From assembly GCA_030390025.1 (NCBI GenBank), contig CM059432.1, positions 97,280,001-97,344,000 of the forward strand: a stretch of 64,000 nt of DNA. The letters run 5' to 3'. The stretch's first letter is position 1; every line of letters starts with the position of its first letter. Shown here one piece after another: positions 1 to 64,000 of this stretch. A model generated the notes under the pieces. It searched no databases and had not been told where the DNA came from. It saw nothing but the letters and a program-made list of their open reading frames with translations. Both the position numbers and the translations under genes were made by a program. Origin of the DNA: Squalus acanthias (taxonomy: Eukaryota).

Positions 1-2125
1 GCAATGGCACACCCAGCCCAGTTGACCCTGCAAAGTCCTCCTCACCAACATCTGGGAACTTGGGCCAAAATTGGGAGAGCTGTCCCACAGACCAGTCAAG
101 CAACAGCCTGACATAGTCATACTCACAGAATCATAACTTTCAGCCAATGTCCCAAACTCCTCAATCACCATCCCTGGGTATGTCCTGTCCCACCGGCAGG
201 ACAGACCCACTAGGGGTGGTGGCACAGTGGTATACAGTCGGGAATGAGTGGCCCTGGGATTCCTCAACATTGACTCCAGACCCCATGAAGTCAAGCATGG
301 GCAAGGAAACCTCCTGCTGATTGCCACCTACCACCCTCCCTCAGCTGATGAATCAGTACTCCTCCATGCTGAACACCACTTCGAAGAAGCACTGAGAGAA
401 GAAAGGGCACCGAATGCACGCTGGATGGGGGACTTCAATGTCCATCACCAAGAGTGGCTCGGTAGCACCACTACTGACCAAGCTGGCTGAGTCCTGAAGG
501 ACATAACTGCCAGTCTGGGCCTGAGACAGGTGGTGAGAGAACCAAGGGAAAAACCTACTTGACCTCGTCCTCACCAATCTACCTGTCGCAGATGCATCTG
601 TCCATGACAGTATTGGTAGCAGTGACCACCGCACAGTCCTTGTGGAGACGAAGTCCCGTCTTCACACTGAGGATACCCTCCATCGTGTTGTGTGGCACTA
701 CCACTGTGCTAAATGGGATAGATTCAGAACAGATCAAGCAGCTCAAAACTAGGCATTCATGAGGCGCAGTGGGCCATCAGCAGCAGAAGAATTGTATTCC
801 ACCACAATCTGTAACCTCATGGTGTGAAGGAATAAGCCATATAATCTATTCAGAAAAATGCACCATTCTATGAAAGAATTCTGGCCTTATTAAAACATGA
901 CAAACTGGGTCTGGAAATCTAGAAACCTAACTGAAAAAGCTGTGATAGCATTCTGGCTATTGAGATAAGATAGTTGTTGACACTGAATCAATAACCTTAT
1001 TGAAACAGAAGGTTAAAGGCTCCTGACAGACTGACCTTTGGGAACAAGACAATAGTTCACCCTGGTTAAGGTGTTCTAATTTACACTTCGTAAAGAAGCA
1101 CAAACATCTGCCTTCGTAAAAATGACATCAAGTAAAAAACGCACCTGCTGTTACACCGTTTCTTATGGTAAACTTAGAACACCTAGAGATGAGACACAAT
1201 TCTGTAATGCTACCAGCTGAGGTGACTGTAAGAATTGCAGGGGTCAGCAGAAAAATGACTAGAGATAATTAGCTTACATCAGCAGAAAACCTTAAAGGAA
1301 ATACCACTGGAAAAGGGTATAAATATTGAACTCTCAAATGGGATAGTAGACTCACTGTAAAGGTGCAAAGCGATTCTCAGCTTCAGAGGCATCTCTGTAA
1401 GTCTACAACTCTTTGTACCTTGGGGATCAAAGGTACTGTATTTGATTTTGGTGGATATCCTGAATAAACTTTAAGAACTGTAAAACTGTAGCAAAGTTAA
1501 GATTTGAGAGTAACGATCTCTGATAATAAGATTGTAAAGCTTTCACTTTTTGGAACTGTTAATGTTGTGATTGACTCACCAACTGTAAATTACATTTCGG
1601 TTCGTTAATAAATCTATATATTTTTAGAATTGTCTCACATAATACTTCTGTATCAAACTCGCAAACTCAATCTCTATACACTCTTTGGTGAGGAGTTGCA
1701 GAATTCTGGGGGAGTTTTCCGGACCCTCATAATATCCGGAATGTTACAGTCTAGCTAAACTTATTAAAAGTGCTATCTGGAGGACGGTAACATTTTCAGG
1801 TTGTTCCTTTCTTTTAGGGAGAGATAGTCCGGACCTTTAGACCCAATTAAGCATCTTTAGGATTCAGCTACCTCAAACTTTAGTTGAAAGTGAACGTCTG
1901 AGGAATACGCTTGATCCGGGGTAGTCCTAAAGGGGCTAGGACTAGTAATTATCCCATCAATGGCCAGGCATATCCTTCACTGTACCATTACCATCAAGCA
2001 AGGGGACCAACCCTGGTTCAATAAGGAATGTAGAAGAGCATGCCAGGAGCAGCACCAGGCGTACCTAAAAATGAGGTGCCAACCTGGAGAAGCTGCAACA
2101 CAGGACTACATGCATGCTAATAAGT
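1..2125 (+). mobile_element. Degenerate CR1-group LINE fragment (APE endonuclease region), split by a solo LTR
   Basis: ORF fragments carry APE motifs (YHPPS, MGDFNVHH) and PWFNKECRRA. The sequence resumes at 1960 and matches the uninterrupted copy at ~42.3-42.7 kb (- strand). Confidence 0.85.
823..1959 (+). mobile_element. Solo LTR, 1137 bp
   Basis: Starts TGTGAAGG and ends CCCATCA. 4-bp TSD ATGG at 819-822 and 1960-1963. TATAAA near 1318 with AATAAA downstream. Homologous ends to 43459-45107. Confidence 0.8.
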
Positions 2126-3131
2126 GGAGAATTCCATGGAAGTTCTACCCGAGGATTTCTGACGGTCTGAATAACTGACTTGATTTTAAGGCCATACTGG
2201 CATTTTTGAGTGACTCTAACACCTGCTAGATATATTTGAGTCTTGTATTCAGATTGAATACCACTATTCCAAAGTGAAGACTATCCAATCAAATATTGCA
2301 ATCATTAGTAAATGGTTCAGGTAATGTACTTTTATAACAACTGTGGGTAAATGTTATTGTCCTGTTTTTTTTCTTCTGTTGGCAATTATCAGAGCTTAAT
2401 ATATCTTAAAATGTTATTCTTAATCTAACTTCCTTTTTTTTAAATGAAAGAATTGAAATTTGTTATTTGAATATGTCATCTCCACAGCTATTGAGGGCTG
2501 GTGACAAAGGTTCCTATTCAATTTATGGTGTAAGCCTAGAGCTCAAAGATAACTCGAAACTATTCTCCTTCACGCAATTGCTCAGCAAGGTTTACAGGCA
2601 TGAATATTTTTTTTACCTGTGCAAATTATTAATGAATCAAAACTAATCTCTATTTTTTCACAATGAATTACATGTCACGATGCTGATTTTGCCCTTGATA
2701 CAGTTCCATTAAAAAGTTGTGATGTATATACATATTGACATATACACCCCAAAAGTGGAAAGCAGCAGACAACATGATCTCTGGGATTTACTTTACTGCG
2801 AAAAATAACCAATAACAACAGCTATTTCCTCTCCCCACCCACACCATGGCCACGATTTCACCTACCTGGGCGGCTTCAAGGCGGGAGAGGTGGGCGGCGG
2901 GGGGGGGGAGACCCCGCTGGTGCATGGATCACGTTGTTAAATCGAATCTTGCCCTAATGGGCTTTGTTAGGCCCACCCTGCGCGTTTCCCGGCCCATTTA
3001 AAGAGTGCGGGTCAGGGGACGTCACCGGATGACGCCATTATTACCAGTTTATTTAAAGGGGCCATGGCCCCAGTTACTGTCAGTTGCAAATTGATAGTAT
3101 TCAGTGTTGTCAGTGTTTTAATCTCTGCAAT

Positions 3132-4730
3132 ATGAGCTTGCAGCGCGAACAAGCAGCACCTCGTTTCACAGATGAGTCCACCCATCATCTTGTGGAGGGA
3201 GTGAGAGCACGTAGGGAGGTTCTCTTCCCTGCGGACAGCAGGAAGAGGCCTCCCCAGCAGACAAAGGCAGCATGGCTGCAGATATCGCAGGAGGTTACGG
3301 GGATGTCAGTGGTGGTTTGCACCTGGGTGCAGTGCCGCAAGAGGTTCAATGAACTATTAAGATCAGGAAAGTGAGTATTAAGTCATAATTACCTTGATGC
3401 TGCTGTGCGTCTCATCACATTCGCACCATTCTACATTGCCCCCCCTACTCCTGCACAACATTACACAGCCCAACATCTTTCTACCTTCATCCATCCTTCT
3501 AACTCTATCTAAATTATCAGGTCGCCATCTTACTATGCAGTCCTCAAACTGAGCCTCATCATTATGCAATGACAGCAAATAACATCACAAAAGGAGGCAA
3601 CTTGGTATTGCCAACCCACTCCATCAAATTGTCAGTGTCAAGCTCTATGCCATTCCACTCATACCATCACTCTCACTGAAAATTCTCTTCTTTCCCTCCT
3701 TGCAGGAAAAGATAGCCCACAATAAGAGGGAGAGGGAGAGAACAGGAGGAGGGCCTCCACAAACCATGTCATATCTGACAAGTGCAGAGGAGGCAGCACT
3801 GGAGATTGCTGGAGTGGTGGACATTCCGGAGGTGGGGGACGGAGAGAGGGGCTCATTAGAAGAAGCTGGTGACAGAATGAATTTCCATACAATTGCATGC
3901 CTTTCATCATTGCCTCATATGGGGTGTGATGTCTAGAAAAGATGAATGCTCATCATGTGGATAATGGTATGTGTCTGCAGTACACATCCTGTATAACTAA
4001 CTGATGTCTTCACTCTCCCACAGGTCCATCAAGAGCCCCTCGCCCCCCCCCCCCCCAATGTCCAGCAGCAACAGCAAGAAGACTCCTCAGAGGAGCCTCC
4101 TGCCTCTGAGGGCACAGCGTCACCTCAGACAACGCAACCCAGCACCAGCACAGTGTCGCACACCTCGGTGGGTATGTCACGAGATAGAGTAGTGTTGTCA
4201 CCTGGTGTCTCACAGATCACAACTGAGCAGCAGCAGATGGTGGAGACATTGACAGAAGTGGAGACTCTTCGTTGGAGTGTGCAGGAGTCTCCTAGCTCTG
4301 CTCAGCAACATGCAGACGCCGAGCCTCAGGGGCCATCCAGGAAGAGGGCGATCCTGGAGCTGTAGGAACAAGTGCAGGAGGCCCTGACTAGTTTTGCGAC
4401 TGCAGTGACTACAAGTGTGCAGAGAATGGAGGAGTCCATCTCCAGCATGAGCAATACCGTGGTGCACTCACTGGCAACTATAGCTTCTTCGATGGATAGG
4501 ATGGCCATCTGCATGGAGGAGACACCGCGCCAGTTGCATGAGAACATGGTTTCTGTTCAAAATAGATGCTTATATATGCAGGAGACATACTCATCGATGG
4601 AGGAGAGATGGGCATCTATGGAGGAGAGAAACCAGAGGCTCATAGACGTCCTTTGTAGGAGGGATGTCAGTATAGAGGTGGGCCCTCATGGACCCCTTAA
4701 GTGCAGCAAGGTGCTCTCCACCTACTTATT
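3132..4730 (+). pseudogene. Harbinger Myb/SANT-like DNA-binding gene, 3 exons (~3132-3370, 3706-3868, 4024-4730)
   Basis: Exon 1 encodes APRFTD..W..I...TWVQCRKRFNEL. Introns are GT..AG with pyrimidine tracts. Exon 2 starts EKIAHN. Premature TAG at 4363-4365; 3' end deleted. Confidence 0.8.
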
Positions 4731-5974
4731 GAAATCTGCCATTGATAAGGGTATCCCTGGCTGGCGTGACGGGCAGCAATATGATCGCGTACTGGTCGCA
4801 ATGGGACCACCGGCTCAGCCAGGTGTTCTTCATCCTGTTCACCAACGTTATGGTGCTGCTCCTCGTCCTCCGATGAGGCTGTGCGCTCAGCGCCATCTTC
4901 CTCATCCAGTACTAATCCTCGCTGCTGCACTATTTTGTGCAGGGCGCAGCAGACGACGACTATTCGGGAGACCCTAGCTGGTGCGTACTGAAGGGCTCCT
5001 CCAGATCTGTCGAGGTATCTGATGCGTATTTTCAGCAAGCCTTTTGTCTGCTCGATGACACTTCCCGTGGAGATGTGGCTTTGATTATAACGTCCCTCAG
5101 GCTCGTTGGTTGGCCTCCGCAAAGGTGTCATGAGCCACGTCTTCAGGGGACAGCCCTTGTCTCCAAGCAGCCAGCCGCCAAGACTGTTTGGCGGTGCGAA
5201 GAGCTGAGGGATGGTGGAATGGCGCAGGATGTACGAGTCATGGCAGCTGCCAGGGAACTTGGCGCACACATGGATGATAATCTTCCTATGGTTGCAGACC
5301 AGCTGAATGTTGAGGGAGTGGAAGCCCTTGCGGTTAACAAATGCTTCTGGGTTGTGATGGGGTGCCCTGATGACCACATGTGTGCAGTCGATGACTCCCT
5401 GCACCCATGGGAAGCCAGCTAGAGCAGAAAAGCCAAGCGCACGCTTATTGACACTAGCTTCATCAGTGGCAAAATGTATATAATATGCCGACTTGTTAAA
5501 GAGGGCATCGGTCACTTGTGCGATGCATCTGTATGTGGCCGACTGCGAGATGCCGCAAAGATCTGCTGCAGATGCCTGGAAGGAGCCTGAAGCAAAGAGG
5601 TTGAGGGTAAGGGTGACTTTGACAGCCACTGGTAAGGGGTGTCCACCCGCTCCTCTGGGCTGCAGGTCTTGCTCCAGCAAAGCACAAATGTCAGCGATGA
5701 CCTGGCGCGATAGCCTGAGCCTCCTTTGACACTGCTGCTCCATCATGTTGAGGAATCTCATCCTCTGCCTGTATACCCTGTTTTGGACGTATGACCTCCA
5801 GCGCGGTGCAGCCCTGCGCTGTTGCCCTATGCCCTGTGCTGCATCAGGTGGTTGAGGAGCAGGTTGGCGCTCTTGTTGTTGCTGCTGCTGGTATGGCTGG
5901 TTCTGCTGCTGCTGCGGGTGATTATCATCAGATTCTGAGGACCAAGGTGAGAGAGCATAAATCGTGCCGATCAT
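4697..5974 (-). CDS. Harbinger transposase (HARBI1-like DDE nuclease), open for 425 aa with a frameshifted C-terminal tail
   Basis: Motifs [48 protein letters not shown], plus acidic tail. Confidence 0.9.
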
Positions 5975-7099
5975 GATGTTTCAGATGCCAGGTGAAGTTG
6001 AGGTGACAGAAGCAATCTATCAAGGGTGAGATATGATGTTGTAAGGAGGTGACAGTGGATAGAGAGTTTACTGCAAGCACTTCCCAACTGCATAAAGCTG
6101 AAAAATCTCTTCCAAATACTGAAGGCTGAAGCTTCTGAGATTGGAAAGTGACCAGCTGTAAAATGGCATGTTTTAAACCACTTTTGCAGCTGTCACCTAA
6201 CGAAAGAAATGGAGAGTTGTTCAGAACCCGACATACTTACCTGGCGTGATCCCCGAGCGACGGGAAACTCGTGGAAAACTTGGCAAAATGCTTTGGAGCT
6301 GGGAAAATGGGGATTTAATTACTTTAAACACCCTCCTAACGAGCACAATTGAATGACCTGTCGCTTAGTGCCGTGTCTGCAAAGCGCAGGCAGAACCGGC
6401 ACTAGGGAAACTCACAAGGAGGCGGGTTCAGAGCGGGATACTGGCCTGCTGTCAATTTTTTTGATTTTGACAGCTGACCCGCCTCCGAACCCGCCCTCTG
6501 AGTGCTGGAAACATTCAGCACCATGCCTTTCCCTCTTTATATCTCTAATCTTCCCACATATAAGAACAAGAAAAGTCAACAATCAGAAAAGAGCATTAGG
6601 CCCATAAAGGTAATCTTTATAGAACCCTAACGCTCTAGACACACTATGCAAATGTACCTCGAACCCCAGTTGTTTTGCCTGTATTACCCTTCTAGCAGAC
6701 TAGTCAAAACACTTATCACTCTTTGAATGAAGAGTGCATCTATTTTTTTATTAAATGCCTCTGACAACCACCATGTTACCCCATGTTTCTATTTCTCTCG
6801 AATTCCCCTTATGCCTCTCGTTCTTTCTCCCTCCACAACTGGTGCCATGTGTGCTTGAGTATTTTTTATACATTCTATGGGTGTCGCTAGCAAGGCCAGC
6901 ATTTACAGGCCTGCCTAAATATTGCATCAGACAAACCTTTGGCATGAAAGAAGCAGCCAATTTTCAACTGCGGGCCTCCTGTGTTTCAGGCACAAAATAG
7001 GCAGCCATATGTTGAATTTCTTCCCCATGGAATCTTGGTGAAATGCTCCTCAGCAAGCTCAGCTTCCTTTCTTTCACCTCAATAACTCGACAATACCAC

Positions 7100-7560
7100 T
7101 TGCCTTTGTCATTACCTCTTCCCTCCACTGACAAAGCCATAAACCACACTTTTACCACCTCATGGTTGGACTTTCCAAACCCTCTCCTTGTCAGCCTCCT
7201 CACTTCTCCCATTTATAAACTACAAGTCATCCATAATGCTGCAGTCTGTGCCATTACCTGCACAAAGGCCCATTTACCCATCATTTCTGTCCTCGCCAAA
7301 CTCCATTCACTTCCTTTGTTCCAGGGAATCGACTTTAATATTTTCACTCTCCTCCCTCTCAACCTCAGTGAAATTCCTCCAGCCCTATGTCCCTCCCTGC
7401 AATTTATCATCCTCCAATACTGGCTTGCTTCTCATTTCCCACTCCCTCCAACCCAGCATGGGTGGCTGCTCTTTCAGCCAACTTACCCCTGCCCTCTGGA
7501 ACTCCTTCCCTCAGCATCTCTGCCATGCCACCTACGCTCCTGCTTTCAATAATTTCAATG
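7100..7560 (+). mobile_element. Old L2 LINE 3' fragment
   Basis: Degenerate L2 C-terminal motifs (VIHNAA..., ISVLAKLHSLP, FSQLTPALWNSFP). Confidence 0.65.
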
Positions 7561-7569
7561 CCCCTACCC

Positions 7570-7588
7570 ATCAGCCAGTGGCTCAGTT

Positions 7589-7619
<31 letters not shown>

Positions 7620-8025
7620 GTGGGTTCAAGTCTCACTCCAGAGACTTGAGCACAAAAATATGAGCTGACACTCCAGTGCAGTACTGAGGGAGTGCTGCAC
7701 TGTTGGAGGTGTCGTCTTTCGGATGAGACGTTCAACCGAGGGCCCCGTCTGCTCTCTCAGGTGGATGTAAAAGAACCCATGGCACTATTTCAAAGAAGAG
7801 CAGGGGAGTTATACCCGGTGTCCTGGCCAATATTTATCCCTCAATCAACATAATAAAAACAGATTATCTGGTCATTGCTGTTTGTGGGAGCTTGCTGAGT
7901 GTAAATTGGCTGCCGCGTTTCCTGCATTACAACAGTGACTACACTTCAAAATTACTTCATTGGCTGTAAAGCACTTTGAGATGTCCGGTGGTCGTGAAAG
8001 GCGCTATAGAAATGTAAAACTTTCT
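7570..8025 (+). mobile_element. tRNA-derived DeuSINE (SacSINE1-like)
   Basis: A box TGGCTCAGTTGG and B box GGTTCAAGTC, Deu-like core (GAAGAGCAGGGGAGTT...CCTGGCCAATATTTATCCCTCAA), L2-like tail GGCGCTATAGAAATG. Several copies in the window. Confidence 0.8.
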
Positions 8026-9048
8026 TTCTTTCCCCCTGCCTTGGTGTCCATTTGCTATTTAGTCAGCATGTATAGTGCTCTGAAATGTCTTTTTGCATGT
8101 AATGAACACTAAACAAATGTAAATTGTTGCAAAATCTATTCGATATTAACTAAAATCAGAAATAAAAAGCGAAAATGCTCTAAATGCACATCATTCAGCT
8201 TCTGAAAAAAACATAGCTTTTTTATCCTGATGAAGGGTCCATTCTTTCTCTTTCAGATGCTGATTGACCTGGTACAGACTTGCATTATTTTCTATTTTTA
8301 CTTGATATATATCTATCACTCGCAATTTTTTTTTTACCAGTCAGAGGTGGAAGGTTTCCTCTCGGTCCCTAGAATTTCAGTACTCTCATTCTGCATCTCA
8401 CTTTGAAGCTCAACAAGAAAAATGGGAAATGTTCAAGCCATAAATGAATTAGTTCACCGCATTGTTGACTCAGTGTGAGATCAGCCTGTTCTGCAGTTCC
8501 CTTCTAATAAGCATATAGCAGCACCACAGTGTATCGTCATCAACATCAACTATTTTTCATGTAACTACACAAGATGCATTTTGAAATACATTAAGGGCTG
8601 AATTGCTCACAGCAGAGTTAAGCGGCACTTGTTTTTTAATGTGATATACATATTTAAGGAGTACTGGAGCCGTTGCCCAACCAGTCAAACAGCTTGGATC
8701 TGAATCTTCCAATTATTAATTCTGTCTGTATTAGACTTTCTGACATAAAAAAAACATGAATGTACTCATGGTTATTTAAAGAGAATTGAAAACCATTAAT
8801 CTCATATCTCATTCCCTGATATTTAGTCCTCTCACAATGCTGCCATTTTCTCCCACAAGGCCACTGTTGCTTTTGGGAAGCGGCTGCCATGTTTTGCCAT
8901 TATGCCACCATTGCCAATTTTAAGCCAACCACTATTATTGCGACAGATAAATACAAAAGACATCTCTGAACTCATCAACACTTATATAGACATAAGTGTT
9001 TTTTACAAATATCTGCGCATCCTGCAACAAGTATCCAATAAAATGTTT

Positions 9049-9799
9049 GGGGGAAAAATTCAGTATCGACCATTTTGGAGCGCCAACATCACCTGGGCAC
9101 TAACTTTAGCACCTGGCACTAATTAGCGCCAGCGAACGGAATTTTTTTTAGTTTTAGCGCCTCAAGAGGGAAATGGAGTGTTAAACCAAGTTCTTCACTT
9201 CCTTCTTAGGGCGCTAACGTCGGAGAGCGGGGCGGAGAGTTCAGCAGTACTGCACACTGGGCTGTGCAATGCTGCTGCGTTCAAAGACTCCTTCCCTCCC
9301 TTAAAGGGAAGGGCCTTCACTGCAGGCTCTGCAATTTAAAAAGTACCTACCTGGACCACCAAGGCAGCCGCGATCCCGCGTGATCAGCCCGGCACTCAAG
9401 CAGAGTGCCGGGCTGATCGATCGCAGGCAGGAACCCGCGAAAAAAGCAGAATCAAGAAAGGTACGTTTTTTTTCTACTTACCTTGAACACCTCGCCTTTA
9501 ATCATCACCCCCGAAGCGGTTGGCCGCCCGATGCACGCCTCCTGCAGCTGTCGGTGTTTCGACCGGTGCTGCTGCAGGGGGCGGAAGTCAATTTCGGGTC
9601 CAGGGCGCTACTGGGGCGATGCGCACGGCGATGACATCATGATCTCCAGGCAAAGGAGATCGGGGTGCAACGCCGTAGCGCCACCGCAAAACACCCGCCG
9701 AATATGGCGGGAGTCGATGTCAGCGCCACGCCCGGTTGCAAAGCCATTTGCACCCCGGGGGCGCTAACGGGAGGCGCAAAGGCACCCAATTTCATCCCC
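9049..9799. mobile_element. Harbinger-type MITE
   Basis: Ends GGGGGAAAAATT ... AATTTCATCCCC, flanks TTT/ATT, CpG-rich. Shares subterminal sequence (GCGCTAACGGGAGGCGCAA) with 25225-26117 in the opposite orientation. Confidence 0.75.
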
Positions 9800-12637
9800 A
9801 TTTGTGTTTATGAGTAAATGATGTCAGTTTGAAATTCAACAGAATGTGGGAATCAATGGAAATCAGTTTTGGATGCAATTCACTTGAATCAAATCTAACC
9901 TAAATTCTATTCAAACCAGCATACAAACATAAAAAGATAGGAAATGAGAAAAGACCGTTTATCTCAGCAAGCTTGCCCCATCATTTAGACTCATGTTCAG
10001 GACTTATAACAAATTATTTTCCTCTCCCTCCTGCTCTGGCATCAAATAAATATATAAGTACTCGCAGTAAGTTTCCTTTTGAATGAGTCTGGATTCAGTG
10101 CACCGGCTGTACATCTGTCCCACATTTACACGTGTGGAGTTCTGATGAAGGATTTTATCTAAAATGTTAACCTAACGTTCCCTTTCAGGTGCTGACTGAT
10201 CTGCTGTGCATTTCCAGCCCTTTCTGCTTCTAATCTTGTTATACTGCTAGTATCCATAGACTCCAGGAGTGAAATTACTCTCAGCACTATTTACAAGAAA
10301 CACATTATTGAATTTGCATGAATGCATCAACAAATAGGTTAAAATGGAGCACGGGTTGGGTGGGTGGGGCGGAGGGTCGGGGGGGAGGGTTGTGGGGGTG
10401 ACCAAAGAGGTTGGTTGTAGCTCTTGTGACTGGCCTCCCTCAGATCAGAGGATTTGAAAAGGGCCAGCAGCAAGGCCAAGGATGCTTCAAAAGGTAAGTA
10501 AAACCTTTCTTCACAGTTCCCCAAGGATCCTTATTGTTGGAGTTTATCTGGCTGCTGTTTTTGGATATTAGCCAGAAGGCTCCACAGCCAGTGACTATTA
10601 CCGCTGCAGTAGTCCTCTCAGGCCTGCAGCAGTTGCTGAATTTCTATTGATTCTGGTTTAAAAAGCCAATTGCATTGTGTCACTCTACATTGATGCATAG
10701 GCTGTGAAGTTTCTGGGGATGAAATTGGCCTTCACCACTAGCACAAAACATGCTCATAGTATTCGGCAGCCCACTTTACACAGCGTATGATTTTCTTTTC
10801 CATTTTCTAAAATTGAGCATGGTGTAAAACAGGCTGCTGATTCATTATCAGCGTGCCAGAGACCAATTTTACTTCTCTCATTATTGTTTGCAAGAGAGAC
10901 CAATGCAGATTTCAAATATATACGAACTTTGTGTTTGGCTCAGTTACAGATATGACAAACAGTTAGTTTTAAATGTGGCTGGAAATTATGAAAGTCTAAC
11001 AAGTCTGGCAACTGCTCAAGTGGTATAAAGAGAGTAAACAAGGAAAGTAAATTGAGGAGGTCTCAGTCGAGGAGACAGAAATCTTCTCAGGAAGACAAGT
11101 TTGTTGTCCTAACTTCTGCAGTCATTAAAGAATACTAGAAGGAAAAGAACTGTATGGAGGGAATCTTCAAATTCTGCCCAAAAATGGCAAAAAGTCACCA
11201 GAGGGGTGGTGCCACTTGCCCAAAGCCAGCGTTGGGAATCCCAAACCCTTCTCAGGTTCGGGCCTCATTTGAATGTAGCTGGCGAATTGCAGGCACCAAA
11301 TGGGTGCTCCGCTGCAGCTTGTCAATTGTGGGAGATCAGGAATCGATCGGCTCCTACACTGAACCAACTGACAGGTCAGGGTAGGGGTGGCATAGAGGCA
11401 GTGCAGGTTAACCTGGAAGGGATCGAGCACGAGCTAGTAGTGGGGCTGCAGTATTTTTGTGGAGCCCAGGAACAACAATCCTACTCTACCTGGCCCAACA
11501 AAAAGAAAAGAAAAAATGTTTGGGAAAGCAACCATTAGTCCTTCTAAGAACTGCTGGTAAGGCTCTTCACCTCATGCTCCCTCGACCCATTTCCCACCAA
11601 ATTGCTGAGCACCCAACTTCCCTTCCTGACCCCAATATTAGCTGATATTGTTAACAGTTCCCTCTCCTCAGGTACTATCCCCCTCCCCTTCAAAACTGTT
11701 GTCATTGTCCCCATCCTCAAAAAATCAATCCTTGACCTCACTGTCCTTGCAAACTACCACCCGATCTCTAACCTCCCTTTCCTCTCCAAAGGCCTGGAAC
11801 AAGTTGTTGCCTCCCAAATCCATTGCCATCTTTCCCGCAACTCCATGTTTGAACCTTTCCAATCAGGTCTCCGCCCCTGTCACATGGCACTTATCAAAAT
11901 GACAAATGGCATCCTATGTGACTGTGACCATGGTAAACTCTCCCTCCTCATCCTTCTTGACCTGTCTGCAGTCTTTGACATGGATGACCACACCATCCTC
12001 CAATGCCTCTCCTCCGTTGCTCAGCTGGGTGGGACTGCCATCGCCTGGTTCCATTTCTATCTATCTCTCGACTCCTCCATTGCTTCTGATTTGTCATATT
12101 GCTTGTCCGACATCCAGTATTGGATGAGAAGAAATGTCCTCCAATTAAATATTGGAAACTCTGAAGCCATTGTCTTCAGTCCCCGCCAGAAACTCCATTC
12201 CATAGCCACTGACTCCATTCCTCTCCCTGGCCACTACCTGAGGCTCAACCAGACTGTTTGCAAGCTAGGCATCCTATTTGACCCCGAGATGAACTTCTGA
12301 CCCCATATCTTCTCCATCACCAAGACTGCCTACTTCCACCTCTGTAACATTGCATGTCTCTGCTGCTGCCTCAGCCCCTCTGCTGCTGAAACCCCTCATC
12401 CATGTCTTTGTCATCTTTGACTCAAATATTTCAATGCTCTCCTGGCCAGCCTCACACCTTGCACCTTCGTAAACTGCAGGTCATCCAAAACTCTGCTGCC
12501 CATATCCTAACTCGCACCAAGTCCCATTCACCCATCACTGCTATGCTATGCTAACCGACATTGGCTTCTGGTCTGGCTATGCCTCGATTTTAAAATTCTC
12601 ATCCTTGTTTTCAAATCCCTCCATGGCATCACCCCTC

Positions 12638-14400
12638 TGTGAATATCCCCATCCTCAATGATGTAGGAGCCGAGCACGTGAGTGCAAAAGACAAGGCTGA
12701 AGCGTTTGCAACCATCTTCAGCCAGAAGCGATGAGTGGATGATCCATATCGGCCTCCTCCTGAGGTCCCCATCATCACAGAAGCCAGTCTGCAGCCAATT
12801 CGACTCACTCCACGTGATATCAAGAAATGGCTTAGCGCACTGGATACAGCAAAGGCTCTGGGCCCCGACAACATACCGGCTATCGTGCTGAAGATTTGTG
12901 CTCCAGAACTAGCCGCGCCTCTAGACAAGCTGTTCCAGTACAGCTACAACACTGGCATCTATCCGACAATGTGGAAAACTGCCCAGATGTGTCCTGTCCA
13001 CAAAAAGCAGGACAAATCCAATCCGGCCAATTACCGCCTCATCAGTCCACTCTCACTCATCAGCAAAGTGATGGAACGTGTCATCAACAGTGCTATCAAG
13101 TGGCACTTATTCACCAATATTCTGCTCACTGATGCCCAGTTTGGGTTCTGCCAAGACCACTTGGCTCCCGACCTCATTACAGCCTTGGTCCAAACATGGA
13201 CAAAGGAGCTGAATTCCAGAGGTGAGGTGAGCGTGACTGCCCTTGACATCAAGGCAGCATTTGATCCAGTGTGGCATCAAGGAGCCCTAGTAAAACTGAA
13301 GTCAATAGGAATCAGAGGGAAAACTCTCCACTGGCTGGAGTCATACCTAGCACAAAGGAAGATGGTTGTGGTGGTTGAAGGTCAATCATCACAGCCCCAG
13401 GACATCGCTGCAGGAGTTCCTCAGGGCAGTGTCCTAGGCCCAACCATCTTCAGCTGCTTCATCAATGACCTTCCCTCCAACATAAGGCCAGAAATGGGGA
13501 TGTTCGCTGATGACTGCTCAGTGTTCAGTGCCATTCACAACTCCTCAGATAATGAAGCAGTCCATGCCCGCATGCAACAAGACCTGGATGACGTTCAGGC
13601 TTGGGCTGATAAGTGGCAGGTAACATTCGTACCACAGAAGTGCCAGGCAATGACTATATCCAACAAGCGAGAGTCTGACCACCGCCCCTTGACATTCAAC
13701 GGCATTACCATTGCCGAATCCCACACCATCAACATCCTGGGGGTCACCATTGACCAGAAACTTAACTGGACCAGCCACATAAATACTGTGGCAACAAGAG
13801 CAGGTCAGGGGCTAGGTATTCTGCAGCGAGTGTCTCACCCCCTGACTTCCCAAAGCCTTTCCACCATCTACAAGGCACAAGTAAGGACTGTGATGGAATA
13901 CTCTCCACTTGCCTGGATGAGTGCAGCTCCAACAACACTCAAGAAGCTCGACACCATCCAGGATAAAGCAGCCCGCTTGATTGGCACCCCATCCATTACC
14001 TTAAACATTCACTCCCTCCACCACCGGTGTACCGTGGCTGCAGTGTGTACCATCTACAAGATGCACTGCAGCAACTCGCCAAGGCTTCTTCGGCAGCACC
14101 TCCTAAACCCGTAACCTCTTCCACCTAGAAGGACAAGGGCAGCAGGCGCATGAGAACACCACCACCTCCAAGTTCCCCTCCAAGTCACACACCATCCTGA
14201 CTTAGAAGTATATCGTCGATCCTTCATCGTCGCTTGGTCAAAATCCTGGAACTCCCTCCCTAACAGCACTGTGGGAGTACCTTCACCACATGGACTGCAG
14301 CGGTTCAAGTCGGCAGCTCACCACCACCTTCTCAAGGGCAATTAGGGATAGACAATAAATGTTGGCCTTGCCAGCGACACCCACATCCAATTAAAAAAAA
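12638..14400 (+). mobile_element. 5'-truncated CR1-group LINE with poly(A) end
   Basis: RT ORF, 3' UTR with CAATAAATG and an A-run. Same family as 40060-42905. Confidence 0.85.
12735..14114 (+). CDS. Non-LTR retrotransposon reverse transcriptase (partial ORF2)
   Basis: KALGPDNIP, NYRLIS, LDIKAAFD, GVPQGSVLGP, MFADD. Confidence 0.9.
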   Translation: MDDPYRPPPEVPIITEASLQPIRLTPRDIKKWLSALDTAKALGPDNIPAIVLKICAPELAAPLDKLFQYSYNTGIYPTMWKTAQMCPVHKKQDKSNPANYRLISPLSLISKVMERVINSAIKWHLFTNILLTDAQFGFCQDHLAPDLITALVQTWTKELNSRGEVSVTALDIKAAFDPVWHQGALVKLKSIGIRGKTLHWLESYLAQRKMVVVVEGQSSQPQDIAAGVPQGSVLGPTIFSCFINDLPSNIRPEMGMFADDCSVFSAIHNSSDNEAVHARMQQDLDDVQAWADKWQVTFVPQKCQAMTISNKRESDHRPLTFNGITIAESHTINILGVTIDQKLNWTSHINTVATRAGQGLGILQRVSHPLTSQSLSTIYKAQVRTVMEYSPLAWMSAAPTTLKKLDTIQDKAARLIGTPSITLNIHSLHHRCTVAAVCTIYKMHCSNSPRLLRQHLLNP

Positions 14401-16422
14401 ATCTCTGTAACCTTTTCCAGTCATACAGTCCTTCAAAATCCCTACGGTTCTCCAATTCTGGCCCCGGTTGTCATCACTCCACCATTGGCAGCCATGCCTT
14501 CAGCTGCCTAGGCACTAAGCTCTGGAATTTCCTCTCTAAACCTCTCTGCCTCTCTACCTCTCTCTCCTCCTTTAAGATGCACCTTAAAACCTACCTCTTT
14601 GACCAAGCTTTTGATTACCTGACCTAAATCTCCATATGTGATTCAGTGTCAAATTTTGTTTGATAGCTCTCCTGTGACGCGTCTTGGGACGTTTTTTACA
14701 TTACAAGCTGTTGTTGTTGTAGAACCAATGGACAGATCATGTGTGATGTGCACTGCTTCAGAATTGCAATAGTGTAGGTCCCTATATTGCATGTTTGAAC
14801 AACTTCATTTGCAGGACCGCCTGAAAATTCCATCAGGCAGACCTTGGGCATCAAAGGGTTGGCCGAGGTGACCCCTGATTTTAAATTGCCCGCCACCCAT
14901 TTCTCAGGCATAAATGGGTGGCTGGCAGTTGAAATTTTTCCTCTATATATGAATGTTATTTATAAAAGAACAATTGACTGAATAGATTGTAACCTTTCAG
15001 TGTTTTTCCAATCAAGGAGATATTTAATAAAATGTCTGCTACATATTATTTTATTAAATATTCATTTTGCAGTCTTTTTGTTTAATAAGCTCACTTATTA
15101 GTTTAAAGCTAGAGCACGGTCTGACGTGATGCTCAATCGCTTATTGAGGACCAGAGAGAGATCCTGTGGAAGTTTCAATGCCTAAAAAATAATTAATATA
15201 CAGAGTTTTCTGTTCATTATGCTGAGCACGGTACCAAATGTTTGCCTAGATAGTAAGGCAAACTAGCTGCTCAATTGCTTATTCAAAGGCACGGGAAGTT
15301 GAAACTCACCAATGGAAGTGATCTAAGTTACAAGGTCCAAAATAATCTAAGGTAAAAAGGGTAGAAAAGACCTAAAATCAATAACTGTTATGTTGTGGGA
15401 TGATAACGATACCTGAGGTCTTTATTTTCAGATCTGGCCTAAATCTGACATCTGTTTTTTTTTGTTTTTCTTCTTTATTTGTTTATTTTTTGGGGTCCCG
15501 CATGACTTGACATTTTTTTGACACATGCCAGGACAGTTTGCTGCCGTTCCTCAACCAGCTTGTTACTGGGTGGTCACCTCCCTATCTCCTGCTCACTGTG
15601 GGACAGTGGCAGGCCTCTGCTTGCAGGGGTTAATGCTCAATGTAGGTGTGACTTATACACAGGACTATATGCTGTACAAGAAAACAAATTCACTATGATA
15701 TATTTTCGAATTATAAGAAAAGAAAACAATGCACAGCAGTATAGATTGCACATTGAAAGGTTCACCAACCACAGTGTTGTGCACTAGATTAATTGTGAAT
15801 CACAACCAAGGAATGGTTGATTAACTCTCCTGTGCCAAGCATCAAGGCAGACTCACAGATTGTGTTTACTTCGACATTTGGAGGAGGGAGTTGTTTTACA
15901 GTCACTGAAACAGCTGGCTACAACAAATAAAATTAAAGCTGCTTCTGCAAACCGCAAAAAAAAATGTATTATTTGCGATTGCTTGAAAGATAATGAAAAT
16001 GGTGGTGTTTGAAACACTGGAGATTGTAGTCTGTCAGAAAGATGGATGAAGGCATGGAGTTTCACAGTTTTGTTATTCCTATGTGAGTGGATTATGAATG
16101 TGCTGTATGGTATGAAACCCTGTCAGTGAGACAGCGTTGTGTAGCATCCTCAGACAGCTACATATTGATGTGGGGATAGCAGACATGGGAGGTAGTGGCT
16201 TGTGATGTTTTGGGAAACATTTGCTATAAAATACATTAGTAAAATGTAAAGGAGGCAACATCTAATGAATAGCGAGTGTTATAGTAATGATGTTTACCAC
16301 ATTTGATGTTTCTGAAAAGAGGTTGCTGAATGCAGCCAGCATAACAATGTTGAAGGAACATATCTCATTCCAGATAGGGACTGAAAATATTCCATATCAA
16401 GGTGGATGCAAGTTTTGATAAA

Positions 16423-17183
16423 GGACTAAATCTTCCTGGAAAAATAACAGCGAGTTCACAATGCACGCTATTATTAATGCACAAATTGGCCAGCAAGTTT
16501 AGGGGATGAAGAGATACACCGTCAGTTGCAAATCTCTAGAACTTGCTGGTCAATTTCTGTCGCTCCGCCATTTGCCTCACACAAATAATATCTTGCCATT
16601 AGTCTCCCCGTTAATTTTAAGAACTTGCTGGATTTGTACATTAATTACCCATTAAACTTGCCATAGAAAGTTAGGGCTCAGCGTAAGCACCCTGTTAACG
16701 ATGTAATAATTGTTAATGCAATGCCAATCAATCTTTCCAGCCTAGTAAGGGAACAATTTAAACTGTTGAGCCTCATTCCTACATTTAGTAAATTCTTTGT
16801 AGAGATTTTTAAAAATTCTAATTTTTACATTTTTACATTGTTTTCTTACTTTTCCTGTCTCTTTTCTTTCTCTCTCTTAATCCAATCTTTCTTTCCCTCT
16901 CTTTATTTCTCTTTCTGTACCTGATTTGACTCTAGTTCACCCTCGTTCTCCATTGTTCCTCTGTTTCTTTCTCAATTCTTAACTCTCACTGGTTAAGGAG
17001 TTAGACTGTTGGTCCCGTTGTTCACTAAGTTCCCAGATGCTTCGTTGCTGTCACCGAGCCATTATCAGCTCGCACTTCCAGCTAGTTACCCCGCAAATTA
17101 TCTTCGAGCTGAAAGGGGGCAGGAAAAAGTCTAACAATGGTGCACGCCGCGAGATATCAGCAAATTCCAGCTAATTTTGGCCC
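16423..17183. mobile_element. Degenerate MITE-like element
   Basis: Ends resemble the GGGC..AAATT TIR family (right end AATTTTGGCCC). Boundaries approximate. Confidence 0.35.
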
Positions 17184-18849
17184 AATATATTCATAGCTGA
17201 CTAGAGGGTTTGAGTAAGCATTCTATAATGCCATGACTTTCAAAAGCTTTCCTTGCTTTGATAGTGATAGTACAGACTGCCTAAAAACTGATGCTTCATT
17301 TACAGCATAAACTTGGGCTTCGATGCACGTTTTGCATGAATATCTCAATGATGTATCCTGGGTAAGTTATAGATCCACTATAAAAGATGAAGCTAAATTT
17401 GAGAGGAGCTTTATCCATGTTGGTAATGAAGGAGCTGCTATTCACTTGTGTAGTTACTAAGATAGATATATCAGCTGTCTCACTGGTCTACTTCCTTTGT
17501 GCAAGTGCCGTATCGTAGTAATTTTCTGACTTTATGGTCCCAGTGAATAGCCTTGCCCGTTGAGATTGGAATATTTTTGCATGACCTTCCGACTATTATT
17601 TTAATTGGTTAAAAAATCAAGCCAACGCATAATGGGATTTTCAATATGGGCTCTCAGCATGTAAGGCTCCCTGGTGGGTGTGAGAAGGTGGAAAATTACC
17701 CCTCACATCTCCTGTACAAATGAGGTTCAGCTACTGTGAGCAATGTATGTGATATGCAGACTGGTGTTACTTTATAAAGAGTGTCCATTTACATCTATGT
17801 TCCAGCACCAGTTGTTGCTCAAAGAGCCAAATATTCTGATCCGGACCGAGGCAGAATTCCAGAGGATCTATGGTTGGGTAATTGGAAAATGGGGAGGAAT
17901 TCACTTCCACTAGGATTACATCCCATTCATGGTGTGACGAGAAATTCTGCTGGGAGTGTGGCTGTATCTTTCATCTGGCCCCCCACCACATCAAGGGAGC
18001 ATGTCTGTGGAGTTCCCAGGGTACCCTGGGAATTATACTCAATCCCCCCTTAATAGCATTCCATGGAGGATCCAGGAAAAGGTCTAGTAGTGTCCCAGAC
18101 TAAGGAAATTGATCTCTGAGAGGATCAAGTACCTTTGCAGCTAAAGATGTTTGAAAGTTGTCTTTATCTTTGGCCCTGGAAGGGCCTCAGGGACGTCATG
18201 CAAAGCTGCAGTGGGCGGATTGGGATGAGCGATGCCAAAATCACCTTTCAAGCACTGGTGTCAACACCTGACCATGCGAATGACCCTGTCTCTGCACTCT
18301 GGGGCGGGTCTATGTATTCGGGCATGGACAGCTGGGAGCAAGACTCCTCAAATATTGGGCTCCAAGTATTTAAAAGGCCAGAAGTATATCTCATTCTTTA
18401 CACTCAGATCACCTGATAGACATGAGATGCAACCTTTTTTTTAAGACTGCGTTGCTGTTTGGTGAGGAGTGTATATATTGTGATGCACAAGGCATTGCAG
18501 TTGTGTGGGATAGACCAGAAAGTCTTTTCCTGTCCGTCATTGTTCGGATGTACTTGCTTAAATGTAAACTGCTGAAGTGAGATTGCTTGTGAAGTCTTTT
18601 GGCGACATCTTGGGATTGACTGCAAGTATTGTAAAAAAGAAAATATTGTTGTACTCAGGATGCCTTCACCAACATTCCACATTACCCTTGGAGAGTTTTT
18701 GAAGTACTCAATCGTTTCTTGCTTGTTTGTATGTACTCCCAAACCATTGTACAGTCAAGTTGCAAATGTTCCAGACAAAATTACAGCTACCTTTGGCCCT
18801 CCTACATTTCCTTTCCAGCAGCTTTGTTTGTATGACTCCCCAGACCTTC

Positions 18850-19420
18850 GCCTCATGTGGTGTCAGAGGCCGATTGTAGTGGGGACCACCACCTGTGGCC
18901 TGAGGGTCCCAGCAGTTATGTGGCAGCTTCTCCTGTGAGAGATTATTAGAGAGGCAAAACTCAAGAAAGGATAGGTGTAGTGAATGATGGGAAAATGGCT
19001 CATGCTTGGCACACTGTGAGGGAAGGTACATGTGTAGGGAGCAGGTGACAGATGGAAGGAAAAGGGATCAGATGCTCAGATTACTGACCTAGAACACAGT
19101 GAGGGTAATGAAAGAAGGAGTGCGACACATATGAAAAGACTGAAAGGATGGGTTAGGGGAGCAGGCAGCTTACTTTGGCTGCTCTGATGAGGTAATTGAG
19201 CTTCTTCTGACACTATAAAGGAGTCCTGAGGATCAAGGAGGTGAATAGGGAGGATGGCTCATTCTTGGCTCACTGCCACAGCCACTTCTTTCACAGAGTG
19301 AATACTTCATTATTGGTGGGTTTCCTCCCGCCGACTCCAAACTGCTCATCCCTCCTGCTCCATGTTTCCATAACAAGAACATCTAGGTCAAGCTCCCTGA
19401 AGTATGCTGCTCTTATCTTT
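18850..19420 (-). pseudogene. Highly degraded Harbinger Myb/SANT gene relic
   Basis: Minus strand reads FRELDLDVLV...QKKLNYLIRAAK|gtaag, then an intron ending ctctcacag|EKLPHN. Same exon junction as the other copies. Confidence 0.6.
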
Positions 19421-22400
19421 GATATGGCTGCCATCATTCTCTGCCAGGTTGTCTGCTTCCTCCATTTCCTCTTTAAGCAGCAAGTTCCGTACCCTCAGGG
19501 TGTCATGGCGGATTAAAGTCCAGTCCCATCTCACCTCCAACGCTGTAAAGCCACTGTCAGAATTTCAGGTCTACAATCTATATAAGTAATCATCGCCTGG
19601 AAAATCCATGGGGGTTCTCCAGCGGGTAACTGACGAACCACCTCCGCCCGCGCCCCCCACCCCCAAGAAATTGTGTAAACAGCTAAAAACAGCAGTTTAC
19701 AGCGTGTCCTTGGAGTTTCTGCTGATCATCCGCTGAAGTTATGGCAGGAAATAGGGACAACTGCATAGAATTTCAGGGTCCATATTTTTAAACATTTTGA
19801 AAATTAGAACCACATTGTTTTGACTTGAACCACAGAGAACTGATGTGGGAACAGTGACCAAGCGTATAGCATGACATTAGCTCTGATAGGACATAGATAA
19901 TTCAAAAGGCACTTCACCGAATTAGAGGATTTTATCAACAGAATTTGGTCCACGAAAAGCTATTACAGAAAAAGTAGCTGGAAGATTTATATTCAAGGTA
20001 ACTTTTTGCTTCAAAATGAATTGTTTCTGACTCTGTCATTTTCTTCAAGAAAATACTTACCTCGGGGTGACAGAAAACTAATATTTATCATTTTCTTTGC
20101 TCTGTAGATTGGTTCAAAGTCAGCTTACCTTGAGGTCATGGCAAATTAATATTTGTTATAACCCTCAAGTCTGGACTTTTTCTTTAAAGACTATGGCCCC
20201 GAAATGTAATGAGGCCATTCATGCTGGTGTTACACCCTTGAGCCAGGTTTTCTGCCTACCTGTGCCGTTCAGTGCTGACTCTGCCATAAATTATTGTGTC
20301 AGCTCACTTAAATACCCATTGGCAGTTTAGTAGCACAACTCCTGTGTAACAGGGGAGTCATGCACTGAGGAGGCTTGGAAATTCAGAGTGCAGCCTTTAA
20401 TAAGCCTAGAATGGCTGAAAATCACAGCAGCAGGTGGGGGAAGTAGCAAATAAGTAGGATTGTCTTTGACACAGTGAGTTGACCCTTGTAGTATTTTAAA
20501 GACTTCTAAAGTAGTCAAACCTTTCATTTAATACCTGCCAATTATTTTTTTTACTATTTAACCTTGGTGATGAGCCACTGGTCTGTGTGTCTGTTTATTA
20601 GTACAGAGATTTTATTGGCAATCTGCTTTTCTCATGTCACATTTAAAAATCAAATTTAGACTTATGATGACCTGAGAGTAAATTGTCAAGACAAGAATTA
20701 TTACAGTAAAAGATACAGTTAACCAAGAAACAAAAACATTTCATACATGAGCAATTTTCATTTCTCTGGTCTAGAGCAGAGTGACAGTGATGATGACAAG
20801 ATAGAGTATATTCAGTTGGCATTGAAAATGGCACCTCTATTAGTGCTCATCGTGGACTATTATCAAAGTTGCGGAAGAATAGTTGAAACAAATCCATTTC
20901 TCTATGGTCCTCATTTTCAGCAAGTTGTACCGTTCTGAAGCAACGTGAAAATACACATTAAGGAATTGTGCAACAGTTATGTGCTTTTTGCTAATTTTTG
21001 TTAACACAGTGCTTGGGAGCAAGCCAGAGTAGCAGTAAAAACAGAAAAAAATACTGTATGTTACAGATTTCCACGAGTCTTACTGCCCTGTTTACAAAGA
21101 TCTACTGTTTTGTTATAATTAACACACAGAGGAAAATACAGCCTAAATATCTCAATTTATCATAGCCCATACTTGGCTTTCCTAGTCAGTTAAGGCATCA
21201 TTTTTTTATTTGGTGAACTAGATGAGGGACAGGGCTTCTGCTGCCATAATGATAAATGCACATCAATTTATGTGCGTATCTATGGTTGTGTGTGTGTCTG
21301 TAGAGGGAATCCATCTGTATTTCATGGTGGCCCAGAGGAGCTCATACACTAGCTTGCATTATATGGATTAACCTCTAGCTTTATTTTAGGGCTGGCAGAA
21401 AAATAAAAGAATAACAACTGAATGTTTGTCCTTAACAAAACCTTTCCTCTGAATTGCCACCTACTTAGGGGTGGATTTGTTTCTATAAAAAGTTCAGGTA
21501 TTTAACCAGTAGCCGAGCTGCTATCGCACATTTTAGACTATCGTCCAAAGTCAAAATTACTCCCAAAGTGAGACCAGAACTCCCATTCAGAACAGAAGTT
21601 ACTTATAAGAAGAAAATTCTATTTGAAGGGTATATGAACATACCATACGAACATTTCCGTTATGCAAATATAGCTACTTCAGACTGTGACACTGCATCAA
21701 CAGGTTGATGCCTAAAACCAAGACATGCAGAAACTAACGTCGGGATTCTCCTCCATGATCCTGCCCAAAAGTGGATGAATATTGAAGGACAATGCAGGCA
21801 GTGAGACCTATCACCGGCAATGGTCTTCGGGACTGCTGTGGAGCCGGGAGAAGCTGCTCGCCGCTCCACATTCAGTTAAATATATTTTTTTAAACTTACC
21901 TTTTTGCTGGCAGCCTCCAGAGGCCCCTTTAAGGACCACTAATTAGGCTGCATATAGACTTGGTTATCCTGAACGCAGCAGGACCAATGCTGGCTGAGTT
22001 CAGGGCAGTCCAGATTCAGGAAATGGGTCTCATACAGGTGTTAGGTCCCCTATTGCATATGCAATGTGCCTAATGCCTTTTTCAAGTGTGGACCCTCGAC
22101 ACTTATACTGGAGCATTAACAAATATGGTGGGTGCTGTACTTCTAGGGCTGAATTTTGCCGGCGCTCAGAAGGCGGGTTCGGAGGCGGGTCCGCTGTCAA
22201 AATCCAAATGATTGACAGCGGGGCGGTATCCCGCTCTAAACCCGCCTCCTTGTGAGTTTCCCTAGTGCCGGTTCTGCCTGCGCTTTGCAGGCATGTCACT
22301 AAGCAGTGGGTCATTCAATTGTACTAGTTGAGAGGCTGTTTAAACCAATTTCCTCACCATTTTAGGAGGCACAAAGTATTTTTCCAAGTTTTCCACGAGG

Positions 22401-22646
22401 ATCCCATCGCTCGGGAATCACGCCAGGTCAGTATGTCGGGTTCTGAACAACTCTCCATTTCTTTCAATAGGTGACAATCTCAGAAGCTTCAGGCTTGAGT
22501 ATTTGGAACAGATTTTTAAGCTTTATGCATTTGGGAAGTGGTTGCAGTAAACTTTCTATTCACTGTCACCTCCTTGCAACGTCATATCTAACCCTTGATA
22601 GATTGGTTCTGTCATCTGAACTTCACCTGCCATATGAATCACCAGA

Positions 22647-23857
22647 ATGGGCACGATTTATGCGCCGTCACCTTGGCCTCTGAATCTGATGACGATCAGC
22701 TGCAACAGCAGAACCAGCCACACCAGCAGCAGCAGCAACAACAAGAACGGCAACTTTCTCCTCAACCACCTGATGCCGCAGAGGGCATAGGGCATCAGCG
22801 CAGGGCTGCACCACGCCAGAGGCGATACCCCCAACACAGGGTATACAGGCAGAGGATGAGCTTCCTCAACATGACTGAGCAGCAGTGCCAAAGGAGGCTC
22901 AGGCTATCGCGCCTGGTCGTCGCCGACATTTGTACTTTACTGGAGTAAGACCTGCAGCCCAGAGGAAAGGGTGGACACTCACCCTTGCCCTTAACTTCTT
23001 CACCTCAGGCTCCTTCTAGGCATCTGCAGTTGGCCGCACACAGATGCATCGCACAGGTAATCGATGCCCTGTTTAATAAGCCCGCAAATTATATTCATTT
23101 TGCCACTGATGAAGCCACTGTCAACGAACGTGCGCTTGGCTTTGCCGCTCCAGCTGGCTTCTCATGGGTGCAGGGAGTCATCGACTGCACACATGTGGCC
23201 ATCAGGGCACCCCATCACAACCCAGTAGTGTTTGTTAACCACAAGGGCTTCCACTCCCTCAACGATCAGCTGGTCTGCAACTATAGGAAGATTATCATCA
23301 ATGTGTGCGCCAAGTTCCCTGGCAGCTGCCATGACTCGTACATCCTGCGCCAGTCCACCGTCCCTCAGCTCTTCACACCGCCAAACAGGCTTGGCAACTG
23401 GCTGCTTGGAGACACGGACTGTCCCCTGAAGACATGGCTCATGACACCTTTGAGGAGGCCAACAAATGAGCCTGAGGGACGTTATAATCAAAGCCACATC
23501 TCCAAGAGAAGTGTCATCGAGCAGACAAAAGGCTTGCTCAAAATGCGCTTCAGATGTCTCATCAGATCTGGAGGAGCCCTTCAGTACGCACCAGCCAGGG
23601 TCTCCCGAATAGTCGTCGTCTGCTGCGCTCTGCACAACATAGCGCAGCAGCGAGGATTAGTACTGGATGAGGAAGACACCACTGAGCACAGAGCCTCATC
23701 GGAGGACGAGGAGGATGAGGACGAGGAGGCTCACCATGAGGTTGGTGACAAGGATGAGGAACACCTGGACGAGCCGACGGTCCCATTGCGACCAGTATGC
23801 GAGCACGTTGCTGCCCGTCACGCCAGGGATACCTTTATCAATGGCAGATTTCAATAA
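22647..23857 (+). pseudogene. HARBI1-like transposase pseudogene
   Basis: [12 protein letters not shown] and IEQTKG are present. In-frame stop at 22946-22948 and small deletions relative to copy 1. Confidence 0.85.
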
Positions 23858-25224
23858 CTTCATGCAGCTTATACATGTGGCTGCCACCCGCGTACGCAGG
23901 TTTGCATCACCCAACACCAACACCAACAGCAGTCAAACAATGATTTGTCCCTTGTTTTGACTCTCACCACCATTGCTGGGGGTGAAATGAGCCCTGACCC
24001 TTCACTCTGCCACTTCCATTTCATCACACAAATTTGCCAACGACCTCTAAGTGTGACAATTAGATGCTTTATTAACAGAACTTCATAGAATACTAACATG
24101 ACATTGATAAAGAAAGACACACCTGATTGACTACCCTTGTGACTATTTGTGTGGGATATTTCTTTTCCAGGTGTTGCTACATCGTGCTACCCATGCAGCT
24201 TCAGCAGAGGTAGAGGTCGCTTCCTCATCTCTGTGCTGCGCCTGCTTAGACACCTTTGGTGGTTGTCCTCTGGGTTTGGGAGCCATTGATGTCTCCGCCA
24301 ATGTCTGCTCCTCCTGCAACTGTGCATGCACAGACTCGGCATCTGGGGCTCTGACTGAGGGGTTGGCAAGGGGGTGGAAGTAAGAGTGCTTGGAGCGGAG
24401 CCCCCACTTCCATGTTCCCTCCCACCATCATCCCTCTCATGGGCCACCCGCATTTCCCTGCTAGCAAGTAGCTGGAGAGCACCTTGCTGTACTTCAGTGG
24501 GGCCATGAGGGCCCACCTCTATACTGACATCCATTCCTACAAAGGATGTCTATGAGCCTCTGGTTTCTCTCCTCCATAGATACCCATCTCTCCTCAATTT
24601 TTGCCCATCTCTCCTCCATATATAAGCATCTATTTTGAACAGAAACCATGTTCTCATGCGACTGGCGCGGTGTCTCCTCCATGCAGGTGGCCATCCTATC
24701 CATGGAGGAAGCTATAGTTGTCAGTGAGTGCGCCACGGTGTTGCTCATGCTGGAGATGGACTCCTCCATTCTCTGCACACTCACAATCATTACGGTCGCA
24801 AAACCAGTCAGAGCCTCCTGCACTTGTTCCTGCAGCTCCAGGATCGCCCTCTTCCTGGATGGCCCCCAAAGCTCAGCGTCTGCATGCAGCTGAGCAGAGC
24901 TAGGAGACTCCTGCGCCCTCCAATGAGGAGTCTCCACTGCTGTCAATGTCTCCATCATCTGCTGCTGCTCAGTTGTGATCTGTAAGAAACCAGATGACAA
25001 CACCACTCCATCTCGTGACATACCCACCGAGGTGTGCGACTCTGCGCTGGTGCTGGGTTGCGTTGTCTGAGGTGACGCTGCGCCCTCAGAGGCAAGAGCT
25101 CGTCTGAGGAGTCTTCTTGCTGTTGCTGCTAGACATTGGGGGGGGCAGGGGGGGGGCTCTTGATGGACCTGTGGGAGAGTGAAGACATCTGTTAGATATA
25201 CAGGATGTCTACTGCAGACACATA

Positions 25225-26117
25225 GGGGTAAAAATTCAGTTGGTTGCGCCTCCCGTTAGCACCTTAAGAGGGCGCTAATGAGGCGCAAAGCCGCTAACGC
25301 CCGGGCGCAGCGATGTTTGCGCCGCTCGGGAACTTAACTTGACATTGTGCTGCGGCGCTAAACTTTACCGCTGCGACCACCTGCGCGCGCAGATTGTGAC
25401 GTCATTCCATGGTGCAACGCCCTTGTGGCGCCCCGGAGCGGAAATTGAGTGGCGCCCCCTGCCTTACCGCCTGACGCTAGCAACGACAGGTTGAGGGGAG
25501 CGTTCTGCAGTCATGAAGGGAAAGGGGGAGCGCTATTTAAAGGTGACCGCTTCCTGCCTTTTATTGTTGGTGGCATTTTTGAACTACGCATTCTGAGAGA
25601 GAGAGGGAGAGACTTCTGGAGAGATTCAACGTTGTGTGAAGGAGTTTTGGGTACTGAGCAGCACTTTGCAGGTTCATTTTGATTTGCCATTCCTTGTATC
25701 GATTTAGCAGAGACTGTGGGAGCTGCACTCTGAGCTCTTTGCCTGGTACTCTCCATTGTTCTTTCCAGCACATTTGATGTGCAAGTCTCTCCAGGCCGAG
25801 ATTCAAGGCTGCAATGAACAGGATGTGGATGGAAAGCAAGATTAACCATCCCCTTTAAGAACTGGCCCGTGCCATTGTGTGTGTGTTCCATTGCTGACTG
25901 ACATTACATGAGCTTCGCCAGCGCTCTGAGTTAGCGCCTCACTCCTTGGCCTTTGCGCCTTAAGACAGGTGTGCAGCGCCTGATTTAGCACTCCACTCAC
26001 CTCCCGGGGCGGTAAAAGTGAAGTTTCCAGTCAGTGGCGATAATTAGCGCCAGGCGCTAATATTTGCGTCCAGACGATATTTGCGCCCCAAATGGGGCGC
26101 GACCTAATTTTTCCCCC
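25225..26117. mobile_element. Harbinger-type MITE, 893 bp, inside an intron of Harbinger copy 2
   Basis: TIRs GGGGTAAAAATT / AATTTTTCCCCC with exact 3-bp TSD ATA (25222-25224, 26118-26120). The empty site is visible in copy 1 at ~3961-3990. Confidence 0.9.
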
Positions 26118-27099
26118 ATACCATTTAGAGGGATGGATGAAGGTACAAGGGATTTTGGGCTGTGTTGTGTTGTGTAGGAGTTGTGCAGGGTGACAATGTA
26201 AAGTGGTGTGAATGTGATGAGACGCACAACAGCATCAAGGTAATTGTGGCTTAATACTCACTTTTCCTGATCTTACTAGATCATTGAACTGACATCCCCG
26301 TAACCTCCTGCAATATTTGCAGCCACGCTGCCTTTGTCTGCTGGGGAGGCCTCTTCCTGCCGTCCAGGTAGGCGACATCGCGGCCCTAATGCAGAATGTG
26401 CGCGCGCATGTCACCTGCCATGTTGGATACTTAGGTGCCTGTTTTACACCTGTATCAATGAATTTTTAGACTTGTAACTTCCAGTTAAATGCCTTAGTTT
26501 ACCTTGAGTTATAATGACATATGTATTGTGGGAGCCACTTTTCACATCCCGTTTTCTTTAAGGATTTGTACTCTCTACTCAGTTTTTTTGTGTTATTGGT
26601 AACAATGATCCAACTGCATACATCCGAACAAAAATGTTTCTCCATTGTCTGGTCTGGAAAACCTATGCATTCCTTAAACTTTACTTACGCAATCAACATA
26701 CCTGTAGTGTGTGGTCTGAATAAGCAGAAAAATACTGGGCATTACTGCTTCGCAAACATTGGGAGATTCGCATGAACAGCGAAAGCCCTTTGTTAAGATG
26801 TAGCATGCATACTATATCGATTCCAAATTCTAAACTGGCAAGCTTCCAGCAAGATCTAGATGAGAGCCATGCTGTTCAATATTCCACTCCCCACATGTCC
26901 AAATAATCAATACTACAAGGCAGAAAATTTCACCCAGCAAATCTGATGAGACATACTTCTACTACATAATTCCATAAACATTTTAGCATGTATTGGGAAG
27001 ATTTAGCATGTGCTAATAGGACTGTTGAAATTTTTGAAACCTGTCAACCCGGTCTTATCATGATATGATTGTATTTTACTTTTCCATGGAATACAATTC

Positions 27100-29700
27100 C
27101 ATGAAACATAGAAACATAGAAGATAGGAGCAGGAGTAGGCCATTCGGCCCCTCGAGCCTGTTCCACCATTTAATGAGATCATGGCTGATCATCCAAATTC
27201 AGTACCCTGTCCCTGCTTTCTCCCCATATCCTTTAATCCCTTTAGCCTTAAGAAATATATCTAACTCCTTCTTGAATATATTTAATGAATTGGCCTCAAC
27301 TGCCTTCTGTGGTAGAGAATTCCACAGGTTCACCACTCTCTGGGTGAAGAAATTCCTCCTCATCTCAGTCCTAAATGGCTTACCCCTTATCCTTAGACTG
27401 TGACCCCTGGTTCTGGACTCCCCCGCCATCGGGAATATCCTTCCTGCATCTAGTCTGTCTAGTCCTGTTAGAATTTTATAAGTTTCAATGAGATCCCCTC
27501 GCATTCTTCTAAACTCTAGCGAATATAAGCCTAATCGACCCAATCTCTCTTCATACGTCATTCCTGCCATCCCAGGTATCACTCTGGTGAATCTTCGCTG
27601 CACTCCCTCCATGGCAAGAACATCCTTCCTCAGATAAGGTGACCAAAACTGCACACAATACTCAAGGTGTGGTCTAACCAAGGCCCTGTACAACTGCAGC
27701 AAGACATCCTTGCTCCTGTACTCGAATCCTCTCGCTATGAAGGCCAACATACCATTTGCCTTCTTAACCGCCTGCTGCACCTGCATGCTTACCTTCAGCG
27801 ACTGGTGCACAAGGACACCCAGGTCATGTTGCAATTCCCGTTTTCCCAATCTATTGCCGTTCAGATAATAATCTGCCTTCCTGTTTTTGCCTCCAAAGTG
27901 GATAACCTCGCATTTATCCACATTATACTGCATCTGCCATGCATCTGCCCAATCACCCAACCTGTCCAAATCATACTGGAGTTTCTCGGCATCCTCCTCA
28001 TAGCACACACGCCCACCCAGCTTTGTGTCGTCTGCAAACTTGGAGATATTACATCTAGTTCCCTCTTTTAGATCATTTATATATATTATGAATAGCTGGG
28101 GTCCTGGCACCGATCCCTGCGGTACCCCACTAGTCACTGCCTGCCACTCGGAAAACGACCCATTTATTCCAACTCTTTGCTTCCTGTCTGCCAACCAGTT
28201 CTCTATCCAAGTTAGTAGCTTACCCCCAATCCCATGTGCTTTAACTTTGCATGCTAATCTCTTATGTGGGACCTTATCGAAAGCCTTCTGAAAGTCCAAA
28301 TACACCACATCCACTGGTTCTCCCTTATCTATTCTACCAGTTACATCCTCAAAAAATTCCAGTAGATTAGTCAAGCAAGATTTCCCTTTTGTAAATCCAT
28401 GTTCACTTTGTCCGATCCTGTCACTGTTTTCCAAGTGCTCTGCTATTACATCTTTTATAATGGACTCTAGCATTTTCCCCACTACCGATGTCAGGCTTAC
28501 CGGTCTATAATTCCCCGTTTTCTCTCGACCACCTTTTTTAAATAGTGGGGTTACATTAGCTACCCTCCAATCCATGGGAACTGTTCCAGAGTCTATAAAA
28601 TTTTGGAAGATGGCCAGCAATGCATCTACTATTTCTCAGGCCACTTCCTTAAGTACTCTAGGATGTAGATTATCAGGCCCTGGGGATTTATTGGCCTTCA
28701 ATCCCGTCAATTTCCCTAACAACATTTCCCTACAAATACTGATTTCATTCAGTTCCTCCTTCTCATTAGACCCTATGTTCCTCGACATCTCTGGGAGGTT
28801 ATTTGTCTCCTCCTTTTTGAAGACAGAACCAAAGTATGTATTTAATTGGTCAGCCATTTCTTTGTTCCCCATTATAAATTCCCCTGATTCTGACTGCAAG
28901 GGACCTGTGCTTGACTTCACCAATCTTTTTCTCTTCACATATCTATAGAAGCTTTTACAGTCAGTTTTTATGTTCCCTACTCTCATATTCTATTTTCCCC
29001 TTCTTAATTAATCCCTTTATCCTCCTTTGCTGAATCTTAAACTGCTCCCAATCCTCAGGTTTGCTGCTTTTTCTGGCCAATTTATATGTGCTCTCCTTGG
29101 ATCTTATGCTATCCCTAATTTCCCTTGTTAGCCACGGTTGAGTCGCCTTTTATGTTTTATTTTTATGCCAAACAGGGATGAACAAATTCTGTAGTTCATC
29201 CATGCGATCTTTAAATGTTTGCAATTGCCTATCCACCGTCAACCCTTTAAGTAATACTCTCCAATCCATCCTAGCCAACTCGCGCCTCATACCATCGTAG
29301 TTTCCTTTATTTAAATTCAGGACCCTAGTCTCTGAGTGAACTACTTCACTCTCCATTTTAATGTAGAATTCTACCATATTATGATCGCTCCTCCCCAAGG
29401 GGCCTTGCACAAGATTGCTAATTAATCCTTTCTCATTACATAATACCCAGTCTAAGATGGCCTGATCTCTAGTTGGTTCCTCGACATATTGGTCCAGGAA
29501 ACCATCCCGTATACACTCTAGGAATTCCTCCTCCACAGTATTGTTACTAATTTGGTTAGCCCAATCTATATGTAGATTAAAGTCACCCATGATAACTGCT
29601 GTGCCCTTATTGCATGCGTCTCTAATTTCCCATTTAATGCCATCCCCAACCTCAGCATTATTGTTTGGGGGTCTGTATACAACTCCCACTAACGTTTTCT
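27100..29700 (-). mobile_element. CR1 LINE, 5'-truncated within the endonuclease
   Basis: ORF2 pieces at 29150-29689 (VVYRPP, MGDFN), 28636-28986 and 27199-28620. Octamer-type 3' tail (TTCTATGT)n. Confidence 0.92.
27199..28620 (-). CDS. CR1 ORF2 reverse transcriptase and C-terminal domain (partial)
   Basis: NYRPVSLTS, YLDFQKAFD, GVPQGS, KFADD, LVRPHLEYCVQFWSP. Confidence 0.9.
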   Translation of the reverse strand: MLAIFQNFIDSGTVPMDWRVANVTPLFKKGGREKTGNYRPVSLTSVVGKMLESIIKDVIAEHLENSDRIGQSEHGFTKGKSCLTNLLEFFEDVTGRIDKGEPVDVVYLDFQKAFDKVPHKRLACKVKAHGIGGKLLTWIENWLADRKQRVGINGSFSEWQAVTSGVPQGSVPGPQLFIIYINDLKEGTRCNISKFADDTKLGGRVCYEEDAEKLQYDLDRLGDWADAWQMQYNVDKCEVIHFGGKNRKADYYLNGNRLGKRELQHDLGVLVHQSLKVSMQVQQAVKKANGMLAFIARGFEYRSKDVLLQLYRALVRPHLEYCVQFWSPYLRKDVLAMEGVQRRFTRVIPGMAGMTYEERLGRLGLYSLEFRRMRGDLIETYKILTGLDRLDAGRIFPMAGESRTRGHSLRIRGKPFRTEMRRNFFTQRVVNLWNSLPQKAVEANSLNIFKKELDIFLKAKGIKGYGEKAGTGY

Positions 29701-30569
29701 ATCCCTGTTTTCTGCCCCTGGAAACCTGTCCCCTTCCAATAAAAATTTGTGGCATGTCAATATGATTATTTCTGAGGTGAACTAAAGATTTGGCTGTTCT
29801 ACTGTGACTAGTTTTTCACTTTTAAATGTCATAGCAAAGAAGTATTAGCATTGCAGTGTTATTCATGTACTCACTGTGTTCTGAAGCACTGAAAACTTTT
29901 TGTTAAATACACATATGGAATCCTATATGTTGTACTTTAAGAAATGGGCATGTAAAAATATGGTTAAAGGTCTTAAATGAGAATATTCTTGACTTTGTGC
30001 TCTTATCCGTATACTAGCTATGCCAAGGGGCAGAGATCAGTGAAAGGCCAAGCAGAATAAATAACTCACAATTTGTAATGTACGGTTGTAAATACCAAAC
30101 ATATTTTACTGTAAATCTCTTTCACTGTTATATAATAGTTCAGTATGACTGCACAAGAAGAAAAGGAAACCAAAATATGATTATTATTTCTATAAAATAT
30201 GTTTGATTCAACTGCATGTGTCACTTTATTACTTACAGTGCAAAATAATAAGAAGTTTAAAAGAATCATGATAATGCACCTGAGCTGTTGCAACATGCCC
30301 AATCTGAATGGACCCCAGTTCCACTTTATTTGTATGACATTGTAAAATCGTACATTTCTAGAACATAATTCTTGTTCAAGCATGTGATCTGATTTCCTCT
30401 CATGGCTTAGAAAAATTACTGATCTGATCCAGGAGTCCATAGATATATCTTGGAGCTGTAGTGTTAAATGAAAAGCAACGACTCTCTTAAAAGCAGCAAT
30501 TTTAACACGGGCTCCAAAATTGTATTCCTAAAGTGCAGTAGGATTGGCATTATGAGATGAGCAAGGAAG

Positions 30570-32775
30570 GAGAGAGCCAGAATTAATTGAAAGGAGAGTT
30601 TCAGCTTTAACTGGGGGGAGTGGGAAAGAGATTGCCAGCTCGAATGGGAGAAAAGATGAGTTCCACCTAGAATAGATGACCAGATGAATGTCAGCTTGAT
30701 CTGGGGGAGAAGAGTGACAGTTTGAATCATAGAATCATAGAAATTCACAGCACAGAAGGAGGCCATTCGGCCGGCAAAGAGCTATCCACCCTAATCCCAC
30801 TTTCCAGCACTTGGTCCGTACCCTTGTAGGTTACGGCACTTCAACTGCATATCCAAGTACTTTTCAAATGTGATGAGAGTCTCTGCCTCTAGCACCCTTT
30901 CAGGCAGTGAGTTCCAGACCCTCACCACCCTCTGGGTGAAAACATTTCTCCTCAACTCCCCTCTAAAACTCCGACCAATTATTTAAATCTATGCCCCCTG
31001 GTTATTGGCCCTTCTGCTAAGGGAAATAGATCCTTCCTATCCACTCTATCTAGGCCCCTCATAATTTTATACACCTCAATTGGGTCTCACCTCAGCCTCC
31101 TCTGTTCCAAAGAAAACAACCCCAGCCTATCCAATCTTTCCTCATAGCTAAAATTCCTCAACCCAGGCAACATCCTCGTAAATCTCCTCTGCGCCCCCTC
31201 TCGTGCAATCACATCCTTCCTGTAATGTGGTGACCAGAACTGCATGCAGTATTCTAACTGCGGCTTAACTAGTGTTTTATACAGTTTAAACATAACCTCC
31301 CTGCTCTTATATTCTATGCCTCGGCTAATAAAGGCAAATATCCCATATGCCTTCTTAACCACCTTATCTACCTGTCCTGCTACCTTCAGGGATCTCTTGA
31401 CATACACTCCAAGGTCCCTCTGATCTTCTGCACTTCTCAGTGTCCTACCATTTATTGTGTATTCCCTTGCCTTGTTAGCCCTCCCCAAATGCATTACCTC
31501 ACACTTCTCCAGATTGAATTCCATCTGCCACTGTTCTGCCCACCTGATTGATATCTTCCTGCAGTCTGCAGCCTTCTTCTCCATTATCAACCACACGGCC
31601 AATTTTTGTATCATCTGCAAACTTCGTAATCATACTTCCTACATTCAAGTCCAAATCATTGATATATACCACAAAAAGCAGAGGACCCAGTACTGAGCCC
31701 TGTGGAACCCCACTGGGAACCACCCTCCAGTCACAAAAACACCCATCAACCATTACCCTTTGTTTCTTGCCTCTGAGCCAATTTTGGATCCAACTTGTTG
31801 CTTTGCCTTGGATCCCATGGGCTTTTACTTTTGTGACCAGTCTGCCATGTGGGACCTTGTCAAAAGCCTTGCTAAAATCCACACAGACTACATCAAACAC
31901 ACTACCCTCATCGACCCTCCTTGTTGCCTCCTCAAAAAATTCAATCAAGTTTATCAGACACAACCTTCCCTTGACAAATCCATGCTGACTGTCCCTGATT
32001 AATCCATGTCTTTCTAAATGAAGATTTATCCTGTCCCTCAGAATTTTTTCCAATAATTTTCCCACCACCGAGGTTAGGCTGACTGGCTTGTAATTATTTG
32101 GTCTATCCCTTTCTCCCTTTTTAAACAACGGTACCATGTTAGCAGTCCTCCAGTCCTCTGGCACCACACCTGTAGCCAGAGAGGATTGGAAAATGATGGT
32201 CAGAGCCGCCGCTATTTCCTCTCTTACTTCTCTTAAGAGTCTGGGATACATTTCATCCAGGCCTGGCGATTTATCCACTTTCAAAGATGCTAAACTCCTT
32301 AATACTTCTTCTTTCACTATGTTTATTTCATCTAATATTTCATACTCCTCCTCCCTGATTACAATGTCTGCATCGTCCCTCTCTTTTGTGAAACCAGACG
32401 CAAAGTATTCATTAAGAACTGTACCCATGTCTTCCGCCTCCACACACAGGTTACCTTTATGGTCCCTAATAGGCCCTACTCTTACTTTAGTTATCCTCTT
32501 GCTCTTAATGTATTTATAAAACATCTTTCATGAATGGGGAAAAGGCGGGAGATAGTATCAGCTTGAACTGAGCTGGAGGAGGAGAAATGTGTCTGGTTGA
32601 ATTGAGGGGGAGGGGAAAAGGGTATCAGCTTGAACTGAGGGGGAAAGAGGAATGTCAGCTTGAACTGGATGGGGAGGAAGAAGAATGCCAGGTTCAACTG
32701 GGCTAGAGGAGGAAAAAGTGCTAGGTTGAACTGAGGGAAGAGAGAGAAAAGAGTGCCAACATGAACCAGGTTGCC
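30570..32775. repeat. Degenerate ~30-35 bp minisatellite (TCAGCTTGAACTG core plus purine tract), in two halves around a CR1
   Basis: Units visible at ~30570-30725 and ~32530-32775. Confidence 0.6.
30725..32528 (-). mobile_element. CR1 LINE (second subfamily), 5'-truncated and frameshifted
   Basis: ORFs 31499-32524 (DFSKAFD, GVPQGSVLGP, FADD) and 31087-31620. Tail (ATTCTATG)n. Confidence 0.9.
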
Positions 32776-34427
32776 GGGTGGGGGGGGGGGGAATTTTAGA
32801 GGGGAGGATTGCAAGCAAGAACTGGGAGAAAATGTTTTAAATTATAAAGAAAAATAATGATTTCCAAAATGTCAAATAGAGAGTAGTTTTTTGAGGAAAT
32901 TTGCCTTTCCTTTTAGATGAAATGGTATTGGGTGAGGGATAAATGTTGGGCAGAACAACTTCCTGCTTTTCTTTGAATTGTGCTATAAGACCATTTATGC
33001 TCACCTGAGAGGGCACGTGAGCCCTCAATTTAAAATCTCATCCAAAAGGCGGTGGGCTATGAATAATTGGACAGCCTCCGAAAACCAACGCAAGGATAGC
33101 GATGTGCGATTAACCCACGCACATTGAGTGGAATGCAGGCAGCACGCCAACTTCGTGCTACCTGCTAATTATAATGATTTCTGAATGCAGCCAGCACTTC
33201 CTGCATTGTTCATTGGCTGCACGCAGCAGCAGGGGGGCCCAATACCATTAGTAACTTGCATTACTTAAAGCTAGCCTGCACTATTTAAAGCTAGCCTGCA
33301 CCTCTTAAAGGGGAGGTGCATTGTGGCTGCAGCAGATGCTGGGAGTTGTTCTGCAACTGAATTTAACTTGGGAAAGAGAGAAGAATGGCTGACCATGGGA
33401 GAGAGCGGGCCCCCAGGCTGCACTGGAGATCTTGGTGGAGGAGGTGGAAAGGAGGACAGAAGTCTTGTATCCTCACTGGGGCAGGAGGCCCTCCAGACAC
33501 ATGATGAGAAGGCAGAAGGAATAGATAGCCACAGAGTTTATGCCAGGAGTGCAACTCCAAGGAACTGGATGCAGTGCCGGAAGAAGTTTAATGACCTCAC
33601 ACAAACGGTCAAGTTCAGTGAGTACATCATCAAATGCCACATCCTACCAACTGTACCACTAGCCTCAGCCACTGCTCAATTCACCACACCCCCATCACTC
33701 AACTACCAACAATCTCTATCAATCAGACTCATATCTAACATTCATATGCTTCACCTCAGTCTCACACACCTAGCATGGTTGCAAACTCACACCCATATCT
33801 CACAGCTTGCACACACTGCCAGCTATTCAACCTTGACCCAAACAGATTGCACAACACTCACTGACACAACTTTGGATGCTGGAAACCTGAAATAAAAACA
33901 GAAAATGCTGGAACTACTCATCAGGTCAGGCAGCTTCTGTGGAGAGAAAAACAGAGTTAACAGCTGGAATTTTCTTTACCTTGGCGGGTCTGGTGTGGGC
34001 GGTGGCCATATTGGGTCCCGACCCCACTGCTGGCTCCATCCCGCTGTTGAAAATGAAGTTACCTTACTAGGGCCTATTAAGCCTGCCCAGCACGTTACCC
34101 AGCCCAATTAGATGGAGCAGGTCTGGTGACGTCATTCATGACATGTTTTCAGCCGGGATCTTTAAAGGGACCATGGCCACATTACATTTAAAATTTACTC
34201 TAACAAAATGGGTGTTGAATCTTTACTCTACAATAATATAATAAAAGTTATATATGAGTGACAAAGAAATATTTAAATAATATTATCATTACATAATATT
34301 ATGCCATCTAAAGATACGATCAAGAACATAATTTAAAAATGATGTGGAGATGCCGGTGTTGGACTGGGGTAGACAAATGTAAGAAGTCGCACAACACCAG
34401 GTTATAGTCCAGCAGTTTTATTTGAAA

Positions 34428-34464
34428 TCACAAGCTTTCGGAGCGCTGCTCCTTCGTCAGGTGA
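34428..34464 (-). ncRNA. Minimal type I hammerhead ribozyme motif (3' pLTR)
   Basis: UCAC-CUGACGA-AGGAGC agc GCUCC-GAAA-GCUU-GUGA: conserved core, stem I UCAC/GUGA, stem II GGAGC/GCUCC, palindromic stem III AAGCUU. Confidence 0.8.
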
Positions 34465-34772
34465 AGTGAAGAGATACATATAGGCACAGCATATATAGCC
34501 AGAGAACACAGCCAGATGATTACAGTTAATCTTTCCAACTGCCCTTTAATCACACCTCGGCAGAGAGATAATCACGGCAATCAAAGGTGTGGATGGTGTC
34601 CAAACAGGTCAGTCAGGAAAACATTACATCAAAGACAATGTGGCAGATGCTGGGGTCTGTATGAAAAACAAAAAACTTTTTTTGCTGGAAATCACAGCAG
34701 GTCCGGCTGCATCTGTGTAGAGAGAACAAGCCAATGACGACTCGAGTCTGGATGACTCTACGTCAGGTGGGG

Positions 34773-37448
34773 TTACATGTAGCGTGACATGAACCCAAGA
34801 TCCCGGTTGAGGCCGTCCTCATGGGTGTCGAACTTGGCGATCAGTTTCTGCTCGATGATTTTGCGTTGTCATGTGTCTCGAAGGCCGCCTTTGAGAACGC
34901 TTACCCGAAGATTGGAGGCTGAATGTCCTTGACTGCTGAAGTGTTCCCCGACTGGGAGGGAACACTCCTGCCTGGCGATTGTTGCGCAGTGTCTGTTCAT
35001 ACGTTGTTGCAGTGTCTGCATGGTCTCGCCGATGTACCATGCTCCGGGGCATCCTTTCCTGCAACGTATGAGGTAGACAACGTTGGCCGAGTCACATGAG
35101 TATGTACCATGTACCTGGTGGGTGGTGTCCTCACGTGTGATGGTGGTGTCCGTGTTGATGATCTGGCATGTCTTGCAGAGGTTGCCGTGGCAGGGTTGTG
35201 TGGTGTCGTGGTCACTGTTCTCCTGAAAGCTGGGTAATTTGTGCGAACGATGGTACTTTTGAGGTTAGGCGGCTGTTTGAAGGCGAGTAGTGGAGGCGTG
35301 GGGATGGCCTTAGTGAGGTGTTCATCGTCATCGATGACATGTTGAAGGCTGCGAAGAACATGGCATAGTTTCTCCGCTCCGGGGAAGTACTGGACGATGT
35401 AGGGTACTCTGTTGGTTGTGTCCCGTGTTCGTCTTCTGAGGAGGTCTATGCGATTTTTCGCTGTGGCCCGTCGGAACTGTCGATCGACAAGTCGAGCGTC
35501 ATATCCCGTTCTTATGAGGGCGTCTTTCAGCGTCTGTAGGTGTCCATCGCGTTCCTCCTCGTCTGAGCAGATCCTGTGTATTCGCAGGGCTTGTCCATAG
35601 GGGATGGCTTCTTTAACGTGGTTAGGGTGGAAGCTGGAGAAGTGGAGCATCGTGAGGTTGTCCGTGGGCTTGCGGTAGAGTGAAGTGCTGAGGTGTCCGT
35701 CTTTGATGGAGATTTGTGTGTCCAAGAATGAAACCGATTCTGAGGAGTAGTTCATGGTGAGTTTGATGGTGGGATGGAACTTGTTGATGTTATCGTGTAG
35801 TCTTTTCAGTGATTCTTCGCCGTGGGTCCATAGGAAGAAAATGTCGTCGATGTATCTGGTGTATAGCGTTGGTTGGAGGTCCTGTGCAGCGAAGAAGTCT
35901 TGCTCGAACTTGTGCATGAAGATGTTGGCGTATTGGGGTGCGAATTTGGTCCCCATGGCTGTTCCGTGTGTTTGGGTAAAAAACTGGTTGTCGAAGGTGA
36001 AGACATTGTGGTCAAAGATGAAGCGGATGAGTTGTAGGATGGCATCTGCCGATTGGCTGTTGTTGGTGTTGAGTACTGAGGCTGTCGCAGCGATGCCGTC
36101 ATCGTGGGGGATACTGGTGTAGAGTGCCGAGACGTCCATCGTGGCGAGGAGTGTTCCTGGTTCAACTGGTCCGTGGGTGCTGAGTTTCTGTAAGAAGTCT
36201 GTAGTGTCGCGACAGAAGCTGGGGGTTCCCTGTACGATGGGTTTCAGGATGCCCTCGACGTATCCAGAGAGGTTCTCACACAGGGTTCCATTGCCTGATA
36301 CGATAGGACGTCCGGGTGTGTTGGCTTTGTGTATCTTTGGGAGGCAGTAGAAGTCTCCCACACGGGGAGTACGTGGGATGAGAGCGCGTAGGATGCTATG
36401 AAGGTCTGGATCGAAGGTCTTGATCAGTCTATTGAGTTGGCGGGTGTGTTCTTTGGTCGGATCTGCGGGTAACTGTCTGTAGTGTTCCTGGTTGTCCAGT
36501 TGTCGGTATGCTTCTTTGCAATAGTCCATTCTGTTCTGTATGACGATGGCTCCTCCTTTGTCCGCTGGTTTGATGACGATGTTGCGGTTGTTCTTGAGAG
36601 CGTGGATGGCGTTGCGTTGTGCTCGGGTGACATTCTGGACTGTCTTGTGAGTGTGGCTGATGAATCTGGCATTGATGCATCTCCTGACAGCTTGAGCATA
36701 CATGTCAAGCTTAGGGCAGCGACCCTCCGGAGGGGTCCAATTTGACTCTTTCTTCTTCGGTTGCTGCACTGCAGGTCCCTCTGTCTGCTGTTCCGGATCA
36801 TTGATTGTCTCATTGGGTTCGCTGCTGACATCTTGGGATTCGTGGAAGAATTCCCAGAGCCTCATTCTCCTGATGAATTCCTCTGTGTCTGCCGCGAGAT
36901 CGATGGGGTCCATTTTGGTGGTGGGGCAGAAATTGAGCCCTCGGCTGAGAACTTCGATTTCATCTGGTTGAAGGGTGTGGTCGGACAAGTTGACGATGGA
37001 CTTCCCTGTGGTTGCAACCATGGTACCGGGGGAGGCTTGGTTGCTGCTGGTGGTGATGCCGAGTTTCTCAAGCTTCCTGTTCTTGGTGTGCATGTAGGTA
37101 GCGTAGTTCCGTTGCCTCATCTGTTTGGCGGTGTCTCATAGCTGGTCTGCTGTGTCCTGAGCTCAGGCTGAGAGCATGGACTCTATCTTGGTTTCGAGGT
37201 TGCGGCGTCTGCTGTAGAGCTGGCGTACGAGTTGGTTGAGGAGTGTGCGAGAGGTACGACGGCAGAGTCTCTCAGCATAGTCTGTGTTGTATGTCGACTT
37301 GAGTGGGTTCGTGATCTGTAGTCCTTTCAGGATCTTGTCTGCTTTCTTGCATCTCTGTAGAAACTTGATGTCTGTGTCGATATGCGCGATCTTCTTGGAG
37401 ATCCTCTCCACTTTGAGCCGGCAGTTTGTGGTGTCGATAGTAGCCATG
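34773..37448 (-). pseudogene. Penelope RT/GIY-YIG polyprotein, broken near 37160 and frameshifted near 35240
   Basis: 707-aa ORF with IKPADKGG, LPKIHK, RPIVS, MDVSALYTSI, GTAMG, YIDD. The shifted frame reads PCHGNLCKTC...NVVYLIRCRKGC..WYIGET...GLN. Confidence 0.9.
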
Positions 37449-37534
37449 ATGTGGAGATGCCGGTGTTGGACTGGGGTGGACAAATGTAAGAAGTCGCACA
37501 ACACCAGGTTATAGTCCAACAGTTTTATTTGAAA

Positions 37535-37571
37535 TCACAAGCTTTCGGAGCGCTGCTCCTTCATCAGGTGA
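37535..37571 (-). ncRNA. Minimal type I hammerhead ribozyme motif (5' pLTR)
   Basis: Same motif with a CUGAUGA core. Confidence 0.8.
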
Positions 37572-40059
37572 AGTGAAGAGATACATATAGGCACAGCATA
37601 TATAGTCAGAGAACACAGCCAGATGATTAAAGTTAATTTAAAAAGTACATTAATTGGGAAGTTATTGGCGCTTTAGTCACAAATCTATAGACTTTTGTAT
37701 CAGTAACTGGTACAAATAAAAGATGTGTGTGTATAGGTAATATATAAAATTAAGCAGATTTTAAATGTAATTGTAAAGGGGTGGATTTACAAACTTATGC
37801 AAGTTCAGCGGAAGAGCTGTGGAAACCCTGACAAACAGTGTAAGTGGTGCTCATGTGTTTCTGGGATTTTTGCAGCTCTTCCGTTGAAGTTAACAATGAA
37901 CAAGTGAGAGAACGTCTGCAGAAATTCACCCTCAAAGTCTCAGACTGAAAAATTCAATTAGTTATTTTCAGGGACTGAAAGCAAATTGAACCAGTGGAAT
38001 GAAATTGATACGGTTGATGACTTGATTTAATCTGTAACTGGACAATCACAGTATACTGTGAGAAAAACCTGACCAGAAACAACACAAATATTTATTTAAA
38101 TATTATATGTCATTTTTTATAGTGCAGATCAATTCACTGCAATTACTGTTGAGTTGGAAGGCAACAGCCGAGAATGGCCAGTGAAAAATGTATTTCCTCA
38201 CCATCCAGGGTAGGAAGGGTGCCTTCAGCACTCACATCCCTTCAGGAATTTCTGAATTAACATTTACCAGGAGTTTTTCAAATAGAACAGAATTTCCATC
38301 AATCTGTTAGCTGATGTAATCAACATGTTTTTATTTTGGTTTGTTTTTCATGCTGTCAAGTAATCAGCTGGAGCAATGACCTTGAAACCCACACCTTAGG
38401 TTGGCAGACCTGCTTCCCGAGCTGCGTGAATCCCGTAGTCATGCAGGGAAATTTAAAAAGTAAGTGAATAAAGGCTCTTAAGTGCCTGTAAACTACCTGA
38501 TAATCATCTCAATTGAGTCCCCCGCCACTGCCGGTCGGTCAGCTCTGTGATGACAGACGCGCCTGGGGGAAAGGCAAGTGGTAGCAAGATGACAGCAGGT
38601 TCCTGACCCGCTGTCAAAAATAAAAACTTTCCCACCCGACCCACTACCGATCTCACCCGCTACCACCCTGGAAAATTTAGCCCACCGTTTCAGGTCGATG
38701 TCCTTTCATCAATGACCCACTTCCCTATCTCTTGCAGGAAAAGATGGCGCACAACCGGAAGCAACTGGAAATAACTGGAGGAGGAGAGGCGCACCTGCAT
38801 GTTCTAACCCCATGGAGGAGACATTGCGGGAAGGGCCATTGCTGATGTCGTGGCCACCGGCGGGGCTGAACCATAGAAGATGACAGTATCCTCATACCTA
38901 ATTCTGCTTCTCACATCCCACTTCTCCCTCATTCCTAACTCTCTTCTGAATTACAACCTGCGGATGTTGCAAGCATGGACTTCTTACACTCTCCACTCAC
39001 CACAATCCTAGTCCCTTTTTCATTTCAAATATCCAAGAACTGCAACCTAGCCAGGTGGAAGAGCAACAAGACAGTGAAGATGAAGGGACAACATCACTCG
39101 ATTTCACACTCACAGCCACGAGATCAGATAATGACACTGTGTGTAATTTAGAGGATAGCATTGAGGCGGGATCTGCACATGGTGAGACACCAGGCACAAG
39201 TGTGCTGCAGCCAGGACAGGTGCCAGCTCACCGGAGGGTGAAGTCGCACACTAGTTCTGCTGCAGAGGACTCAGATAAGGACTTCGATGGGCCAGGCTAC
39301 AGAAGAAGGCTGCTGAGTGTACACATCGAAAAGCTTGGTGCATTGGAAAGCCTACCAGACAGCCTGTGTGCAATGTCAAGGAGCATGGAGGAGTTCAGCA
39401 CCAACTTGGCACAGAGCTTTGCACAGAGCTTGGAGCCCATCCTTTCCAGCATGAAATGGGTGGCCAACTCCATCAACACACCTGTGGAACCCAGCATGAT
39501 GCAGCGTCGGATGGCCGATGTCTCAGCTTCCATTGCAGCACAAGCAGCAGCCACCCAATGTCTGAGTGCTGCAGCGGAAGCTCAGACTGCTGCCAACATG
39601 GCTGTGGATACCAGTGTTCAAAGGGGCTTCGAGTCCAGCAAACTGTTCTCCAACAGATTACTAGGATTGCTGAGGCGCCACCCCAGGAGAGTAGCAGTGG
39701 CTCCATGGAGCATGAACTTGCTGTCATCTCTCAGGGTGACAGCATTCGTGCTCGCACACCTGCCACTCTGGCAGTACCCTTGCTTTTGCCTGCCAACCAG
39801 CCAGCTCAGAGGGCTGCCGTCCATGCCGAGATGGTGCAGTCTGTATCCGGGCCTTCTATGCCCAGAGCTACTTGAGGTCATCCTCCAAGGCCATCTGCAG
39901 TCTCTTCCACTGAAAGGCAGCAGCCTTCCACCAGCCATGCTGCACCCACTGGGGTAGCACTTTGTAGGAGCACTCGGACAGGCAAAGGCACACGGAAGAC
40001 AGGCACTAAGGGAATGCACAAGGTTGATTAATGTATTTTTATAAGCAATTAAAAAAAAA

Positions 40060-42905
40060 AATTATTCATTCCTGAGATGTGGGTGCCGCTGGAAAGGCCA
40101 GCTTTATTGCCCATCCCTGGTTGCCCTTGAGAAGGTGGTGGTGAGCCGCCTTCTTGAACCGCTGCAGTACGCGTGGTGAATGTACTCCCACAGTGCTGTT
40201 AGGGAGGGAGTTCCAGGATTTTGACCCAGCGACGATAAAGGAACAGTGATATATTTCCAAGTCAGGATGGTGTGTGACTTGGAGGGGAACTTGGAGCTGA
40301 TGGTGTTCCCATGCGCCTGCTGCCCTTGTCATTCTAGGCGGTAGAGGTCGCGAGTTTGGGAGGTGCTGCCGAAGAAGCCTTGGCGAGTTGCTGCAGTGCA
40401 TCTTGTAGATGGTACACACTGCAGCCATGGTGCGTCGGTGGTGGAGGGAGTGAATGTTTAAGGTGGTGGATGGGGTGCCAATCAAGCGGGCTGTTTTGTC
40501 TTGGATGGTGTCGAGCTTCTTGAGTGTTGTTGGAGCTGCACTCATCCAGGCAAGTAGAGAGTATTCCATCACACTCCTGACTTGTGCCTTGTAGATGGTG
40601 GAAAGGCTAGGGGAGTCAGGAGGTGAGACACTCACCACAGAATACCCAGCCTCTGACCTGCTCTTGTGGCCACAGTATTTATCTGGCTGGTCCAGTTAAG
40701 TTTCTGGTCAATGCTGACCCCAGGATGTTGATGTTGAGGGTTCGGTGATGGTAATGCTGTTGAATGTTAAGGGGTTGTGGTTAGATGCTCTCTTATTGGA
40801 GAGAGTCATTGCCTGGCACTTGTGGCGCAAATGTTACTTGCAACTTATCAGCCCAAGCCTGAATGTTGTCCAGGTCTTGCTGCATGTGGGCATAGACTGC
40901 TTCATTATCTGAGGAGTTGTGAATGGAACTGAACGCTGTGCAATCATTAGTGAACATCCCCACTTCTGACCTTATGATGGAGGGAAGGTCATTGATGAAG
41001 CAGCTGAAGATGGTTGGGCCTAGGACACTGCCCTGAGGAACTCCTGCAGTGATGTCCTGGGGCTGAGATGATTGACCTCCAACAACCACAACCATCTTCC
41101 TTTGCTCTAGGTATGACTCCAGCCAGTGGAGAGTTTTCCCCCTGATTCCCATTGACTTCAATTTTACTAGGGGTCCTTGATGCCACACTCGGTCAAATGC
41201 TGCCTTGATCTCAAGGGCAGTCACTCTCACCTCAACTCTGGAATTCAGCTCTTTTGTCCATGTTTGGACCAAAGTTGTAATGAGGTCTGGAGCCGAGTGG
41301 TCCTGGTGGAACCCAAACTGAGCATCGGTGAGCAGCTTATTGGTGAGTAAGTGCCGCTTGATAGCACTGTCGATGACTCCTTCCATCACTTTGCTGATGA
41401 TTGAGAGTAGACTGATAGAAACATGGAAACATAGAAACATAGAAGATAGGAGCAGGAGTAGGCCATTCGGCCCCTCGAGCCTGTTCCACCATTTAATGAG
41501 ATCATGGCTGATCATCCAAATTCAGTACCCTGTCCCTGCTTTCTCCCCATATCCTTTGATCCCTTTAGCCTTAAGAAATATATCTAACTCCTTCTTGAAT
41601 ATATTTAATGAATTGGCCTCAACTGCCTTCTGTGGTAGAGAATTCCACAGGTTCACCACTCTCTGGGTGAAGAAATTCCTCCTCATCTCAGTCCTAAATG
41701 GCTTACCCTTTATCCTTAGACTGTGACCCCTGGGGCGGTAATTGGCCGGATTAGATTTGTCCTGCTTTTTGTGGACAGGATATATCTGGCCAGTTTTCCA
41801 CATTGTTGGGTGGATGCCAGTGTTGTAGCTGTACTGGAACAGCTTGGCTAGAATGCGGTTACCTCTGGAGCACAAGTCTTCAGCACGATAGCTGGGATAC
41901 TGTTGGGACCCATAGCCTTTGCTGCATCCAGTGCGCTCAGCCATTTCTTGATATCACGTGGAGTGAATCGAATTGGCTGAAGACTGGCTTCTGTGATGGT
42001 GGGGACCACAGAGAGAGGCCGAGATGGATCATCCACTCGGCACTTCTGGCTGAAGATGGTTGCAAGCTTGTCTTTTGCACTCATGTGCTGGGCTCTGCCA
42101 CCATTGAGGATGGGGATGTTCATGGAGCCTCCTCCTTCCGTTAGTTGTTCAATGGTCCACCTCCATTCACGAATGGATGTGGCAGGACTGCAGAGCTTTG
42201 ATCTGATCCGTTGGTTGTGGGATTGCTTAGCCCTGTCTATAGCATGCTGCTTCCATTGTTTAGCATGCATGTAGTCCGGTGTTGCAGCTTTCTCAGGTTG
42301 GCACCTCATTTTTAGGTACGCCTGGTGCTGCTCCTGGCATGCTCTTCTACACTCCTTATTGAACCAGCGTTGGTCCCCTGGCTTGATGTTAATGGTAGAG
42401 TGAGGAATATGCCGGGCCATGAGGTTACAGATTGTGGCGGAATACAATTCTGCTGCTGCTGATGGTCCATAGCGCCTCATGGATGCCCAGTCTTGAGCTG
42501 CTAGATCTGTTCTGAATCTATCACGGTGGTAGTGCCACTCAACACAATGGAGGGTGTCCTCAGTGTGAAGACCAGGTGGTGATGGAGGAGTCCGGTACTC
42601 TGGTATGATTCTGTGAGGCTGTTGCTTGACTAGACTGTGGGACAGCTCTCCCAATTTTGGCACAAGTCTCAGATTTTAGTGAGGAGGACTTTGCAGGTTC
42701 GGCTGGACTGGGTGTGCCTTTTTCGTGTCCACAGCCGGTGCCGAGGTTGATGCCGATGCCGGGTGGTCCGCCCGGTTTTAATCTTATTATTGTTTCTTGT
42801 AGCGGTTTGTTACAACTGAGTGGCTTGCTAGGCCAGTTCAGAGGACAGTTAAGATTCAAACACATTGGTGTTGGTCTGGAGTCACATATAGGCCAGACCA
42901 GGTAA
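40060..42905 (-). mobile_element. CR1-group LINE, degenerate, with 5' region and an internal endonuclease deletion
   Basis: ORF pieces 41848-42663, 40793-41415 (GVPQGSVLGP) and 40066-40638. Homologous to 12638-14400 and 1-2125. Confidence 0.85.
41417..41731 (-). mobile_element. CR1 3'-end fragment nested in a LINE
   Basis: Almost identical to ~27102-27410; the host LINE sequence joins across it. Confidence 0.9.
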
Positions 42906-43458
42906 GGATTGGAATGCTTCTATTGTGTTGGCTTTTATTTTTGTATTGTGGGCAAGAGGACGATGTGATGGTCAGTGACAGAGGGAAGGTAAGGAGTGTG
43001 GGACTGTTGGTAAATGGGGAATTGGGTTTGAGATTACTGGTATTGCTCTTGAATTAGTTGTTCAGATTGAGTCTGGGCAGAAAGGGACTGTCTAGGTTGC
43101 AGTCTCCCTTCCTCTTCCTTTGCCTCCACTTCCACCTCCTCCTCCTCTGTCTCCTCCTCCTCGTGCTCCAGATCTTCAGCTTTTCGACTGATAGGTGTTG
43201 GCAAGTGCTGTTCCCTCATGGTGGCAAGGTTGTGAAGCATGCAGCATACCACCACAAATCTTGAGACCCGCTCAAGCCGAGTATTGCAGAGCTCCTCCAG
43301 AGCAGTCCAGACAGCTTCAGGACTCCAGTGGTCTGCTCTATCAGATTTGTTGTGGCAGCATGGCTCTCATTGTAAGCCTGCTGCACACGTGTACCTGGGT
43401 TGTGAACCAGAGTCATGAGCCATGTCATCAGCGGATAGCCCTTGTCACCCAGTAGCCA

Positions 43459-45107
43459 TGAAGGGATAATTACAAGTCCTAGCCCTTTCAGACTACCACA
43501 GATCAGGCATATTCCCCAGACGTTTACCTTCAACTAAAGTTAGCGGTAGCCAGATCCTATAAGATGCTTAATTGGGTCTAAAGGTCAGACTACCTCTCCC
43601 TAAAGGAAATAAATGGTCTAAAGATGTTACCATCCTCCGGATAGTACTTTTAATAAGTTTAACTAGACTGTAACCTTCCGGATATTATGAGGGTCCGGAA
43701 TACCCCCCAGAATTCTGCAACTCCTTTGAGTGTACAGAAATTGAGTTCGCAGGATGATACAGAAATAATCTTTGAGATTATTCTAAAAATATATAGATTT
43801 ATTACAGAACCGACATTTAGTAAACAGTTGCTATGGCAATCGCAACTTTAATCGTTCAAAATACAAATAGCTTACATTTCTTATCAGAGATCCTTATTCT
43901 CAAATCTTAACTTCGTTACATTTCCACACTTCTACTTATTTCTTAATCCAGAATATCCACCAAAATCAAATGCCTTGATTACCCAAGACTCAAAAGTTGT
44001 AAACTTACAGAGAATGTCTGTAAAGTTGAGAAACGCTTGTCTTCCCAGCGATTTCTGACTTTCTGTTTGAAAAGGTCTATTTTTATATCTTTTTTGGGTG
44101 GTTTATCCTTTGAAGTTTTCCTGATGATGTAAGCTAATTGTATCAAGTCATTCTTTGCTGACTTTGTTCTATTCTTTATTGATATCTCTGTTGAATGCTT
44201 TCTGTCTTTACTGTCAATTTAGCCATTGCATGCATAATTATGTCTCTACCTTAGATGTTTCAAAACCATCATAAACACAATGACAGCAATGGTTTCTGTT
44301 TGATGCAATTCTTAGGAAGTCTTTCTATTGAATTTCTAACACTACTTTAACTGGTTATTATCAGACATTGTGACTCCGTGGTATTCCATGTTCAATACAA
44401 GAACAATGTAATTGCTTGGTGTATCCATTGAAGTAATATTTTCAAAGTCGTCTTGTTTGTGTACCTTTTACAACTTGTAAATTAAAACCACTTTAACTAG
44501 TATCTTCATGCATTTCTATTTACTTCAATTGGTTTTTATCAGACCTCGGGACTCCATCTTTCAAGCTTAACATTAAAACTATTTGTTCAGCAGGCATTTC
44601 TTTTACTTGATGTCATTTCTTCAAAGCCTTCTGTAGGTATCATATTTACAATATGTAAATTGAAAACACTTTAACTCAGTGTTTACTTGTTTTCTAGCTA
44701 TCTGAGTTGGTTGCATATTTAATCATGTGTCCTGTCTTATTTGATGTTATATTATGAAGGCTTATGGTTGTTTAATATTCTAAGTTTCTGTTTGCATCAG
44801 TGTTAGCTTTTAACACTTTAAACAGGGTGATTCCATTGTTTTGATTCCAATGTCCAGATGCTCTGGAAGCAAACCTTTGCTTTATCAATGGGACTTGTTT
44901 CTTGGTCAATAACCCATTCCCATTTCAAAGCCTGTGGTGTTTTACAACTTGTGAATAACTGATCTTTATCTCAGAAGCCTGTATTGTGCCTACAGCCTGT
45001 GTCGCTGAGGCTTTCAGACTTTTAAACCCAGTGTGTCATTTATTAATAATTTCAGAATTCCGTTCTTAGTTTTGTGTATTTTTCTGAATCCTGGCTATTC
45101 CTTCACA
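43459..45107 (-). mobile_element. Solo LTR, 1649 bp, related to 823-1959
   Basis: Minus strand TGTGAAGG...CCCTTCA with 4-bp TSD GCCA (43455-43458, 45108-45111). Splits the transposase motif [11 protein letters not shown]. Confidence 0.8.
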
Positions 45108-46443
45108 GCCACCCTTTGGTTTGCCATGGTGGTTGAAATACAGCAGGCACAGAGGGCTGACGCAGAATGAATGCATCGTGACTGCTGCCAGGATACCAGG
45201 CATTGACCTGCATGATGCACTGCCTATGGTCACACACCAGCTGCATGCTGAGGAAGTGAAATCCCTTTCGGTTCAGGTACAAGGCAGAGTTGACTTGAGG
45301 CGCACGCAAAGCAATGTGCATGTAGTCAATGGCACCTTGCACCATGGGGAAGCCTGCAATCCTTGCAAACCCTTGTGCTTGTTCCGTTTGCTTCTCTCTG
45401 GCAAGAGGGATATGCAATGAAGTTTAATTCATTCTTTGCATAGAGAGCCTAAATGGCAGCCCTTATGCAGCAGTGCACTGCAAACTGCGAGATGTTGCTA
45501 ACCCCTTTACCAATATGGCATCTGCCGCACTTCACGTCTGAAGTGTGCGCATGTACTGCAGATGCTATTTTGGAGCCTTAAGGCACTTCTTTGGTACTGC
45601 ACTGAAGTGTCAGCCTAGATTATGTGCTCAAGTCTCTGGAGTGGGCTTCAAACCTACACCCTCTTTGCTCAGATATGAAAATGCTCTCACTGAGCCAGGA
45701 CTGACACCAAATAAAGTGAAAAAAAATCTTAAGTTATCTGGGATGGAATGAAAGTGCCTACTAAAAATAAATCTTAGGCCTTCAAAAATGTTATCCCTCT
45801 TCAGGTTTTCATTTATTTATCTTTTTCCCCTCCAATACGAGTGATGGATTTTTTTGTATGCCTGCAGGCCCATGTTCCACTGCACTTTAAATATCATTTG
45901 TTTTCACATTTCATAGGTTTATAATCAAGGTCAATTTTCAGTTAACAGATTTTTTTTGAAACTGTTGATTAACTTTTGATAGTTTTCTAGCTTGCCATTG
46001 ATATATGTAATATACGTGGGTAGAATAAATGAAGGACAGAGACTCGATGAGTTGCTAGTCCATGTGCTTGCTTTATTAGGCTAGAGTGAACTGAGCATGC
46101 TCATACCAAACCATGTGACAATCCATGTGATAATTCATTACACTGCTTTCCCAGTAAAAAAAATGTTTGTATTCCCCTCTCAAATACAACAAAACTATGG
46201 TCCCACCTTTTCCAGCATTGCATGTACCACATAACAAAAATGCCGGGTTTTTTTTTCTTTTAAGTGAACTACAAATCCTACAAATGAACTACAAATCCAG
46301 TTTAATAACAGATTTGTGGATCCTTCCTGATCTGCTTAAAGAAGATTTTGGTGTTGAACCAATTTTCGGGCTGTTTTGTTTTGGTTCCAAACTCAAAGAT
46401 GATCCTGTTTCTATCTCAGACTTGTTTGAACCATCTGTTCACT

Positions 46444-49420
46444 TCAATCCACTTTGCTGACAAGTGATTCAAGATCACTGTCCAATCCAGGCCAGTAAAC
46501 AAAGCTTCTTGACATTGATTTCATACTGATGATCCCTGGATGTTCAGTATAAAGTTCGGCCAGAATTCTATCTCTCAAAGAAGCAGATACCACCACTCTG
46601 TTTCCCCACTCGATACAACCTTGCTCACAAGACAATTCAGTACAATGGTTATGGAATGGTTTCAACTCTGTGTCCAGACACTGATCAGTCCATCCATTCA
46701 AGGTGTTTTCATACACTCTTTTCAGTACTGAGTCCTTTTGAGTCTCATCTGCAATCTCAGTTGCATTCACAGGAAAGTCTTTGTCAACTGCACCTAGCGT
46801 GAAAATAGCACCTTCACTCTCAACACATGAGTTTTCATGTGGCAACCTGGACAAGGCATCTGCAATTGCGTTTTGCTTTGAAGTGCGATATTCAATCGTA
46901 TAGTCATATTGTGACAACAACACTGCCCAACATTGCATTCTTGATGCGGCCATTGCAGGGGTGGCAGATTTGTGCCCCAGTATTGCTAGGAGCGGTTTGT
47001 GATCGGTTATCAGGGTAAACTTTCTGCCAATCAGGAATTGTTGGAATTTCTTGATTCCAAACACTATGACGAGTGCTTCCTTTTCAATTTGCACATAGTT
47101 TCTTTCGCTCTTTGTGAGGGTTCATGATGTGAATGCAGTTGGTTTCTCTTGGCCGTCATCCATTACATGGCTTTTGACAGCTCCCACACAGTAGCTAGAA
47201 GCATCACACGCTAACTTAAGCACACACTCTGTGTCATTGTGCACAAGTAGAGCATCGATAGAGAGACTTCTCTTACAAGCATCGTAAGCTTCCTGTTGTG
47301 CTTTCGTCCACTTCCACTGGACATCCTTCTTGAGGAGCTTGTGCAATGGAGCTAACATGGTCGCTAACTCAGGTAAGAAAAGTGCGTAGCACTGGACCAT
47401 TCCAAGAAAAGATCTTAACTCAGACATGTTCTGTGGCTTTAGAGTATTGATGACAGCATCAACCTTTTCCTTCATTGGTTGCAAGCCATTTGCATCAACT
47501 TTCAGACCAAGGTACACAACCTCGGGCTGTACAAAAGCACATTTGCTCCTTTTGAATTTGACATTGTGGGAACTCAACCTGTGAAGCACTAAATCTAACA
47601 CTTCTAGATTTTCTTCCTCGCTGCTTGCTGCGATCAGCACATCGTCTTGATTGCACAAGCAATTTGGAACTCCTTGCAAAATCTTATTCATCGTAGCCTG
47701 GAAGATTTTGGGGGAGGACTTTACACCATATGGCAGCTTGGTGTATGAGTACAGTCCCTTGTGTGTGTTGATGGTGAGATACTGTTGACTCTCTTTGTCA
47801 ACATTCAGCTGAGTGTAAGCGTGCGACAGGTCAAGCTTGGAGAAACCCTTTGACCCAGAGAGTGCTGCATACAAAGCTTGCGATGTAGGTAACGGGTACT
47901 GCTTATCGTCAACTGCTTGGTTGATAGTAACTTTGTAGTCACCGCACAAGCATACCGTTTTGTCTGCTTTGGGCACTGCCACAATCGGGGTAGCCCATTC
48001 ACTTTTGTCAGTTTTTACTTGCACTCCGTTCTCTCTGAGCTTTGCTAGCTCTTCCTCCACCTGACTTTTCAATGCATAGGGGACTGGCCTTGCCTTACAA
48101 TAGACAGCTTCGCATTGGACTTGATGCAGATATGCACGTCATACCCAGTGATGCCCTCATAACTGTCTGTGAACATGCTTTTGTACTTGTTCAGCATTGT
48201 GATGAGTCACTTCTTTGAAGCATCTACACCGAAGATGTTATTCCAGTCTAGTTTTAAATTTATTAACCAGTTTTTGCCCATGAGGGTTGGCCTGTTGTTG
48301 TAGCTCACTACAATAATAGGCAGCTTTACTGACTGGCCTTTGTGTTGAACTGAACATTCATTTGTCCACATGTCTTTAGGATTTCTCCGGAGTAGGTTTT
48401 TAACTCTACGGTATTCTTTGTAAGTGGTATTTGATTAAACTTACTCTCATATGTGTCCTTTCTCATGATGGAGCAGTCCGCCACCGTGTTGATACACATA
48501 TCAATATATTGGTCGTTGATCAAAGGTTTTGTATGGAAGTCTTTCTCACGACTGCTAGCATTGTCACTAGTGGAATAGATACTGTAGATGCCTAGTTCTT
48601 CAACATCAGGTGTGTTCACTTCAATGTTGTGAACTCCTCCCTTTTGTTGTCGCTGCTTTGCAATGCCACTAGAATGGTTCTTACTTCCTGCTTTAAATCT
48701 AGCTCTGCAAGCTGTTGAAATATGACCTTGCTTCTGTCAGTGAAAACACTTCGCATTTCTGTATTGGCAGGACTGTGGTGAGTGATTTCCATTGCAGCGA
48801 TAACAATTCACTGAACTGCTTTTCACTTGGCCTCACAGGTTTAGGTTTGGCCGTGGCTTTGTGACTGTAGACCTCAGTTGCACTAGTCACTTAAGTTGGA
48901 CGGTGCTCCCTAGGATTCTTAGATGCCATCTCCATAGATAGGGCAATTTTGCATGCTATGTCAAACGTTAGGTTCAGAGTGTTCAGTAACTTGGACTGTG
49001 TGTGCTCATCCACCAGTCTACACACAAACTTATCTCGCAATGCACGATCCAAAAATATATCGAAGTTACAATGCAAAGACAGGTTCTTAAGAGCTACAAT
49101 GGTTTCACTTTGTTTTTGGTTTCTGGTACCAAACTTATAGCTCTCTGCTATTTCTAATGGTTTTGGGTCGAAATAGTCCTCGAGTTTCTCAACAATGTCT
49201 TCAAACGACGCATCCTTCGCTTTCCCTGGCGCGAGTACTTTTGTCAACGTTCCATAGACATTAGGCCCGATCTCTGTTAGAAAAATTGCTTTCTTCCATT
49301 CAAGAATTACTTTATTTTGAGCATGAATATTCTCATCCTCACCTTCGGTCTCAATAATGTTATTGGCCCTAAAAAACATCTCATCCGCTCAACGTAAGAA
49401 CTGAATGATTTGCAAGCTCG
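46444..49420 (-). pseudogene. Gypsy gag-pol remnants
   Basis: gag 48891-49379 (LRDKFVC), protease 48326-48619, RT 47122-48072 (WATPIVAVPK, LDLSHAY, QDD, DASSY), RNaseH/integrase start 46444-47094 (EKEAL, TDHKPL, ADALSRL, HPGI). Confidence 0.85.
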
Positions 49421-49703
49421 GTCATCCATGCCGAGGCTTCCGATGAATCCCGTAGGTGCAGTTATGATTATCCCGATCCCGTCGAACAGTGACTCGACTC
49501 AGCACGCTACCTGTGTACATGTGAAAATCAACGCCACTGTTACTGTGTATACATACACGCGAAGGTGAAGCACAGACGATTCTGTATGAGCATGAACAGT
49601 ACAACATCACAAAAATTCAGTTTAGGTATCACAAATTTACCTTAAACATGTCCACTCGAAGGTTGAACACTGTGTCCTTCCATGATCCCTAAAAATGGCT
49701 TTG

Positions 49704-49723
49704 GAATCCTATCCTCATTGCCA
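49704..49723 (-). other. Primer-binding site, tRNA-Ser(GCT)-like
   Basis: TGGCAATGAGGATAGGATTC just inside the 5' LTR. It differs by three transitions from the complement of the tRNA-Ser(GCT) 3' end as I recall it (TGGCGACGAGGATGGGATTC). Confidence 0.7.
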
Positions 49724-51696
49724 AAATATAATATATGTGGCTAGAACAAATGAAGGACAAAGACACAATGAGTTGCTGGTCCATGTGCTTGCTTTATTAG
49801 GCCAGAGAAAACTGAGCATGCTCATATCAAACCATGTGACAAACCATGTGACAATACATTACAATATACGAGTTATTTCACCTTGAGAAAGTTGTGTTGC
49901 TTGTTTTCATTTTGCATCAATGGCCACATATTTGCTGCTGGTGTGAAATCTGTTTTGTAACCTAGGTGAGGCTCTAGGCCTAGAATGCGAGATACCACTC
50001 AAGTCCGAAAAAAAATAAAATAGAAGTTGAGGTGAGCTGAGAAGTAATGGTTAGGTAACACTTACATTGGTACTCAGTTCTGTAGATTATTGGAGGAAGG
50101 GAAGACTGTCACAAACCAAGGCTGAGGTTTGCCTGAGTTTTAAACTGATTTGTATACATAGTAACAAAAAGAACTGAACAAAGTTTTATTTCACTTTTAC
50201 AGGCTTGTTACTTTTACAAAGATTGTCTCTGAAAAATTCATGAGTACATATTCCTTTGTTAGTCATCTGGCTCATCTATACAACACTCTCTTAAAAGGAA
50301 ATGGCTAGTGTTATAAAATGACAGCAACTTCTCACCACAGAAAGGAAAGGAGCTCTCCAATTATTATTCAGATGACAGTGCGATGAGTCTTGACTTCTTC
50401 CTGTATTAGTAAGATCGGTGACGAGCTTGATATTCAGTTCAGTGAGCAACAATTCATGCATTTGGCTCCTTGGCTTATTACCATATCATACTGAGAACTG
50501 TGGGTGTGTGTGTTGTGTCAACACTGCATAACTGCACAGTTTTATTGCATAGCCCGGGTCATTTTATTACATTAAAATGCTTCAATGAGGCAAGATATCA
50601 GTAGATATTTAATATAAAATTAAAAAGTTACATTGTGAAAACTGTCACTTATAATGCTATGAGAAACATTACAGTTTTGAAAGCATTGCATTTTCCAATA
50701 AAGTATGGCTCACTAAAATTCTATTTGCCAATAAAGGTCATTAGATAGTATATTACAAAGTAATTGCACTAACAGCTAATGCTAATTACAAATGTTATCA
50801 CTTCTGTTGCAATATAATGATTTAGGCACATTTGTTAATGGACAAATCAGAAGTCTAGATGTGATGATGCCCTCAACCGTTTCTCCACAGGCCACTGCTG
50901 ATTATTAATCCTTTGAGTGTTGAATTTGCTTTCAAGTATTCAAAATCTGGACTTTTCTATCATGTAAAAACTGGATAAAGCTTCTTTTTTCAATTTTCAA
51001 AGCTAAATTCTTCGAACTATAAAGCTTTATAAAATCAAGCACCAGTTTCCTATCACTAAACCAGACTGTCCCTTAATCATAAAAAGCCATAGTTGTCAAA
51101 GGTTAATGGTTTGATGATGATGTTGCTCAGCTAATTATCACACAGAGTGTAATGTTTACTCCTCTCAATTTATCATCTATCCCCTACCATCTAACCTCTG
51201 TCAGAGTCCCTTTCTGTTATTGTTTCTGACAGCTAGAGTCTATCATTCCATCTCCCAAACATGCAATTAGGATAACTATCATTCCGTCTTAAAGCAATTA
51301 ATGTAAAAGCAAAAAGAAGCATTTATTTTGAGCAGAAATCTGTCCAAAGTCCTTGAAGAGATTTTGGGCTAAAAACTTATTTGCCCCTGAAAACGGATGC
51401 AAGCATCGCGATGCAAGATAACCCCGTGCCCGTTCAAAGGAATGCAGGATGCAGGCAGCACTCTAACTTCATGCTGCCTGTTGAGTAGCATGATTGTGGC
51501 ATTCAGCCCAGCGCTGAATGTGCTGCTAAGTGGCTGAACACTCAGCAGGAGGCCAGTGTTCATGCGAGGCTAGAACCAATTAAAGCTAGCCAGCACTTCT
51601 TAAAGGCAGTCTGCACCTCTTAAAGGGGAGGTGCATTCTGCCTACAGCAGCTCATTCAACTGGCTGGAGAAGAGAGTGAGAGGAGGAAAAAAAACA

Positions 51697-53618
51697 ATGA
51701 TGTCACAACAGCAGAGACAGCATGCTCCAAGTTTCTCCGGTGCAGAACTAGAGAACTTGATGCAGGAGGTCAACACAAGGAGAAAGATGCTCTTTCTACA
51801 GGGGGCCAGGAGGCCTTCCAGGCAAGTGCGTAAAATTCAATGGGAGCAGATAGCTGCTGTGGTGAGTGCCAGCAGTGTAGCCCAGAGGATCTGGACGCAG
51901 TGCAGGATGAAGTTTAATGACCTCAGATGAGTGGTCAAGGTCAGTGAATTAATCTTCAAATGCTATATCCCAACATCTGCACCACTAGCCTTACACACTG
52001 CTCAATGCACCACAACCTCATCACTCACCTACCAACAATCTCTATCAATCAGGATTCGTACCTAACATTCATAGCTTTACCTAACATTCATAGCTTCACC
52101 TCACCCTCACACACTCAGCACTGCTGCAAGCCTCACATCCACATCTCACAGCTTGCACACACTGCCAGCTAATCAACCATGACAGCCACATCACCCAAAC
52201 ACATTGCACCACACTCACTGACACATTTCCCTTTCTCTTGCAGGACAAGGTGGCACACAACTGGAGGCAGTAGACACTAACTGGTGGGGGGCAGGAGCGC
52301 CTTCATGTCCTAACCCCCATGGAGGAGACGGTGCAGGCCATGATTGGAACAACCATTGTTGAGGCCGTGGCCAGTGGCGGGGCTGCAACCATAGAAGATG
52401 ATGGTATCCTCATATCTAATCCTCCTTCTCACATCCCACTTCCCCCCTCATCCCACAATCTCTTTTGATTTATAAGCGTCACATGGTGTAAGCATGCACC
52501 TCTTGCTTTCCCCTCCTCTCCTCACCACAACCTTGCCCTTGTGCCTTTCTCCGTTCAGATACCCAAGAACTGACACTTGGCCAGGCACTGGTGGAGGAGC
52601 ACAAAATAGAAGAACAGCAAGGCACTGATGATGAAGACACAGCACCATCACTCGATTTAACACTTACAGCCACCAGCTCAGATACTGACACTCCGCGTAG
52701 TTTAGAGGATAGGTTAGAGGTGGGATCTGCACATGGTGAGGCACCGGGCATGAGTGGCCTGCAGCCAGGGCAGGGGGAAAGGGTAGCGCAGGTGTCAGCT
52801 CCATGGAAGGCGAGGTCACACACGAGTTCTGCTGCAGTGGAATCAGATGAGGACTTCAATGAGGCAGCCTACCAAAGAACGCTGATGGGTATGCACAATG
52901 AAATGTGTGGTGAATTGACAGGTCTGTCAGAAAGCCTGAGTATAATGTCAAGGAGCTAGGAATAGTCCGGCACCAACCTTGCGCAGGGCTTTGCGCAGAT
53001 TTTGGAGCCCATGATTTCCAGCCTGGAAGTGATGGATAACTCCATTAGCGTACTTGTGTACCCAACCATGATACAGCGTCTCAGGCTGATGTCTCAGCTT
53101 CCATTGCAGCACAAGCAGGAGCCACCCAACATCTGAGTGGAAGCTCAGACTTCTGTCATGCAGGCCCAGCTTACTGCCATGCAAGCTCAGACTGCATGTC
53201 ATCGTGGATGCGTTTACCAGTGTGGAAAGGGGCTTGCAGGGTGTCACAGCAGTCCAGCAATCTGTCCTCCAACAGATTGCTAGGAATGCTGAGGCGCCGA
53301 CCCGGGGGAGTGGTAGAGGCTCCATGGAGCATTAACCTGCTGTCCTCTCTCAGGATGACAGCATTCCTCCTCCCACCACTGTCACTCCACCAGCGCCCTT
53401 GCTTTTGCCTGTCAGCCACCCAGGTCAAGGTGGTGCAGCCTTCTCGGTCCAGAACTGCTCGAGGTCGTCCTACAAGGCCATCTACAGTTTCCCCCACTGA
53501 AAGGCAGCAGCCTTCCACCAGCCATGCTGCAGCCATGGGGGTAGCACTTTGTAAGAGCACTATGACAGGTAAAGGCAGACTGAAGACAGACACTATGGGA
53601 ATGGACAAGGGTGAATAG
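51697..53618 (+). pseudogene. Harbinger Myb/SANT gene (exons ~51697-51939, 52244-52403, 52559-53618)
   Basis: APSFSGAELENL...WEQIA...WTQCRMKFNDL, GT-AG introns, several stops. Confidence 0.8.
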
Positions 53619-53789
53619 TTGACTTTGTTATGTAATATTGGATGGATTGATGGATTGAAGTTGGATTGGAATGTTTCTTTTGTGGTGTCTTTTATTTCAG
53701 CTTTGTGGCCAAGAGGACACTGTGATGGTCAGTAACAGAGAGGATGTATGGTGCGGGACTATTGTTGAATGTGGAATTGTGGTTGCGTT

Positions 53790-54897
53790 CACTGGTACTG
53801 CCGTCGGACGAGTCGATCATGGACAGCCCGAGCAGAAAGGGCCTGTCTGGGTTTCCTCCTCCCTTCCGCTTCCTCTTCCATTTCCTACTCCTCCTCCTCA
53901 GCTGGTCGCCGTATGCCTGGTGGCTAAGTCTGTGCCCTCATGATGGCGAAGTTGTGTAGCATGCTGCAGACCACGACAAATCTTGCAACACACTCTGGTG
54001 AGTACTGCAGGGCTCCTCCAGAGTGGTCCAAGCAGCGGAAGCATTGTTTAAGGACACCAATGGTATGCTCTATCAGATTCTGTGTTTCTTTATATGCGTG
54101 CTGCCCACGTGTGCGTGGGCTGTGCGATGGAGTCATGAGCCAGCTGGTCAAGGGATAGCCCTTGTCACCCAATAGCCATCGTCTGGTTTGTCTTGGTGGC
54201 TCAAAGACCGAGGGAACAGTGGGCTGGTGCAAAATAAAAGCACCATGACTGCTGCCAGGATACCGGGCATTCACCATCATGATGTGCTGAGCATGGTCGC
54301 ACACCAACTGCACATTCAGTGAGTGGTAAACTTTGCAGTTGCGGTACATCTCAGCCATTAGATGCAGCATCTGCAAAGCGACCTGCATGCAGTCGATGGC
54401 GCCCTGCACCATGGGGAAGCCACGCTCCACTTGCTTCTCTCTGGTCAGAGAGCAGACATGAACTCCCCTCTCCTGGCATAAAGAGCATCTGTCATCTCCT
54501 TTATGTAGCAGTGGATGGCAAACTGCGGGATGTTACAGATGTCGTCTACTCCAGCCTGGAAGAATCCCGACACGAGGATATTCTGGACCACAGTTACCTT
54601 CACAGCACTAAGCACTGTCCTTACACTAGAGTGAGGCTGCAGGTCTGCTTGCAAGAGGTAGCAGAGTTCTGTGACTACCTCCTTTGTAAAGCGCAGACGC
54701 CTCACACACTGCTTCTGGCTCAGGTTGGGATAAGAGAATTGCTCTCAGACGACCCTAGGTGGGTAAGGCCTCCTGCGGAGAGCCCACCTGCTCCTCCTCC
54801 TCCTCCCTCTGCGAGCAGCTTGTCCTCTTCTTCGCTGCCTCTGCTCCATCTCCCTGTCATGCTGCAGGCCAAGGGGGATGACAATTAGAGCACCCAT
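53790..54897 (-). pseudogene. HARBI1-like transposase pseudogene
   Basis: RRRPYPPRV, GAIDC, HSLNVQLVCD, YPGSSH, LLGDKGYPL, IEHTIGVLK, CSMLHN, spread over frameshifted ORFs. Confidence 0.85.
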
Positions 54898-56109
54898 GAC
54901 TAGGAGTACGTGACCAGAACCCTTGAATTCAGAAGCAAGGCCTTCTCCACTTGCAGCACCACTCCCTGTCACCTCACCAACTTTAAACAACTCTAGAAAG
55001 CTCCAAACACTTCCACAAACTTACACAGAGCCAGAAGAAATTAATCAGCAATTAACCTTAGAGTGGTTGCTGATCCCTTTAAATATCGCTGGTGGGGGGT
55101 CCTTGCTGCGCTGAATGCATGTTCAGCTGTGCGAGGTTAAGAGAGGGTGTTAGCTGCAGCGTTGAGGACGAAAATGGAAGCGCTGGCATCAATGATTGAC
55201 AGCACAATCTGCCCACTCAACACAATTCCGGTGCACGCTCCTAATGCCCGCCCTACTGCCCTCACCAAGATGGTCATGCCACGCGCCAGAAGTATTGTAT
55301 GCATGTGTGGACACCATTTTTGTCACAAAACGGCACCAAAGCGCCGAAAAACCAGACACTATGGAGCCAAATTTCTCGCCCTTTGACTTTTCAACAAAAT
55401 CCAATGGGCAAAGGAATATGAAAGCCTGCACGCTTTTTAAAAATGTATTTTCTCCTTGACACTGAGAGTTCAGCAACAGCAAGGACACCCCACCAGCGAT
55501 ATTTAAAGGGATCAGCGATCACTCTAACATTAGTTGCTGATTAATTTTTACGGGCTCTGTGTAAGTTTGTGGAAGTGTTTGGAACTTTGTGGAAGTGTTT
55601 GGAGCTTTCTAGAGTTGTTTAAATTTTGTGAGATGACAGGGTGTGGTGTTACAAGCTGCAAGTGGAGAAGGGCTTAACAAGGTCATTCAAGGGAAAATAG
55701 CGTGGGTTGGTCAAAAGTCGATGGAGGCGGGACAACGACCCGACAAGCAGCAGTCCCACCTCCAACGCACCCCCATTGGCAAAATTGCCCCGAGTGTCAG
55801 CTGTGGCTCAGTTGGTAACACCCTCGCCTCTGAACCAGAAAGTTGTGCGTTCAAGTCCCACTCCAGAGACTTGAGCACAAAAATCTAGGCTGACACTCCA
55901 GTGCAGTACTGAGGGAGTGCTGCACTGGCGGAGGTGCGGTCTTTCAGATGAGATGATATAACCGAGGCCCCGTCTACTCTCTAAGGTGGATGTAAAAGAT
56001 CTCATGGCATTATTTCAAAGAAGAGCAGGGGAGTTATCCCTGGTGCCCTGACCAATATTTATCCCTCAATCAACATAACAAAAACAGATGATCTGGTCAT
56101 TAACACGTT

Positions 56110-56853
56110 GGCCCAGAAATTGATCTCGCTCTGTTCCCGCGGGGGTAAGCCTTCCCCGCGATGTCTCACCTCGCTTATGCTTTTTCTGATCCAGCTCGCA
56201 CGAACTTGATGTTCCAGACATCAGCTGTGCTGGGCTTGCGTATCCCAGCGGCGTAGTTAATTCGTGCGAGCTGTGGGATCACGTGACTCAGTTAGAGCCA
56301 ATGGCAGCACACCATCTTCCATTCATAAGTCTCACAGCATGGCTGTGAGACTTATGAATCTTACACCCCCCCAAAATAACAGCTAAACCTCAATTAAATT
56401 AAAAAAAAAAACCATCACATTAATAAAATAAGTATAGTTAATTAAATTAACCATTTTAAATAAAAAATTAAATTTTTGAAAAAATTTAAAATCTTTTAAA
56501 AAGTTATAAAAATAAACTTACCTGTCTTTAAAGTCTATAAAAAAGATATACCTGTAAAAAAAAATTCAAAAAAATACTTAATTCACTACTTACCTTCTTA
56601 AAAGCGGGTCTTACTCCTCCTTTTTACATTTCCAAAATCTTCCCTACTTACCTGCGCGTCCAAAGCATGAAGTGCACAGCGTGCGCGCAGCCTGTAGCGC
56701 GCACGCGATGCACCCAGGCCCCGCCCCCTTTTCGGAAGAGCAATTGCCGGTTTTCAGCGCATGCGCAGGGCATGCAGAAAACCGGCAATTGGAGTGGGAA
56801 TACGCGAGAGTATGCAGTGCGTACTCTCGCGTCCCGGGATCAATTTTCGGCCC
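56110..56853. mobile_element. Harbinger-type MITE with internal hairpins
   Basis: TIRs GGCCCAGAAATTGATC / GATCAATTTTCGGCCC with flanks GTT/ATT. The SINE is contiguous across it. Confidence 0.8.
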
Positions 56854-56934
56854 ATTACTGTTTGTGGGAGTTTGCTTTGTGCAATTGGCTGCCGCATTTC
56901 CTACATTACAACAGTGGCTACATTTCAAAAGTAT

Positions 56935-57029
56935 CATCAAAAAGGGTCATCGACCTGAAACGTTAACTCTGTTTCTCTCTCCACAGATGCTGCCTAACCT
57001 GCTGAGTATTTCCAGCATTTTCTGTTTTT
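56935..57029 (+). mobile_element. Short Penelope-derived non-autonomous insert
   Basis: 13-bp TSD ATTTCAAAAGTAT (56922-56934, 57030-57042) and a partial hammerhead (GGTC atc GACC T GAAACGTT). Confidence 0.7.
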
Positions 57030-57717
57030 ATTTCAAAAGTATTTAATTGGTTGTAAAGCGCTTTGGGACGTCCTGAGGCCATGAAAGGCGCTATACAAAT
57101 GCAAGTCTATCTTTTCTTTCAAATATACAGAAATAGAATATTTCAGTATCAAATTGCAATTTTGTCAAATTTACTGCTTGAAAAAAGGGCTCTAATGACT
57201 TTCCTAATGAACCTGTGAAATTGATGTAAATCGTTCACTTAGCAATTAGTGTGAAAATCAAGGAGAAAAAGGTTTGCAGCTGACAATGGGTGGTAAGAAG
57301 CCAGCAAACTTCATTGTTCTGGTGATTGGATTGCTTTGTTACATCTGACAATATATAACCCCATCTATTAGTCATCAGCTCAATAGTCTTTGGAATGCCA
57401 GCGATAGAGAGGGTAAGAACGTTACCGGAATGGCTTCATTGGTAGATTGGATAGAAGCCTCTGTTTCTAAGCAAACTTTTCAAGCTATAAAAATGAAAGC
57501 AATTTAAAGTGCATTCTCTCTCTTCCTCCACACAAAACATGCCAGTTACATGTGATGCATATTATATTATAATGTTGCTAGCTGATAAAAACTTGTGATC
57601 CACACATGATGCATTCATTCAGCAACAGGCATACCTGAAAATGAGGTGCAAACCTGGTGAAGCTGCAACACAGGACTACATGCATGTTAACAGTAGAAGC
57701 AGCATGCTGTAGACAGA

Positions 57718-59510
57718 GGGGGAATTTTCCAGGGGTCAGTGGGCACGATCGGTGGTGGGTCGGGTGAGAAAGTGTTTTTTCCCCCAGCGGGTCGGGACCC
57801 CGCAGTCAACCCGCCACCACGTGCCTTTACCAAATGTCAGGTCTGTCAGCGCTGAGCAGACCTGACATGCAGCGGCGGGGGAGGCAGTTCAAGTCATTAT
57901 GATCTTGTTAGCAGAGGATTAACAACAATTTTGAGCTCATCTTTAGAATTTACCAGCTTGCCAACGGGGTCCATGCTGCTCGGGGATCACGTCTGTTAAG
58001 CTGGGCCGGAGTTGAATGGCCATGGAATCATCTCATTACTTGACAGCTGCAAATGTGCTATAAAAGCTCCCATCTCACAGCTGTTCACTTTCCAAGCTCA
58101 GAAGCTGTTGCTTACTGCATTTGGAAGACAGATTGAGCTTTATGCAGGTTGCAAGTGTTTGAAGCAAACTCTCTATCCAGTGTCACCTCATTAGAACAAC
58201 CTCTCTCACCATTGACTAAATGCTTCTGTCATCACAAGTTCACCTGCCACCTATTCCATCAGCATGGGTGCCCTTTATACTCTCTCACCTTGGTCCTCAG
58301 AATCTGACCACGATCAGCCGCAACACCAGCATCACCAGGCACACCAGCAGCACCAACAACCACACCAACCTTCTCTGCAATCACCTGATGGTGCACAGGA
58401 CAGACGGCATCAGCACCTGACCACATTGCTGCCCAGGACGCCAGGGATGGCCTCACCATGGCCACATTTACTTCACTTGATGCTGCACACCCTGGCTGCC
58501 ATATGATGCGCCAGGTTGGCACCACCCCACACCAACAACATAAAGCATCCCTACAATACCCAAGCCATTCCTTTCACAATCATCAGCATTGTGGGGGGTA
58601 ACGTTATGTCTCACTATTCACTGCAACTCACTAAGCCACTTCCAAAGGGGCACACAAATCTGTCCAAGAATGCAAAGTGTTGAAAATAAAGATTTGAATG
58701 TTTGTCAGCACATTAACAGAAGCTTCACATGAACATTGGCTAAAACACACAAGTGCTGACCCTTGTGTGCTGTTAGTTGGTAGGATGAGGGTGAGGGTCA
58801 GTGTGAGGGGTGGCTAGTGAGATGAGGCAGTGATAATGTAGATAGAGAGGGATGGGTGGAGGTGCAAGGTAAGTTGGTGTGAGTAATGATGTGCAGGAGT
58901 AGGGTAGCGAAGGCAGAGTGATGGGGATGTGATGAGTGGCACAGCAGGATGAGGTTGAGTGTGGCTTTGCAGTAATGTTTCGTGATCTATTGAGCTCATT
59001 GAAAGGTTTGCACCACTGCAGCCTGGTCCTCCTGATGACATCCCTGCTTGTGCCCTCCTGTGCAATGTGCAACCAGGCTGAGTTAGTCTGTTGGGAAGGT
59101 TTCTTCTGCCCATTGGAAGGGAAGAGGACCTCCCTGAGTGCTGTAACTTATATGGGAGAGCCTGGGTGCAGCCCTGCACCTCTGTGAAGTGCTTGTCAGT
59201 GTTTGGAGCTTGGAAACATAGAAAAATAGGAGCAGAATAGGCCATTCGGCCCTTCGAGCCTGCTCCGCCATTCAATATGATCATGGCTGATCCTCTATCT
59301 CAATACCATATTCCCGCTCTCTCCCCATACCCCTTGATGCCTTTTGTGTCTAGCACCTCAATATTATAGGACACTGACAGCACAATTGACAAAGTAAATT
59401 TGCGCATGGTCCCTTTAAGGAAACCGACTGATGACGCATCATCAAATGATGTCAACAGACTCGCTTCCTTCAATTGGACCGGGAAATGCGCTGGGCGGGC
59501 ATTGTCCTCT
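57718..59510. mobile_element. Internally deleted Harbinger derivative (copy 5)
   Basis: Starts GGGGGAATTTTCC. Transposase N-terminus at 58264 ([15 protein letters not shown], similar to copy 1), Myb exon 1 remnant on - at ~58970-59185, CR1 tail inserted at ~59213-59352. Confidence 0.7.
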
Positions 59511-60170
59511 AGATGATCCTAGAGTAGTGGCAAGTTTGGAAGAGGAGAGTGTGTTCCAGTTCAGCTTGATGTGAGGGGTATTTTAACTGCCTTAGCCCAG
59601 ATCGAGTGAACCAGAGATTAAAATCAAATGGCTCTATTTGCCACTCCATTCATGCCCCACAGTAGCTTTAATGCCGCTGCTTTTGCCTGCATCTGTTGGC
59701 TCGGCAGAAGCCACATCTGATTAGAACTGATGTGAGTTCTGTACATGACTTTCCTAAGGCCTCAAACATTTCAGTGATCAAAGGTAAATAATTTCAGAGG
59801 CGATGAATTACTTTGTAATGCCATCTTTGGTTTTCTTATTGGGAAAACACGCCTTTAACCCATTAAAGGGCTTAAGCTACCTCCATTGGAGCAGTAAGAT
59901 GCTGGCTTTTCATGAGGGTGATGCCTCTGTTGATACTCTACAGGAGTGGGCCACCTGCACAAGTATTTAAATGACCTCACCCCACAACAGGGCACAAAGG
60001 TAGCTGGAAACCCCACCCTAGCATATCTCCACTCGTGGACCAGGGATACCAAATTTTGGGCCCCAGGTACTCATAGGAAATATTCTGAATAAAGCATGTG
60101 AAATACTACAGTCTCCTGAGAGTTGTTGTTCAAATAGGCTGCAAACCTTTATAGACTGAATTAGTGCTTA

Positions 60171-60955
60171 AGAACATAAGAAATAGCAGCAGGAGTAGGT
60201 CATACAGCCCTTCGAGCCTGCTCCGCCATTCAATAAGATCACGGCTGATCTTCAACTCAACTCCAAATTCCTGCCTTATCCCCATATCCCTTGATTGCTT
60301 TAGTGTCTGAAAGTCTGTTAATCTCAGTGTCAGCTGTGGCTCAGTTGGTAGCACACTCACCTCTGAGTCAGAAGGTTGTGGGTTCATAGTCCCACTCCAT
60401 GGAACTTGAGCACATAAAGCTAGGCTGACACACCAGTGCAATGCTGAGGGAGTACTGCACTGTCGGAGGTGCCGTCTTTCGGATGAGATGTTAAACTGTG
60501 GACTTAAAATGATCCCATGGCACTATTTTGAAGAAGAGCAGGGGAGTTATCCCTGGTATCCTGGCCAATACTTATCCCTCAACCAACTTAACAAAAACAG
60601 ATTATCTGGTTATTATCACATTGCTGTTTGTGGGATCTTGCTGTGTGCGAATTGGTTGCCGCGTTTCCCACATTACAACAGTGACTACACTTCAAATAGT
60701 ACTTAATTGGATGTAAAGCGCTTTGAGACATCCGGTGGTCGTGAAAGGTGCAATATAAATGCAAGTCTTTCTTTTCTTTTTTCAATATACTTAACAACTG
60801 AGCATCCACAGCCCTCTGGGGTAAAGAATTCCAAAGATTCACATGCCTCTGAGAGAAGAAATTTTTCCTCAACTCAGTCCTAAATGGCTGACCCCTTAAC
60901 CTGAAACTATGACCTCTAGTTCTAGACTCTCTAGCCAGGGAAACAGCCTCTCAGC
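60171..60955 (-). mobile_element. CR1 3' fragment split by a DeuSINE
   Basis: Tail AAGAACATAAGAAATAG, and MRKNFFSQR.VNLWNSLPQ resumes after 60780. Confidence 0.75.
60327..60775 (+). mobile_element. DeuSINE
   Basis: A/B boxes, core and tail as at 7570-8025. Confidence 0.8.
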
Positions 60956-60964
60956 TTGCTAAGC

Positions 60965-60974
60965 TGTGATAAAT

Positions 60975-61009
<35 letters not shown>

Positions 61010-61365
61010 AGGTTCAAGCCCTACGTCAGTACATAATCTAGACTCATATTTCAGTGCGGCACGGAGGGAATGTTGCACTGCCAGAGGTGCCTGCTTTTGG
61101 GTGATATGTTTAACTGAGGCCCCATCTACCCTCTCAGGTGGCCATAAAAGATCCCATGGCACTATTCAAAGAAGAGCAGGGGAGTTCTCCTGGTTTCCTG
61201 GCTAACATTTCTCCCTCAACCAACATTACTAAAAGAGATAATCAGGTCATTTATTTCATTGTTATCTGTGGGACCTTGCTGTGTCCAAATTGGCTGCTGC
61301 ATTTGTCTACATTACAACAGTAACTACACTTCAAAAATACTTAATTGGCTATGAAGCACATTGGG
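60965..61365 (+). mobile_element. DeuSINE, older and more diverged
   Basis: Recognisable head and core similarity to the other copies. Confidence 0.7.
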
Positions 61366-62586
61366 AGTTAAATAATTTTGAATGTTAGAATGAAATGCAC
61401 AGTATTGCAAAGATTATTTGAAAGGTAATATAAATACCTGAAAGTGTTTACGTAAAGAACAATAGTAACCTGGGAGTCATTGGATAAAGAACATCAAGTA
61501 CTTTGACCATATAAAAAAAACATATTGAGAAACCTGCAGTGATTACATAAAGAATAAAAAATACAGTGGTGATTATATTTGGAGGCCCTCAGCTTCTAGT
61601 ATATACCTCCAATCCAATGTAGGCCCTGACCCTCTTTGCAGAACCTTTACAAAAGCCCAGAACTATAATCACATCAATTTCCCTTAGGCAACCAGTGAGC
61701 CAAACCAAGAGCTGCCAAAAAAACATGACTGAAGCAAAAGAAAATGCAAAGTTTGGAACTGAATTCTCAATTGTATCCAAATTTCTCCCATAAGGCACTG
61801 CATGAAAATAGAGACTTCTACTTTGTCCAGTCAGCAAATTAGTCTATTAGGTAGCTTCTCCCTAGCGACAGTCCTATCACAATGGGTTCCACCCAGAAAC
61901 AGCAGATCTAAGCAGCCTGAGACAGTCTGGAGCCAAGAACAATGGAATTTATTGACTACCTCTATTATCTTTAAATTACTTACACAGGCATTACTGAGCA
62001 CAATAAAACTCTTCATTCCCTAGACCCAGCTGAGTTGACAATGATATAAAAGTATTGTTTTTAACTCCTTATTTTCTACCATTTTCTTGGAGCTCAAGTT
62101 ATGTGCAGTCATATTTTACAGTTTTATTTCTCAAAGTATTAAGCTTCCACACAGTTTCGGAACCCAATAATTACATGAAGAATAGTGGATACCTGGGAAA
62201 GATTTCAACACAGTAATCTAATCAAAAGGTCCAGATATTATCAGTTTCTACCAATTGCCTGAACCTAGAGATTAGATTGTCTTCTTCTTCTTAGGCAGTC
62301 CCTCAGAACCGAGGATGACTTACTTCCACATTAAAAATGAGTTCTCAGGTGACTGATGAGTCCAATGCGGGACCCACAGTCTCTGTCACAGGTGGGGCAG
62401 ACGGTGGTTGAAGGGGCGGGTGGGTGGGGTGCTTGGGTTGACGTGCGCTCCTTGCGCTGCTTGCAGTTGCTCCCAGCGAAGAGACTCGAGGTGTTCGACG
62501 CCTTCCCGGATGCTTCTCCTCCACTTTGTGGGGTCTTGGGCCAGGGATTCCCAGGTGTCAGTGGGGATGTTGCACTTTTTCAAGGA

Positions 62587-62774
62587 TGCGGAGATGCCGG
62601 TGTTGGACTGGGGTGGACAAAAGTGAGAAGTCGCACAACACCAGGTTATAGTCCAACAGTTTTATTTGAAATCACAAGCTTTCGGAGCGCTGCTCCTTCG
62701 TCAGGTGAAGTAAAGGAATACAAATCGACAAAGCATATATAGATAGAGAACAATGCATGTGAAGCGTACAATGG
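62587..62774 (-). mobile_element. Solo Penelope pseudo-LTR
   Basis: First ~125 bp nearly identical to the pLTRs at 34340 and 37447. Flanked by duplicated CAAGGA (62581-62586, 62775-62780). Confidence 0.85.
62672..62708 (-). ncRNA. Minimal hammerhead ribozyme motif (solo pLTR)
   Basis: Identical to the motif at 34428-34464. Confidence 0.8.
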
Positions 62775-63020
62775 CAAGGAGGCTTTGAGGGTGTCCTTGA
62801 AGCGTTTCCTCTGCGCACCTGGGGCTCTCTTGCCGTGTCGGAGATTAGATTGTAGCTCAGTAATCACTCCAAAGTACCTATTGTATTTTATCACATAGTG
62901 TGAACTTTATGGGTGGTTTTATTGAATAGTGGGTCGGTCTGTTTTGCTGCCAACAGCAGCTGTCAGTGAGAATAGAGAATCAACGCTTGATATAGTCATT
63001 TCCAAACTAACAATTTAAAA

Positions 63021-63175
63021 TAACAACAGAAAATGCTGGAAACACTCAGCAGGCCAGGCAGCATCCATGAGAGAGAAACAGAATTAACGTTTCAGGTCGA
63101 TGCCTGGCCTGCTGAGTGTTTCCAGCATTTTCTGTTGTTATTTCAGATTTCCAGCATTTGCAGTATTTTGCTATT
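63021..63175. mobile_element. Short Penelope-derived insert with inverted structure
   Basis: Perfect 40-bp inverted arms (63021-63060, 63101-63140) and 14-bp TSD CTAACAATTTAAAA (63007-63020, 63176-63189). Confidence 0.75.
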
Positions 63176-63693
63176 CTAACAATTTAAAAACTCATTCAAA
63201 CTATTTTCCATTTGATTTTCATTTATACATACCCGATGTGCTCATTTAATCCTTTCGATCATATATTTTTATGCTTTGTTATGTACTTAATTATGTGTTT
63301 CTTGCATGACCATGATCAAGCAGGGAGTCATCATTATTTATTGTGCGTAAAAAGAATCATTAGAACTAGTTAGAAGTAAGTGGAGACGCTCCTCTTCTTC
63401 CTACTTTTACAAACTATTTAAAACTTAAAAGCTATTTAGGCTTCTGAACCTGAGACTATTTTCTGCAAAATGGATCATGAAGCAACAATTCCAAATAAAA
63501 TAAATGTATTTTGCTGACCACACAGGAAGCTTCAGGCTCTACCTACCGCCAAACAAAAAAAAATCAGCATTTTTAGTGTTAAAGTAAATTTTTTTCAATT
63601 ATTGACATAGCTTTAATTGGCTTTAGCTTGATTTCTCCTGATATTATTAGGTCTTCAGCAATGATGTAAGTTTTATTTTAACAGGACATTATT

Positions 63694-64000
63694 GGGCTGG
63701 ATTTTCCGATCGGAGGCTTCCTACGGGCGGATGCCTCCGATCGGAAAAAATCTACGCACTTACCTGCTGGCTCCGTAGGTCCTGAGTCTTCCAATCCTGG
63801 GCATCTCCTGGTCCGCGCGCGCAGAGGCCCAGGTATCCCGGGGCGCCCCTGGGATCACATGTGCCATGGGGAACCAATCAAAGAAGAGAATCCCCCTGCA
63901 CACTTTTGATAGGTTTCTACGCATAGATCTGTCAAAAGTATGAAAGGGGATCACTTAAAAAACAGTTAAACATTAAATACATTTTTTTTAAAATAACGTA
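63694..64000. mobile_element. Left part of a Harbinger-type MITE running off the window
   Basis: Starts GGGCTGGATTTTCC. 16-bp inverted repeat at 63702-63717 / 63733-63748. Layout resembles 56110-56853. Confidence 0.55.

Follow-up and report, generated by a model that had tools for sequence, protein, structure and literature searches.

Minimal type-I hammerhead ribozymes (min-HHR) have been known since 2014 from both pseudo-LTRs (pLTRs) of animal Penelope-like elements (PLEs), and were reported from metazoan PLEs including the fish elements Xena, Poseidon and Neptune (Cervera and De la Pena 2014, PMC4209133); a further occurrence is in itself ordinary. That paper already proposed a dimer and circle model and published low activity for min-HHR: dimer and trimer constructs from Schistosoma cleave weakly and monomers do not. 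For PAc, a lizard PLE, the ribozyme is reported to cleave only with the element's own protein, and insertion does not require cleavage (PMC11167929). Hammerheads are absent from the thriving Naiad elements (PMC8557442), and Drosophila Penelope is described as having an internal promoter without a TATA box (PMC2377424). Non-LTR retrozymes, derived from or mobilised by PLE pLTRs, have circular RNA intermediates (PMC7229834; 10.64898/2026.07.22.740005); their monomers are circularised by RtcB (PMC7229834), and 8 of 9 Xenopus retrozyme dimers failed to cleave (10.64898/2026.07.22.740005).

A Penelope-like element with a hammerhead motif in each pLTR

The window, a 64,000-nt stretch of Squalus acanthias DNA, carries on its - strand a Neptune-type PLE of 3294 bp (34340..37633) with an 11-bp target duplication. 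The - strand also holds three 37-nt minimal type-I hammerheads (34464-34428, 37571-37535 and 62708-62672), of which two lie on the coding strand of the element, one in each pLTR.

34340..37633, - strand: Penelope-like element, Neptune/Nematis type; 3107-nt unit plus 187-188-nt repeat; not coding-competent
34329..34339, unstranded: left target-site duplication, 11 bp, AT-rich; identical to 37634-37644
37634..37644, unstranded: right target-site duplication; identical to 34329-34339
34340..34527, - strand: 3' pLTR; 97% identical to the 5' pLTR, 5 differences
37446..37633, - strand: 5' pLTR, 188 nt
34770..37447, - strand: single ORF with N-terminal region, DKG, RT, C-X4-C-X2-C linker and GIY-YIG with CCHH
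34640..34772, - strand: Module A; degenerate hammerhead (5-bp stem II intact, three core changes) plus stem-loop
62587..62774, - strand: solo pLTR of another subfamily, inside a LINE-like remnant; 6-bp duplication
34428..34464, - strand: hammerhead, 3' copy, minimal type I; predicted cut between 34432 and 34431; structural descriptor and covariance model
37535..37571, - strand: hammerhead, 5' copy, minimal type I; predicted cut between 37539 and 37538; structural descriptor and covariance model
62672..62708, - strand: hammerhead, third copy, minimal type I, within the solo pLTR; identical to the 3' copy; predicted cut between 62676 and 62675

The ORF has RT (RVT_1, E 3.4e-10), a C-terminal GIY-YIG domain (E 6.2e-5), DKG, GxKF and CCHH, as in EN+ PLEs, whose direct pLTR repeats and optional 30-40-bp tail are both found here. 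Its C-X4-C-X2-C fits the CX2-5CxxC linker ahead of the endonuclease that defines Neptune/Nematis and is missing in Penelope/Poseidon (PMC8557442); we infer Neptune rather than Nematis from the reported presence of Neptune in vertebrates. The ORF is interrupted by TGA codons at 37163-5, 37136-8 and 34869-71 and by a frameshift near 35250. This copy is unable to make its own protein, and the locus is a fossil. In the 3' pLTR, the element terminates at bases whose 5' pLTR counterparts form the ORF start codon. The solo pLTR is flanked by a 6-bp duplication (62581-62586 and 62775-62780, found by eye). The stem-loop of Module A resembles the terminus of another PLE-type repeat that is abundant in the window, and all three hammerhead copies share one strand within 28 kb.

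Several other identities were tried and rejected. A selenocysteine reading of the TGA codons fails, as the two 5' TGAs are private to this copy and off the conserved Cys columns; a Naiad selenoprotein PLE has an N-terminal endonuclease, DKA and family-wide UGA codons at conserved Cys, whereas here the endonuclease is C-terminal and accompanied by DKG; and a non-LTR retrozyme would consist of short non-coding tandem units that each carry a hammerhead, whereas the 3107-nt unit has an ORF and the third copy is single. Viral contigs queried with the sequences P0001 and A2 yielded no relatives, and the one viral and two prokaryote matches to an 18-19-nt pLTR pattern were attributed to chance, having no flanking similarity or RT.

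The core of all three motifs (CUGA[C/U]GA, GAAA and U16.1-U17) conforms to the pattern CUGANGA/GAAA/U16.1-H17. The topology is type I with a helix I of 4 bp, within the expected 4-5 bp; one unpaired A precedes stem II, which has 5 bp, a G10.1-C11.1 pair and a 3-nt loop; and the G15.2-C16.2 pair belongs to an AGCU palindrome, with neither a helix III nor a loop 3 within the motif. Three intact - strand motifs with a 4-bp stem I and a 5-bp stem II are therefore present, as the original prediction had it. Its assignment of the palindrome AAGCUU to stem III has to be corrected: AAGCUU contains A14 and the cleavage-site U17, both core positions, so stem III of the active dimer would be the 4-bp AGCU palindrome. 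The further claim that the copies differ only at the variable core position holds, since N7 alone differs within the 37 nt. As members of one family, the three copies are counted as one observation.

Judged by these features, the predicted identity as a minimal dimer-type PLE hammerhead is supported: all of the anatomy set out in the accessible text of PMC4209133 is present, and relatives show compensatory change in the palindrome. This kind of motif is already known, and the shark element is a further bearer of standard PLE hammerheads.

Chance expectation and conservation in related loci

A structural descriptor matched three times in the window, each match being one of the known copies; among 300 dinucleotide shuffles, two gave one match each. 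A covariance model (R1), trained on 10 of 25 descriptor hits from other PLE loci (one per family, 2-nt stem III class, with the related locus L033 excluded), placed the three copies on top at 26.3-27.6 bits, with rough E values of 1.3e-4 to 2.7e-4 and a runner-up at 13.9 bits. Rfam searches at E<=5 for the window, where the family threshold was not reached, and at E<=10 for 34380-34800 matched no hammerhead family. A loose core-only pattern was not significant (11 matches against 4.87 expected, with 6 of 100 shuffles equally high), and the folding energy of the hammerheads was no better than that of shuffles (z -1.1 and -1.6).

Eighty related PLE loci yielded 25 coding-strand motifs in 22 loci, against 1 on the opposite strand and 0.13 per shuffled set, and in L033, as in other PLE loci, the motif is found in the corresponding position. 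A perfect A15.1-U16.1 palindrome, which the descriptor did not demand, is present in 24 of the 25 motifs compared with 1 of 4 shuffled hits. Two loci (L010 and L019) are otherwise identical with G-C swapped for A-U at 15.2/16.2; because no loop permits pairing in cis, this swap points to pairing in trans. For stems I and II the covariation is in part circular, since the descriptor required pairing there; this does not apply to 15.2/16.2.

Within the shark family, across 40 of the 44 variant rows, none of the 11 invariant core bases is changed (p 0.23) and the varying core positions are N7 and H17 (1 in 78 by chance). Variable-site density over the same 40 of 44 rows is 4/37 in the motif and 19/151 in the flanks, the motif overall being no more conserved. 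An apparent CpG-decay asymmetry sparing G8 and G12, also based on 40 of 44 rows, is not claimed. Five differences over 189 aligned pLTR positions predict about 1 per 37 nt, and the lone N7 difference, a CpG transition at the expected rate, is weak evidence of selection.

The cleavage triplet CUU had been described as less common. It is indeed uncommon, but not special: U17 recurs in 3 of 17 distinct related motifs, L033 has CUU, and C17 accounts for 30.1% of DNA depth in the shark family. Opening position 17 to G gave no extra match in the 80 loci. U17 cleaves more slowly than C17; a cleavage rate for CUU was not found in our literature search. The C17 share is lower, at 4.5% and 7.1%, in two presumed-RNA runs, and this was rejected as a sign of cutting because CpG-decay variants outside the motif fall more (from 7.4% to 0.5%).

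Placement relative to a predicted promoter, a candidate poly(A) signal and copy ends

The pLTR holds further signals around the motif:

37598..37604, - strand: TATA box, first base 30 nt upstream of the initiator A; also present in L033 and the solo subfamily
37570..37576, - strand: initiator-like YYANWYY; transcription predicted to start at 37574, 3 nt ahead of stem I
34418..34423, - strand: AAUAAA, candidate poly(A) signal, 8 nt past the cut; L033 is without it
37464..37521, - strand: stem P1, 9 bp, pairing 37521-37513 with 37472-37464; downstream of the cut
37446..37489, - strand: PLE 'tail', between preferred 3' ends of family copies at 37482/37489 and 37445/37446 (loose contig ends)

On these annotations the cassette runs TATA, putative initiator, hammerhead, AAUAAA, stem P1, start codon. 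This provides a new lead, in that the mRNA of the element appears to begin and finish with the motif, and the earlier suggestion of two copies on one transcript gains support from the predicted start 3 nt before the 5' copy. Among related motifs, 5 of 17 distinct cases have a TATA 36-44 nt ahead of C3, against 9 of 342 local background bins (p 6e-5), or 3 of 15 by lineage (p 0.007), for a distance window picked after the shark case had been viewed; the other 12 of 17 have no TATA at that distance. By hand, the depth ratio of presumed-RNA to DNA runs drops approximately 4-fold upstream of 37580; a raw DNA run (X21) that contributed only 13 reads was excluded. No depth step was seen at the predicted cut, where contigs cannot show ends. 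Among the seven backward jumps listed for contigs, two leave from 37574 with an added C and one from the cut site, 37538.

Family copies have their 3' ends at two positions around P1, one 50-57 nt and the other 93 nt past the cut, so their template must have been uncut or re-ligated RNA. Stem P1 is a candidate RT-binding or initiation element. It is preserved in L033, with two U-A to U-G changes, and its strands have no variants among 40 of the 44 variant rows; in a recount shuffles did equally well, because no double change occurs among the 4 close sequences. Also rejected was a pseudoknot past the cut, CUGGU pairing with ACCGG, which overlaps P1.

A possible ribozyme cycle, its alternatives and known systems

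We lean slightly towards a reading in which these standard PLE hammerheads, in a fixed cassette, work as paired end ribozymes that yield a unit circle for internal reverse transcription. It builds on the motif, its coding-strand place in both pLTRs, the host element, the two copy ends and the trans-pairing covariation, and posits a transcription start in an active parent, a transcript end, paired cutting, a circle and internal copying. Pol II would start approximately 3 nt before the 5' hammerhead and end shortly past the 3' one, which would place one ribozyme at each mRNA end. As stem III cannot close in a monomer, the two copies would exchange stem I strands and pair their AGCU palindromes over 4 bp, weakly and probably only with the help of protein. 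Nearest-neighbour energies are -19.1 kcal/mol for the double hammerhead, -21.6 for two monomers and -28.9 for a dimer with swapped stem II, so that the double hammerhead is less stable by 2.5 and 9.8 kcal/mol, respectively, in a model that leaves out core tertiary energy; these calculated values suggest a weak, assisted dimer. Two cuts would remove the poly(A) end as well as the cap and the 36 nt attached to it, leaving a 3107-nt unit with 5'-OH and cyclic-phosphate ends that a host ligase could close. The circle would hold a single hammerhead and so resist re-cutting. Reverse transcription would be initiated within the RNA at the tail, 50-93 nt past the cut in the 3' direction, and would for that reason need uncut or circular RNA. 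More than one round of the circle would restore the TATA upstream of the start, as here (59 nt upstream of the predicted start), while most events would stop early and give abundant short copies such as that at 62.6 kb.

A bolder version, which we consider unlikely, likens the pLTR to a retroviral U3-R-U5, with the ribozyme in the role of R. Looping from cap to poly(A), or a protein, would join the copies across 3.1 kb; the paired cuts would switch messenger to ligatable circle; priming on the circle would rebuild the TATA promoter, giving a rare competent copy, and priming on uncut RNA would give short copies. TATA and initiator in the pLTR (PMC3846280) and the circle model (PMC4209133) are in print separately, and such a ribozyme layout was not found stated in the literature searched. 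If true, it would reconcile the circle model with cleavage being dispensable for insertion in vitro.

The strongest alternative, somewhat unlikely in our judgement, is that cutting is not part of transposition and that RT copies uncut RNA from an internal start to the capped 5' end. More-than-unit copies would then be template jumps into the 3' repeat or read-through of tandem masters, and the hammerhead would be a passenger, act as a late switch of RNA turnover, or belong to a protein-bound structure. In PAc, insertion proceeds normally with ribozyme mutants, the main substrate is uncut RNA, and reads ending at the cut are absent (PMC11167929). In the shark, the cut site is spanned by all three window copies and most contigs, although a circle equally predicts such copies. 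Two of the contig jumps, those from 37574 with an added C, are as expected of cap copying, while one is from 37538, and the dimer energy is unfavourable. Against this, the core and the trans palindrome are kept over 17 distinct motifs with stem covariation, for which a passenger would have no need.

That the ribozyme cuts as a protein-clamped monomer, or with dispersed pLTR copies on the same or other RNAs, and so frees element RNA from host read-through transcripts or degrades it, appears distinctly improbable. The protein-dependent cleavage of PAc (PMC11167929) would fit, as would three copies on one strand within 28 kb and a pLTR depth exceeding that of the ORF by one to three orders (as summed contig depth, not copy number). 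However, a zero-loop stem III is impossible in a monomer, the palindrome recurs in 24 of 25 related motifs, and the predicted start within the pLTR makes cutting out of host RNA unnecessary. Chance resemblance multiplied by repeat copying, with which the Rfam result, the folding z-scores and the non-independence of the three copies would agree, is refuted by the shuffles (2/300), the independent covariance model (E about 1e-4) and the recurrence of the motif at this position in L033 and further PLE loci, and we give it almost no credence.

To test what these ribozymes do, the family offers sharp coordinates: transcription is predicted to start 36 nt ahead of the cut, a candidate poly(A) signal follows the cut by 8 nt, and there are two RT start sites. 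It also provides a natural U17/C17 pair and a great number of copies, in which the 5' ends falling at the start site could be compared in number with those at the cut site.

Compared with the min-HHR of PMC4209133, the shark motif shares the type I topology, 4-bp helix I, extra nucleotide between A9 and G10.1, G10.1-C11.1 pair, palindromic 15.2-16.2 without loop 3, and the arrangement of one motif per pLTR approximately 3 kb apart with many solo copies. It differs in its host (the searchable supplement of that paper has no shark entry), its helix II (5 bp against 7-8 bp in Schistosoma), its U17/C17 polymorphism and its placement relative to promoter and copy ends, which was not found in the accessible text. 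The Poseidon element PAc of Anolis carolinensis (Frangieh et al. 2024, PMC11167929) likewise has a hammerhead followed by internal RT starts that define the genomic tail, the main one lying 85-92 nt beyond the cut (111-118 minus 26), compared with 93 nt in the shark, and AT-rich targets are common to both. In PAc, however, the ORF starts inside the ribozyme, whereas the shark ribozyme lies in the 5' UTR with the long copy end on the start codon, and the shark element has the Neptune/Nematis Cys linker, unlike PAc. Pen2a_Av of Adineta vaga (Arkhipova et al. 2013, PMC3846280) resembles the shark element in having a pLTR with a putative TATA and TCACT initiator, an optional tail (31 bp) and a target duplication; its TATA-Inr gap is 20 bp, and a relation to the hammerhead was not found discussed in the accessible text. 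Animal non-LTR retrozymes also carry type-I hammerheads that work in tandem, but are short non-coding tandem repeats, whereas the shark locus comprises a coding-type element and a solo pLTR (PMC7229834; bioRxiv 10.64898/2026.07.22.740005). A review (PMC6765202) also describes a short palindromic stem III and dimer cleavage for the PLE hammerheads that Lunse, Weinberg and Breaker published (RNA Biol 14:1499).

Minimal hammerheads in a Penelope-like element

The three minimal hammerheads put forward in the original prediction are real, lie on the minus strand where they had been placed, and belong to a kind already described in 2014. A descriptor requiring the core, stem II and stem I matched exactly these motifs in 64 kb; on shuffles, it gave a single match in 2 of 300.

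Features of the window
34464-34428, minus strand: hammerhead motif, 3' pseudo-LTR (pLTR)
37571-37535, minus strand: hammerhead motif, 5' pLTR
62708-62672, minus strand: hammerhead motif, solo pLTR
34340-37633, minus strand: Penelope-like element (PLE) with two motifs, bounded by identical 11-bp AT-rich duplications
34772-34640, minus strand: degenerate hammerhead module, directly after the stop codon, in the 3' UTR
56935-57035, 63014-63153, 33876-33961, 10142-10232: second repeat, PLE-type end with hammerhead remnants
8222-8303: further end of the second PLE-type family, truncated or decayed
4697-5980, 22949-23857, 53924-54532: Harbinger-like transposase ORFs (family by eye)
12735-14114, 27199-29698, 31087-32527, 40066-42675, 46444-49388: LINE (CR1/L2-like) RT remnants and a Gypsy-like gag-pol remnant, by eye
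7568, 55793, 60326: tRNA-headed SINEs

Long inverted matches link 3.2-6.5 kb with 22.1-26.4 kb of the window, and no host exon was identified in the 64 kb.

In all three copies, a 4-nt strand of stem I is followed by CUGANGA, an unpaired A and a 5-bp stem II (3-nt loop, closing pair G10.1-C11.1), then by GAAA, G15.2, C16.2, U16.1, U17 and the second stem I strand. With textbook hammerhead numbering and the NUH rule, cleavage would fall between 34432 and 34431, 37539 and 37538, and 62676 and 62675. No hammerhead model in Rfam matched, but a covariance model trained on 10 motifs from other PLE loci ranked all three first (E 1.3e-4 to 2.7e-4; next match E 0.41). The predicted AAGCUU palindrome is present, but the stretch able to form stem III is AGCU; the outer A14 and U17 are core, and their pairing gives a slightly more stable, inactive form (computed energies -21.7 versus -19.1 kcal/mol).

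As predicted, two motifs sit in the pLTRs of a PLE, in direct repeats 97% identical and 3107 nt apart within the bounding duplications. Sharks supply the nearest proteins to its ORF (Heptranchias perlo 92%, Scyliorhinus torazame 83%), followed by turtles and marine invertebrates. This copy is dead: its ORF contains three TGA stops and, near 35250, a frameshift. A selenocysteine reading of the two 5' stops was rejected: every other contig compared has another letter there, so they represent decay. The solo pLTR that holds the third motif is 188 nt long and flanked by a separate 6-bp duplication (identified by eye); compared with the 3' pLTR, it has no differences in the motif, six downstream and many upstream. 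The solo copy (62587-62774) and the 5' pLTR (37446-37633) are independent insertions that both stop approximately 30 nt upstream of the TATA box, with 5' ends at most 4 nt apart in register.

The degenerate module retains a perfect 5-bp stem II, and its core is changed at three places. Two of these changes create a perfect 10-nt palindrome at the expected GAAA position and could be one fold-back event. Since its decay exceeds that implied by the approximately 2% private changes of the element copy, the module probably came from the parent element; no counterpart is present in L033, which among the relatives with a 3' end is the closest (59% protein identity). The stem-loop that follows is 87% identical over 45 nt to the abundant second repeat. 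This second family carries its own hammerhead remnants on ends that are truncated or decayed in the window; its copy at 63 kb forms a head-to-head fold-back, and its 33.9 kb copy starts approximately 3 nt from the family's predicted cut site.

Probable pairing in trans, and variation

Among 80 metagenome loci encoding related RTs, 22 had minimal hammerheads on the coding strand, 25 in all; the opposite strand gave one poor match, in one locus, and shuffled loci gave 0.13 motifs. In 24 of the 25, the bases from A15.1 to U16.1 form a perfect palindrome, a property outside the descriptor. Two motifs (L010:2763-2803 and L019:2808-2848) are identical except for N17 and for 15.2/16.2, which is G-C in one and A-U in the other. 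Comparison of these sequences is good evidence that bases 15.2 and 16.2 pair and, there being no loop, such pairing is therefore possible only between two copies. With this double change in the trans-pairing palindrome, they form a natural pair for studying dimer specificity. A U3-A8 core swap, on record for Schistosoma (PMC4209133), occurs in hammerheads at L013:1676 and 5100, L056:2660 and L064:6217. Position 17 is A in seven, C in seven and U in three of 17 distinct motifs, and L033 has the identical CUU triplet; CUU is thus less common, as predicted, but a minority form rather than an oddity.

Contigs of four runs were compared over 37080-37660. Among the variant rows listed (40 of 44), N7 was C in 80% of the depth of X1, a DNA run, N17 was C in 30%, C11.1 changed to U in 5% (wobble retained) and G1.3 to A in 10%, which would break a stem I pair if no unseen change in the partner compensates. 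These rows leave all 11 invariant core bases untouched (p 0.23), and the core varies in them only at its two permissive positions (odds 1 in 78). The motif as a whole was as variable as its flanks (4/37 versus 19/151 sites, same rows). The single N7 difference between window copies was confirmed but is expected from 5 differences over 189 positions, and lies at a CpG.

Sites 37509, 37511, 37527, 37582 and 37586 vary at 3-10% in both runs guessed to be RNA versus at most 0.7% in X1 (at least 6-fold commoner, among the 25 pLTR rows listed). Each of the five is an A>G or T>C change whose 5' neighbour is U or A, a pattern expected of ADAR acting on both strands, though they may also be alleles; one falls in AAUAAA. 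Lizard Penelope is heavily edited (PMC5625713).

Predicted transcript start and copy ends

In both pLTRs, as in the diverged solo subfamily, a TATA box begins 37 nt before C3 (39 nt in L033). An initiator-like A at 37574 lies 30 nt downstream of it, a textbook spacing, and 3 nt before stem I. TATAWAW occurs 36-44 nt before C3 in 5/17 distinct related motifs versus 9/342 neighbouring bins; the bin was picked post hoc, and three of these five motifs are related. Of the X1 contig jumps listed, two depart precisely at 37574 and carry an added C, one leaves the cut site at 37538 and four start elsewhere; a fold-back joint also terminates at 37574. The added C is as cap copying, known from other retroelements, would give. 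The depth ratio of X15 (RNA status guessed) to X1, calculated by hand, stays at 0.05-0.06 from 37500 to 37579, passing the cut without a step, and upstream of 37580 it drops to 0.014, although summed contig depth is a poor measure and upstream subfamily divergence could mimic the drop. AAUAAA lies 8 nt past the cut and is absent from L033.

Among the ends listed, the best-supported X1 loose ends were 37445 and 37446 (63 contigs each), with 68 contigs at 37489 and 33 at 37482. These give two 3' ends, 37-44 nt apart; they lie 93 and 50-57 nt past the cut, and the stretch between them is the PLE tail. The 9-bp stem between cut and tail is kept in L033, with two U-A to U-G changes and a diverged loop. 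At 37369-37374, approximately 75 nt into the ORF, several contig pieces and jumps of X1 begin or land, marking a possible minor third RT start.

A proposed mRNA with two hammerheads

The mRNA would bear one hammerhead at either end; a double hammerhead, weak and assisted, would form, two cuts would yield a ligatable 3107-nt unit, and internal priming on the resulting circle would rebuild the upstream promoter. The 5' pLTR extends past the predicted start by 59 nt. Of this scheme, the anatomy alone is observed directly; the remainder is our best reading. A linear cut-to-cut RNA would yield only 50-93 nt of cDNA; ribozyme-spanning copies, and the window locus, which spans the ribozyme twice, would therefore need a circle or an uncut RNA with jumps. 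An uncut template with jumps accounts for the same genomic structure, and we regard it as possible but rather unlikely. Counting against the double cut and circle, the double hammerhead is computed to be less stable (-19.1 kcal/mol) than two monomers (-21.6) or a stem-II-swapped dimer (-28.9). Published passages that weigh the same way describe low activity (PMC4209133), protein-dependent cutting that is dispensable for insertion, with no RNA ends at the cut (PMC11167929), 8/9 Xenopus dimers without cutting (10.64898/2026.07.22.740005) and Naiads without a hammerhead motif (PMC8557442). The predicted start-and-end layout of hammerheads on the mRNA is a lead to pursue.

In the Poseidon element of Anolis carolinensis, two internal RT start sites bound the tail, the main one lying 85-92 nt past the cut (PMC11167929), compared with 93 nt for the long shark end. 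A putative TATA and a TCACT initiator have been described in the pLTR of a rotifer element (PMC3846280), whereas the Drosophila Penelope promoter is internal and TATA-less (PMC2377424).
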